DNA of 64,000 bases. Origin: Eutreptiella sp. 'Long Island Sound 2002'. Its lineage: Eukaryota; Protista; Euglenida. Below, in pieces: positions 1-64,000 of this stretch. The notes under the pieces are model-generated. The model searched no databases and was not told the DNA's origin. It worked only from the letters and a program-made list of their open reading frames with translations. Both the position numbers and the translations under genes were made by a program. The stretch is taken from positions 25,792,001 to 25,856,000 of the forward strand of contig OZ038379.1 of the NCBI GenBank assembly GCA_964036045.1, read 5' to 3'. The stretch's first letter is position 1, and every line of letters begins with the position of its first letter.

Positions 1-873
1 ACCCACTCGCTGTTATAGAGGGAACCGATAAGAGGCTGATATGGAATGGGGTGGACAGTGGGGGCACAGGACACCTGTGACACTGCAAGCAGCAATCAGA
101 ATGTAGAGAATGAGCCTGGTGGTTTGTTGTACCGGTGTCAGGGTGCGTACTGAAACCAAATCCGTGAAGTCTGCCAGATCAGTGGGGCCCCACTGGAGTG
201 CGGAAGGGGGGGGGGGGGTGGACGGGGGGATGGGTCAGAGAGCCGACCGCTTTTGGTGCCTTTCATTATTCCCCCGGGCCCACGTTTTCGGTTGTGGGTG
301 GGCCAATCCGCCCCAGGCCAAATGACCCTCAGCCAGGGCCTCAAAGTGACCTCCTGGACAGGCTGTACTCGCAACAGTCTTTCATGCACAGCAAAAGCTT
401 TGTTTGCTTCATGCTGCGTCGTGCACATCATCGGCTTTACTATTTTTTACGATATATTTCATCATTATGGCATACCCCCCCCGCCCCCACCGCCGCCGGG
501 TCAGTGGCCAGGCAACGGTCTGTGCCAGATATGATACGCATAGCATTACCTGGGAAGGCTGCGCTCGTGCCTTTTCCGGTCCTTAAGGCAGGGACTGTGC
601 TGTGCTGTGCTAGCTCCGTCATGCGGCTAAGGCGCTGGGCCAAGTGGCCGGGGGGGGGTCGTGCAAGCAGACGACATCCAGTTGCCCGTCTTCTCGCTGC
701 AGAAAGGCGTCTCGTCCATGTGGGCGGGAGGTCACTTCCCTCGCCACTGGGGTCTGTGTGCGTGAGGGCGGTTGTCGACTGTTGGCGGTCGGGGCATATG
801 ATGCGCATGTGCTGTTGGAGGCCAGAGGGATCAGAAAGAAGAGCAACCAACTGCCCCGGGACATCGTGAGCAG

Positions 874-937
874 TGGAATTCCTATGAACAGGGGGTAGAC
901 ACATATGGCCATTTATCGAAGGCAGACCGATGCTTAG
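874..937 (+). CDS. Dynein heavy chain candidate exon (tail; 5' boundary uncertain, 826/835/874)
   Basis: WNSYEQGVDTYGHLSKADRCL resembles the pre-DHC_N2 helix (..F..YGDL..). Donor GTGCGT at 938 is phase 1, matching the next exon. Confidence 0.45.
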
Positions 938-993
938 GTGCGTCCCACTGGAGTGCAAGGAGTGGGGGGGGGGGGTCGGTGATTGGGTGGGCT

Positions 994-1076
994 ACTCCCA
1001 TAGCTCAATGGTCTGAGGTATTGGCACCAGGCATAACAAATCGGACAGGTCTGGGATTCGATTCCTGCCGGCCCCA
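994..1076 (+). other. Decayed tRNA-derived sequence (Pol III A and B boxes); possible SINE head or tRNA pseudogene
   Basis: TAGCTCAATGG (A box) at 1001 and GATTCGATTCC (B-box-like) at 1055 have tRNA-like spacing and end in CCCCA. Acceptor and anticodon stems do not pair. Confidence 0.4.
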
Positions 1077-1569
1077 TTGAGTGACAGGCCGAGGAGGTCC
1101 TGAGATGGGTGGTGTCCGAAACCGGAGGGGCAGGGTAAACCCCACCATTGAGCTCCTAACATAGACAACAGGCTGGAAGGGTTCAAACCTGACTGACCAC
1201 ACTGTTACTGAAGGAGCTACCCTGCGGCACGGCCCTGGAGCATACTGCAACGGAGGCAAGCACAAGGATTGCCACACTGGAATCTGTTGCTCGGAAGTAA
1301 CCGGCAACCGCCGTTGGTCAGCCGCCAACTGCCGTCAGTCAACTGCGAACTGACTTGGCAACTGACTTGGCAGCCGTTCTGGAGACCCCCGCCCCGCTAA
1401 GCAATCGTCTGATCAAAGGAGGACCACCGGTCACCAATTGCCTGGTAGAAGAGGGTGCCCATAGGCCCACAACCCCACACCACAAACGTTCTGGGAAGCA
1501 CTGTCCACATGTCGACGTCATTAGGGGTGCTCAGTTCCTCGCACATTCTCGCCGATTGTCGCCCCACAG

Positions 1570-1604
1570 CTCTGTTGAGAAGCGTCCGGCAAGTGGCACT
1601 GCAG
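1570..1604 (+). CDS. Dynein heavy chain candidate mini-exon
   Basis: ccccacag acceptor; encodes (A)LLRSVRQVALQ; donor GT at 1605 is phase 0, matching exon 1716. Confidence 0.5.
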
Positions 1605-1715
1605 GTGCCGAAAATCACCCCCGGCGCAGCCGGTGACCTTGGTGACCTCTAGAAACTATGCTCCCTCCGCAATTTTTTTGGGTCTGATGTCGGCAGGCCT
1701 TTGTCATGCCCTCAG

Positions 1716-1916
1716 GAGTTGAGCGCACTGCAAAAGCTGTACGCTTCACGAGAGGAGGCGTTAAATTGGGAGGGCCTGGTGCCAAACGCCGTGGAGAAGC
1801 TGATGCCACAGTTTGAGCCCCACTACGCGCTCTGGTTCAACGCCTACAGCTTTGTCAATGCCCACGGCGGCTGGATGGAAGGCGCCTTCTCAGAGCTGGA
1901 TCCCATCGATGTGCAG
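1716..1916 (+). CDS. Dynein heavy chain exon (start of DHC_N2 region)
   Basis: ctcag acceptor, GT at 1917. ELSALQKLYASREEALNWEGL..FEPHYALWFNAYSF..WMEGAFSELDP matches the inner-arm-type pattern INxEExLxGW..LEPYxxLW..WMxGPFxxLD. Confidence 0.88.
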
Positions 1917-2660
1917 GTTGGAGTTTGTGTGCTCTTCTGTCATTCATTGAACGATTGCAAACCGCCAAGCAATACATTTGGTGCAGAGAATTCTATTGCC
2001 AAAATTCTCTGCATTGCAAGGGTCCCCAGTCTCTTTTTAGGGCTTGCAACGCTTGATGCACGTCCAGAATGGGCAAGAGCACAGTGAAAGGCAAGTGTGC
2101 GTGGTGCTTGCACCATCTCGGTGGTAGACTTGCAAAGGTGTTCTGTTAGTCACTGAACGACCACAAACGGCAGCAAACAGTTTGCGTGCAGACCTCACAT
2201 TTTGCACGCAGATTCCTGTTGCCAAGATTCTCTGCATCACATGGTCCCAAAGGCTTTTGTTTCTGGGCTCAGAGTGCGTTTGGCATGGACCAGAGAGTGT
2301 GCAAGAGCATTGAGACAGGCGTGTGCAACAGTGTGTGCAAGACAGAGAGAGAGAGAGAGAGAGAGAGCGTGTGTGTTCTTGCACATGCTTGCAGTAGCTC
2401 TGTTGCAGAGGTGGTCTGTTGCTCGTTGAATGATTCCCAGCAAACGTCAGCAAACAGTTTGCGTGCAGACGTTGCATTTTGCATGCAGATTCCTGTTGCC
2501 AAGATTGCTCTGCATTGCACAGCCAATTCCATTTTTTCCGTGGAGTGCTTGATGCCCGTATCACAGGGTGTGCGAGAGCATTGACAAAGGTGTGCGCAAG
2601 TGTGTGTGGATGCTTGGACCATCTCAGTGGCAGAGGTGCAGCTACGTTCAGTCATTCATT

Positions 2661-5600
2661 CAAACGGCAGCAAACAGTTTGCGTGCAGACCTCACATTTT
2701 GCACGCAGATTCCTGTTGCCAAGATTCTCTGCATCACATGGTCCCAAAGGCTTTTGTTTCTGGGCTTAGATGTGTCTGGCATGCATGGTAGAGTGTGCAA
2801 AAGCATTGAGAAAGGCATGTGCAGGATTGTGTGTAGGTACAGGCTGGGAATACACTTGCTTTGCCGGGGGGGAGATGGCATGGAACCCCCCCCCCCCCTT
2901 GGTTGCCGTTCTGGGACGAATTCTCAGGTGGGGTAGGCGGGTCAGCCGGTCAGCTTCTGGGGTCCCCGGGGGGAACGGGGGGGTTGGTGGGTACCCCAAC
3001 ATACATACATACATACATCAAAATGATCCTCAAGAAGCGCTGATCATTTTGAACATACGGAAGCGGGAAAATTTGTTTGTCACAAAATTTTTGCCGATCA
3101 GCTCAGGCTCCCATCAGCTAAGGTCTGACCCGGAGGTCAGGTTGGGGTCGAACTGTTTTTTCGTGTTTTTCACCCATTTTTGAATTCTCCACACATTTCT
3201 CAGTATTTTGAGCATAGACCCATCGGGTAAAACAAAACACATTTCCCCCTCGGGAAGCCATAAAAAGTTTTCCGGCGCTTTTGGCACCAACAGTTTCCCC
3301 AAACATAACCACAAAACAAGGGGGCTGCACAGAAGCTCGTTCCCCCCTATACTATACCACACCATGTTAGGTTCTCTGCTTGCGTACTATTGCGCACTTT
3401 GAGAACATTACGGTGCCCTCAGTGACTATTCTACCACTATCGCTCAACAGCTATATCACACCATTTTACGTTCTCCGCTTGCGTACTATTGCGCACTTTG
3501 AGAACATCACGGTGCCCTCAGTGACTATTCTACCACTATCACTCAACAGCTATACTACACCATTTTAGGTTCTCGGCTTGCGCAATATTGCGCACTCTAA
3601 GAACATCACCGTGCCCTCAGTGACTATTCTACCACTATCACCCAACAGCCGGCCGCCTTCTGACGGTGCCCGTGCCATCCCCCCCCCCCCCCCTGCGCAG
3701 AGCAATTTTCGGGTCGCCCAGATGCCTGTAGTAGCTCAATATCAGAGGTGCAAAGGTTCTGTTACTCATTGAAGTGTCATAAACGGCAGCAAACAGTTTG
3801 CATGCAGACCTCACATTTTGCACGCAGATTCCTGTTGCCAAGATTCTCTGCACTGCACGTCTCCAATCATTTCTTGTTTTTGCGTCAGACTGCCTGCAAT
3901 ACGAATGAGAGTGTGTGCGGGGGTATGGAGAAAGGCCTGTGTAATTGTGGTGGTTGCACGAGTGTGTGCCAGCGTGTATGTGTGTGTGTTGATGTTTGCA
4001 GCAGCCCGGAGGGAGAGGTGCAGAGGTGTTCTGTTAGTCACTGAACGACCACAAACGGCAGCAAACAGTTTGCGTGCAGACCTCACATTTTGCGCGCAGA
4101 TTCCTGTTGCCAAGATTCTCTGCATCACATGGTCCCAAAGGCTTTTGTTTCTGGGCTTAGATGTGTCTGGCATGCATGGTAGAGTGTGCAAAAGCATTGA
4201 GAAAGGCATGTGCAGGATTGTGTGTAGGTACAGGCTGGGAATACACTTGCTTTGCCGGGGGGGAGATGGCATGGAACCCCCCCCCCCCCCTTGGTTGCCG
4301 TTCTGGGACGAATTCTCAGGTGGGGTAGGCGGGTCAGCCGGTCAGCTTCTGGGGTCCCCGGGGGGAACGGGGGGGTTGGTGGGTACCCCAACATACATAC
4401 ATACATACATCAAAATGATCCTCAAGAAGCGCTGATCATTTTGAACATACGGAAGCGGGAAAATTTGTTTGTCACAAAATTTTTGCCGATCAGCTCAGGC
4501 TCCCATCAGCTAAGGTCTGACCCGGAGGTCAGGTCGGGGTCAAAATGTTTTTTCGTGTTTTTCACCCATTTTTTGAATTCTCCACACATTTCTCTATTTT
4601 GAGCATAGATCCATCGGGTAAAACAAAACACATTTCCCCCTCGGGAAGCCATAAAAAGTTTTCCGGCGCTTTTGGCACCAACAGTTTCCCCAAACATAAC
4701 CACAAAACAAGGGGGCTGCACAGAAGCTCGTTCCCCCCTATACTATACCACACCATGTTAGGTTCTCCGCTTGCGTACTATTGCGCACTTTGAGAACATT
4801 ACGGTGCACTCAGTGACTATTCTACCACTATCGCTCAACAGCTATATCACACCATTTTACGTTCTGCGCTTGCGTACTATTGCGCACTTTGAGAACATTA
4901 CGGTGCACTCAGTGACTATTCTACCACTATCGCTCAACAGCTATACCACATCATGTTAGGTTCTCGGCTTGCGCAATATTGCGCACTCTAAGAACATCAC
5001 CGTGCACTCAGTGACTATTCTACCAGTATCACTCAATAGCTATACCACACCATTTTAGGTTCTCCGCTTGCACAATATTGCGCACTTTGAGAATATCACG
5101 GTGCACTCAGTGACTATTCTGCCACTATCACCCAACAGCCGGCCACCTTCTGACGGTGCCCGTGCCACCCCGCCCCCCCCCCCCCCCTCCCCCTGCGCAG
5201 AGCAATTTTCGGGTCGCCCAGATGCCTGTAGTAGCTCAATATCAGAGGTGCAAAGGTTCTGTTACTCATTGAAGTGTCATAAACGGCAGCAAACAGTTTG
5301 CATGCAGACCTCACATTTTGCACGCAGATTCCTGTTGCCAAGATTCTCTGCACTGCACGTCTCCAATCATTTCTTGTTTTTGCGTCAGACTGCCTGCAAT
5401 ACGAATGAGAGTGTGTGCGGGGGTATGGAGAAAGGCCTGTGTAATTGTGGTGGTTGCACGAGTGTGTGCCAGCGTGTATGTGTGTGTGTTGATGTTTGCA
5501 GCAGCCCGGAGGGAGAGGTGCAGAGGTGTTCTGTTAGTCACTGAACGACCACAAACGGCAGCAAACAGTTTGCGTGCAGACCTCACATTTTGCACGCAGA

Positions 5601-8600
5601 TTCCTGTTGCCAAGATTCTCTGCATCACATGGTCCCAAAGGCTTTTGTTTCTGGGCTTAGATGTGTCTGGCATGCATGGTAGAGTGTGCAAAAGCATTGA
5701 GAAAGGCATGTGCAGGATTGTGTGTAGGTACAGGCTGGGAATACACTTGCTTTGCCGGGGGGGAGATGGCATGGAACCCCCCCCCCCCCCCTTGGTTGCC
5801 GTTCTGGGACGAATTCTCAGGTGGGGTAGGCGGGTCAGCCGGTCAGCTTCTGGGGTCCCCGGGGGGAACGGGGGGGTTGGTGGGTACCCCAACATACATA
5901 CATACATACATCAAAATGATCCTCAAGATGCGCTGATCATTTTGAACATACGGAAGCGGGAAAATTTGTTTGTCAAAAAAATTTTTGCCGATCAGCTCAA
6001 GCTCCCATCAGCTAAGGTCTGACCCGGAGGTCAGGTCGGGGTCAAAATGTTTTTTCGTGTTTTTCACCCATTTTTTGAATTCTCCACACATTTCTCTATT
6101 TTGAGCATAGATCCATCGGGTAAAACAAAACACATTTCCCCCTCGGGAAGCCATAAAAAGTTTTCCGGCGCTTTTGGCACCAACAGTTTCCCCAAACATA
6201 ACCACAAAACAAGGGGGCTGCACAGAAGCTCGTTCCCCCCTATACTATACCACACCATGTTAGGTTCTCTGCTTGCGTACTATTGCGCACTTTGAGAACA
6301 TTACGGTGCCCTCAGTGACTATTCTACCACTATCGCTCAACAGCTATATCACACCATTTTACGTTCTCCGCTTGCGTACTATTGCGCACTTTGAGAACAT
6401 CACGGTGCCCTCAGTGACTATTCTACCACTATCACTCAACAGCTATACTACACCATTTTAGGTTCTCGGCTTGCGCAATATTGCGCACTCTAAGAACATC
6501 ACCGTGCCCTCAGTGACTATTCTACCACTATCACCCAACAGCCGGCCGCCTTCTGACGGTGCCCGTGCCATCCCCCCCCCCCCCCCTGCGCAGAGCAATT
6601 TTCGGGTCGCCCAGATGCCTGTAGTAGCTCAATATCAGAGGTGCAAAGGTTCTGTTACTCATTGAAGTGTCATAAACGGCAGCAAACAGTTTGCATGCAG
6701 ACCTCACATTTTGCACGCAGATTCCTGTTGCCAAGATTCTCTGCACTGCACGTCTCCAATCATTTCTTGTTTTTGCGTCAGACTGCCTGCAATACGAATG
6801 AGAGCGTGTGCGGGGGTATGGAGAAAGGCCTGTGTAATTGTGGTGGTTGCACGAGTGTGTGCCAGCGTGTATGTGTGTGTGTTGATGTTTGCAGCAGCCC
6901 GGAGGGAGAGGTGCAGAGGTGTTCTGTTAGTCACTGAACGACCACAAACGGCAGCAAACAGTTTGCGTGCAGACCTCACATTTTGTACGCAGATTCCTGT
7001 TGCCAAGATTCTCTGCATCACATGGTCCCAAAGGCTTTTGTTTCTGGGCTTAGATGTGTCTGGCATGCATGGTAGAGTGTGCAAAAGCATTGAGAAAGGC
7101 ATGTGCAGGATTGTGTGTAGGTACAGGCTGGGAATACACTTGCTTTGCCGGGGGGGAGATGGCATGGAACCCCCCCCCCCCCCCTTGGTTGCCGTTCTGG
7201 GACGAATTCTCAGGTGGGGTAGGCGGGTCAGCCGGTCAGCTTCTGGGGTCCCCGGGGGGAACGGGGGGGTTGGTGGGTACCCCAACATACATACATACAT
7301 ACATCAAAATGATCCCCAAGATGCGCTGATCATTTTGAACATACGGAAGCGGGAAAATTTGTTTGTCAAAAAATTTTTTGCCGATCAGCTCAAGCTCCCA
7401 TCAGCTAAGGTCTGACCCGGAGGTCAGGTCGGGGTCAAAATGTTTTTTCGTGTTTTTCACCCATTTTTTGAATTCTCCACACATTTCTCTATTTTGAGCA
7501 TAGATCCATCGGGTAAAACAAAACACATTTCCCCCTCGGGAAGCCATAAAAAGTTTTCCGGCGCTTTTGGCACCAACAGTTTCCCCAAACATAACCACAA
7601 AACAAGGGGGCTGCACAGAAGCTCGTTCCCCCCTATACTATACCACACCATGTTAGGTTCTCTGCTTGCGTACTATTGCGCACTTTGAGAACATTACGGT
7701 GCACTCAGTGACTATTCTACCACTATCGCTCAACAGCTATATCACACCATTTTACGTTCTCCGCTTGCGTACTATTGCGCACTTTGAGAACATCACGGTG
7801 CCCTCAGTGACTATTCTACCACTATCACTCAACAGCTATACTACACCATTTTAGGTTCTCGGCTTGCGCAATATTGCGCACTCTAAGAACATCACCGTGC
7901 CCTCAGTGACTATTCTACCACTATCACCCAACAGCCGGCCGCCTTCTGACGGTGCCCGTGCCATCCCCCCCCCCCCCCCTGCGCAGAGCAATTTTCGGGT
8001 CGCCCAGATGCCTGTAGTAGCTCAATATCAGAGGTGCAAAGGTTCTGTTACTCATTGAAGTGTCATAAACGGCAGCAAACAGTTTGCATGCAGACCTCAC
8101 ATTTTGCACGCAGATTCCTGTTGCCAAGATTCTCTGCACTGCACGTCTCCAATCATTTCTTGTTTTTGCGTCAGACTGCCTGCAATACGAATGAGAGTGT
8201 GTGCGGGGGTATGGAGAAAGGCCTGTGTAATTGTGGTGGTTGCACGAGTGTGTGCCAGCGTGTATGTGTGTGTGTTGATGTTTGCAGCAGCCCGGAGGGA
8301 GAGGTGCAGAGGTGTTCTGTTAGTCACTGAACGACCACAAACGGCAGCAAACAGTTTGCGTGCAGACCTCACATTTTGCACGCAGATTCCTGTTGCCAAG
8401 ATTCTCTGCATCACATGGTCCCAAAGGCTTTTGTTTCTGGGCTTAGATGTGTCTGGCATGCATGGTAGAGTGTGCAAAAGCATTGAGAAAGGCATGTGCA
8501 GGATTGTGTGTAGGTACAGGCTGGGAATACACTTGCTTTGCCGGGGGGGAGATGGCATGGAACCCCCCCCCCCCCCTTGGTTGCCGTTCTGGGACGAATT

Positions 8601-11600
8601 CTCAGGTGGGGTAGGCGGGTCAGCCGGTCAGCTTCTGGGGTCCCCGGGGGGAACGGGGGGGTTGGTGGGTACCCCAACATACATACATACATACATCAAA
8701 ATGATCCCCAAGATGCGCTGATCATTTTGAACATACGGAAGCGGGAAAATTTGTTTGTCAAAAAATTTTTTGCCGATCAGCTCAAGCTCCCATCAGCTAA
8801 GGTCTGACCCGGAGGTCAGGTCGGGGTCAAAATGTTTTTTCGTGTTTTTCACCCATTTTTTGAATTCTCCACACATTTCTCTATTTTGAGCATAGATCCA
8901 TCGGGTAAAACAAAACACATTTCCCCCTCGGGAAGCCATAAAAAGTTTTCCGGCGCTTTTGGCACCAACAGTTTCCCCAAACATAACCACAAAACAAGGG
9001 GGCTGCACAGAAGCTCGTTCCCCCCTATACTATACCACACCATGTTAGGTTCTCTGCTTGCGTACTATTGCGCACTTTGAGAACATTACGGTGCACTCAG
9101 TGACTATTCTACCACTATCGCTCAACAGCTATATCACACCATTTTACGTTCTCCGCTTGCGTACTATTGCGCACTTTGAGAACATCACGGTGCCCTCAGT
9201 GACTATTCTACCACTATCACTCAACAGCTATACTACACCATTTTAGGTTCTCGGCTTGCGCAATATTGCGCACTCTAAGAACATCACCGTGCCCTCAGTG
9301 ACTATTCTACCACTATCACCCAACAGCCGGCCGCCTTCTGACGGTGCCCGTGCCATCCCCCCCCCCCCCCCTGCGCAGAGCAATTTTCGGGTCGCCCAGA
9401 TGCCTGTAGTAGCTCAATATCAGAGGTGCAAAGGTTCTGTTACTCATTGAAGTGTCATAAACGGCAGCAAACAGTTTGCATGCAGACCTCACATTTTGCA
9501 CGCAGATTCCTGTTGCCAAGATTCTCTGCACTGCACGTCTCCAATCATTTCTTGTTTTTGCGTCAGACTGCCTGCAATACGAATGAGAGTGTGTGCGGGG
9601 GTATGGAGAAAGGCCTGTGTAATTGTGGTGGTTGCACGAGTGTGTGCCAGCGTGTATGTGTGTGTGTTGATGTTTGCAGCAGCCCGGAGGGAGAGGTGCA
9701 GAGGTGTTCTGTTAGTCACTGAACGACCACAAACGGCAGCAAACAGTTTGCGTGCAGACCTCACATTTTGCACGCAGATTCCTGTTGCCAAGATTCTCTG
9801 CATCACATGGTCCCAAAGGCTTTTGTTTCTGGGCTTAGATGTGTCTGGCATGCATGGTAGAGTGTGCAAAAGCATTGAGAAAGGCATGTGCAGGATTGTG
9901 TGTAGGTACAGGCTGGGAATACACTTGCTTTGCCGGGGGGGAGATGGCATGGAACCCCCCCCCCCCCCTTGGTTGCCGTTCTGGGACGAATTCTCAGGTG
10001 GGGTAGGCGGGTCAGCCGGTCAGCTTCTGGGGTCCCCGGGGGGAACGGGGGGGTTGGTGGGTACCCCAACATACATACATACATACATCAAAATGATCCC
10101 CAAGATGCGCTGATCATTTTGAACATACGGAAGCGGGAAAATTTGTTTGTCAAAAAAATTTTTGCCGATCAGCTCAAGCTCCCATCAGCTAAGGTCTGAC
10201 CCGGAGGTCAGGTCGGGGTCAAAATGTTTTTTCGTGTTTTTCACCCATTTTTGAATTCTCCACACATTTCTCTATTTTGAGCATAGATCCATCGGGTAAA
10301 ACAAAACACATTTCCCCCTCGGGAAGCCATAAAAAGTTTTCCGGCGCTTTTGGCACCAACAGTTTCCCCAAACATAACCACAAAACAAGGGGGCTGCACA
10401 GAAGCTCGTTCCCCCCTATACTATACCACACCATGTTAGGTTCTCTGCTTGCGTACTATTGCGCACTTTGAGAACATTACGGTGCACTCAGTGACTATTC
10501 TACCACTATCGCTCAACAGCTATACCACATCATGTTAGGTTCTCCGCTTGCGTACTATTGCGCACTTTGAGAACATCACGGTGCCCTCAGTGACTATTCT
10601 ACCACTATCACTCAACAGCTATATCACACCATTTTAGGTTCTCAGCTTGCGCAATATTGCGCACTCTAAGAACATCACCGTGCCCTCAGTGACTATTCTA
10701 CCACTATCACCCAACAGCCGGCCGCCTTCTGACGGTGCCCGTGCCATCCCCCCCCCCCCCCCCTGCGCAGAGCAATTTTCGGGTCGCCCAGATGCCTGTA
10801 GTAGCTCAATATCAGAGGTGCAAAGGTTCTGTTACTCATTGAAGTGTCATAAACGGCAGCAAACAGTTTGCATGCAGACCTCACATTTTGCACGCAGATT
10901 CCTGTTGCCAAGATTCTCTGCACTGCACGTCTCCAATCATTTCTTGTTTTTGCGTCAGACTGCCTGCAATACGAATGAGAGCGTGTGCGCGGGTATGGAG
11001 AAAGGCCTGTGTAATTGTGGTGGTTGCACGAGTGTGTGCCAGCGTGTATGTGTGTGTGTTGATGTTTGCAGCAGCCCGGAGGGAGAGGTGCAGAGGTGTT
11101 CTGTTAGTCACTGAACGACCACAAACGGCAGCAAACAGTTTGCGTGCAGACCTCACATTTTGCACGCAGATTCCTGTTGCCAAGATTCTCTGCATCACAT
11201 GGTCCCAAAGGCTTTTGTTTCTGGGCTTAGATGTGTCTGGCATGCATGGTAGAGTGTGCAAAAGCATTGAGAAAGGCATGTGCAGGATTGTGTGTAGGTA
11301 CAGGCTGGGAATACACTTGCTTTGCCGGGGGGGAGATGGCATGGAACCCCCCCCCCCCCTTGGTTGCCGTTCTGGGACGAATTCTCAGGTGGGGTAGGCG
11401 GGTCAGCCGGTCAGCTTCTGGGGTCCCCGGGGGGAACGGGGGGGTTGGTGGGTACCCCAACATACATACATACATACATCAAAATGATCCCCAAGATGCG
11501 CTGATCATTTTGAACATACGGAAGCGGGAAAATTTGTTTGTCAAAAAATTTTTTGCCGATCAGCTCAAGCTCCCATCAGCTAAGGTCTGACCCGGAGGTC

Positions 11601-14600
11601 AGGTCGGGGTCAAAATGTTTTTTCGTGTTTTTCACCCATTTTTTGAATTCTCCACACATTTCTCTATTTTGAGCATAGATCCATCGGGTAAAACAAAACA
11701 CATTTCCCCCTCGGGAAGCCATAAAAAGTTTTCCGGCGCTTTTGGCACCAACAGTTTCCCCAAACATAACCACAAAACAAGGGGGCTGCACAGAAGCTCG
11801 TTCCCCCCTATACTATACCACACCATGTTAGGTTCTCTGCTTGCGTACTATTGCGCACTTTGAGAACATTACGGTGCACTCAGTGACTATTCTACCACTA
11901 TCGCTCAACAGCTATATCACACCATTTTACGTTCTCCGCTTGCGTACTATTGCGCACTTTGAGAACATTACGGTGCCCTCAGTGACTATTCTACCACTAT
12001 CACTCAACAGCTATACTACACCATTTTAGGTTCTCAGCTTGCGCAATATTGCGCACTCTAAGAACATCACCGTGCCCTCAGTGACTATTCTACCACTATC
12101 ACCCAACAGCCGGCCGCCTTCTGACGGTGCCCGTGCCATCCCCCCCCCCCCCCCTGCGCAGAGCAATTTTCGGGTCGCCCAGATGCCTGTAGTAGCTCAA
12201 TATCAGAGGTGCAAAGGTTCTGTTACTCATTGAAGTGTCATAAACGGCAGCAAACAGTTTGCATGCAGACCTCACATTTTGCACGCAGATTCCTGTTGCC
12301 AAGATTCTCTGCACTGCACGTCTCCAATCATTTCTTGTTTTTGCGTCAGACTGCCTGCAATACGAATGAGAGCGTGTGCGGGGGTATGGAGAAAGGCCTG
12401 TGTAATTGTGGTGGTTGCACGAGTGTGTGCCAGCGTGTATGTGTGTGTGTTGATGTTTGCAGCAGCCCGGAGGGAGAGGTGCAGAGGTGTTCTGTTAGTC
12501 ACTGAACGACCACAAACGGCAGCAAACAGTTTGCGTGCAGACCTCACATTTTGCACGCAGATTCCTGTTGCCAAGATTCTCTGCATCACATGGTCCCAAA
12601 GGCTTTTGTTTCTGGGCTTAGATGTGTCTGGCATGCATGGTAGAGTGTGCAAAAGCATTGAGAAAGGCATGTGCAGGATTGTGTGTAGGTACAGGCTGGG
12701 AATACACTTGCTTTGCCGGGGGGGAGATGGCATGGAACCCCCCCCCCCCCTTGGTTGCCGTTCTGGGACGAATTCTCAGGTGGGGTAGGCGGGTCAGCCG
12801 GTCAGCTTCTGGGGTCCCCGGGGGGAACGGGGGGGTTGGTGGGTACCCCAACATACATACATACATACATCAAAATGATCCCCAAGATGCGCTGATCATT
12901 TTGAACATACGGAAGCGGGAAAATTTGTTTGTCAAAAAATTTTTTGCCGATCAGCTCAAGCTCCCATCAGCTAAGGTCTGACCCGGAGGTCAGGTCGGGG
13001 TCAAAATGTTTTTTCGTGTTTTTCACCCATTTTTTGAATTCTCCACACATTTCTCTATTTTGAGCATAGATCCATCGGGTAAAACAAAACACATTTCCCC
13101 CTCGGGAAGCCATAAAAAGTTTTCCGGCGCTTTTGGCACCAACAGTTTCCCCAAACATAACCACAAAACAAGGGGGCTGCACAGAAGCTCGTTCCCCCCT
13201 ATACTATACCACACCATGTTAGGTTCTCTGCTTGCGTACTATTGCGCACTTTGAGAACATTACGGTGCACTCAGTGACTATTCTACCACTATCGCTCAAC
13301 AGCTATATCACACCATTTTACGTTCTCCGCTTGCGTACTATTGCGCACTTTGAGAACATCACGGTGCCCTCAGTGACTATTCTACCACTATCACTCAACA
13401 GCTATACTACACCATTTTAGGTTCTCGGCTTGCGCAATATTGCGCACTCTAAGAACATCACCGTGCCCTCAGTGACTATTCTACCACTATCACCCAACAG
13501 CCGGCCGCCTTCTGACGGTGCCCGTGCCATCCCCCCCCCCCCCCCTGCGCAGAGCAATTTTCGGGTCGCCCAGATGCCTGTAGTAGCTCAATATCAGAGG
13601 TGCAAAGGTTCTGTTACTCATTGAAGTGTCATAAACGGCAGCAAACAGTTTGCATGCAGACCTCACATTTTGCACGCAGATTCCTGTTGCCAAGATTCTC
13701 TGCACTGCACGTCTCCAATCATTTCTTGTTTTTGCGTCAGACTGCCTGCAATACGAATGAGAGCGTGTGCGGGGGTATGGAGAAAGGCCTGTGTAATTGT
13801 GGTGGTTGCACGAGTGTGTGCCAGCGTGTATGTGTGTGTGTTGATGTTTGCAGCAGCCCGGAGGGAGAGGTGCAGAGGTGTTCTGTTAGTCACTGAACGA
13901 CCACAAACGGCAGCAAACAGTTTGCGTGCAGACCTCACATTTTGCGCGCAGATTCCTGTTGCCAAGATTCTCTGCATCACATGGTCCCAAAGGCTTTTGT
14001 TTCTGGGCTTAGATGTGTCTGGCATGCATGGTAGAGTGTGCAAAAGCATTGAGAAAGGCATGTGCAGGATTGTGTGTAGGTACAGGCTGGGAATACACTT
14101 GCTTTGCCGGGGGGGAGATGGCATGGAACCCCCCCCCCCCTTGGTTGCCGTTCTGGGACGAATTCTCAGGTGGGGTAGGCGGGTCAGCCGGTCAGCTTCT
14201 GGGGTCCCCGGGGGGAACGGGGGGGTTGGTGGGTACCCCAACATACATACATACATACATCAAAATGATCCCCAAGATGCGCTGATCATTTTGAACATAC
14301 GGAAGCGGGAAAATTTGTTTGTCAAAAAAAATTTTGCCGATCAGCTCAAGCTCCCATCAGCTAAGGTCTGACCCGGAGGTCAGGTCGGGGTCAAAATGTT
14401 TTTTCGTGTTTTTCACCCATTTTTTGAATTCTCCACACATTTCTCTATTTTGAGCATAGATCCATCGGGTAAAACAAAACACATTTCCCCCTCGGGAAGC
14501 CATAAAAAGTTTTCCGGCGCTTTTGGCACCAACAGTTTCCCCAAACATAACCACAAAACAAGGGGGCTGCACAGAAGCTCGTTCCCCCCTATACTATACC

Positions 14601-15293
14601 ACACCATGTTAGGTTCTCTGCTTGCGTACTATTGCGCACTTTGAGAACATTACGGTGCACTCAGTGACTATTCTACCACTATCGCTCAACAGCTATACCA
14701 CATCATGTTAGGTTCTCCGCTTGCGTACTATTGCGCACTTTGAGAACATCACGGTGCCCTCAGTGACTATTCTACCACTATCACTCAACAGCTATACTAC
14801 ACCATTTTAGGTTCTCAGCTTGCGCAATATTGCGCACTCTAAGAACATCACCGTGCCCTCAGTGACTATTCTACCACTATCACCCAACAGCCGGCCGCCT
14901 TCTGACGGTGCCCGTGCCATCCCCCCCCCCCCCCCTGCGCAGAGCAATTTTCGGGTCGCCCAGATGCCTGTAGTAGCTCAATATCAGAGGTGCAAAGGTT
15001 CTGTTACTCATTGAAGGGTCATAAACGGCAGCAAACAGTTTGCATGCAGACCTCACATTTTGCACGCAGATTCCTGTTGCCAAGATTCTCTGCACTGCAC
15101 GTCTCCAATCATTTCTTGTTTTTGCGTCAGACTGCCTGCAATACGAATGAGAGTGTGTGCGGGGGTATGGAGAAAGGCCTGTGTAATTGTGGTGGTTGCA
15201 CGAGTGTGTGCCAGCGTGTATGTGTGTGTGTTGATGTTTGCAGCAGCCCGGAGGGAGAGGTGCAGAGGTGTTCTGTTAGTCACTGAACGACCA
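2661..15293. repeat. Intronic macrosatellite: nine tandem units of about 1.39 kb, near-identical
   Basis: Anchor CAAACGGCAGC recurs at 2661, 4052, 5552, 6945, 8338, 9730, 11122, 12513, 13904 and 15294 (spacings 1390-1393, one of 1500). Confidence 0.97.
3370..3650. repeat. 99-bp minisatellite inside each macrosatellite unit (3 copies; 4 in unit 2)
   Basis: The repeat ttctccgcttgcgtactattgcgcactttgagaacatcacggtgccctcagtgactattctaccactatc.. has a 99-nt period (33-aa period in the ORF track). Confidence 0.93.
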
Positions 15294-15652
15294 CAAACGG
15301 CAGCAAACAGTTTGCGTGCAGACCTCACATTTTGCGCGCAGATTCCTGTTGCCAAGATTCTCTGCATCACGTGGTCCCAAAGGCTTTTGTTTCTGGGCTC
15401 AGAGTGCGTTTGGCATGGACCAGAGAGTGTGCAAGAGCATTGAGACAGGCGTGTGCAACAGTGTGTGCAAGACAGAGAGAGAGAGAGAGAGAGAGAGCGT
15501 GTGTGTTCTTGCACATGCTTGCAGTAGCTCTGTTGCAGAGGTGGTCTGTTGCTCGTTGAATGATTCCCAGCAAACGTCAGCAAACAGTTTGCGTGCAGAC
15601 GTTGCATTTTGCATGCAGATTCCTGTTGCCAAGATTGCTCTGCATTGCACAG
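15266..15652 (+). repeat. 387-bp direct repeat of 2136-2522, bracketing the array
   Basis: Near-identical sequence, including the (GA)n tract, on both sides of the array. Confidence 0.92.
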
Positions 15653-16506
15653 TGCTCAATCATTTTGTTTGTGGCACAGTGTGCATGTGGCACATGCCAA
15701 AGCGTGTATGAAAGCATCGGCAATGGCGTGTGCAAGACTATGTGTGCATGTGGATGCTTGCAGTACGCAGCTCAGTGGCAGAGGGGCACCCACGTTGTGC
15801 CATTTGTTATGTAGTTTTCAAACGGCAGCAAACAGTTTGCATGCAGACCTCACATTTTGCATGCAGATTCCCGTTGCCAAGATTCTCTGCATTGCACGAT
15901 ATTCAATCCATTTTTTTTAAGCCCGGAGTGTGGCATTTCCTAGCGGGTACTGTGGAGAAATCTATGTGCTTGGCTGCGTGCCAGTGTGTGCGTGTGCGTG
16001 TGAGTGTGCGAGTGTGGCAGGATTCGCTTGGAAGGGCCACTTCCTTCAGTTAACTATTTAACGTTCGCACGCTGCAGCAAATGATTTGCGGGGAGCCTCA
16101 CAATTTGCATGCAGATTCTTATTGCCAAGATTCTGTGCATTGCATGGCCCCCATTTATTGTATTTTCAGTGTAGAGTGCCTGTGGCATGTGCCAGAGAAT
16201 AGGGTGGTCAAAGGTGCAAGTGTGTGCCAGCGGCAAGGCGCACCCCCACTGAACGATCGCCAAATGGCAGCAAACATTTCGTGCGCAGACCTCAGTTTTG
16301 TGCACGGATTCCTGTTGCCAAGATCCTCTGCATTGTGTGGTCTCAGACTTGCAGGATTGCATTACAGAGTGTGTAACAGTGCCTTCAAAGGCAGGAGAGT
16401 GCAGGGACTGTGCAGGGGGCGTCCACAGGGGTGTGGACCAGCCGCCTCCCAGCGTGGGGCAGGCACTCGACCGTACAGCGGCGCAAATCCCTCTTTTTGT
16501 CGTCAG

Positions 16507-16676
16507 AACAACGTCCAGAAATGGCTGCAGTCCGCCCACGATTTGATTCTCGTGTTCAAGAAGATGAAGCAACCCACGCCTCAGGCCATGGCCACGGAGC
16601 TGAAGGATCGGCTCCTGGAGTTCCAGCGCTATCTGCCACTGGTGCAGTGCCTGCGGAACCCGGGCATTCGGGAACG
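16507..16676 (+). CDS. Dynein heavy chain exon (DHC_N2)
   Basis: cgtcag acceptor; NNVQKW..ELKDRLLEFQRYLPLVQCLRNPGIRE(R); phase 0 in, phase 2 out. Confidence 0.93.
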
Positions 16677-18116
16677 GTGCTGCCCTTCTCTTGCACCGCA
16701 AGCCTCGTCTGAACTCCGCAAGAACAGTCGTCCCTGCCTCCCCTGACAAAGTGACGGGGGCTACGCCTCCTCGCTCCCGGCCGCGCGCCAGCTTCCCCCC
16801 CCACCCCCCCGCCTGCGAGAACCCTTGCGATGGCCGAATGGCCTGTGTCAGGGGGGCGTTCCGTCGCTTGCGAGACGACGCCCTTTTTCGGAACAACAGC
16901 AGGTGCCGTTTCCGCGGCTTTTGGGACCTTGTCTTACTGTGCCCTTCATGAATACCCCCCCCCCCCCTCCTCGTCAGAACAACACGAGGTGTTGTTTCCG
17001 TCAAATTTGGGGACTTTATTGTCGGATATTATGGGATTTTGTTCTCTGAAGGGGGGGCTACGTCAGTGGGAGAAGGAGAGGAGTGCGTGAGGGTGCCTGT
17101 GATACAGTCAGACTTTCGGCAGCGACCGCCCCATGGGATGTACTTGGAGGGTGCACGGACCTCATAGAGGCCACTGCAGGGCCACGGGGGGCCTGGCTGC
17201 CCGGGTTGACTGCAACGCACTGGCCTACGTGCCTGTGGGGCTGTGGGATGATGTGCGCAGTGCCAGCGTCACCGGGGCTTCCGGTTGCGTTCACCCCCTC
17301 TTGCGCGCGGGGGGGGGGGCAACCCCCGTGCCCTTCGCAGTGACTGGGGGGGGCATTCTTTGCACAGGAAAAGCACGGCAGCCCTGTGGGTCAGGGCCCC
17401 AATACAAAGCCAAGCTACAAGCGCGGCATTGGGTCTAGTCCTTTGCCTCCGATGCAACGGACGCAATGTGTGTCATCGGACCTGCGCATGCGCTCGTTGT
17501 GATTGTGGACCGACTGCACGCCCGCAATTGAGGCCGGGCAGCGCCTGCAGTGGCCGGGCTCTGAAGAACAGAGTCCTGCTGCCGGAGGGTCCGCCCACAG
17601 CATCTGTCACCCTCACCTGAACTGTCGCTGTGAAGCGTGTGAGGGGGGACCCGAACCCCACGCCCACTGCAGATTCCCAAACCTACGCCCACGGGCAGTG
17701 TCTTTTCGCAGGCAGTGTCTTTTCGCCTGCACAGACGGGCTTGTTGGGTGCACGGGGAGGTTCATTTCCGCGTTTGCCTGTTGCCCCCCCCCCAATTTTG
17801 GTGACTGGTCAGTGGACAATGCCCCCCCCCCCCTCTCTGATGTGTGGTCAGATGGCTCAGGATTTGAGGAGAAAATATGCAAAATAAAAGATTAACTGAA
17901 AAAACTGCTGAAGAGGCTTCAGCCGGCCGCGAGCCTGTTACACACACATTTGGCCAGCCGTTGTACCCGTGACAAGTGTCAAATGCTGCTGCCATGCATC
18001 TGCAAAAGGTCGCTGCACTGTGGCAGTTAGCGACCTTTACAGTAACATCAGAGGGCCGCGGCAGTGTGGCTGCAACAAGGCTGCTGCAGGTACCACCCCC
18101 TCTGCTGCAACCGCAG

Positions 18117-18287
18117 GCATTGGGTTCAAATCTGCGAGGAAACCGGCAAGAATCTGCGTGACCCAAGACTGACACTGCAAGACCTTGTGGGCATGGACAT
18201 GCTCACCCACATGCCCATTCTGGAGGATGTACTGCGGCAGGCCATCGAACAGGGCCGCATAGAGCAGGCCATCGAGCAGATGAAGAG
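18117..18287 (+). CDS. Dynein heavy chain exon (DHC_N2)
   Basis: ccgcag acceptor completes R-H-W; LTLQDLVGMDM..IEQAIEQMK(R); donor GTATGC. Confidence 0.93.
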
Positions 18288-19196
18288 GTATGCAGTGGAA
18301 ACCTTGTCACGGGGAAGTGGGGCTTCAAGTCTGTAGTGGCTTTGTTCGCTTTATGCACTGCATTTCTGCAGGACGTGCTGTAGTGGGCAGGGGATTGTTT
18401 TTGGTTGCTGTGGAATAATGGGGGGGGATTGCGTCATGGGTTCACAACTGAGTACACCCAAGTACGTGTGCTGTTTTTGTGCCTGAGAAAGTGCCTCGCT
18501 GGGTACCGGCCTACAGTGCCATGACTGTGCATGCCCACACCATCCAGGAGGGGTTTCACCCTCGTCTTTTGCGTGCGGGTTTGGGCATTGTGATTTTTGT
18601 CATCAACAGCGAAGCTCACAGGGAGAGGGTGTTGCTGCACATTGCCCAGGGGGAGGCATGGCGGGCGTTGGCCTCACGGGTCCCTGGTTTCCTAGCGCGT
18701 CCCACTCAAAACTGTCCGGGTCAGGGCTATGGTCTCAAGTGTGCAGCGTCGCATGTACATGCAGAGTTGTACTGCATTTGCTCTGCCTCCGTTCCTGCCT
18801 GCCCTCCCTTCCGCCCTCCCTCTTGTTCTCGCACTTCCTTTCCTGCCTCCCTTTCTTGCCCTCCCCCCCTCGCTCCCCCCCTCCCCAGGCCTCGTTTATA
18901 AGAATTAAGTTGCAAAGGGGGGGGGTCTGGGTGGTTGGGTCTTCAGCTGGGTGGGTCTAGAGCTGTGGACCCCCCCCCTCTTGTAATTCCGAAGGTTTCC
19001 TCGGTCGGGCACCTGCCACACCCTCTTTCCTTGTTTCCAGAAGCCTTGTCTGGTTGTGTGCTGTTGCCCCTTTTCAATATGCCAAAATCTCTCTGTGGTT
19101 GAGGGCCAAAAGGGAGCACCTGAAGAGTGACAAACATAAGCAATGGGAGAAAGCAAAGAAACTATGGGCCCACTCAATTTTCCCAAGGTGACCCCA

Positions 19197-19335
19197 GTGC
19201 AGCCAACAGAAACTACAGCAGCCAGCAGTAGTTCCAGCTCTAGAAGCAGCAGCAGCTCCAGCAGCAACAGCAACAGTCCTGCACAGAACAGCAGTGCTGC
19301 CTAGCAGCAGCAGCAGTAGCAATAGCAGCAGCAAG
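19197..19335. repeat. Imperfect (CAG)n-rich tract
   Basis: Runs of agcagcagc interrupted by variants. Confidence 0.8.
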
Positions 19336-21655
19336 AGGAAGTACAGGATTGGGGCATAGGACAGAAAAACCCAAAAAGAAAAAAATCAGAAAAATAACAA
19401 AAAGAAAAAAAAAGCATAAAACATTTTCTAGCGTGTATGGCAGCATCAATGGGTGATTTGCATATTGATGATTTTCCTTTTCTTATGTATGTCAACTTTT
19501 GGGGCTGGGATGCCTAACCCGGGAGAGCGCCTTGGCTTCAATTTGACTTACAAAAAAATCACCCCACAGAAATATAAAAGGGGGGGGGTCTAGGTGGGTC
19601 CGAAGTCGGGTGGGTGGATCTCATCCAAAATACCCCCTCTTATACACAAGGCCTGCCCCTCCCTCACCCTTCCTCCTGCTACCCAGGGAATGCCGTGCAT
19701 GCAGTGCGCACGCTGTACAGATTTTTTATGTCAGCAACTCCTTGAACCCTAGTTTTGGCCCCTTTTTACAAGATTGTTGTTCCATAACAAGGTTTTTACG
19801 CTTCTTGTGCATTCAGGATGTGGCACTTTTGAGTTGCCACCCATTTTCACCCATTTTCAGCCATTTTAGCCCATTTTCACCCGGTTTTGCTGCACGTTCT
19901 TTGTTATAGGTGGATACTGGATTATGATGATGGGGAATCATGGGGAATCATGATGGGGATGATCATGGGGAATGCAACAAATCGGCAGTTGGGTTGTTAC
20001 ACACTCCTAAGCGGATGCCAACCTTCATGGCCATTGCCTTGCTATCTCTAAGAAACAATGTCCTTTGTGGATTCTCTGTATGAGCTAGCACTTGAACCGT
20101 CCATCCGCGCTGTCGGATCATCGAAAATCAGTAGCATGGCTTATCAGTAACGGCCCACATAGTGCTGCATATTGCTACGGTCCCAATCGGGTCAAGGCAG
20201 AATGCCAATGTCCCTAGAAGGCTGCCACCATCTTCAAACACGCTCACGCCACAACAGACTGTGCTTGGCCACGGCCACCAACCACCAAGGATATGAAGAC
20301 CCTTGTGACACCTGCATGAATGCAGGGTGGTTTCCTCCCTTCCTCCCTGACTGGGTTTTATAGCGTGGGCACAACACGCAATGTCCACGCAGTGCGCACG
20401 CAGCGCCAACAACGCAGTGCATCCCCCAGTCTCCCCAAATCAGCACCCAAGTGCTGAGCCCGAATCAGCAGATTTCTAGCAGCACCAGCAAAAAAGACCA
20501 TGTACTGAAGGTTCCTGTGTTGGTGAGAAATCCCTGAAGGCAACTGTGCTCCATTTTTGTGAACAGACAATTCTCATAGAAAAGTGTTTTGTTTGTGGCA
20601 GCAAGGGGTCGACGTTGACTTCAACCAATGACCTTAACACAACTCAACAGTCTTGGTTTGAAGAACAACACTGGGGCATTGCAATAGGGTCTTTGTTGTG
20701 TTCATTGTGTGCGCAGTATTTTTTTTGCAAAGAAGACAGCAATGTCAGTAGCAGGGACCAACGAAGCAACATGATAACTGCTGCCAAGAAGGCCAAATCT
20801 GATCAGCTCAAGCAGCCCGGTGGTGCTAGGAAGCACGTTGCAAAACATGTGACAGTTGATCAGGGTGTTGACAAGTATGGCAAGCATGTGCTGTACAACA
20901 ACAGTTGGTTGTTGTTGTGCAAATGTTTGTTGTTGTCGTCGTGCAAATGTTTTGGGAAGAAGGTGCATTATCACTGGTTGGGCAGCAGCATTTGTTGGCC
21001 AAACATTGCCTGATCATACTGACATACGGTGGTCCTCAGCATGTGATGCTTCTGAACATCATCCATACTTTTGGTTGCTCAGCTCAAAGGGCTTGAGGCA
21101 GCCCGCAAGGAAGAAAAGGACAGAGGCAAAGACCAGGCCAATGACCACAAAACAGAGCAGGCAGGGGACTGCCCATCTGGGACATACTACTGCTCAAGGA
21201 TGGCACACAGACCAAGGAGTGAATTTTCCAAAATTTCTGAGATATTTGGGTTTCCAAATGACTCCAAGTGCACAACAACCAAAAGGAAGGTGTTTTGTGC
21301 CCTTGAACAGTGTGGGACAGACAGCAAACCCCACACCCCTGGCCTGATTTATGCCAATTTACCCCTGCCCGAATCGTTGAGCCTGGCTCAGTGGATTGGG
21401 CCCCAAAACAGCCGGGGGGCTTGCTCCTGTCAACAGGGGCGTTGTAGGAGTTGGAAGCTGAGAGGGAAGGCTACACACCGGGTATGAGATGTAGTATGCA
21501 AAGACGAGTCCAAACTACAGGTGCAGTAAGAAGTCCAAGCGACAGCCACATAAACAGTCCCCAGGCAGACGGCTTGTGCACTGTATCGTGTACCTCACTC
21601 CAACTCCAACCCCCCCCCCCTCCCGCTCTCCCATTGTGTGTGTTGTCGCCCCCAG

Positions 21656-21857
21656 GGAGTGGAAGACGATGCCACTGAGGCTGGTGGCTGCACGGTTCTC
21701 AGAGAACACTGAAACGCTGTGCCTTCAGAGCGCAGATGACGTGCTGACACTTTGCCAGCACCAAGTGATACAGACCCACGACCTCAAGTCATCCCCCGGG
21801 GCCCAAGGAATCTTCACGCTACTGAAGCAGTGGGAGACTCAGATTCAGTACATGGAG
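21656..21857 (+). CDS. Dynein heavy chain exon (linker)
   Basis: cccag acceptor; (R)EWKTMPL..LKSSPGAQG..KQWETQIQYME; donor GTCTGT. Confidence 0.92.
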
Positions 21858-22975
21858 GTCTGTATGCGACGCCTGATGCGTTGTGTCTCCGGACATGCCC
21901 CAGGGCTGTGCTTGCGTCCGTCCCTGGGCCGATGCCCAATGCTTGTGCGACCGGTGCTTACGCTTGGGCCTGTGTACCGGTGCTTCTTCCCATGCCCAAA
22001 CACATGTCATGCGCATCCCTCTCCCTGTGTGTCTGGGGATGGCCTCTGTAGTGCCCAGATGTACGCAGGGTGCCCAGACAGCCAATACGCCATCACCCCC
22101 CCAACCCCGGCCTCCCTGTGTGACACGTGGTCCTCAACAGTCACCCACAACTGGTCATCCTTTGACAGTGGGCGTTCACGACCATGAAGGGGGGCACATG
22201 CACGGACTTGCGAGGACGAACGGCTGAAGCCATCCAGGGTGCAGACACTCAGTCAATCAGAATCGACCATCCCCCCCCCACCCCCCACCCCACCGTCGCG
22301 TCACACAACTCCTCCTGCACAAGCGCTCTGGGGGGCCAGGAGGGCGCGGACCCGATCTTGTGCACGCACTCCTCTCCTCCCCTTTGTACAGAGCCCCAGG
22401 CGGCAGAGCCTCAGCGCATGGGGTGCAGCACAGACTTGATGCAACAACCGGCGGCCTCCCCTTGCTACACGAGGACGAGGGCAGGGGGGGCGCAGCAAGC
22501 AGTGGGCACTCTGTTGGTGGTTGTGCAGCGGAACGGCGGAGGACAAAGTGGGCAGGTCAGGGCATGGGGTGATCACCAGGACAAAGCGGGGGGGGATGGG
22601 GGGGGCAGCCAAGGGACGATGGGGCCTCGAGGTGAGGCCAATGCAGCTGAAAGCGCATTCGCACCCGTGGGGCTGCCGCACCACCCCCGAAGGCCAGTTT
22701 ACTCCACATGTGTCCACGATGCAATGGTTATCTGAAGGTGCCCAGGCAGGCCCCGAGCCACTGTTGGCTGCTTCCACAGCCATAGTTTGGTTCATGAAAG
22801 TCTCACTGCTCATGTTGTGCCCATGATCCCCTGCCAATCCATGTCCAGAACCTTGGTCGAAGGGGTTCATTCTTGTGTCTAATGAGGCATTCCACATGCA
22901 TATGTTTGTTTGTGTTTGTGTACGAGCGCAAGACATGCAGTGCAGTGCAATGCAATGCCGTACAATGACAAAGTA

Positions 22976-25900
22976 CAACAAGCGTCCGGAGGGTAGCCCG
23001 GCCCGCCCACCCGCGACAAGACCCGGCAATAGTGGTAGTTCAGCTTCCATGTCACATGCCCGGAGACATTTATACAAATAGAGACATTAATAGAAGTGTA
23101 ACTTTCGGCGTCTTCGTTTCGTGAGCCATTTAGGCAGTTCGGCTGACCTATATCTTATTCTTTTAGACAAACTAATCAACACAACGGACAAAACAAGATG
23201 CACAATTCATAGTTTTTGTTGAACGCTGATACTGATGGTGTCATGTAATATTTTTCCTGCATAGAACAATTTCAGTGCACATAATCTTCTTCCGCAACCA
23301 TAATGATAATTCATGGTATGGAGAAAATCATTACGTGGTACTACACCTGCCCACAACAACCCCTTCTACAATTTTGCAATCCATGATTAGAAAGAAAATA
23401 CAAAATAAATAAGAATAATATATATTGGGACAAACATTTACCCATCTTGCAAAAAAATGAATAAAGACAATTCGAAAGAGACATAAAAATAAAACATAAA
23501 CCAATCCATGGCATTAGTTTCATGACAAGGCTTGGGAAGGACTCGCTATGCTCCTCCTTTTCAAGCCTGGAAACGCAAAAAGTCTCAAAAATACCGCTAC
23601 TAGAATTTTCTATGTAACTCTGAGACCACCGATGCAAAAAAGTTGTATTTTTCCTTTGCCCAAGCACCCAAAGAACAAACGTGAGCTACAATGCATATCG
23701 AAACAAGACATGATTCATGTACGTACCATTGCTTGAGCCGTGACAACGCAACATTGCTGGTTGTAGGAACATATAGGTTTTCTTGGCACATTTTTGTCGA
23801 AATCTGATACCTAAGAAATTTGACTCCGAACCGATTTGTTTCCAAGAACAGCAAGCGCCCGTTCCTTCTCGTCTCTAACAACTCTTGTTGAAGCCCTTAC
23901 TCCATTGCTTGTATTGGTTTTCTTTTCGTCCCTAACACAATCACTAGTTGGTTCGGCCGTGGCTCGTTCCCGGTTGCATGGTTTTTGGCGAGCGACCACT
24001 ACCAACACGGGTGCAAAACCCCCAACTCACAAAACAAGTCTGTTCGTCCATTCTACACGGAAATATCCGTTTTAAATCATGATGAAACCATATCTGACCA
24101 GAGGAATGCTTCGTTCAACAATCACTGAAAAAATCTTCAAAACAGTTGTTGACTATGATGCCAAAACAGTACCTTTTTGCGTAATTTTTACACCGAGTAT
24201 TCGGAGCTGCCAGATACTACCCCCCCGGTCATTATCTTCTACATCTCTCAAGGATCGTAATGAGCTACGTTTCGAGGCCTAACACCACGACATGTCCGAC
24301 TGCCGCCCAAAATATGCGGCTGTGCAAGTCAAAAAACTGCCAAATGTCAAACCTCCGACGCATAAAACAGCTACCTTTTATAACCTCACGAACTGAAATA
24401 CCAACCCAACATGTGCTACACACTACGAAGGACCTTGATGAAAAAGGTTTTGAAGGCAGGTGGATCCAGGGCTCCTCGCAGTACTACTTGGGGGGAGACC
24501 CATGATGGCCAAAGAAGGCAGCCTGAGTTAGCTGCTAACAGCATGCTCCGAAACCCTCCACTAGACAGCTCCCGTTCTATGAACATACGAAGGCACTCAC
24601 AAAACCACATAGTACAATTCGAAGGGCAACAGTAGGGCTTTGATTTGGTCGGGGGCTGGCCTCGTACCTCAACGCCTTTTAAAACGAACCGAAGGCACAT
24701 TTGTGGATGGCAGGTCGGGCCCTACAACGCTATATATCGCAAAAAAATTTCGTGGCCAGAATCCGGAGATCCGGTTAAAAATCACAAAAAATCAAACTTC
24801 ACGAAATCCGATCTCGACTGCATTTTTGTGAAATGCATGGAAAAACGGTCCATATAGCAATTGGAAATTTGGAAAACCGATCCGGAAAAAATGGAAGTTT
24901 TCGAAACGCGTGTCATCTGGCCCAGATTCAAGCACCATCATATCCGGACAGCTCCCAGGGTCGCAAAAAAAAAAAAATCTTAGCTCCAAACGACCCGGTG
25001 GCGCCAAGATATGGCCGTTGGAGGGAGACCGATTTGGGCGAAAATCACTTTTTTCGATCGTGGACCTGACGGAATTTGGCGCCGCGCGAACACACATCCG
25101 TTGCCAACAGTACGAGAGCGCTAATCCGCGATTATAGTCATCAGGGGTCAGCTTTACAGTTGAACGTCGCTGTCGGCAGCAGGGGAGGACAGTGAACGGC
25201 GGGCCTTACAGGCCCAGCAGCAACAAAAAAAGTGTGTGGTTGAGGTTGTGTGCAGGGCCAATTTGAGGTTGAGTGCGACATGGGGCTGGACAATCATTGC
25301 GTCTTGACTGCCCTTTGTTGCCCCTGGGCCGTAAGGCCCGCTCTACGCTGTCCGGCCGCGGGGGAGGGGCCACGCGGCCGCCAGCGACGCTCAGCTGTAA
25401 AGCTGACCCCGATGATTATCCCGGGGGATTTGCCTTCCCGTACAGGAGGCAACGGGCGAGGTTCCGGACGAACCGAAGGCATCTTTGTGGATGGCAGGTC
25501 GGGCCCTACAATGTTATTTTTGGGCTCTTTTTTTTACTGGCCAAAATCCGGATTTCTGGTCAAAAATCGGCGCGCACGCGTGACCAGTGGCTGTCGCCGA
25601 CAGTCGGGCCTGTCCAACTCAGCCCCGAGCTAGAGTGGACCAAAATTCGATTTAAGACCATAAATGTGAAGGGTTTTGAAGCCCGATTAATGCCGTGAAA
25701 TCGGCTTTTCGCACAACTGCACGAATCACTGTTTCGGAACACCGATCGTTGATTTCCGCCAGCAGGGTGTTAGACGCTGAAGTTTTGACTGAATATTCGT
25801 GTTCAGCGTCAAAAACTACCCAGATTTAGCTTTTGGTTTATCAAAATTCGAGCCGGTAGGCCAAAGATATGAATTTTTCCAGTTTTGATACAGTTGGCTC

Positions 25901-27736
25901 AATTTGGCCATTTTGGCCAGTTTCGTAGGCCTGTTGTAGCGAAACCACGAGGGTCTAGCAACGAACCAAGTGGCAATCCAAGTTCATTTGTCCCCAAATG
26001 ATGTGAAAATCCCCGAGGTTGACCCCTCTAGCCACCTCTTGATGCCTAGAAAGAGGGTACGAAAGGTAGAAAAAACAGTACTTAGATGAGGTTGATGTCT
26101 CCATTGTACAGCCTTGTCAAAGCGCTATATCCCGGCCTATGGATTGAACCTTTGTGCAAACTAGTCCCGTATGGGTCCAATGGAACGGGTACAAGCAATG
26201 TTACGTCCCTATGGCCTCTATATAGAGCACACGGGGGCGAAAACTCAAAGATACGTGCTTTTTAAGCTGTGTTTTTTTGTGCTGTCACAACACCAGCCTA
26301 CCAAAATCATGGGTCTCCCCCCCGGTGTTCCGGTTAAGTCCCCATGCTTCCGTGGGACTTCAACCAAGCATATTTGAGTAGTTTGGACCTAGAGGGAGGG
26401 GAATGGCCACTAGTTTGCGTGGTTTACCCCCAACGGCCCCTAGATATATCCGCCGGGGGTTTGGCATTTTGGTCAAAAATGGACATTTTCGGTTCGCGAG
26501 TCCATTCGTCGGAGCTCGTTCTCCAACATACCGTGGAGTTAGAACAAAGTGTCGGGCTCGCTTGAAAGCCGAGAACAAGTCCTAAAAGGATAATAGGACC
26601 CGTCACAGGTCGTTTCACACTCATTTTTCGCAAAAACAGCATCTTTGGTGGTCATTTTGGGGTAAAATCAGATGTATGTTGTGTATACCCTGCCACGTCA
26701 GAACGTGTACCCGTCGACACGTAGTCGGGTTGGAAGCACATAGGTTACGAAGCCGTCAACCAAGGATAATGGAGTTATTTGGACCTAGAAGAATGCAAAA
26801 GGTCCATTGTTTGCCCATTGAAGCCCCGTTGGTCCGGAGTTATAATCGTTGGGGGTTTTGCATTTTTGTCAAAAGTAGCAATTTGCAGTTCATGGTCCCA
26901 TTTGTCGGAGGTCGTTCTCCAACGTATCGTTGAGTTGGAACGAACCGTTTGGCTCGTTTGAAAGGTGAAGATCTATTGTAAAAGAATATGAGGACCTGTC
27001 TCAGGGTAGCTTTCACCCATTTTGCGCGAAAATCAGGTTTTAAGTCATGATTTTCAGCTAAAATCAGCGCAATGAAACGTGTACTTGTTGGTACGTACCG
27101 AAACTTCTGATACTTTCGGCGTTTCTAGGCTTGGGAAGGAGGAGCATAGCGAGTCCTTCCCAAGCCTAGTCACAAAGCTAATGACATCAATTGGCTTATC
27201 CTTTATTTTTTTGTCGATTTTGTTTCGTTGTTATTGTTTGTGTAAAATAGGTAAACTATTGTTGTTCGATATGTTATTTTTTTGTTCGGTTCTTTTTTTC
27301 TTTTCTCTTGATCGCAAAGAGGAAAAATAGGACGTTGTGCACAGGTAGTGTAGGATGTAGTGAGATTCTTTGTGCCGCACAAATTTGTTGCTGTGATAAT
27401 AGCATGTAATATATGCGCTGAAATTCATTCATTAAGGAAGGTGTCATTTCACAGCATTAGGTACATCCCATGAACTAGACTTATGAAGTGAGTGGTTTTA
27501 TCCGTCAATTGTGGCGATTACGTAACGTCAAAGAATAGGACGTAGGTCTATTAAATGGTGTCAGCGGGTTAGAAAATGAAACGAGCGAGATGGTACAATT
27601 GTAGATATGCTACTGCCACCACTACTACGGGCTACCACCACCACAACTGCTAGTACCACGTATGCCACCACCACTACCCCTCTGCCGCCGGGTCTTGTCG
27701 CGGGTGGGCGGGCCGGGCTTCCCACAGCGCTTGTTG
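22976..27736. mobile_element. Foldback/MULE-like element with long imperfect TIRs, non-autonomous or decayed
   Basis: A 33-bp perfect inverted match (22995-23027 vs 27687-27719), outer CAACAAGCG/CGCTTGTTG, and diverged inverted similarity over about 650 bp (e.g. 23520-23580 vs 27125-27185). No TSD could be identified. Confidence 0.8.
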
Positions 27737-27816
27737 ATCCAACTGAGCACCGCCTCTGTGCCACCTTTGCATAGTGCTTGGGCTGATTGACAGGTGCCAT
27801 GTCGGGCATTCTGCAG

Positions 27817-27968
27817 GTGCTGATACAGAAGTGGATGCATTTGCAGGAGCTTTGGACCTTCATCGGCCCGCTGCTGTACCAAGGGCAGCTGCCTGGGTAT
27901 GAGCCGCAGCTCAAGACAGTGCATAATTTCTGGAACTCGCTGACACATCTGGTGCACGACAAGGGCAG
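27817..27968 (+). CDS. Dynein heavy chain exon (linker)
   Basis: ctgcag acceptor; VLIQKWMHLQELWTFIGPLL..QLP (canonical WLxVQxxWxYLEPIF..QLP); donor GTGTGC, phase 2. Confidence 0.9.
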
Positions 27969-30899
27969 GTGTGCTCATGACTGACTGCACATCTGCACAT
28001 TGGCGCCCAATAGCATCCCTCAAAGAACAAGGGTAACAGCCCTCAACAATCCTGCACACTCTTCCACAACCGCCCACAACGTGCAGAAGGGAGAGTATTC
28101 CTCAGGGTTCACACCTGCATTCAGCTGCCCTTGGCTGCCCACAGAAACAGTGCAAAGGCCGGGGGGATGGAGCACTGCAGGACTGGTGATGATGTTCCAG
28201 GAAGCAATCAAATTCGGCCATGTTGTGTACAATGATGGAGGGCTCGCTGATCTGCAACATCATGTTTTTGTATTCCTCCAAGACACAGTCCAACAAACTG
28301 TCCTGTGGCATCCATTTCCCAGGAGGAGTACTCAGCACTACACACTACGGCCCGCTTTTGTCACTCCTTGTGGTGTGTGTAACCGGAATTCATTGACCCC
28401 ACGTGACTCATTTTGGCGAATTTCTTGAATGTTTATGTAGGGTTGGACCCCAAAATTGCCCCTCCCCCCATCCCTCTGGACCCCAAAAGAATACATTTTG
28501 GATTTTTTTGATGATTGAGCTGCTGACGCTGAAAAATATTTCAGCAGTTTGGGCCATATTTTCGGTGCAAACAGTGATTTTGCACTTTTTCACTCGGGCA
28601 ATGGCTCGCCCGTAGCCAGGGCTAGAGGCTGCAAATCATGTCCTTTTGCATCCCACCATGGGTGTGCTGTCGCGACATCCCCAATCCCACCCCCCTATGA
28701 GAGTTACCATGAGTCCCCCAAGCACGTCGTCTTACAAAAATGGGTGAATGCTGCATAAGCTGTATTATAAGTCATCCCACACTGCCAAAGTAAGCCACAC
28801 TCATTGGAGATCCAACAATGCTTTTTAGGGTCAAAACCGCAAGAATCCTGCAAGATTTGCAATTTCACCTCAAGAAATAGGGGGAGGGGTGACCATTTCT
28901 GACGCTCCCCCTCACCCCCCGTCCCCAAAGAGTGGGTTTTCACTAGGGCTGTCCTGACCAATAACTCATTGGGGGATGGTTTATCGGACAAAGTAAGGCT
29001 TCTATAGAAGAACAAGTGTACACATTTTGTACGTAGTTACTCAGTGAACCTCACAGTGGAGCAGTTTTAATGCAAAATGCCTGGTGGGGCACGGACTTAC
29101 CATGCCGAAAAAATCTCTGTGACGTTATTTCAAAAATACCTCCAAAACCTGAATATCACCTCGAAGAGAGGTTGTTAGATCCCTCCCCTGTTGGGGGTCA
29201 TTCACATGTCATACCCCAATGTATATGTAGCCCCTTGTACAATCATAATTTTGGGAGACAAAATTATCTCCCAATTAATCTTTCGATTTGACCCCTCCAA
29301 TCCCCCCCCCCCCCCCACTTGGGTACCACTTTTTGGGGGGGGTTCAAAACTTGTTTGGCTTACTGCTGCCACTGTGTGTTGATTCGGACCCTGGTCCCAC
29401 TCCACTTTTTTCTTCTACATGGAACCCGTAACCAATGATGGGGGTCCAGGGTGCTATCTCCACTTTTCCAAGATTGGCCCCCCTACGGGGCCCCGTGGGT
29501 GAGGCCTTGGGCGTTCTGAGGCTGACATGGGTTGGTTGACAAATCGCGATTTCTGGTTGACCTCCGACACCCCGGGGGACCCTTGGGATGTTGTTGGGTG
29601 ATCGTTTGGTGACAATGGGAGTAGATATAAACCCATGGGGAGCCATGTAGCACCAACTGGGCCCTCCTAGTGGTGCTTATTGGCCCCTGAAAGTGCTGTT
29701 TTGGCCTATTTGCACCGTTTTGGGCAAAATTTGGCCGGCCTATAGTGTATGGTTTTTCCACAGCAGTTTCAGCCTCCACATCACTTGTCTCTCTTCGAGG
29801 TGCCTTGCTGAAGGCAACAGAATGTTTTAACCCCCCCCCCCTTCCATGCCTCTGTCGGCCCAAATTTCAGCCACCACAAAGCGAGGGTGCAGGCCGTGGG
29901 CTGGTTCCCCTTGGGGACCAGGAAACTGGGGAGCAGACTTTTTGCTGCCCCTACCCTCCCCCCCCCAACAGCAATAGGGCGGGACCAAAAGCAGACCCCC
30001 CCCCCCCCAGCATGCCCTCGCACCCTCACTGCAGGCCGGCACATGGTGAACGAGGTCCCTCCCCTCGCGGAAAAGGGGCGGACGCTGAATGACGAGTTTG
30101 TCGGGATCTGGGACCCGCATGGTAACCCAGCAGGTGGTCCTCCTCTCCCAAACAAGTGAACACCATGGGCCAATGAACGGACAGGTAGACCCATCCACCA
30201 CTCAACCCCCCCAGCCTGCGCCCCCGACGGGAGGGGTGCACGGAGTCGGCGCCCTCAGGGCCTGAAAAGTGGAGGCAGTGAAGGGCTCACAGCTTGACCG
30301 CTGTGGGCATCCCTGGGGCGGCCTGCCCAGGGAACCTCCAGGTGTGCACTCGCCCCTCCAACCTCATCACAGACGCCTAGGCCAGCACAGCCCCGTGCAC
30401 TGCAGTGCAGTTGTGGGCGACCCCTGGAGGCCAGACAGCCACCTGCCGACCCCTGCCCCCCACCCCCCCCTGCCCTTGGAGGGGCCAGTCCGGTGGTGTG
30501 CCCTACGGGCCCCTAGGACTAACGGGGCAGCAGCGCCGCACCCGGGAACCTTCCCGGGCAGGTCCCAAGGCAGGGAAGCGCTCAGCGCGCCCTGGGACCC
30601 CTCCACCTGCCACCAGCGCCCCAGGCCGTGGGAGTGCGGGACCCAGCTAGTACAGCAGCGCCACCTGTGCCAACAGGCAGTCAAGGAGCGCGGGTCCCCC
30701 CCAGTCGTGCCCGGCGCACACCCGTCCCCGTGCGTACGCAGTCGTGGGACGGGCGGGCAGCGTGTCTCTGTGACCAGGAGGATGCGATGCCCTGGCCCAC
30801 TACTCCCCGGTGGGCTCAGCGTCAGGCTCCCATGGCCTGCCCCACCGGGCCTGGAGCACCAGGCCACACTTGCCCCCCACACGCAAGGCCCAGCCCCCG

Positions 30900-31250
30900 C
30901 CCACACCCCTGCCCGCGCGCGCGCCTACACACAGGACGACGGTATCTTCCGCCCACCTGCGCTTCGGTGGGGTCTGGTGGCTGTCGATAGTCCGCTCGGC
31001 CTTGGAACCGGACAGTCAGGTTGTTCAGCCTCGTGGTGGGGCAGGGAAGGAAGCCCACACCTGAGGGCCTGCTCCTGCATGAGGCCGCCAGCCCAACCCA
31101 ACCCAACCCCCCTTCCATGGAACCGCTGCCCCCAGATGAAGAGCAGACCAATAATCGAGGGGAGCTGAGGGCGGCACTGGCAACGTTGCAGGGACATGTC
31201 CGGGGCACTCTAAATAACTGTTACTCTGTGGACAGGTCTCTGTCAGACTA
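30900..31250 (+). mobile_element. RNase H relic, probably from a non-LTR retrotransposon
   Basis: EPLPPDEEQTNNRGELRAALATL at about 31120-31190 matches the RNase HI motif PLPGxxQTNNRAELxA. The flanks are frameshifted. Confidence 0.65.
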
Positions 31251-31432
31251 CGTTGGTAGATCCAGACCAGGACGAGCCCCCCCCCCCCCACTCAGAAATC
31301 GTTTATAGGGAACCACAAGAGGAAGAGATAGACCTAGTCCCAGCCCCAGCCACATTACCAATGCCACTCCGGGTGGGGGGGGCGCAAGAGGGAATCCCCT
31401 GCCCAGAGGTAACGTGCATTTATCCCACACCA

Positions 31433-31492
31433 GGGCCGTCCTTAAGGACCGAGATTTTTTTTTTTGTTAAGGACAGCCCTTAAGGACAGCCC
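31433..31492. repeat. Small palindromic MITE-like hairpin motif
   Basis: GGGCCGTCCTTAA ... TTAAGGACAGCCC inverted repeat with a duplicated right arm. Related ends occur at about 34013 and 35596. Confidence 0.6.
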
Positions 31493-31557
31493 CTAGAGGC
31501 CTTTTTGCCCTGGCCGAACGTGGGCCATGTCTACCCCCCCGGCCCTCTTTTGGGCAC

Positions 31558-32385
31558 CACTTCTGATTTTGCCCCCCGCTCTGAAGCGGTGGGGATCCCC
31601 GATACGGCAGGGGTGAGGTAGCCAATTTGCCCACTTGTGGGCCACTTCTGATTTTGCCCCCCGCTCTGCAGCGGTGGGGCTCCCCGATACGGTAGGGGTG
31701 AGGTAGCCAATTTGCCCACTTGTGGGCCACTTCTCTGCAGCGGTGGGGCTCCCCGATACGGCAGGGGTGAGGTAGCCAATTTGCCCACTTGTGGGCCACT
31801 TCTGATTTTGCCCCCCGCTCTGCAGCGGTGGGGCTCCCCGATACGGCAGGGGTGAGGTAGCCAATTTGCCCACTTGTGGGCCACTTCTCTGCAGCGGTGG
31901 GGCTCCCCGATACGGCAGGGGTGAGGTAGCCAATTTGCCCACTTGTGGGCCACTTCTGATTTTGCCCCCCGCTCTGCAGCGGTGGGGCTCCCCGATACGG
32001 CAGGGGTGAGGTAGCCATTTCGCCAACTTGTGGGCCACTTGTGATTTTGCCCCCCGCTCTGCAGCGGTGGGGATCCTCGATACGGCAGGGGTGAGGTAGC
32101 CATTTCGCCCACTTGTGGGCCACTTCTGATTTTGTCCCCCGCTCTGCAGCGGTGGGGATCCCCGATACGGCAGGGGTGAGGTAGCCATTTCGCCAACTTG
32201 TGGGCCACTTCTGATTTTGCCCCCCGCTCTGCAGCGGTGGGGCTCCCCGATACGGCAGGGGTGAGGTAGCCAATTTGCCCACTTGTGGGCCACTTCTGAT
32301 TTTGCCCCCCGCTCTGCAGCGGTGGGGCTCCCCGATACGGCACTTCTGATTTTGATTTCTGATTTTGCCCCCCGCTTTGTTGCGC
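31558..32385. repeat. 85-bp satellite, about 10 units (two are 69-bp deletion variants)
   Basis: Unit starts at 31558, 31643, 31728, 31797, 31882, 31951, 32036, 32121, 32206 and 32291. Confidence 0.95.
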
Positions 32386-32575
32386 GCCCGTGCATGCACT
32401 TTTTAGGTAACCGGTGGGGCGGCTCCCCACATGAAAATTGAAGCAGCAAGTGGTGCCCAAACCCAAACCTGCGTGTGCCGAAACCTAAACCAAAATGAAT
32501 GCACTCGCCGCAGAGCGATGGGAGTAGGCACCCAGGACAGCACTCGCCGCAGGGCGATGGGAGTAGGCACCATTT

Positions 32576-33088
32576 GTGGCATTCTTTTCCTGCGATCGCA
32601 CGTGCTGTGTCTCTGTTCTACTTGGACCCATGGTGCATTTTGGTGTACGTTGCGTAGTTTTTCTGCCCGACATGCATGTGCTTATCGTCACCTACCACGC
32701 CCCCACGCCGGAGGCCGCCGATGCCGGACCCCTCTTGAGTGGTCGTGTCAGTCAAGTGTCCATGATGACGTTGGACGCTTTGATTCCAAGAATAGGGGAT
32801 GTGCCACTCGAGTCCGCTGTGCAGCGTGCATGCAACATGGCCTTCACCTTTGCACGGCATGTGGAGGCGCATGAGATTTGGCTGCGGACGGTTGTGCGCT
32901 ATGAGTCCACATTCAGCCGCACAATGATGCGGCAAATTTACGATTTTGGGGAGGCTCGGCGGTCCATGAGGCTACCCTGGAACCCTGTGATTGTGCGTTG
33001 CCCCTTCAATTGCGATGAATTCGAAGAAAACTTGAACAATGAGGAGGAGGCAATCATTAGTGCTCGCCCGCAGTTTTTAGCTACGTGA
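32576..33088 (+). CDS. Uncharacterised intronic ORF overlapping the SAP ORF by 4 bp (start uncertain)
   Basis: 170-aa open frame with protein-like composition; its stop overlaps the next ORF's GTG. No family recognised. Confidence 0.35.
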   Translation: MAFFSCDRTCCVSVLLGPMVHFGVRCVVFLPDMHVLIVTYHAPTPEAADAGPLLSGRVSQVSMMTLDALIPRIGDVPLESAVQRACNMAFTFARHVEAHEIWLRTVVRYESTFSRTMMRQIYDFGEARRSMRLPWNPVIVRCPFNCDEFEENLNNEEEAIISARPQFLAT

Positions 33089-33723
33089 CGGCTACGGACT
33101 TTGGCCAAACCACGGAGCGCATGTGTGAGACGCTGTGGGTAAGGTGCAACGGGGAGGCACCAGAGGATTGGGGGCCCTTTGAGGTTTTTGAGGACCTTCG
33201 CAAGACCCCTTTCCGCCCGCGCAAACGGAAGCAAGGGCATGCGGTTGATGTGGAAGATGGTGGTTTGCTTGGGTTTGCGGCTTTCAAGGATTTGGCAGTT
33301 TCTTTGGAAGAGGATGGTGAGGCAGAGGTTCCGTTGGACATTCGAGATTTGTGGGTTGTCCCCAAGAGGGCGACACGTGACGCCGACATTGGCGATGTGT
33401 ATGGGGTTGAGTTGGAGGGTGAGGACGAAGACAGTGAGGACGAGGATATGGAGCAGGCAGGTGCAGTTGCCAGTAGCTCCTCTTCTGACCTTCGTAACCC
33501 CTCAACTGTCCCCTCCACCTCTTCTAACCCTGCCGCACAGTTGGTGTTTCGGTATGATGTGGATGAGGCGGTGTTGAACGCAATGGAGAGGGGGAGGTTG
33601 CATGAGTGGACTAAGGTTGAGTTTAAGGCCATTTGTAGGAAGCATGGTTTGAGTGTGGGCGGGGGGAAGGGTGAGCTTATGGAGCGTGTCAGGGTGCACT
33701 TCCAGAGGTTGTACCAGCAGTAG
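33085..33723 (+). CDS. Intron-nested ORF with an acidic tract and C-terminal SAP DNA-binding domain (probably transposon-borne)
   Basis: GRLHEWTKVEFKAICRKHGLSVGGGKGELMERVRVHF fits the SAP pattern LxxLxVxELKxxLxxRGLxxxGxKxELIxRL; upstream EGEDEDSEDEDME tract; first ATG at 33121. Confidence 0.6.
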   Translation: MTATDFGQTTERMCETLWVRCNGEAPEDWGPFEVFEDLRKTPFRPRKRKQGHAVDVEDGGLLGFAAFKDLAVSLEEDGEAEVPLDIRDLWVVPKRATRDADIGDVYGVELEGEDEDSEDEDMEQAGAVASSSSSDLRNPSTVPSTSSNPAAQLVFRYDVDEAVLNAMERGRLHEWTKVEFKAICRKHGLSVGGGKGELMERVRVHFQRLYQQ

Positions 33724-35063
33724 GGAGTTTGTTTCCAGCTGTGCCACCGGCGATGGAACATTCGGGTGGTCGAACGCTACATGACTGTATTTGATCAGAA
33801 AAAGTATTGCTCTTGTTCATGTTGAATTGTGCAGGGTGTGAGGTAGGGTCATGCAACACATGTGGGGCTAGGCTCATATGGTTGTGTGCTGAGACCAATT
33901 TGGGGCTAGGGACTCATGCTTGAACAATTGGGAACACTGGGGTGAAGACATGTACTGTCCGCGGGCTCTTTTGAAATTACCCCGTTCTGGACGGGATTTT
34001 TGTTTTTTTGCGTTAAGGACAGCCCTGTCCCACACGGAGGTGCTCACCCCCACTCTGCGGCGCAAGCGCGCACACCTGGTAACCCCAGGAACACCTGCGT
34101 TCACATCGATCCTGTTCCGCGTGGGCAGTATGCCTGCCTTTTTCTGGCCCACACTGAGCACAGTACAGGCACGTGGGGCGACGTGACGCCCAGCGTTGTG
34201 GGGCCCAGCTGGACCACCTTCTGGTCCCCAAAACCACCGACGCCGCTGACGCCCAAGGCATCGGTGAACCTCTTCCCTCAATCTTGTTGCCATGAGCCCC
34301 CCCCCCCCCCCCACCGTACCGGGGCAACGAGATACCCGGCAGCCCAGCTTCCACCGACACGGCCTGGACAGTCACCTGTAGCACAGGAGGCTTCAGGTGC
34401 GCGACTCCGGAGCATCGGCCACATGTGTAAGCAGCAACGGCATACAACAGGCCAACACGCACACGCAGTTGGTCTTGCTCATATCCTGAACCATTCAACC
34501 CCACTGTATGGCTGTGTGGTCTAACTCCAACAATGCCAACGCCCACTGGGGGTTTTCAATCCCAAGGACCAACATTACAAACCAAGGCTGGTGACAGCAG
34601 CAAACACAGATGACCATTGACCCCGCCCCTCCCCCACACTCTCCATGCCCAGGTACGCCAGTATGTAAGGTGCGTGGCCAAGTGGGGCCTGCAGCACATC
34701 CCAAGAGCAAGCAGAACAAACCAACACCACATGTACGCCACGACCAAACACAAGTCCCACCAAAGCATGGCCCGGCGTTAATGCCCTGAACCACGAGGCC
34801 ACCTTGTCTCTGACCTCAGTCAGGGAGGAAGGGTAGGACACCCAATGAGCCAATGGAACAATGGACTGGCGAGTCGAACATGCGTGGTACGGAGAGGCAA
34901 TGAAGGCCGTGTGCAGGCAGGCGTGGCTGGAGCTGAGTGGCGGGTCCACGCCTGACCTTTGAGACCCTCCACCCATGGCTCCCGCCACGGGTGTTGCGAT
35001 TTGGAACTGAACTGAATCCCCCCCCCCTCCCCCTGCTCCACCTCCATCCCCCATGCTTTCCAG

Positions 35064-35352
35064 CTTCCTGGTGCTGGCGGATGATCTGCAGCTCGTGGGT
35101 CAGATCAACAAGGCCTGCAGGACATTGGAGACCGTATCTCGCTCTCTGGCCGCGATGGTGGACGACCGCCGGCAGACGTTCCCACGGCTGTACTTTTGCT
35201 CGGACTCGGAGGTCCACGCGTTGATGGGACAAGTGGGCCCCCGGGAGAGGCCCAGCATCGGGTTGCGTTTGTGCTTCCCTGGTCTTCATGATCTGGTGTA
35301 CGATGACGATGGCTGCATTGCTGGCGTCCTCCCGGACCCTGTGACAAAGCAG
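35064..35352 (+). CDS. Dynein heavy chain exon (linker, FPRFYF motif)
   Basis: tttccag acceptor, phase 2; LETVSRSLAAMVDDRRQTFPRLYFCSDSEV..LRLCFPGL; donor at 35353. Confidence 0.93.
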
Positions 35353-35700
35353 GTGGTCAGGCTGAGGGGACGCAATTTGTTTTGTTTTGTTTGTTGCAAC
35401 ATCGCTCTGCGCCAGCGGCCCCCGGTCACACCTGCTGGCGGTGATGACACAACTGCTGGCGGTTGCGAGTCCTAATTTTGTCAGTTATCCACCAACCGCT
35501 ACCCTTGACCAGTCAACCGCCGTCAGCCAACTGCTGTCAGTTAATCACCGTCGAGCACACCACGTTCTGCTGAAGCGCAGCAGCAATTTTGTTGTCCAGG
35601 ACAGCCCTGGGGCGTGCACCGGTCCGTGCGGTACTCCTGAGTGTGCACTGTGGACGTGCCTGCCATGCTCCTGCTCACTGCCGCGTCCTGCATGCCACAG

Positions 35701-35975
35701 GCATACCCACTGCATCAGCCGGTCAGTTTTCGTCCGGGGATGCCGCGCCGGAGGTCGGAAGCCAAGGCGAAGCCCAAAGGCAAGTTCAAGCGATCGAAGT
35801 CTGTGCACTGGATCCAACCGGAGCTGAGTTGGCTGCTGGGGCTCGAGACGGAGCTACGGCATACCGTTTTAATGAATTTGCAATCGGCGACTGCGGACGG
35901 CCGTCAGAGCTCCGACATGCGTCAGTGGGTTGCGAATTGGCCTGTGCAGATTGTACTTGTGGCACAGCACCTGAG
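35701..35975 (+). CDS. Dynein heavy chain exon (pre-AAA1)
   Basis: ccacag acceptor; WLLGLETELRHTV..QWVANWPVQIVLVAQHL matches WLxxLExxMRxTL..WxxxWPxQxVL; donor GTGTGG. Confidence 0.92.
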
Positions 35976-36483
35976 GTGTGGTGGGGGCGGAAGGGCGGTG
36001 GGGTCTGCATGTGCGGCTGTGGAACAGTCCAGGCCCTGTTCCATGCAGTGCTCATTCCGCATTGAGAGTTAATGTGCACCCCAAACACCAGCAGTTGCGT
36101 GTTTTCTGTGTGTCCAGCGGATCCCAAACTTTTGCAGTGGGCATGCACATGTCCGGTGCAAAATACTGAGGCCTGGGACCGCTCTGCCTCTGCCCTCTGT
36201 TGTATCATCCCGAAAAACACGAGAATTTGCCCTGATTCCATGAAGTCCTCAAACCGCAGGCGCCCTCACCCCAGTCGGAATGTGTTTGTCTGTGTTGAAC
36301 GACGAGCGGAGGGTGGAGCACAGAAATGGTGGGCAGTGATGTTCAACCAAGGTCATATCCAGCCTGGCAAGCAAAAACTTTGGGGGAAGTGCAGCGTCGG
36401 CTGTGCGGTGCACTGCCCTGGTGGTGACACTCTCAGAAGGAATGGACCAGACTGCAATCCACCACACATCACTGAGGGGGAAT

Positions 36484-37109
36484 GTTAGCGTGCCGGGCGC
36501 GCGCCGGGCATCTTTTTAAGACCCGTGCCCCTCTAGTGGCCTTTTAGGGGGTGCACTAAGGGGGCGCACTTAGCGCAGTGCAGCTATTTGGGCGTCTGGC
36601 TGTACTAGAGACCCACACTTTGAGATACTAGGAGCATCATGGTGACCCCTAGCGTAGGTTTTGACTTCTGATTTTGTCCCCTTTGTTGGGGACCCCCGAG
36701 AATGCAGGGGTGACGTAGCATTTCCGCCCTCTTTTGGGCCCCAACCTTCCGGTGCTATTGAGGTGCTTTGTTGCGTGGCCCCTCGAGTTGGGGTTAGGGA
36801 CTCACAATCCACGCTTTTTTGCGTGGCCCCTCGAGTTGGGGTTAGGGACTCACAATCCACGCTTTTTTTCGTGGCCCGTCGAGTTGGAATTAGGGACTCA
36901 CAATCCACACCATGGGGCAAGAGCCGCAGTTCGTCGGTGGCATGCTGTCCATATGGAGATCGAAGACCCTGCAGGGGTGGCCTTTGCGGGGCCTTGGAAC
37001 ACGAAACACATGGTTATCTGCGGGTGGTAGAATGATAGGAATGTTGGGCCTCGCACTTTGCGCATGAGGGGGAGCGTTAGCGCGCCGGGCGTGCGCCGGG
37101 CATCTTTTT
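36484..37109. mobile_element. Non-autonomous relative of the 46260 element, bounded by 34-bp direct repeats
   Basis: 36565-36690 matches 46265-46400; direct repeats at 36484-36517 and 37076-37109; three 48-bp tandem repeats at 36771-36908. Confidence 0.7.
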
Positions 37110-38094
37110 TTGACCATTCCCCACCCGTGCCTGTTTCCCCCCCCACCTCATCAAACAATTTGGAGTACCTTTTCGCCATGTCTAAGAATTTGGCCCATCC
37201 TTTGCACCCAGTTTCTAACGATGGCAAGGGTGGTGGTTGGAAGTAGTGGGAGTGACATTTTGTGTTGTTGAATTCTCATATTTCGGCGAATGCAAGGTGC
37301 CTTGCAGGGAGGGTTTGCGGTCTAGTGTGGTCTACTTGGGGGACTTCCGAAGGTGAGGATAAACCTGGGGCTAGAGATAAGATACTTAATACAAAGGTAG
37401 CATGCTGGGCAAACATTCCCCCTGAGTGAATGACGGCCTTGGCACACACTCGCGCGTGCGCATTTAATGTGTGTCTTATTGCAACGTAGCTGGTTTCCCA
37501 GGGTCAGGAGCCGTGGTATGTTGGCGGCACCTGTACATATGGAGTCAACCGCCCATTAGGGCAGCCACTTGCAGGGCAGAAGATTAAACTCATGGTTTGC
37601 AGTAGTGGTAGGGTATAGGATTGTTGAACCTCGCAGTTTGAGCATGATTGGCATTGATACCTTGGCACACACACACACACACACGCGCGCACATTCAAGG
37701 CACATACCTCAAAAGGACGGATGGCACGTGGGCTGCATACCCAATTGTTCAGAGGTGCCCAGCATTTTTTGTTTTAAGTGGTTGCAATCCAGTAGCCCTT
37801 GGTAGGTGGCTGTGATAAACAAGGGTAGTCTACTGAAGGTACCACCTACACTTTCGCTTAGCGCACCTTAATTAGATCTCAGCCCCACCCACCCCCCGCC
37901 GCCTCCCGGGGGGCCTTCGGCCTCTGCTAGATCAAGTGGGGAGTTGCGTCATAAACTGAGGATTTGGCCCCCCATGAGGACATAAGGACGAGCAACACAG
38001 CTCATACCAGATGCATAATGAGCAGCCCATGGGCTGGGCCGTGCGGCACCTGCTGCCAACAGTGTAGAGCACGGGGGCCAATCTTGGTCAGCAC

Positions 38095-38560
38095 CCGACC
38101 CCAAAGGGGGGGGGGTCCCCCCCCCCCTCTACAGACCCCAAAATGGTTGTACAGATCAATGGGTTTTGTGGGCGCCGGAGATTTTGTTTTAGGCATACGG
38201 CAGGGGGAAATTTTTTTGTTCGACCCTATGTGTCTATACTCAAAATACTCAGAATTTTGTGGAGAATTCAAAAATGGCTGAAAAGCACAAAAAAGGGTTT
38301 TGACCCCAACCCGGCCTCCAGGTTGGACCTTGGCTGATGGGAGCCTGAGTTGATGGGCAAATTTTTTTTTAAAAATTTTTTACCCCACTTGTGCGTATTA
38401 AAAATGATCAGCGTGTCATGGGGATCATTTTGAGGTATGTATATTGGGGTACCTACCGACCCCCCCCCCGGCTGACCGCCCGACCCGCCGACCCCCAAGG
38501 TTTGGGTCAACCAAGGGGGAGGGGGTCCCCCCCCCCTTACAGCCCCCAAAACTGTCGCAC
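38095..38560 (-). mobile_element. Dispersed ~460-bp element of the same family as the module in the macrosatellite unit, with short terminal direct repeats
   Basis: The reverse complement aligns along its length with 2890-3340 (e.g. gctgatgggagcctgag, aaaatgatcagcg, ggatcattttga). Both ends carry a G-run-T-C-run followed by TACAG and a C-run. Confidence 0.85.
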
Positions 38561-39200
38561 ACCCCTCGGGGTCACACATTGGCGGCGGCCCCCGTGGTGT
38601 AGAGACTCCACAAAATTTAAACAGTGTGTCACACTGGACGCTTTGACTGGCCTGTGTTTCTCAACCTTTCCAGTCCACGCCTACCCCACATTTGTGATTT
38701 TGCCCCCCCCCCCCCCCGCCCCCAGTCTGCGGGCACGCCTCTGCAGCACACAAGTGGGTGCATGAGAATGGAAGTACCAACTGGCACCAATCCACTGGAG
38801 GGATGTCACATCCCTCTTTTGCGGATGCACATGCACATGCAATGTAAGTTTCTCCCTCCCGCACAATCGTGGTTTTTTTTTTACCTCATGGGGGAGGTCA
38901 GGTGTCATTTTGCATCACACACCCTGCTCTGTGCGAGGGGGGTCTGGAGGAGGTTGATGGGGGGGGGTCACAACAGCGCGTAACCCACACGACTCCGTAC
39001 GGGGGTTGAGAGGGCATCTCGTGTGGAGGGGGGGGGGGGATCCAGGGGGTAGTCGGCAGTGGGTCATTTGGATACCTGCTGCGGTCAGCCAAATCCACTC
39101 CCCCGCAGTGCAGTAGGGAGCCGTGGAAAGGATTATAGTGTGGGTCTGCCCATGTCTGTGTGGCTCGTTGTGCCATTGGTTGTATTTGGCATCACAACAG

Positions 39201-39313
39201 GTTCACACAGGATGTAGAGCAGGTTCTCTATAAGCATGACCGGCAGAAAGTGGAAGGAGCACTGGGACATCAAGTGCTCAACACTCTCCAAGTGCAGCTG
39301 ACGCAATTAACAG
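39201..39313 (+). CDS. Dynein heavy chain exon
   Basis: acaacag acceptor, phase 2; (R)FTQDVEQVL..LQVQLTQLT matches WTxxVExAL..QLxxL. Too short to appear in the ORF track. Confidence 0.85.
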
Positions 39314-40194
39314 GTTGTTGGCTTTAGTCCTTGCTCTAATCTTCGCCTTTTCTTGGATGTACTGCGTTCCCTGTGTGTACAACTTTGATGAGATGGGTGG
39401 TAAAGTGGCCAGGCCGCTGCGAGATTCGTTAGGATTCATGTTGGTCGAGATGTGTGTTTGGCCAAGAGTGGTGGGAATGTTTGAGCCTCAAAGGCGTGCC
39501 GCCTGCATGTATTGCCATTCCCCTCTCCAACGAGTGCGTAACAGTCCATTCAAGCATCGATAGTTCCAGCCCTACATCTGTAAACCATCGAAACAGCAGC
39601 AACTGGGAAGCACGGCTTGAATTCCAGCCCCAGCACAACAGTGGCATCCTTACGGCAGCATGGTGGCACGCACATTGATCCTGCTTGGGTGTTCCACCGC
39701 ACAGCCTCCTGCAAGATAGTGAGCAGCACCATCATCAACACCAGCAATGCATTGTCAACATGGGCATTGTGATGATGTGTATGTAGGCATAGTGATGCAT
39801 CAAGTGTCTCTTGTAGGTTCATGCCGGAGTACTACTCCTTCCTTCTGTTGTCATCCGAACAGAGAATCACAAACGGCAGCAAACAGTTTGCGTGCAGACC
39901 TCACATTTTGCACGCAGATTCCCGTTGCCAACATCCTCTGCATGGCACAGTCTCCAATTGTTTGGTTTGTTTTTGTTTTTGGCTTCTGGTGGCGGAAGAA
40001 ATACAGAGACTTCATGACTACGCACAATAGCGTGCCTTCAACATTGCATGCAGGACTGTTTGCAAGGACGACCAATGTGCAGGAGTAAGGAGCATGTGTG
40101 CAAGCAGGCGTGAAAGACCGTGGTGTGAGGAGACACACACACGCAAACTGTTTGAGCAACAGAATGGGTTGCACATCCGCCAGCGTGCCTGCGG

Positions 40195-40272
40195 AAGCAT
40201 CCACACGCACACACACATACACTGGCACGTACACACACACACACACATACACACACACACACACACACACGC
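40195..40272. repeat. Imperfect (CA)n microsatellite
   Basis: Visible acacacac runs. Confidence 0.85.
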
Positions 40273-40968
40273 TTGCACACATTCCAGCACACTCTCTTGT
40301 ACATGCTCTTATGCTCTTGCATGAATGAAATCATGCAGTGCATGCGGGACTGTGTGCAATTACTGTTTTCAGGGTGTGTGTAGGATTGCGTGCAAGAGAG
40401 TGTCTGCAGGATTGTGCACGACTGTTGTGCTACAGCCGCTGCAGCAACCTTTGTGGTTTGCGAACCTGTCCGCCCCGCCAAGATGACCTTGCCCACGACC
40501 TCTTCGCTGTAGCAGTAGGATAAGAGTTGCTGCAGTGGTACCTGTTGCTGCCGTTGGGTGTATCGCCGCAATGATGCAATGCAATGCCTCAGTGGTGATG
40601 GACTGCTGAATTTGTTATTATTGCTGTATTGCCGCCGTGGTGCAGTGCTGCTGCAGGGGCGTGGTACTGTTGCAGTGGTGTGACAATGCTGCAGTGATAT
40701 CGTGTCGCTGTTGTGGCACAGTACCGCTGCAGTGGTATGGCATTGCTATTGTGCGGCTGCTGTGGAAAGTCTTTACCGAGTAATATGGCATTGCCGTAGT
40801 GGTGGATTTCTGCTGCAGTGGCGTTGCTGTACTGGTACAATATGACTGCAATTCCGCCTGGGTACAGATGCACCTTTCAGTCGTTCCACGTCATGGCCTG
40901 CCTGACCCATGTCTGCCCCGCAATGTACATGAACAGCGTCGCCGTCGTTGCATGTGGCTGTTCTGCAG

Positions 40969-41074
40969 ATGCCGTGCGTACGTCGGAGCAGAGCGCTTCA
41001 GAGCAGGCCAAGTTCCAGGCGGCCATCGCGCAAATCATGAGTATGCAGGGCACCGCCGACCGACTCTTTTGTGG
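40969..41074 (+). CDS. Dynein heavy chain exon
   Basis: ttctgcag acceptor, phase 1; DAVRTSEQSASEQAKFQAAIAQIMSMQGTADRLF; donor GTGTGT at 41075 gives the phase 2 needed by the next exon. Confidence 0.8.
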
Positions 41075-41642
41075 GTGTGTGCCCTGGCCTTCATATCCCC
41101 AGAGACCCCAGGGGATCTGCGATGCCTTTACGAGCGGTCGTCCTCCATTTAGGCCCCCATCTCCCATGTTCGACTCGACCTCTCGCCTCTCGAGCCCCAG
41201 TCGTCATGCGCCTCTGAGAAACTTCACGGGCAGTCACGCTGCAAGGGCATGGCATAGCGGCCAGCGATGTGCAGTATTTGCCTGTGCTTTGGCACCGTCA
41301 CCATCTCTTTTCGAGGCCCCTGGCCCTTCAGTTGTCTGCCGCAGATCGGGGGAGGGCTCGGGTTCGGCAGTGATCTGTGGGCACAGTGCGGCCTCCGCGG
41401 TGTCACCGCATTTGTGCACATGGACCGCAGGGGCCCGCGAAATGGGCTGTCCGGGAATGGCGCTCCGGTGCGCCGCGCTGAAGCGACCGGCTACACAACC
41501 GCTGAAACGAGGGCACGCCAACGCCGACTGACTGCTCCGCTCTGCCACGCCGTCCTTTCGCTGCCGAGCCGTCTGCCACGCTCTCTGCCACCTCTGCCAC
41601 CTCCTCTGCCTGCCATACCCTCTGCCGCGCCCTCTGCCACAG

Positions 41643-42744
41643 GCCTGACACTCAGGAGTGGCAGTGGCTGTTATCCCTGCGGTACTACTGGGAAGCGGGG
41701 GACGCTGGTGCGCAACACGTCCGCGTGGCGCAGCTCAACGTCAGCCTCAGCTACGGCCTGGAGTTCCTAGGGCAGGCCCCCCGCCTCATCCCCGCCCCGG
41801 CCCTCGCCCACTGCATCGCTGCGGTGCTCGGGGCGTGTGCAGACCACGGCCTTGGCGTTCTCGTCTCCCCGGGCGGCTCCGGCCGCACAGCCCTTGTGAC
41901 GGACGTCGCGGCTGCCACGGGTCGCGCGTGCGTCGTAGCGCAGTGCCGTCCAGAGCTGGACCCGGCGGGCCTTGCCTGCACGCTCATGGGCATTGCGAGC
42001 ACCGGTTTCTGGGGATGCCTTGCAGACCTGCACCTCCTGCCCACGCGCACCTTGGGGCAGCTCGCGCTCTATATGGACACGCTCCAAGCGGCCGCCGTGG
42101 CTGTTACCGGGGTGCAGGCCGCCTCGGATGCAGCATCCCCCGTGCACATCGGCAGCATTGAGATGCCCCTTCGGAGCATTGTGCCGGACTTCGCGATTTT
42201 CGGGACTGTGCCAGCGCGTGATGCGTTACTGGCCCCCGGGACTGCCCGCGGACGGGCGCTGCAGGCGCTGCGCGGCTGCCTCTGCCCCGTGCACCTCGCC
42301 ATCCCCCCCGCAGAGTACGTCGCGCAGGTGCTGCTGGTGGGGCTGGGCTGCGAGGTCGAGGCCGCGCGCGCGGCTTCACAGACGCTCGTTGGCGCACTAC
42401 ACGCGCTTGAAGCCGCGCTGTCGCTGCAGCCGCACTACGGGTTTGGGGTCGCGCGGGTGCGCGCGCTGCTGACGAGTCCCGCCGCGCGCGCCTCCCGAGC
42501 GCAGCTGCACAAAGACGTGACGGGATTTTTGAAGGCGGCGCTTGAGCGGGCGTTCGTGCCGGCGCTGGTGCCACGGGACGTGCCAGTGTTCCATCACGTC
42601 CTTGCGGATGCGCTAAAGGTGGAGGACCTCTCGGACGCACTACTGTCGGCGGCGGCGGCGGCGCTTGCGGCCGGGGACCGGCGCCGGTCGGTGCGCGCGG
42701 AGAACGAGTTGATGGGGACCATCGCGGAGTCGTGCACGCAGCAG
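41643..42744 (+). CDS. Dynein heavy chain exon, AAA1 module (degenerate motifs)
   Basis: WQWLLSLRYYW..YGLEFLGQAPRLIPAP..SPGGSGRT..CVVAQC..WGCLADLHLL..LSLQPHYGFGVARVRALL; donor GTGTGC. Confidence 0.95.
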
Positions 42745-44214
42745 GTGTGCGACGGATGTGTGCGGCGATGGCCCGCCCATTGCCCGTTTCCTACCCGGAG
42801 CCGATGTTTACCACTTGGGGACACAAGCACAACAAGAAAGAGGGGGGGGATATGGGGCGTCTTTCATTTCTCAGCCTTTCCTGCGCTAGGCTCTGGCAGC
42901 AAAATGGGCATGGACCCTCTATATCCCCCTCATACTTGTACCAGAGCTGTCAAGGAAGGGATTTTACAATGCGCAATAATAATACACTGCCCGACGCGTA
43001 ATAGCTTAGGACATGTGATATTACTACGCCCAAACCGACACATAATAAAACCAACGCGTAATAAAATCCCCAACGCGTAATGAAACCGACGCCTCCTTTT
43101 CGAAATTTTTGGTGCATTGTGAAAAAATATCGTCACTTAGGTGGGGGTATATGTATACTTTTTGAAATCTGCTTCAAAAGGGCTTCAAAACGAGCCTTTG
43201 GCAGCACCCCAGGTGGTCCCACCCCTGTGATATTGGTGACCAATAGGTGCAATTGTCACACAACATGCACTGCACATTTCTGCAACGTTTGTTCCGGATC
43301 GTCATCGTCATCGGTGTTTGCAAGGGCAGGGACCCCATTAGGGCAGACGCCACCATGTTTGTTCACGGGGACATATTTTTTCAGATCCTGCCAATCCTAC
43401 GGCTTTTACTTGCTTTACTGGCACCCAGCTTGTGTTCAAAGGCATTCCCCACAATCCATCGGTTGTAAGGTCCACATTCAGTTGCTTGGTCAACCTGACC
43501 TTGCAACACGGGATGGTCTCTTGGTAGCCATTTGCGAGATACCTTGACCCATTCCTCACTCTCGGAACGTGCCCTTTTCCGAACTAAAGGTTTCCGAGGT
43601 GCATTAGGGGAGGCAACAACACATTGCAAGTTTTGTAGGTAGGCATGGCACAAGACTGTGACAAAACGGGGGAGCAAGCAGATCATGCACTGTCCAAAAC
43701 GGACCAAATTTCTCAAACATATCGAAAGTTCAGCATGCAGACCCAGGATGTTCCAAATCGCCATTTTCAAGGGTTTTCCGAATATATGCCACATACCCCT
43801 ATGTACAGGACACCCAGTCGGCACAAATGAGTCAACAATGACAGGGACTCTGAAAAACGCTCGGAGTTGGCACATTTGTCGTGTCCCGGAGAGATATATG
43901 TGTTCATGTATGGTTGTGTGGTTGTATGTATGCATGTATGTTTGTATATAGGTATGTCCGTATGTATTCCCAAAAAACGTTCCGCTCATGATGGGCATGG
44001 CGGTGTGTAGTCTGAAGACGCGGTCTGCCCCAAGCGGACGTGGTTTGCTAATTGTAGACACTGCCGGCATGTTGTAGACGCAAAGTGCCAATATTCGGCC
44101 CCCTTCCCCAAGAAAAGGTCCGCTGACGGCGTTTAGCCGTGCACACTGGCATGTCTCTCGAGCAAGTGGAGCGAGCATGGAGGACAAATACAGGATGATA
44201 TTTGAGATGGTCGC

Positions 44215-44350
44215 TGCATGCATGAATGTATGTATGTATGGATGGATGGATGGATGGATGTATGGGCATATGTATTTATGTACGTATGTAACAATGATGT
44301 ATGGCGCGTATTAATAGTACTAGTAGTAGTAGTACTAGTAGTAGTTGTAG

Positions 44351-44398
<48 letters not shown>
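44215..44398. repeat. Compound microsatellite (ATGT/ATGG, TAG, CAG x about 11)
   Basis: Direct reading. Confidence 0.85.
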
Positions 44399-45461
44399 AC
44401 GCACAATAAATTTTTTACGTGTAATATTTTTACGTCTAAACCGACGCCCCAACTCGAAACTTGGTGCTTGTTTGACAGCTCTCACTCGTACACATCGCTC
44501 ATCCCTCCCCTTTTCATGTAGAGATTTCCTCATCACGGGCCCTCGTACAGAAATACTCACCACCACACTTCATGCACAACCCAACACCAGAACTAGCCTA
44601 GGCCCCCAACACCTGCCGCTCTCTGCCCTCCCCTCCCCTTCTCATCCTCAATACATCCCCCCTGATTTCCAGCCCAAAACCCCCTCAGTCATGGTTGTAC
44701 AGCCGAGCTCTGCCACACAACTGCTGAAGGGTGAATTTGTCGGAAGCATTACATCCAGCAGTTGGGGGGCAGGGGAGGCAGCGGAGAGCGGAGCTCGGAG
44801 CGGGGAAAGGGGGGCGATTCAAAGGGTGCCAGGGAGCAGGGGTGGGCAGGGGCTTTAGGCAGAGGATTGACCGACTGCGAGAGCCCAGGGTGCAGGGGAC
44901 GCAAGGCTGCCGGGTCCTGCAGGGTGGGGTATGTGCCCTCTGCTGCTCTTCCGCTTCATCTCATTTCTTTTATCAATGCACAGACGTTCTTCGAAGCTGC
45001 GTTGCATCCGTCTCCTACCCCCCGAAAACAAAAGAATATACGCTAGACGGCCTGGCTGGTACCTCAATTTCCCTGTGGGCACCGCGTGCGTGCATGTGTG
45101 CGTGAGTTTGGTTTTCGGGGATAGCAGTGGTGGTCCAGTGCCTGGGCACGTGCAGGCTCCGCATATCCAGTGGTGACTTGTTACCTGCTCCCCCATTTCG
45201 GGCCCGTGGCTCCAGGTGTCAGTCAGGGACTCCCGTGGTATAACCAGTGTCCCCTACTGGGACTCGACCCTGGGGTCTCGGAATGCAGGGCACGCACACT
45301 GACCGCTGTACCACGGGACCCACGGTGTGTCTCAACTGCTTGGTCGGTGGGTCCAATTCGGCGAAGGCACGTTGAAGGTGCCTTTGGTGCGTATGGGGAG
45401 GCACGAGCGGTGCCGCACGTCCCCTGGGCTATTGCAGCCCTTTCCGCATTGTCGTCCGTAG

Positions 45462-45768
45462 GCGTTACAAGCCGCGCCGCAGTTCATCAATAAGTGTCTG
45501 CAGCTGCACGAGGCCCTCAGTAGTACCCGCGCCGTTGTGATCTTTGGGGAGGCAGCCACGGGAAAGAGCAGCATCGTGCGTGCCCTCTGGCAGGCGATGC
45601 AGCCGCATCGCAAGTTGGAGGCGGGCAAGCGGCGGCCGAGCGCGCTCCCCCGGTCTCCGTCGGAAAAGGACATCGTGCTGCATCGCATTTTCCCCGGGGC
45701 CGTCTCCATCCAAGAGCTCATTGGCGCGATGTCAGTGGATAATGTGTGGGAGGACGGCCTGTTTCCGG
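45462..45768 (+). CDS. Dynein heavy chain exon, AAA2 P-loop
   Basis: ccgtag acceptor; FINKCLQLHEALSSTRAVVIFGEAATGKS..IFPGAVSIQELIG..WEDGLF; donor GTGTGT. Confidence 0.95.
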
Positions 45769-46409
45769 GTGTGTGCCACCGTGTGGGTGTGTGGCAGGGG
45801 TACGGGGGGGGGGGGAGGTTGCATGGTTGTGTACCGCAGTGCCATGTCTTTGGTGTGCCCTGTTAAGTTGATCCACGTCATTTGCGTGCATGCGTGCGTG
45901 CGTGCGTCTTAGTGGCTAGTTCGGGACGTATTGCTTCAATTGTGTGTGTGTGTGTGTGCGCGCGCGCCCGTGCGTGCGTGTGGGAAGAAAAAGCGGTTGT
46001 GTGTTTGTGGGTGAGAGTGCCACGGCAGTCCCACTGCTCACCTGTTGCAGCATGCTGCCCCCGTCCCAGGGCGTCCACCCTCGTGCGGTTTCACATGCCG
46101 TCCACCCAATGACCGTCAACCTCGGAAGGTGCTCCCCACGGCAAATGACGTGGGAAGGGCCTCCGGATCACGGAAGTTTACGCATCAGTGGCGCACTGCA
46201 ATTCCAATCGGACATGATGGGGGGGGGGGGTACGTGTCAATGAGGTGCAGTGGGGGGGGGCGCCTTAAGCGCAGTGCGCGCGCAGTGCAACTATTTGGGC
46301 GTCTGGCCGTACTAGAGACCCATACTTTGAGATACTAGGGGCCCCTAGGGGCATCATGGTGACCCCTAGCGGAGGTTTTGACTTCTGATTTTGTCCCCCT
46401 TTGTTTGGG

Positions 46410-46715
46410 GATCCTGTCTTGTTCAATCCTAAATACGCCGGGTGCGTATATAAAGTTACGGTTGCCGTTGACAGCCTTGGCAACATCGTTTGGATTTGTC
46501 CGTTGGCCCCCGGGACATCGGCGGATGTTCTCATTTGGGATCGCGAAGGACCGAAAAGGAGCAAGGGGCATTATATGGATTATGAGATTGGCTCCATGGA
46601 TGGTGCATACAAGGGGCGCCTCCATGTGGCATGGCCATTTATCGGTCAAAAGACGTTGACCGAGCGGCAAAAGGAGTACAATGATGTTCATGGTTTCTAT
46701 AGGGCACGTATTGAG
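46410..46715 (+). pseudogene. PIF/Harbinger (DDE_Tnp_4, IS5-like) transposase fragment, truncated
   Basis: KVTVAVDSLGNIVWICPLAPGTSADVLIW..DGAYKG..PFIG..LTERQKEYNDVH..RARIE is the characteristic DDE_Tnp_4 core. It is cut off after RARIE and lacks the N-terminus. Confidence 0.85.
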
Positions 46716-47338
46716 CTGTCCATGGCTTTTCCAGTTGTGCATGATGTGTGTTATGTGAAGGGAAGACAGTTTGCAACTTTCTTGAGCTGGGGCAGTTTGG
46801 GTCACCTACTTCTAAGGGCGTTTCCAAGGGGTGTGCCTGGGGGCTCTTCGGGGGGAACATAGTCTAAAAGTAGCGTGCAGTGCAAGGATTCCCCCTGGGG
46901 CAAGGGGTGTTCGTGGCCGGGGTGCACCGGAGGGCATGTGGCACGGATGTGCAATCTGTGGCGACGGGGCCTGGGGCCAGAGTGTGGGGTACTCCCATAC
47001 CAGAGCGGCCCCAGGCAGCATGACTTCGTCGGTGCATGATCCGGGGCTGTGTGCGTAGAGCGCCCGGCAGACCCCCTCCGCCCACGGGGGGGGCGACTCC
47101 GCGGGTCCTAGGACGCCAACTACCCCCCCCCCCCCCCTAGGGGCCTTCGGCCAACAGTTAGTCGCCAAAGGTGTCGCCCTCAGACGTCCATGGGCGCCTA
47201 AGGCGCCCGATGCTCCATGAACACCAAAGGTGCCCTAAGGAAAATTTTGTCCAATTTGCACCCCAACACTATCCTTAAACCCAACCTTGACTCTAATACC
47301 CACCCCCAACCCTCAGCCTACTCCTATCCCTACACCTA

Positions 47339-48479
47339 ATCAAGACTGAATATTGGGACCGAGCTGGTGGGGGAGGGAACATCAGCTATGACTGGTGAGG
47401 GACATCAAGAATGATTCACACATTGATGGCTCTTGACAAAGTGAAATCAGCTTGCAAGTGAACCCCATCACCACAAGGCCCACTTTCAAGGCTTTTGTTG
47501 GACTTCTGGGGGGCCAAAATGCCCCCAAATGGGCTCAAAATGGGCTCATTTCACCCGTTTGTGCACCCCAAATGGTCTAGGATGAGGTTTGGAAAAATGT
47601 GTTTTTGACCCATTTTTGACCCATTTTTGGTCCCAAAATGGGCTCAAAATGGGCTCATTTCACCCGTTTGTGCACCCCAAATGGTCTAGGATGAGTTTTG
47701 GAAAAATGTGTTTTTGACCCATTTTTGACCCATTTTTGGTCCCAAAACAGCCCAATTTCAAGGCATTTTGGGATTTTCGGAGGACCAAAATGGGCCACCA
47801 CAAGCTCAAAACGGTCCAAAAACACTTGTTTTAGCGTCGCACATGGTCTGGGATCATTTTTAAGAAAAGTCATCTTTTTGCCTTTACTGGACCCTGTTGA
47901 CCCATTTGGGCACCCACCTGTTTGGGCTTGAGCTTGTAGCTTGCCGCGGCCTAGTGGGGCTAGGTATTGGGGTCTAGGCGTCCGTTTGGGCAATTTTGAG
48001 GGGTGGAAACCACAAAAAGTGGGGGGTTGCGGGTGGACTAGGTGCCCTCGGAATCGCATTTTGAGCCATGTAGCCAAAGATATGCCCTATTCTTGGTTTG
48101 TGGCTGTCGGCATTTGGAGCTTCTGCGGGCTTTTTGGGCCGTTTCCGGGACATATCATGGAGTGAGAGGGCCGCAAAGGGCTCGTTGACACGGGGAAGTC
48201 AAGCCGCGCGTGGAGTGTACCCACCGTTCCCCTTCATTTGGCCGTTTTGAATGGGTTCCAGGGCTTTTTTGGCCCAAAAATGGCTGTTTTTGGCCCTAAA
48301 CTGCAGTTTTTGAAACTGAGGTCCGCCACTTGCGAATCCCGTTCCCGGCCGCCACCGTTGAGTTTCTTGCTCAAACTTTGTGTGATTGTACTTCACACCC
48401 ATAGGTATCATCCACCAAAATTTCACCTGAATCTGAAGCACCACGACGGAGTTGTGATTTTTAGCCATTTCGCGCGTGC

Positions 48480-48514
<35 letters not shown>

Positions 48515-49656
48515 GCTGCTAAACCTGGTAGGTCCACCCTAGACACTAAAAAGGGTTATAAAACCAAGACTGGTTCCACCAGCTCGGTGACCCTAACCCT
48601 AACCCTAATCAAGACTGAATATTGGGACCGAGCTGGTGGGGGAGGGAACATCACCTATGACTGGTGAGGGACATCAAGAATGATTCACACATTGATGGCC
48701 ATTGAGAAAGTGAAATCAGCTTGCAAGTGAACCCCATCACCACAAGGCCCACTTTCAAGGCTTTTTGGACATCTGAGGGGCCAAAATGCCCCAAAATGGG
48801 CTCAAAATGGGCTCATAATGGGCTCATTTCACCCGTTTGTGCACCCCAAATGGTCTAGGATGATTTTTGGAAAAATGCGTTTTTGACCCATTTTTGACCC
48901 ATTTTAGGTCCCAAAACAGCCCATTTTCAAGGCATTTTGGGATTTTCGGAGGACCAAAATGGGCCACCACAAGCTCAAAACGGTCCAAAAACACTCGTTT
49001 TACCTTGGCACATGGTATAGGATCATTTTTGAGAAAAGTCATCTTTTTGCCCCTACTGGACCCTGTTGACCCATTTGGGCACCCACCTGTTTGGGCTTGA
49101 GCTTGTAGCTTGCCGCAGCCTAGTGGGCCTAGGTATGGGGGTCTAGGCGTCCGTCTGGGCAATTTTGAGGGATGGAAACCACAAAAAGTGGGGGGTTGCG
49201 GGTGGAGTAGGTGCCCTCGGAATCGCATTTTGAGCCATGTAGCCAAAGATATGGCGTGTTCTTGGTTTGTGGCTGTCGGCATTTGGAGGTTCTGGGGGCC
49301 TTTTTGGGCCGTTTCCGGGATGTATCATGGAGTTAGAGGGCCGCAAAGAGCTCGTTGACACGGGGAAGTCAAGCCGCACGTGGGATGTGCCCACCGCTTC
49401 CCTTCGTTTGGCCGTTTTGAATGTGTTCGAGGGCTGTTTGGGCCCAAAAATGACTGTTTTTGGCCCTAAACTGCAGTTTTTGAAACTGAGGTCCGCCACT
49501 TGCGAATCCCGTTCCCGGCCGCCACCGTTGAGTTTCTTGCTCAAACTTTGTGTGATTGTACTTCACACCCATAGGTATCATCCATCAAAATTTCATCCGA
49601 ATGTGAAGCACCACGACGGAGTTCTGATTTTGGCCCATTTCGCGCGTGCTGCTTGC

Positions 49657-49687
<31 letters not shown>

Positions 49688-49757
49688 AAACCTGGTAGGT
49701 CCACCCTAGACACTAAAAAGGGTTATAAAACCAAGACTGGTTCCACCAGCTCGGTGA
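47339..49757 (+). mobile_element. Head-to-tail dimer of a ~1.15-1.25-kb non-coding element
   Basis: Unit 1 (47339-48590) and unit 2 (48609-49757) align throughout; unit 1 has an extra internal ~110-bp duplication; 13-bp subterminal inverted motif ACCGAGCTGGTGG/CCACCAGCTCGGT. Confidence 0.9.
48591..48608. repeat. Interstitial telomeric repeat (CCCTAA)3
   Basis: Exact at the dimer junction; variant copies at 49758-49785 and a degenerate tract at about 47270-47338. Confidence 0.8.
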
Positions 49758-50529
49758 CCCTAACCCTAGCCCTAACCCTAGCCCTGGCTGGCAAATCACC
49801 TCACCTGGACCCCCCCCCCCCCACCCTCCCGGAGCCCCCCCCCATCGCCCCTCCTAGACCCCCCCCCTCCAATGCCCCCCCCCCCCCCCCCCCAAGGGGC
49901 CTCCGGCCAACAGTTAGTTGGGGGGGTAGTTGGCATCCAGAACCGAGGGGTCGCCCCCCCCGGGCCTCCGCCCCTTGTGCGACAGGGCCATGGCCCCCCC
50001 GGACACGCAAAAAGAAACGCAAAAAGAAACTGTGCCACAGTCATGCGTCCGGTAATTGGGGCTCCTGAGGCTCTTGGGGGCGTTGTAGGCCAGTCAGGGT
50101 CCGGTCCACACGCCGTACTGTCTGTCTGCCGGCCGGACAAGTCTGCCCTCACTTACAGATGGTTCGTGCAGTCGTACCGGGTGTATAGACCTGCTTCCCC
50201 TCACCCCCTGGCCCCCGCAGTGGAAGCGTCGCCATGTAGTGCCCCGGGCTGCAGGCTCAAAGACGTTTGGGTCCGTAGGCGGGAGTGGGACGAAAAGCAC
50301 ATCGGCAGGAGTGTACTGCGTTGCAGGAGGCGGAGGGGCCTTGGGGGGGGGGGGGGGGGCTCGAGAGTATTGACGGCCCTTCTCCAAGATGCGGTGCACG
50401 GGTCCTGCAGCCATGCCGACCGCAGCCGGAGATACCCGCTGCTGGGCTCGTTCAGGGCTGGGCGCCTCGCTGAGCTGAGCTGGTCTGGGGCGGGCTGCGT
50501 TCCCTGGTCTTGTGCTGCACATTGCCCAG

Positions 50530-52295
50530 GTCTTGTCCGCAAGGTCCATCCCCAAGTGTCCACTTGGATCCACTTCGACGGGCCGCTGGACCCGCACTGG
50601 GCCTGGGCCTGCACCCCCACCGCCATGGCCCCCATGCTGCCCCTGCTCTCCGGCGAGCAGCTCGCCCTCCCCCACACCCTCCGGTTCGTCATGGAGACCG
50701 ACAGCCTTGCCGACGCGGACCCCGGCCTCCTCTCCAAGGCCGCCTGCGTATACCTGCCCCCCACCCTCGCTGACCCCTCGGTGCTGGTGGAGGCCTGGCT
50801 GGCCCGCACCTTCCACTCTGACAGCCCCATCGCGTCCCTGCGGCTTTCACTCGGGCCGGTCGTGAGCCGGCTGCTGCCCCCCGTCATCGACTGGGTACTG
50901 GCGCGCCGGCACCTGCCGCCCAAGCCCAACCCCCGCGCCCTGACCGCCGAGTGCCTGCGGCTCCTGGGGCTTGTGCTGCAGTCGCTGATGGCGCAGCATC
51001 CGGCATTCCGCGCGCTGTCCGACGCGCACGCGGTCTACAGCGGCGGCGGCATGCCCGCGGGGCAGGACCCCGAGGAGGGGACGGAGCGGGGGGAGTGCCT
51101 CGAGCGCTCCGCCGTGTTCGCGATCGTGTGGGCCTGCGGCGGGCGGCTGCCGGTGTCCGAGCGCCCGCACTTCGACAAGTTCCTGCGGACGGAGATGCGC
51201 CCGGGCGCCGCGAAACCGGCCCCGGCCACTTTTGGGGACGCCGTTGCCACCAGCGGCCCGCCCTCCCTCCGGACCCCCGCCACCAGCGGCCCGGCGTCGC
51301 TGCGCGAGCCCGCGTCGGTCCGGTACCTGGCGTGTCCTGAGTCGGTGCGGAGCCCCGTCCGCGCCGCCCCTGGCGGGCGCGTCACGTACAATTTCCGAAC
51401 GGCGCTGCCGCCCGCAGCCCCTGGGGCGGAGACCGTGTTCCACTACACGCTCGACCCCCTGACCGGGGACTGGGCCCAGTGGTCGCCGGGTGCGGGCGGC
51501 GCGCCGGGGCACCTGCCGGGCAGCCCCCGCCGCCCCGTGCCCTGCGGCTCCCCCCGCGGCGTGCCCGGGGCCCTGTTCCCGCCCTCCGAAGGCCGCGTGG
51601 CCCTCAGCCAGGCCCAGGCCGCGCAGTTCGCCTGCCTCTTCTCCGCCGCCAAGTACCCGGTCCTCGTCTTAGGCCCCGCCGGGGGCGGTCCCGGCGACGT
51701 CCTCGGCGCCGTTGCCGCGTCCGCGGCGGGGCACGCGCACCGCGTCGCGCTGGCGCGGGGGTGCGATGCGCAGTGGCTGCGGCGGGCCCTTGCCGCGTGC
51801 CTCGCACGCTCGCAGGGAGACGCGGCGGCACGGCCGGTGACGTTCCTGCTGGACGACGTGCACGTGCTGGCCCCGAATGCGCGCGGCAGCGGGGCGGCCC
51901 CCTGGACCCCAGCCTCGGAGTACCTCCGGCAGTGGCTCGACACACGGGACTGGCCCGCAAAGACTCCCCCACACGGCTCCGCTGCCATCGCAGACGCCGC
52001 GTTGGTCGCGGCGGCGGCGGTTGCAGGGCCGGGTCAGGCCGGGCAGCAGCTACCGCCGCGCCTACTGCGGCACTGCCATGTGCTGCATGTTCCCCCGATG
52101 CCTGAGGATGAGGTCAAGGCGTTGTTGGCACAGAAGTTGGAGGGGGGCCCGGCGCCGGAGCTGATGAGTGTCGTGGACGCTAGCGTGCAGTTCTTGAGGT
52201 CGGTGAAGGCGCTGTGCCCGGCGACCCCCACGGCCCCGCACTACGCTTTCGGGCTTCGGACGTTGCTGCAGGTGTTTGAGCGGCTGCAGCGGCAG
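50530..52295 (+). CDS. Dynein heavy chain exon, AAA2-AAA3
   Basis: gcccag acceptor, phase 1; WIHFDGPLDPHW..LSGEQL..RFVMETDSL..; FAIVWACGG; PVLVLGPAG; FLLDDVH; LRQWLD; LPPRLLRH; PHYAFGLR; donor GTATGT. Confidence 0.95.
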
Positions 52296-54493
52296 GTATG
52301 TGTTTGTGACGGGGCCTGCCACAGGCACACGTTCTCCAACATGTCAAAGGGTAACCACCGCCTCAGTGCACGGCAACCAGCAATGTCCCGCCTGCTGATC
52401 GCCCTCCCGCCCCCTCCGGACGGCCTGACAACAACACCATTCCGGGGTACCCCTGCGGTCTGACAAGTGGGTGGGTGGGTGGGCAGTGGGGGCGCGGCGG
52501 AGTTGCAATGCGGGGCTGGGGCGGTGGGGGTCTGGGCCGGGGGGACCAGGGCCAAGGGACCAGGACCGTGTCTCAGTCACTCTGAAGTCTGGCGCCAAAT
52601 GCGCAGGAGACAGATTTGTCGCCTCACAAATGTGATAATCGCCGAACATTCTGTTTGCCACTGAGTCACACACCAATGGTCACGTTCCCGGACCCCCCCG
52701 CTGCGCCGACGCCACAAATGCCGTTTCCATTTCCTGTGAAATGGAAACGGTCAGCCCCGGGCCATTCCAGAGGGCCTTCAAGGCGTCTGATGCAGGGGGC
52801 CTTTACTTTGGCGCGCACATGAGCGCGGGGCAGCAGCACTAATCCATGCAGATCATGCCACGTCTGCGGGAAGTGGGCCTCACCGATCCGGGGCCACAAC
52901 GTTGCAATAGGCCTACCAGTCTTTTAGAGGGGGGGTGACACGTGCGCTTGAGCCCCATTGCCCTTTGGTCCTAATGGACTTGTCGCTGGGTACAGGGCCC
53001 AGGGGGCGTACGTGGGAGTGCTGGTAGACATGAGATCCGGGGATTGTGCGGTACACTAACGAGAGTTCTGCGATTTTGGGGGTTGTGTGTCGTTTGTGTG
53101 TGTCTTCTAGCTACATCTTAGATCACTGGAGGTTGGGTGTGGTCTATGGTTTGGCTCTGCGTGTGCGTGACTATGTTTGGCGTGTAGTGCGTAGTGTCGG
53201 TGCCGTATTTGATGGCCATCTGTTGCATTTTCATTCCGCCACGGTGTGGTTGCCCCACCTGCCCGCCCATGGGTGTCGTCGATGGGGCCACACCTTGGAC
53301 AGGGCCCGAGGCCACAAAATGCCCCCACCCCCCCAACACACATCAACATGGTTCCACTACAACAACATCACCAACCAGAGCACTCGGGGGCGGGGGGGTA
53401 ACCACCAACTATCTCCAAAAACCACTTTGGCACTTTTTGCCCGGTTTCTCTTGTAAAAATGGTGCAAACGCAGTGATCAGGGACAACCAGCCCGCATGGT
53501 ACACAGTCTTACTGGGGTTACACTGTAACAACATCACCCGCGACACGCTCTAGGCTGGCTACCATCAGAGTTCGACCGCAAGACCGCAAGAAACCACTTC
53601 ACACGCTGTCACCACTGAACAGCCTGAAAACAGCAATTTCGGGTTTGTTTGGGGGGTTGTACCCTTCAAATTCTTTCTATGCCACTGCACATGTACGCTT
53701 CACATTATTTCGGTGCCCCAACACCGACCAAACAGTGAGGTGCCACAGCAGTGTCCACTTTACTCAGTTCACACTGTGCCTTTGGTGGTTCCATGCTGCA
53801 TCACTCTGCTCTGCAGGGGTGTGTGACTAGCTGACAACCACAGGAGCCCCCCCCCCCCCCCCGTGCGACCACCAAGTTCCTGTGGGAAAGCAAAGAAATC
53901 TACTGATTACTGAAGGAAAACTTTATTTGGGCCACTTTTGGTACACAAAGCTTTGGGTCTAAGACCCTCCCCCCCTTGTCTTCTGATACGGGCTGCTGCT
54001 CTGGCACTCAGGGCCTCACCTGCAGCCAACACCCAGGCACGGCAGTCCCAAACAGCTCCACTCCCCCCCACCCCCGTCCCCCACGGAATTACCCGCCAAC
54101 CCCCCTCCCTTCCCCTTCGCATTCGCGTCCAGGACGGCACGTGCCCCCTCGGAATTGGAAGTTCCCGATTTACAGTTGTTTCTGATCAGCTCCCCATACC
54201 CCCCCCCCCCCTCTTCAACGCTCTTTTCTGGGTCTGAGGGGCCCGGAGGACGAGGCTGGATTGCGCCGCGCCTTCCGAACCGACCCACGGGGTGCCTTGT
54301 GCCCCCCAAAAGTCAGGCACACAATTTATTTGCAAACACTCAAAGCAGTGCGTACACCCACCGGCACACTCACGGAGCCTTCATGGCAAGCCCCCCTCCG
54401 AGCCCTTGCCTAAACAGCAAGTGTGGCGCCGAATGTGAGGCATGCACAAGGGCACAGCAACGGAAATGCTCCGCACGTTTTGTGCGGTTGCAG

Positions 54494-54871
54494 GTGCACA
54501 CTGACCTCCGGAGCCGGGCCGGTGCTGCCACGGGGACCATTGGACTCCGGACCGCTGATCACTCGTCCCCGGCGCAGTTCCTGCGGACGTGGTGGCATGA
54601 GACCGTCGGCGCTTTCTGTGACGCGCTCGTGACGGCGGAGGAGCGGAAGGCGGTGGTTGGTGCCCTGGCGCAGGCGGTGGGGCGTACGCTGCCGGTTGGC
54701 AGCCGCGAGGCACTGGGTCCGGCGCTGGAGGACGAAGAGGGGGGGCGGCGTTTCTTCGGGCCGTTTGCCGCATCGACCGGGTACCACGTCCTGAAGGACT
54801 TGGACGAGGCGAAGGAGCAGGTGCGGGTCCTCGTGGAGGGCTACAACTGCGCGCAGTCACTGCAGTCGGAG
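54494..54871 (+). CDS. Dynein heavy chain exon (AAA3 small subdomain)
   Basis: ttgcag acceptor; FLRTWWHETVGAFCDALVTAEER matches LxRLWxHExxRVFxDRLVxxEDR; donor GTATGT. Confidence 0.92.
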
Positions 54872-56077
54872 GTATGTGCCTCAAGATTTCAAATGTTGAT
54901 GTTTCGCATGTTTTCCTGTCCCCAGCGTGCGCACGCCGGTGGCTATGGCCGCACATGCACCGTTGCGCACGTCTCGGCTTCCTTACTGTGTGCGTCTGCG
55001 TGCATGGGCATGTACGGGTGTGTACATGGACATGGACAACAGAGGCATGGACCGCTTGGGATCGGCAGATATGGATCCCTCGTACGGTTGCACACAACGA
55101 GGCTTGATGCCTTTGTATGACCTTCACCACGAGTCTGGTTGTGTCACGGTGTCTCCGGCCGAGAATCGTGACAGCGCCGCCTTTGCGTGAGTCCGGCCTC
55201 GCCACGAGGGATACCATGAGATTCGGATCCGTCGCCCGGCGTGTTCTCTCCGGCGAAAATTCGTTGGCTCGTTGGCAACTCTTTCAAGAGATTTGCGGCG
55301 CTCGGGGGAGTCTGCTCGTCGTCCAATCGCCATTGCCCTCCCATGCGCACGCACAGGGGGAAGGTCCATTCCAGTGGGCTTCGGCGCTTAGACCAGGGGG
55401 CAGCCTGCACCCGACATTTTGCCACAGTTTCCGTGCTGAATGTGGACCCCCCGCCGTGCCCAATCGGCGACAACTTGAGCAGAAATGGGCTTTGCCGGGA
55501 GGCGGAGCATTGTCATGAGCAGAACTCTAACATGACCCAGCCGCCCTCTCCCCACTACACTGGGCTCATATCCGTGCAATCAGCTTCGCACTGACAAAAG
55601 TGCGGTCAGGAAAGCAGCCTCATGTCACCCACCCCATGACATCCACAAGCGCCTCTCCCCGTACCCCGTGCGCAGACAGCGGCAATGCGCGATGAACGCG
55701 AAGTGATTTTCCCGCGAGTATTGGGATCATGGATTTTGCGGTCCCATGTTTTGGTTGGGATAGACATGGGTTGGGCAATGGGTTGCAGGGCAGGACGGGG
55801 ATTGGGTTGTGTTGCTGTGCATTTGTGAGGTGTGACGGGGTGTGGGAGGCTGCCGCCATCTCCACATGGGCCATGCCGGGCACAGGGTCTGGGGGATGTG
55901 TTCCACAGGGTCGTGTGTGAACACCGGCCCTGTCCAGACAACACTGGGTGCTGCTTCCGAAACTTTTGGGGCCCTTGGCATTGGGTGCGCAAAGGGGGTG
56001 GGGGTGGGGGTGGGAGGCAGCGAACTACGTCACGTCAGCCTCGGGGGCAGGATGTCAGGTCTTCATGCGTTCTTCAG

Positions 56078-56521
56078 GAGCTGCACCCGGCAGTCGACCT
56101 CCACCTGCTGGACCGCTTGTGCAAGGCCCTCCAGGCGCTGCACCTCTTTCGGGGCCACCTGCTTCTGATTGACAGCAGCACCACCGCGTCGCTCGGCATC
56201 GCGCGCCTCACCGCCCATTTCATGGAGGCGGAGCTCTTCACATGGGCTCTGCCGCAGTCGCCGATGACCCCCGACGCTGTGGAGGTGTGGCGGGGCTGGA
56301 TGTGGGACGTGGTGCAGGCGGCGGTGGTGCAGGACATCAGCTGCGTCTTGGCAGTGGACATGGGAATGCTGGCCGCCCTGGGGCCTGCACCTTCGCACCT
56401 CCTGGGGCTTCTGCTGGATGCGGCCGCGGCTCCCTCGGCTGTGTACCCGCTCCTGGACAGCTTCGCGGCCGCTCAGGGCTACGAGGCGCTCCTGAACAAG
56501 CTCGACGCCATGGTGACGAAG
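56078..56521 (+). CDS. Dynein heavy chain exon, AAA4 (degenerate P-loop)
   Basis: ttcttcag acceptor; LLDRLCKALQALHLFRGHLLLI..IARLTAHF matches IxHxxRIxRxLxxPRGHxLLVG..LxRLAAF; donor GTCTGT. Confidence 0.88.
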
Positions 56522-57684
56522 GTCTGTCCTCACGCGTAGCATGCTCAACCTGGTGTTGGACTGCAAACAAAGACATGCATGCGCCCTCAGCGTTCATTCC
56601 GTGTTCTGTCTTCAAGACACACACTTCTGTTTTGCTGTTTGGTAAGCCCAAAGAAGCAGCGAGCGTACGAAGAGCAGAAGAGCAGAGGGGCAGTGTTTAC
56701 GTTCAGCCAAAATGAGCGAGATCTTGTGAAGAACAGCGAATGCTCGCACCGCAGACGATACCCCGTGCGACACCAGCAGCATCACAAGCAAATGTGCACA
56801 CAACACCCGTCTCATGCAGACTGATGAGCGTCCACTTATACCCAAATTCGCGGACCACCTCTGGGACGCCGCCGTTTCCGACCAGGAAGACTGCAATTCG
56901 GTGTGCATCATCGTACAGCTTCTGGCGGCATCGCCAAGTTGATACAGGCCATCCGCTCTCCCAGAAAACACTTCTCGTTGTCGTGCTCGCCGTCGTGCTC
57001 CCGTGTGGAATAGACTGTCCCTTATCTCCGCACTGGCCCACCAGCAAAACCCGCACCCGGTCAGCGGAAGTCAGGCCTTCGGCACGTCTTAGGCTGACAC
57101 TCCCCCGGTCTTGCAATACGGGAATTTAGGCAGGCCAGTCCAGTAGGTCTGCTGAGGGCCAGGTGCAGGTTACTGTTCTGTGGAGTCCGTCCCCCCCCCC
57201 CCCCCGGGGTCGGGGGGGGAACCGTCGTCCCTTTGGGGGGGGGGGGGGGGGGGGGCATGGACATGGGAGGGGGGGGGGGGCTTTTGTATCAGCTGTCGCC
57301 CACTCAAGGCCCAGGGTCTTGCACTTGAGGATCTCTGACACCTTGGCACTCAACAGGGCTGCTACTGCCCCTGGGTGAGCACAAACAATCCACTGACTGC
57401 TTTGTGTAGGCCCCCTGTGCCCCCAGTCAGGGCCATGAACGAACAGGGCTTTGTAGGCGTGTGTGCATGTGCATGTGTGGGGCTTCACTGCACTGGGGTC
57501 GCCCAGGGCCTGCAGGGGCCTGGTAGCCCCGAGTGGAGCGCAGGAGGACCCGAGACACCCTGACAGGCCTTCGGGGAAGGCGCTTCAGGTGCTGACAAGA
57601 CTGTTTTTGACACACTCCCGTCCCATCCCATCCCCTTCTCCCTCCCCCTCCCTCCCCCTCCCTCTCTCCCTCTCTGTCACTCAG

Positions 57685-58410
57685 GGCTCTCCCAAGAACA
57701 GTCCGCGGAGGTCCCGCTTGACCCAATCTAAGTCCGCATCCCCGACCAGCCCCCGTTCCCCAGCGAAGCGCCACAGCCCGTCGCCGCGGCGGCCTGCCGG
57801 ACCTGCCTCGCCTCGGCGGGCCGCGGCCCCGGAGGAGGTCATGAAAGCCGTGGCGGTGCTGGTGTCGGGTCGCTTGGCCGCCAACCTGCGGCTTTTTGGG
57901 ATCAGCAGCCACCATGATTCCGGGGATGTGGCCGCGCTGCTGCGGGCATGCCCTGTACTGGATCGAGCGCTGTGCGTTGTGTGGGTGCCGCGCCTGCTGC
58001 CGCGACACATTCTGACTGATATCGTGGCTTCGGCGCTGCTGGACGTGGAGTTGGATGGGACGCTGAGGCGTATTGCAGCGAGTGCCAACAATGCTAATGC
58101 GAAACGTAATATTGATGCTATAACTAATAACCACGCTGAGGGACTTGGGGCCGACAGTACCGCCAGTGCCGGAGGCAACACGGACGCTGATGCTGATGCC
58201 GGTGTCAGTGCTGGTGTCAGTGCTGGTGCTGGTGCGGATGCTGCATTACCCAGTGCCGATGGGCTCGTGGCCTGTATCACCGACGTGCATGTCCGGCTGG
58301 TGGCCGAGAGTGCCGCACTCCGTGAACAGGCTTTGGAAGTGGTGCAGGTCGGGACAGTGCATTTGCAACATTTCCTGCAATGCTTCCGTGAGATCTTGTC
58401 GGCCCAGCAG
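57685..58410 (+). CDS. Dynein heavy chain exon, AAA4 C-terminal part with low-complexity inserts
   Basis: Long polypyrimidine tract plus tcag acceptor, phase 0; ANLRLFGISS..LLRACPVL..VGTVHLQHFLQCFREIL matches NLHxVL..R.RxFPxL..TPxxYLxFxxxF; donor GT at 58411. Confidence 0.85.
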
Positions 58411-58989
58411 GTCTTGTGCTTGTGCAGCGCTGCCACCAACAGTCCACTGCCTGCGGTTCACGGTGTACCAACGTTGTGGCCACCCTCACCCCAAACCCCT
58501 GCGCCTTTTTTCACAGCGTGCACGAGAGGTTCCCCCTTGACTCTGTTCGAAAACGAGGCCTGAACGCTAAAGCAGTAGTGTCAGGCATTCTGTGCTTCGA
58601 CGTCATATGCACGTGATTCCAGCCGCCCCACCACCATCGTGTCAGGCATAAGTTGCTCAATTTTTTTGCTGCAGGTCGCATGCACTTTTTTGGGGGGGCG
58701 TAATTCGCGAAAAAAGTGAAAATGCTACGGGTATGCGACCTATGGCAACAAAATGGTATGTGACCCACGTTTTTTTGCGCGACTTACATAAAAAAGCAAA
58801 AGGTTAAACGGCCCACAGCCAAAAAAAGTGCACGTGACCTGCGCCGACCAAAGAAATACACGCGGCGTACATCCAAAAAAAAGTGCATGCGTGCTACGCC
58901 AAGAAACAAAAATGAGCGCAGCCAACCTTTCTCTAGTTTGAGAGGGCTTTGTGGCCACTTTGGATCCTCCCTGCTCTTTGGAACGCCGA

Positions 58990-59760
58990 GTCGGCACGGG
59001 TTTCATGGCCGCTTGGATTTTCCCCCATTTTTGGGGGTCCCCGAGACGGCAGGGGTTATGTAGTCATGTGGGCGCCCAAGATGGTAGGGGTATGCAGCCA
59101 CTTCTGATTTTGTCCCCACATTGGGGACCCTCAACACGGCAGGGGTTGTGTAGCCACCCTGCCCACATGTGGGCCCCCAAGACAGCAGGGGTGAGGTCCC
59201 CATTTTTGATTTCGTTCCCACGCTTAGCGTTGGGGACCCCGGAGACAACATGCGTTCTGTAGCCACTTTGCCCACATGTGGGCCCCCAAGAGGGCAGGGC
59301 CACCACATTTGTCCCGTGCTTAGCGCGTTTTTTCACCGGATGGGGGGCCTGTAAGCGCCACGTCACCAGGGACAGTGGGCCTGTAGGTGTGGGGGTGGGG
59401 CTGGGACTCAAACCTGTGTGCACCCAAAACTGTCTTGAAAAGTTCTGGTTCCTGCAAGCATTTTCTCCTACGCTTCGCGCCAATGACCCCCAAGACGGCA
59501 GGGGTTATGTAGCAATTTTGCCCACTCTTGGGTCCCATTGACGGTAGGGGCTAAGTAGCCATTTTGTTGATACCTAGGCCCCCGAGATAGCAGGGGTGAA
59601 GTAGCCACTTTTGATTTTGTCCCCGCGCTCAGCGCTATTATGTAGCCGTTTTGCCCACATGTGGGGCCCCGAGACGCAAGGGTTGGCCACGGAGACGGCA
59701 AAGGATGGCCACTTTGATTTCATCCCCCCCTTTAGGGGGGAAACTTGCCAAGAGTAGCCG
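58990..59760. repeat. Degenerate array of the 85-bp satellite family
   Basis: Recurrent cacttctgattttgtcccc..gacggcagggg..gtagcca..gcccacatgtgggcccc motifs. Confidence 0.85.
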
Positions 59761-62162
59761 AACTGTTGGATGCCAGCCTCTCTGAGGCGTACCCGCAGGT
59801 TGCATGTGGTTGACACAGCATCTATTGTGGAGGGAGACTAGTTGAGTGACAGGGATATTACAACATGGCTTACCGACAAGCTATGTCACAATGAAGTCGG
59901 TGAGCCGCGGGCATGGAGCATGGCGGTGACATATGTTGTGTACCGCCTACAAAAAATGAAGAAGAATAAAAGCGTTGTGGCAACCCATGGTGGTTTGGCT
60001 TGGTGGTGGAGCCACATATTTATTGTATGTAGTGATGATCGCGAAGGGCTCCATTAGTCTGTTTGTGCTATGGATGGCACTATGCTAGTATGGGCCTTCA
60101 AAGTGTGGATTTGGGGGCAACTGCTTGGCACCTCCTTGATTTAACCAATGTCGAAACACCTCCGTCAAAACGGGTTTTCTGCACATGCTCAGACTTTGGG
60201 TTTTCAATAGGATGGTTGGTCATATGGCTACCAATCTTTGCGATGGGTTCATTGCCCATCGGGTAAGCTTGGAGGACGTGGATGTTATCTTTACGCATTT
60301 GCCAGAAGAACTCATCCGAGAAGCAACGCGCATCATCAATGCGGATCCCTCAGTACGACTGCTCGGCGCTATCCCAGAAAATTGGTGGGAGGAGTGCTTG
60401 ATGAGTTGGAAAGCGACCTGCCCCAACCCCGCACTCCTCTGCCCCCTCTTACTCCACCATAGATGATGAAACTGTGCAGCCGTAGCATGCTGCAGCACCC
60501 GGTTTTTGGAGCTGCACATGGGGGTTTTGAAGCATGCCACAGCTTGCCGCAGCATGCCGCAGCACCAAGAATTTCGCTTTGTTTATGGTGACCAAAATTG
60601 GGCTTAGCAGGAATTGAACCAACTCATGTGAACTCTTGAACCATTGCATATACCACTATAGTAATGACTGCATTTGACGTGCAATTGTTCAAGGACCCTG
60701 TACAGACCAAGGGACGAAAACTTTTTTGGAAAATTGAGAGACATTTTGCATTTCTACATGATTTTAACTAAAGAGCAACATCAAGGAAGGTGCGTTTGGG
60801 GCCTGGGACAGAGATCCAGGTCAATGTGAAGCTGTTTTGCCTAAAAATTGGACCACCGGGTACCCACATTTGCAGGTTGAAGGATGCTGCAGCACAAGAA
60901 TTTTTTCCAAGCGGTTGCACATGCTTGCTCCAAAGCACCTATCCATCCATGGGTAGCAAGTCATGGTCCCCGAGGGGGTTTCAAAGGATGCACAGGGTCG
61001 GTTGGAGCGTGAACTAATGTTTATTGATGCCTTCACCAAGGACCCCAAACAGAATCTCTATCTGACTTGTGAGTGAAACACCAATCCATGTGCAAAGCCT
61101 AAGTCATCAGATTTGAAATGTGATATAATCTACAAACGTGTATTCTCCGACTTCCTGTAGTTGGTCCATGTTTCGTAGCACATTCTCCGCCTCCCTTCTC
61201 TCATCTCCTCTTCTCTCCTCTTCCCTCAAGTCACGTTCCATGCCACAGCTCCATTGCTTTACCTGTGCCGGAAGTACCCGAAATGTCCGTGGGAGCCATA
61301 TGCTTCACCTCCTCTATTAGCAAACCGGTTGTTGGAAGGTTCTTGTCATTCTCTTTTTTTTCTGAAAAAAAAAAAGTGCACCCGACTTATGCCACAAAAA
61401 AAGTTTTTGTCACTTACTGCCATATGCGGTTTATGCCAAAAAAAAAGGTGTACGTGACTTACACAAAAAAAAAACAACTTATGCGACTTACACTTTTTTC
61501 TGTAATCCGTCCCCGCTTTCCTTCTCTTTCTCTCTCTCTATGTGTGCTGAATGTGCTGGTGTCCAATGCACACAGCAAGCACATCCAAGTTGTACGAATT
61601 CTGTGAGCTGCACATTGTGCAATCATACCCCCTGCAAGTTGCAGCCGCCAAACACATGCATTGGGGCTCCCCAGTTTGAATCGATTAGCTGGTCACACAT
61701 GCAAAAGTATTATGCACAGATAGAAGTCCTAGCTGACCTTAAAGGTTGGCAGAGGTGACGTGGACTGGCATTCAAATTTTCAACAAAGACATTGATGCCA
61801 TTGTGTGTGGCGGGGTGCAGATTGGGCTCACCTTGGCAATGGCAATCGAACTGAGAGTGACCAAGGGTCGTCCAATGGGTTAGACACATATGTTTCTCTA
61901 CAGCGTACCTGGATGTCTTGTGTTGACCACAGTGGGTGTTGTATTGCAAGCCAAGGGCTGATGAGAGCCCTGCATTAGAGCTGGTGGGCTCGTGGGAAAG
62001 AGCATGCAATTTCGCGGGGCTTGCAAGTTTGGGACAATTTGAACTCAGTGCCCTCCCCCAGGCCTTTGACGGTTGTCCTTTTTGATGAGGGTGCTGCAGC
62101 TATCGAATAATGTGCGGCGGGTGCAATGCGGGGATGCAATCCGATCACCCTTTCGCACTCAG

Positions 62163-62351
62163 GCGAGGTTGCTGGCGCACGAGAAGGAGCTGGACACAAT
62201 TATGTCTCAGTGCGCAGAAGTCGTGTACGCAAGTTCTGAGGCAGCGGACACAGCAGCGGCCTGCGGACCCAAACTGGTGAAGCTGGAGGCCGAGCTGCGG
62301 CACTGCCTCCCCGCCAGTCCAATGTCGCTGGGAAGTGAACCTGCCTCGCCG
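62163..62351 (+). CDS. Dynein heavy chain exon, stalk CC1 (3' boundary uncertain)
   Basis: cactcag acceptor, phase 0; helical ARLLAHEKELDTIMSQC..PKLVKLEAELR; best donor GTGTGT at 62352 is phase 0. Confidence 0.65.
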
Positions 62352-62382
62352 GTGTGTGTCTGTGTGCCAGCGCGTGTGTTGT

Positions 62383-62578
62383 CTCTCCCCCTCCCCCTCC
62401 CTCTCCCTCTCCCTCTCCCTCTCCCTCTCCCTCTCCCTCTCCCTCTCCCTCTCCCTCTCCCTCTCCCTCTCCCTCTCCCTCTCCCCCTCCCTCTCCCTCT
62501 CCCTCTCCCTCTCCCCCTCCCTCTCCTTCTTCCTCTCCCTCTCCCTCTCCCTCTCCTTCTCTCTCTCTGTCTCTCTCT

Positions 62579-62628
<50 letters not shown>
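62383..62628. repeat. (CTCCCT)n followed by (CT)n and (GT)24
   Basis: Direct reading. Confidence 0.95.
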
Positions 62629-62630
<2 letters not shown>

Positions 62631-63351
62631 AGTAGCTGAAGTGCTCCGAGTGAAGGTCTACCAGAGCCCTGGGGCAAATGCGGGAGGTCTTTCTTTTCTT
62701 CTCCTGCTCGTGTGCTGCGGTGACACGTGTGTGGACTTGAGCCTCTTTTTTCCACTGCATTTTGCCGCTTCCACGTCCCCAGCAGTCCAGCCCACCTGTG
62801 GATGGCATCGAAGCCGTAAAGCTGGCACAAAATGTTTATGGGCCATTTCTTCTGGCCTTTGGGCCAGTTGCTCTGCGTAGCTGCACAGTCCAATCTGGAC
62901 GGTGCTATCGAAACTGCATACCCGGGGGGCCGGGAAACAGAGTCCGAAATTTTTGGACGCAATTTGCAATATGGGTTGTCGAGGGAATGTGTTTCCACAC
63001 GCACACAACATTCTGGGAAGGATCGGTCCTCTTTATGACCAAGCAGCCGTTGTGGGCCGACAGAAAGAAGCCCCCGTGGCTGACCCCATGCCTGCAGCTG
63101 CATCGTGTCAGTGATGGCTTTGCAATTCGGAAGTTGATGAAACGTCCTTTAGGGTCTGGCCGCCATACTCTCTCACCTTGCACCAGATTGTACAGGCCAC
63201 TTTGTTTTAGCCATCGCCACCCACACCACCAAACTGGTCCCGTACCCCTGGTGCCTGTCCAGAACACAGGGCTGATGGGAATGTCGTCCAAGGCCACACA
63301 CGCCGCACTCCTCAGGTCTCCTTTTCTGTCGACCCTGAGGCCGTTGTGCAG

Positions 63352-63727
63352 GCCCAAGACGAGGCAGACGAGGCAGACGAGGCGCTGCACAAAGCCCTGA
63401 AGAGCCTGAAGAAGGCTCAGCTGCAGCCGCTAAAGGCCCTGTCCTCTGCCGCACCCGTCGCCCATGGGACGAAGCTGGTGCTCGAGGCATATTGTTTGGC
63501 GCAGGGGCTGGCGTCACCGCAGGCTGTGGCCTGCAACGAGGTCGACGTGGGCGCCATCGTGGCCAAGGCCGCGGCCGACCCGGGGCCGTTCATGGCATCG
63601 CTCGCGGACATTGGAACGGTGCCGGAGGACGTGGCGGCAGCACTGGAGGAGCGTGTGGCATCGCCTGACTTCCGCAGCCCCGGCCGCGGGAAGGCTCTGC
63701 ACGTCGTTGCGCAGTACGTCATGGCAG
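63352..63727 (+). CDS. Dynein heavy chain exon, end of CC1 and microtubule-binding domain
   Basis: gtgcag acceptor; DEALHKALKSLKKAQLQPLKAL..KLVLEAYCL..DPGPFMASL..SPDF matches ALxxALxxLxKxDIxE..VKLVMEAVC..FLxSL..PDF; donor GTGTGC. Confidence 0.9.
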
Positions 63728-64000
63728 GTGTGCGCAGAGGGTGTTGGGGAAGGAGGGGACGCTTGGCAACCCGGTCAGGGGTGGGCAGGTGCCCTGACCA
63801 GTTTGGCCTCTGCTACCCCTTGCTATTGGCGGTCAAATGGCGGCCGTTGTCGGTTGACTGGATATCGACTTGGTGCCCAAATGCTATGGGGCGGTCTTTA
63901 ATTTGTCTTTTATGTGAGGGACAGGGTCTTTCATGAGACACACGCTTGTCTGCATGGGGCATCACTGGGGGAATGATGGGGTGGCACGGCAGAGAGGCAG

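What the first reader, a model, noticed from the sequence alone, without database searches (positions are those of the whole stretch)
41643..50738. Candidate catalytically dead dynein: the primary AAA1 ATPase site is dismantled in an intact ORF
In dyneins AAA1 is the essential hydrolysis site. Four elements are altered here. Walker A GPAGTGKT reads SPGGSGRT (41866-41889; Lys to Arg). Walker B CFDEFNR reads CLADLHL (about 42016-42036; the acidic DE pair is lost). Sensor I FITMNPGY reads FGTVPARD. The trans-acting AAA2 arginine finger SRCG reads SKAA (50733-50744). Yet about 2,350 codons over 19 exons remain open and in phase, which argues for selection on the protein. It may be a structural or regulatory pseudo-motor, analogous to pseudokinases and possibly to the divergent animal DNHD1 class. 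Loss of activity is inferred from motifs only.
Basis: partly seen in the sequence, partly recalled or inferred. Interest (0 to 1): 0.82.

Follow-up and report, generated by a model that had tools for sequence, protein, structure and literature searches.

The report
Dynein heavy chain without working ATPase sites
A giant, intron-rich dynein motor gene of a euglenid-like protist keeps its whole architecture and protein core but has lost every residue needed to burn ATP at its main engine site, so it is most likely a non-motile "pseudo-motor" like those recently described in animals, here of independent origin.

Summary
At the stated coordinates, AAA1 reads SPGGSGRT at Walker A, CLADLHL at Walker B and FGTVPA plus an 8-residue insert at sensor I. 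The AAA2 arginine finger reads SKAA. I add a displaced sensor II (GLRA to GVAR) and lost Walker A lysines in AAA3 and AAA4. Only AAA2, the structural nucleotide site, keeps GKS. Among the 150 best database matches, ours is the only one without the Walker A lysine.

The gene is real and complete. Collinear in-frame segments run from the tail to Dynein_C over more than 90 kb, without stops. GC1/2/3 is 0.71/0.49/0.82. It keeps 94% of the family's hydrophobic columns, despite a terminal branch of 1.7-4 substitutions per site. Near-invariant residues are lost preferentially in AAA1. One metatranscriptome holds two perfect exon contigs; one covers Walker A and one starts at a splice junction.

No orthologue exists in 1.8 billion representatives, so dN/dS cannot be computed. 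A tree and pairwise scores place it among single-headed inner-arm dyneins (DNAH7/3/12/1-like), not outer-arm alpha. It is therefore a functional analogue of animal DNAHX and DNHD1, not an orthologue of DNAHX. Orthology to DNHD1 was not tested.

Verdict: probable non-motile dynein, a new variant of a known kind. Expression evidence is thin and function is inferred.

The parts
1716..1928 (+). Linker/tail exon segment (profile positions 777-847); the gene continues upstream of the window
   Evidence: Custom DHC profile hit, E 2.8e-5. Upstream collinear hits at profile 561-776 lie on the same contig.
16507..21884 (+). Three linker exon segments (16507-16710, 18109-18288, 21654-21884; profile 844-1027)
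   Evidence: Collinear profile hits, E 7e-5 to 8e-8. GC3 0.70-0.76 against GC2 0.32-0.40.
27811..27969 (+). Weak linker segment (profile 1017-1073)
   Evidence: Profile hit, E 0.05. It is collinear and has GC3 0.79.
35074..35973 (+). Two linker (DHC_N2) exon segments: 35074-35328 and 35827-35973
   Evidence: Profile hits, E 4e-10 and 1e-4. Pfam DHC_N2 is recorded for the called ORF there.
41643..42744 (+). AAA1 exon (end of linker, AAA1 large and small domains)
   Evidence: Pfam AAA_6, 98.6 bits. Profile hit 145.8 bits. AG acceptor before 41643 and GT donor after 42744. A perfect RNA contig lies on 41827-42025.
41866..41889 (+). AAA1 Walker A SPGGSGRT (canonical GPAGTGKT): first Gly to Ser, Lys to Arg
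   Evidence: The RNA contig from run X1 covers it with no difference.
42016..42036 (+). AAA1 Walker B CLADLHL (canonical CFDEFNR): Asp to Ala, catalytic Glu to Asp
42199..42255 (+). AAA1 sensor I region FGTVPARDALLAPGTARGR (canonical FITMNPGYAGR): Asn and the gating Tyr are lost and 8 residues are inserted
   Evidence: Both possible alignments lose the Asn and the Tyr.
42439..42459 (+). AAA1 sensor II GFGVARV (canonical DFGLRAV): Arg displaced by one position
   Evidence: 144/147 best hits have Arg in the column where this protein has Ala. Calling this column sensor II rests on my knowledge of the family and on the DNAHX preprint.
42745..45461 (+). Intron (GT..AG, phase 0), with dispersed repeats at about 43100-44200
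   Evidence: Sequence. The RNA contig's aligned part starts at 45460, and two more letters of the contig do not fit the genome, as expected at a splice junction.
45462..45768 (+). AAA2 N-terminal exon with an intact Walker A GEAATGKS (45546-45569)
   Evidence: Profile hit 53 bits. A perfect RNA contig lies on 45460-45662. Motif coordinates.
45769..50529 (+). Intron (GT..AG, phase 1; inferred) holding a Harbinger-type DDE relic (46389-46859) and a 1.17-kb tandem duplication (47323-49775)
   Evidence: The splice sites keep the frame and restore a canonical-looking ...EDGLFPGLVRK...WIHFDG join. DDE_Tnp_4, E 1e-4. Repeats. No RNA evidence for this junction.
50530..52289 (+). Exon with the AAA2 C-terminal half (Walker B WIHFDGPLD at 50565-50591), the AAA lid and AAA3
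   Evidence: Profile hit 159.8 bits in one frame across 480 profile positions. Pfam Dynein_AAA_lid and AAA_7.
50733..50744 (+). AAA2 arginine finger for the AAA1 site: SKAA (canonical SRCG), Arg to Lys
51672..51695 (+). AAA3 Walker A GPAGGGPG (canonical GPTGTGKT): Lys and Thr lost
54542..54904 (+). AAA3 lid / AAA4 start segment (profile 2210-2315)
   Evidence: Profile hit, E 3e-8
56108..56350 (+). AAA4 segment, with the Walker A position reading LLLIDSSTTASLG (56159-56197): no P-loop
   Evidence: Weak profile hit (E 0.08-0.23), collinear, GC3 0.91
63352..63540 (+). Possible end of stalk coiled coil 1 and start of the microtubule-binding domain (profile 2663-2716)
   Evidence: Weak collinear hit only. 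Pfam finds no PF12777 here.

Best explanation
This is an expressed, selectively maintained dynein heavy chain gene that cannot run the dynein ATPase cycle. It spans more than 90 kb and its introns are loaded with repeats. It descends from a single-headed inner-arm axonemal dynein (DNAH7/3/12/1-like) and diverged extremely fast in a euglenid-like lineage.

Shown: AAA1 has lost the Walker A Lys, the Walker B Asp and Glu, the sensor I Asn and Tyr, the sensor II Arg, and the trans-acting AAA2 Arg finger. AAA3 and AAA4 have lost their P-loops. AAA2, the site that in canonical dyneins holds a non-exchanging structural nucleotide, keeps its Walker A and Walker B. The linker, the six-module ring and the C-terminal domain are kept, and so is the hydrophobic core.

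Inferred: the ring folds, binds nucleotide at most structurally, and is fixed in one conformation. The protein would then act as a static or regulatory element. It could be a passive strut or brake occupying an inner-arm site in the flagellum. Alternatively, like sea-urchin DNAHX, it could be a partner that holds other dyneins inactive for transport.
For: Motifs. In one search ours is the only one of the 150 best matches without the Walker A Lys.

Gene integrity: collinear, frame-consistent profile hits run from profile position 561 to 4011 of 4016. Pfam finds DHC_N2, AAA_6, Dynein_AAA_lid, AAA_7, AAA_9 and Dynein_C, and a stop codon follows about 17 codons after the end of the profile. There is no stop in 1,777 aligned codons. 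Shuffles leave the two large exons open in 0.0009 and 0.00065 of trials.

Coding signature: GC1/GC2/GC3 is 0.71/0.49/0.82, and GC3 exceeds GC2 in all 13 segments.

Constraint: 254 of 270 columns that are hydrophobic in canonical dyneins stay hydrophobic, against a background of 48%. Replacements are more conservative than shuffled ones (z 6.8). This holds despite a terminal branch of 1.7 (LG) to 4.0 (C20) substitutions per site.

Differential release of constraint: columns at least 95% conserved are kept at 32/65 in AAA1 against 37/48 elsewhere (Fisher p 0.003). Against only the continuously aligned AAA2-AAA3 region the figure is 24/32 (p 0.018). The Lys of the AAA2 P-loop is kept although Lys has fallen to 2.2% of residues.

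RNA: metatranscriptome run X1 has perfect contigs on 41827-42025 (covering Walker A) and 45460-45662 (starting at the acceptor), and none on unique intron sequence.

Origin: in the C20 tree the gene sits inside a 23-row clade with SH-aLRT 98, labelled DNAH7/3/12/1-like. The same clade gives the best pairwise scores and the best solved-structure matches.

Precedent: DNAHX and DNHD1 (bioRxiv 10.1101/2025.01.18.633724).
Against: No orthologue or close paralogue exists in 1.84 billion representatives or 5.8 billion clusters, so there is no dN/dS and no proof of conservation between species.

RNA support is two or three short contigs in one environmental run. The tool warns that DNA can be present in RNA libraries. 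The other RNA-like runs matched only intronic repeats.

The extreme Ala/Gly/Pro/Arg-rich composition shows strong GC-driven drift, which also fits weak constraint.

The AAA4 core, the stalk and the microtubule-binding domain are not recognised by Pfam.

Alignment to a profile favours hydrophobic-to-hydrophobic matches, so the 94% figure is somewhat inflated. The short linker hits are ascertained by their conservation.

Loss of ATPase activity is inferred from motifs only.
Confidence: 0.6

Rival explanations
1. A 'ghost gene' on its way to becoming a pseudogene. On this reading it is a duplicated inner-arm dynein gene that lost its function and drifts under weak or no selection. It would still be open only because the inactivation is recent, or because a truncated heavy chain would be harmful.
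For: No orthologue is found anywhere. The branch is extremely long and the composition is GC-driven. The introns are huge and filled with transposons. RNA evidence is minimal. The same was long said of DNHD1 (PMC8754002).
Against: There are 1.7-4 substitutions per site without a single frameshift or stop across about 1,900 aligned codons in 15 or more exons, and the stop sits at the canonical C-terminus. Codon periodicity is strong. 94% of the hydrophobic columns are kept. Invariant residues are lost unevenly, in AAA1 but not in the linker, AAA2 or AAA3. The RNA contig is spliced. A very recent loss of function after a long selected history cannot be excluded.
Confidence: 0.2
2. It is still an active ATPase or motor. 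AAA1 might hydrolyse ATP with non-canonical residues (Arg for Lys, Asp for Glu, Lys finger), or another module might have taken over.
For: The substitutions are partly conservative: Lys to Arg, Glu to Asp, Arg to Lys, with the Walker A Thr kept. AAA2 keeps both Walker A and Walker B.
Against: Five separate elements of the same pocket are changed together, including the Mg-binding Asp (to Ala) and the sensor I Asn. From my knowledge of the family, Lys-to-Arg and Glu-to-Asp changes abolish hydrolysis in AAA+ proteins, and canonical AAA2 lacks a catalytic Glu and does not turn over. AAA3 and AAA4 have no P-loop.
Confidence: 0.07
3. It is an artefact: an assembly error, a mis-alignment of motifs, or an alternative canonical AAA1 exon hidden in the introns.
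For: The assembly does differ from the window at three homopolymer positions.
Against: Those differences lie in poly-C runs outside the exons. The exons are identical in both versions, and the RNA contig matches Walker A exactly. The flanking Trp, Cys and Gly anchors fix the alignment. A profile scan of all six frames finds only one AAA1 region.
Confidence: 0.03

Closest known systems
DNAHX (sea-urchin sperm non-motile dynein heavy chain; bioRxiv 10.1101/2025.01.18.633724)
   Same: Both are full-length dynein heavy chains whose AAA1 motifs are not conserved (Walker A, sensor I including the gating Tyr, sensor II). Both are interpreted as non-motile structural or regulatory dyneins. Both carry extra insertions in the motor.
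   Different: DNAHX derives from the outer-arm alpha chain, is reported only in animals and stated to be absent in protists, keeps its Walker A Lys and Walker B, and holds ATP in AAA1. The gene here groups with single-headed inner-arm dyneins. It has lost the Walker A Lys, both Walker B acidic residues and the Arg finger, and it also lacks the AAA3 and AAA4 P-loops.
DNHD1 (animal 'orphan' dynein heavy chain domain 1)
   Same: Both are very divergent heavy chains. DNHD1's AAA1 lacks the catalytic Walker B residues according to the DNAHX preprint. It was long considered a ghost gene (PMC8754002) but is now linked to flagellar assembly.
   Different: No DNHD1-named protein was among the 150 best matches, and the matches with an altered Walker B score no better than canonical dyneins. 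Orthology could not be tested directly, because no DNHD1 sequence was at hand.
Canonical single-headed inner-arm dyneins (DNAH7/DNAH3/DNAH12/DNAH1; Chlamydomonas DHC2; trypanosomatid IDAa heavy chain)
   Same: These give the best solved-structure matches, the best pairwise scores and the tree position. The domain order is the same, from linker to Dynein_C.
   Different: Canonical members share about 900 bits over 800 residues with each other. This gene reaches about 83 bits over its 352-residue AAA1 query and about 25% identity overall. They all keep the AAA1 catalytic motifs; this one keeps none.

Membership tests
Dynein heavy chain superfamily | AAA1 module recognised by Pfam AAA_6 above the gathering score | tested here: met
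   98.6 bits against a cut-off of 25.2
Dynein heavy chain superfamily | Collinear linker, six AAA modules and C-terminal domain in one gene | tested here: met
   Profile hits run in order from position 561 to 4011 of 4016. Pfam finds DHC_N2, AAA_6, Dynein_AAA_lid, AAA_7, AAA_9 and Dynein_C.
Dynein heavy chain superfamily | Catalytic AAA1 site (Walker A GKT, Walker B DE, sensor I Asn, sensor II Arg, AAA2 Arg finger) | tested here: not met
   All five elements are altered. It is therefore a member by descent and architecture, not by enzymology.
Dynein heavy chain superfamily | Coiled-coil stalk with microtubule-binding domain (Pfam PF12777) | tested here: inconclusive
   Pfam finds nothing in the ORFs between AAA4 and AAA5. 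There is only a weak profile hit at 63352-63540, while the end of coiled coil 2 plus AAA5 are well matched.
Single-headed inner-arm dyneins (DNAH7/3/12/1-like) | Falls inside the clade in a phylogeny of the motor | tested here: met
   LG+C20 tree with the other long branches removed: inside a 23-row clade, SH-aLRT 98, labelled through P0105. Caveats: the branch is very long, a plain LG tree gave a long-branch artefact, and no AU test was run.
Single-headed inner-arm dyneins (DNAH7/3/12/1-like) | Located in the axoneme as an inner arm | not testable with these tools
   Needs proteomics, tagging or cryo-electron tomography
DNAHX subfamily | Descent from the outer-arm alpha heavy chain | tested here: not met
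   The tree clades outside the inner-arm group, which I take to be outer-arm and cytoplasmic types (only the cytoplasmic ones carry source names), score 123-214 bits against 262-330 for the inner-arm type. The tree places the gene elsewhere.
DNAHX subfamily | AAA4 and stalk insertions that lock the pre-powerstroke state | not tested
   The AAA4 and stalk exons could not be defined
DNHD1 family | Orthology to animal DNHD1 | not tested
   No DNHD1 sequence was available. Indirectly, none of the top 150 matches is named DNHD1 among the 30 that were looked up.
Non-motile (pseudo-enzyme) dynein heavy chains, as a functional class | Full-length heavy chain under selection with a disabled AAA1 site | tested here: met
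   Motifs. Integrity and constraint. Biochemical inactivity itself is not testable here.

The most novel reading that the evidence does not exclude
This would be an independent, protist origin of a pseudo-dynein. An inner-arm-type heavy chain has lost every hydrolytic P-loop (AAA1, AAA3, AAA4) and keeps only the structural AAA2 nucleotide site. It is maintained as a rigid ring that acts as a passive strut, brake or transport template in the euglenid flagellum. Other notes of this scan, unchecked by me, report further reused dynein rings in the same genome. If they hold, this gene may be part of a wider re-use of dynein motors as non-motor parts in euglenids.
Probability: 0.45. Interest if true: 0.65.

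Novelty: new variant of a known kind. Interest (0 to 1): 0.5.

Why it matters
Non-motile dynein heavy chains have only just been recognised, with DNAHX in 2025 and the re-evaluation of DNHD1. They are described as an animal innovation tied to sperm flagella. A protist example that arose from a different dynein class, and lost its catalytic sites far more completely, would show that turning a dynein into a pseudo-enzyme is a recurrent evolutionary route. It would also be a natural experiment: it shows which parts of the ring must be kept when no ATP is burnt (the AAA2 nucleotide site, the linker, the hydrophobic core). And it would offer a tractable system, since CRISPR works in Euglena gracilis (PMC9616515; I saw only its title and abstract), for asking what a dead dynein does in a flagellum.

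Tried and rejected
1. A word-indexed search of 5.8 billion protein clusters with the AAA1 exon found only the window's own ORF, P0001. The exhaustive representative search likewise gave no hit better than 1e-19 apart from self. Hence there are no orthologues and no dN/dS.

2. The RNA-like runs X2 and X5 and run X12 (library type not on record) matched only intronic repeats or, for X12, unique intron DNA. They say nothing on expression.

3. The first LG+G4 tree grouped the gene with other long branches from Bryopsis, Chilomastix and Diplonema. I rejected this as long-branch attraction, because pairwise scores to those proteins are among the lowest and the C20 tree without them moves the gene into the inner-arm clade.

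The organism's identity therefore rests on other notes and weak hints.

5. Pfam found nothing in the ten intronic ORFs scanned (both strands); the one intronic hit is the Harbinger-type DDE relic found earlier. Rfam found nothing in the 1.39-kb intronic array.

6. A look-up of a minus-strand ORF at 62210-63103 was not on record. A findings search for 'dynein heavy chain' by words gave nothing.

7. The ESM Atlas search only confirmed a dynein AAA1-type module.

8. I did not model the structure of the pocket. A model driven by an alignment of canonical dyneins would reproduce their fold whatever the truth, and no ligand modelling is available.

9. The hidden canonical AAA1 exon and the assembly-error readings were rejected.

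Full report
**What is there.** The window lies on a 1.97-Mb contig of ENA assembly ERZ25074135. The contig is identical to the window except for three bases in two poly-C runs outside the exons. The whole window sits inside one very large plus-strand gene.

I built a profile from 37 full-length dynein heavy chains. It finds 13 collinear, frame-consistent segments between 1716 and 63540, covering profile positions 777 to 2716, and nothing comparable on the minus strand. I then walked along the contig:
- Profile positions 561-776 lie upstream, at window-equivalent -8.1 to -0.8 kb.
- The end of the stalk plus AAA5 (Pfam AAA_9) lie at about 65.3-66.1 kb.
- An AAA6 segment lies at 79.1 kb.
- The C-terminal domain (Pfam Dynein_C, profile 3687-4011 of 4016) lies at 81.1-82.1 kb, with a stop about 17 codons later.

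The gene therefore spans more than 90 kb and is complete to the natural C-terminus.

**The stretch of the finding.** It consists of three exons and two introns.
- Exon A, 41643-42744, holds the end of the linker and AAA1.
- A GT..AG intron runs from 42745 to 45461.
- Exon B, 45462-45768, holds the AAA2 N-terminal half.
- An inferred GT..AG intron runs from 45769 to 50529. It holds a Harbinger-type transposase relic and a 1.17-kb duplication.
- Exon C starts at 50530 and holds the rest of AAA2, the lid and AAA3.

**Check of the observation.** All four readings are correct at the stated coordinates.
- Walker A is SPGGSGRT at 41866-41889.
- Walker B is CLADLHL at 42016-42036.
- Sensor I is FGTVPARD at 42199-42222.
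- The AAA2 finger is SKAA at 50733-50744.

Alignments to solved axonemal dyneins and to the profile place these opposite GPAGTGKT, CFDEFNR, FITMNPGYAGR and ATVSRCG. Conserved Trp, Cys and Gly anchors on both sides fix the register. In Walker B the Mg-binding Asp becomes Ala and the catalytic Glu becomes Asp. In sensor I the Asn and the gating Tyr are lost under either plausible alignment, and eight residues are inserted.

I found further changes. The sensor II Arg is displaced by one position (GLRA to GVAR), and TPLT becomes APAL. AAA3 Walker A reads GPAGGGPG. The AAA4 Walker A position has no P-loop at all.

AAA2 alone keeps Walker A (GEAATGKS) and Walker B (WIHFDGPLD). In canonical dyneins AAA2 holds a structural, non-hydrolysed nucleotide; that statement rests on my knowledge of the family.

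Among the 150 best matches out of 1.84 billion representatives, 149 keep the Walker A Lys, with ours the exception. 139 keep the DE pair, and 144 of 147 keep the sensor II Arg. Ten other proteins have an altered Walker B. They come from a flatworm, the green algae Cymbomonas and Bryopsis, a low-quality bird model, a dinoflagellate and metagenomes. All of them keep the Lys.

**Gene or pseudogene.** Five lines of evidence argue for a gene that diverged under selection.

1. Open frames. There is no stop and no frameshift in 1,777 aligned codons in the window. Single-frame alignments run across 300 and 480 profile positions. Shuffled versions of the two large exons stay open in only 0.0009 and 0.00065 of trials.
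2. Codon composition. Every one of the 13 segments has the composition of coding sequence. Overall GC1/GC2/GC3 is 0.71/0.49/0.82, against 0.46-0.64 in the flanks.
3. Branch length. The terminal branch is 1.7 substitutions per site under LG and 4.0 under LG+C20, several times the family median. Neutral decay of that depth would bring many frame-breaking indels; that expectation is my inference.
4. Retained core. 254 of 270 columns that are hydrophobic in at least 90% of canonical dyneins are still hydrophobic or Ala, against a background of 48%. Replacements are more conservative than shuffled ones (z = 6.8).
5. Uneven loss of invariant residues. Of the columns at least 95% conserved, AAA1 keeps 32 of 65. 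The linker keeps 11 of 12, AAA2 keeps 17 of 24, and the lid plus AAA3 keep 7 of 8. Fisher p is 0.003 against all other regions, and 0.018 against the continuously aligned AAA2-AAA3 region only. The AAA1 losses cluster in the nucleotide pocket. A decaying pseudogene would lose such residues evenly.

There are caveats. The short linker hits are ascertained by their conservation, and profile alignment favours hydrophobic matches. The protein has an extreme GC-driven composition (Ala 14%, Lys 2.2%), which shows weak resistance to mutational bias. Even so, the Lys of the AAA2 P-loop survived, and the Arg finger changed to Lys against that bias.

**Expression.** Of the runs that share words with the stretch, most matched only intronic repeats. 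One estuary metatranscriptome, X1, holds two perfect contigs on exons.
- One covers 41827-42025. It spans Walker A and the start of Walker B, so the Lys-to-Arg change is present in that library.
- The other covers 45460-45662. Its aligned part begins at the acceptor, and two further letters do not fit the genome, as expected for a splice from 42744 to 45462.

X1 has no contig on unique intron sequence. This is suggestive rather than conclusive. The evidence is short contigs in one environmental run, and DNA carry-over cannot be excluded.

**Relatives and class.** No orthologue or close paralogue exists. The only hit below 1e-30 is the window's own ORF, and the next best hits are 27-33% identical canonical dyneins.

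The best solved-structure matches are single-headed inner-arm heavy chains for both AAA1 and AAA2-AAA3. They include the trypanosomatid IDAa heavy chain, Chlamydomonas DHC2 and DNAH7. A concatenate of the aligned segments scores 262-330 bits against members of the DNAH7/3/12/1-like clade. It scores 123-147 bits against cytoplasmic dyneins and 135-214 bits against the tree clades I take to be outer-arm type (not named by any source), and the other long-branch proteins also score low.

A plain LG tree joined the gene to other long branches. With those removed and a site-heterogeneous model, it falls inside a 23-row clade of that inner-arm type, with SH-aLRT 98. The position within the clade is unresolved, and I ran no AU test.

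Other notes of this scan call the organism a marine euglenid. I did not verify that. The estuary hit and the kinetoplastid best matches are merely compatible with it.

**How it most likely works.** Shown: the architecture and core are kept, all hydrolytic sites are lost, and AAA2 is kept. Inferred: the ring folds around a structural nucleotide in AAA2, cannot cycle, and therefore sits in one conformation.

The protein would then serve one of two roles. It could be a passive element at an inner-arm position, acting as a strut, a brake or a spacer that shapes the waveform. Alternatively, as proposed for DNAHX, it could be a template that pairs with active single-headed dyneins to keep them inhibited during transport.

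Whether it still binds microtubules is open. Pfam does not recognise a stalk or a microtubule-binding domain, and only a weak profile match exists.

**Comparison with what is known.** Non-motile dynein heavy chains are a known kind. DNAHX of sea-urchin sperm has non-conserved AAA1 motifs and is locked pre-powerstroke. The same preprint notes that DNHD1 lacks the catalytic Walker B residues (10.1101/2025.01.18.633724). DNHD1 had been called a ghost gene (PMC8754002).

DNAHX derives from the outer-arm alpha chain and is reported to be absent from protists. The present gene derives from an inner-arm type, comes from a protist, and is more thoroughly disabled. It is an analogue of DNAHX, not an orthologue. 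Orthology to DNHD1 could not be tested, for want of a DNHD1 sequence. A full-text search for non-motile or inactive dyneins returned only the DNAHX preprint and one paper on dynein-2 loading into cilia that uses the phrase once in passing.

**Verdict.** I put about 0.6 on a selected, ATPase-dead heavy chain. I put 0.2 on a gene drifting toward pseudogene status, 0.07 on retained activity and 0.03 on an artefact. Novelty: a new variant of a known kind. Interest is moderate at 0.5. The case is surprising in its lineage and in the completeness of the loss, but it rests on one genome, thin RNA evidence and motif-based inference.

Noticed in passing
window 3352-14891: The 14.6-kb intron between the exon segments at 1928 and 16507 is largely filled by a higher-order tandem array. 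There are about nine units of about 1,392 bp, each containing 3-4 copies of a 99-bp sub-repeat (89-92% matches). Rfam finds no RNA family in two of the units.
   Followed up: partly
window 46100-47300 (ORF 46389-46859): A relic of a Harbinger-type transposase (Pfam DDE_Tnp_4, E 1e-4, below the gathering score) lies inside the AAA2 intron. Its sequence is highly repeated and is present at depths of hundreds to thousands in all four runs laid, with many variant copies and internal deletions.
   Followed up: partly
window 47323-49775: A 1.17-kb tandem duplication (copies 92-99% alike) lies in the same intron. Each copy ends in a short telomere-like CCCTAA run, at about 48590-48608 and 49757-49775.
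   Followed up: no
window 38702 and 49874: The window and the ENA record of the same contig differ only in the length of two poly-C runs (1 and 2 bases). These look like homopolymer errors of long-read assembly. The second changes which spurious upstream ORF a gene caller joins to the AAA2-AAA3 exon (939 against 863 residues).
   Followed up: yes
window 43100-43300 and 43700-44200: Dispersed repeats in the AAA1-AAA2 intron are covered by contigs of several runs, including RNA-like ones. The minus-strand 280-residue ORF at 43381-44223 overlaps them and has no Pfam family.
   Followed up: partly
proteins P0112 (Cymbomonas), P0117 (Bryopsis), P0070 (flatworm Cichlidogyrus), P0011/P0064/P0075 (metagenomes): About ten of the 150 best database matches are dynein heavy chains whose AAA1 Walker B lacks the DE pair (for example CLDDLDL, CLEEFWR, CFRYLDR) while keeping the Walker A lysine. 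AAA1-degenerate dyneins may be scattered more widely among eukaryotes than the literature says.
   Followed up: partly
window about 33085-33723 (L001 1360-1998): A called ORF here carries a weak SAP-domain hit. It lies inside the element that another note of this scan describes as a Harbinger-related family with a SAP ORF, in an intron of the same dynein gene.
   Followed up: no
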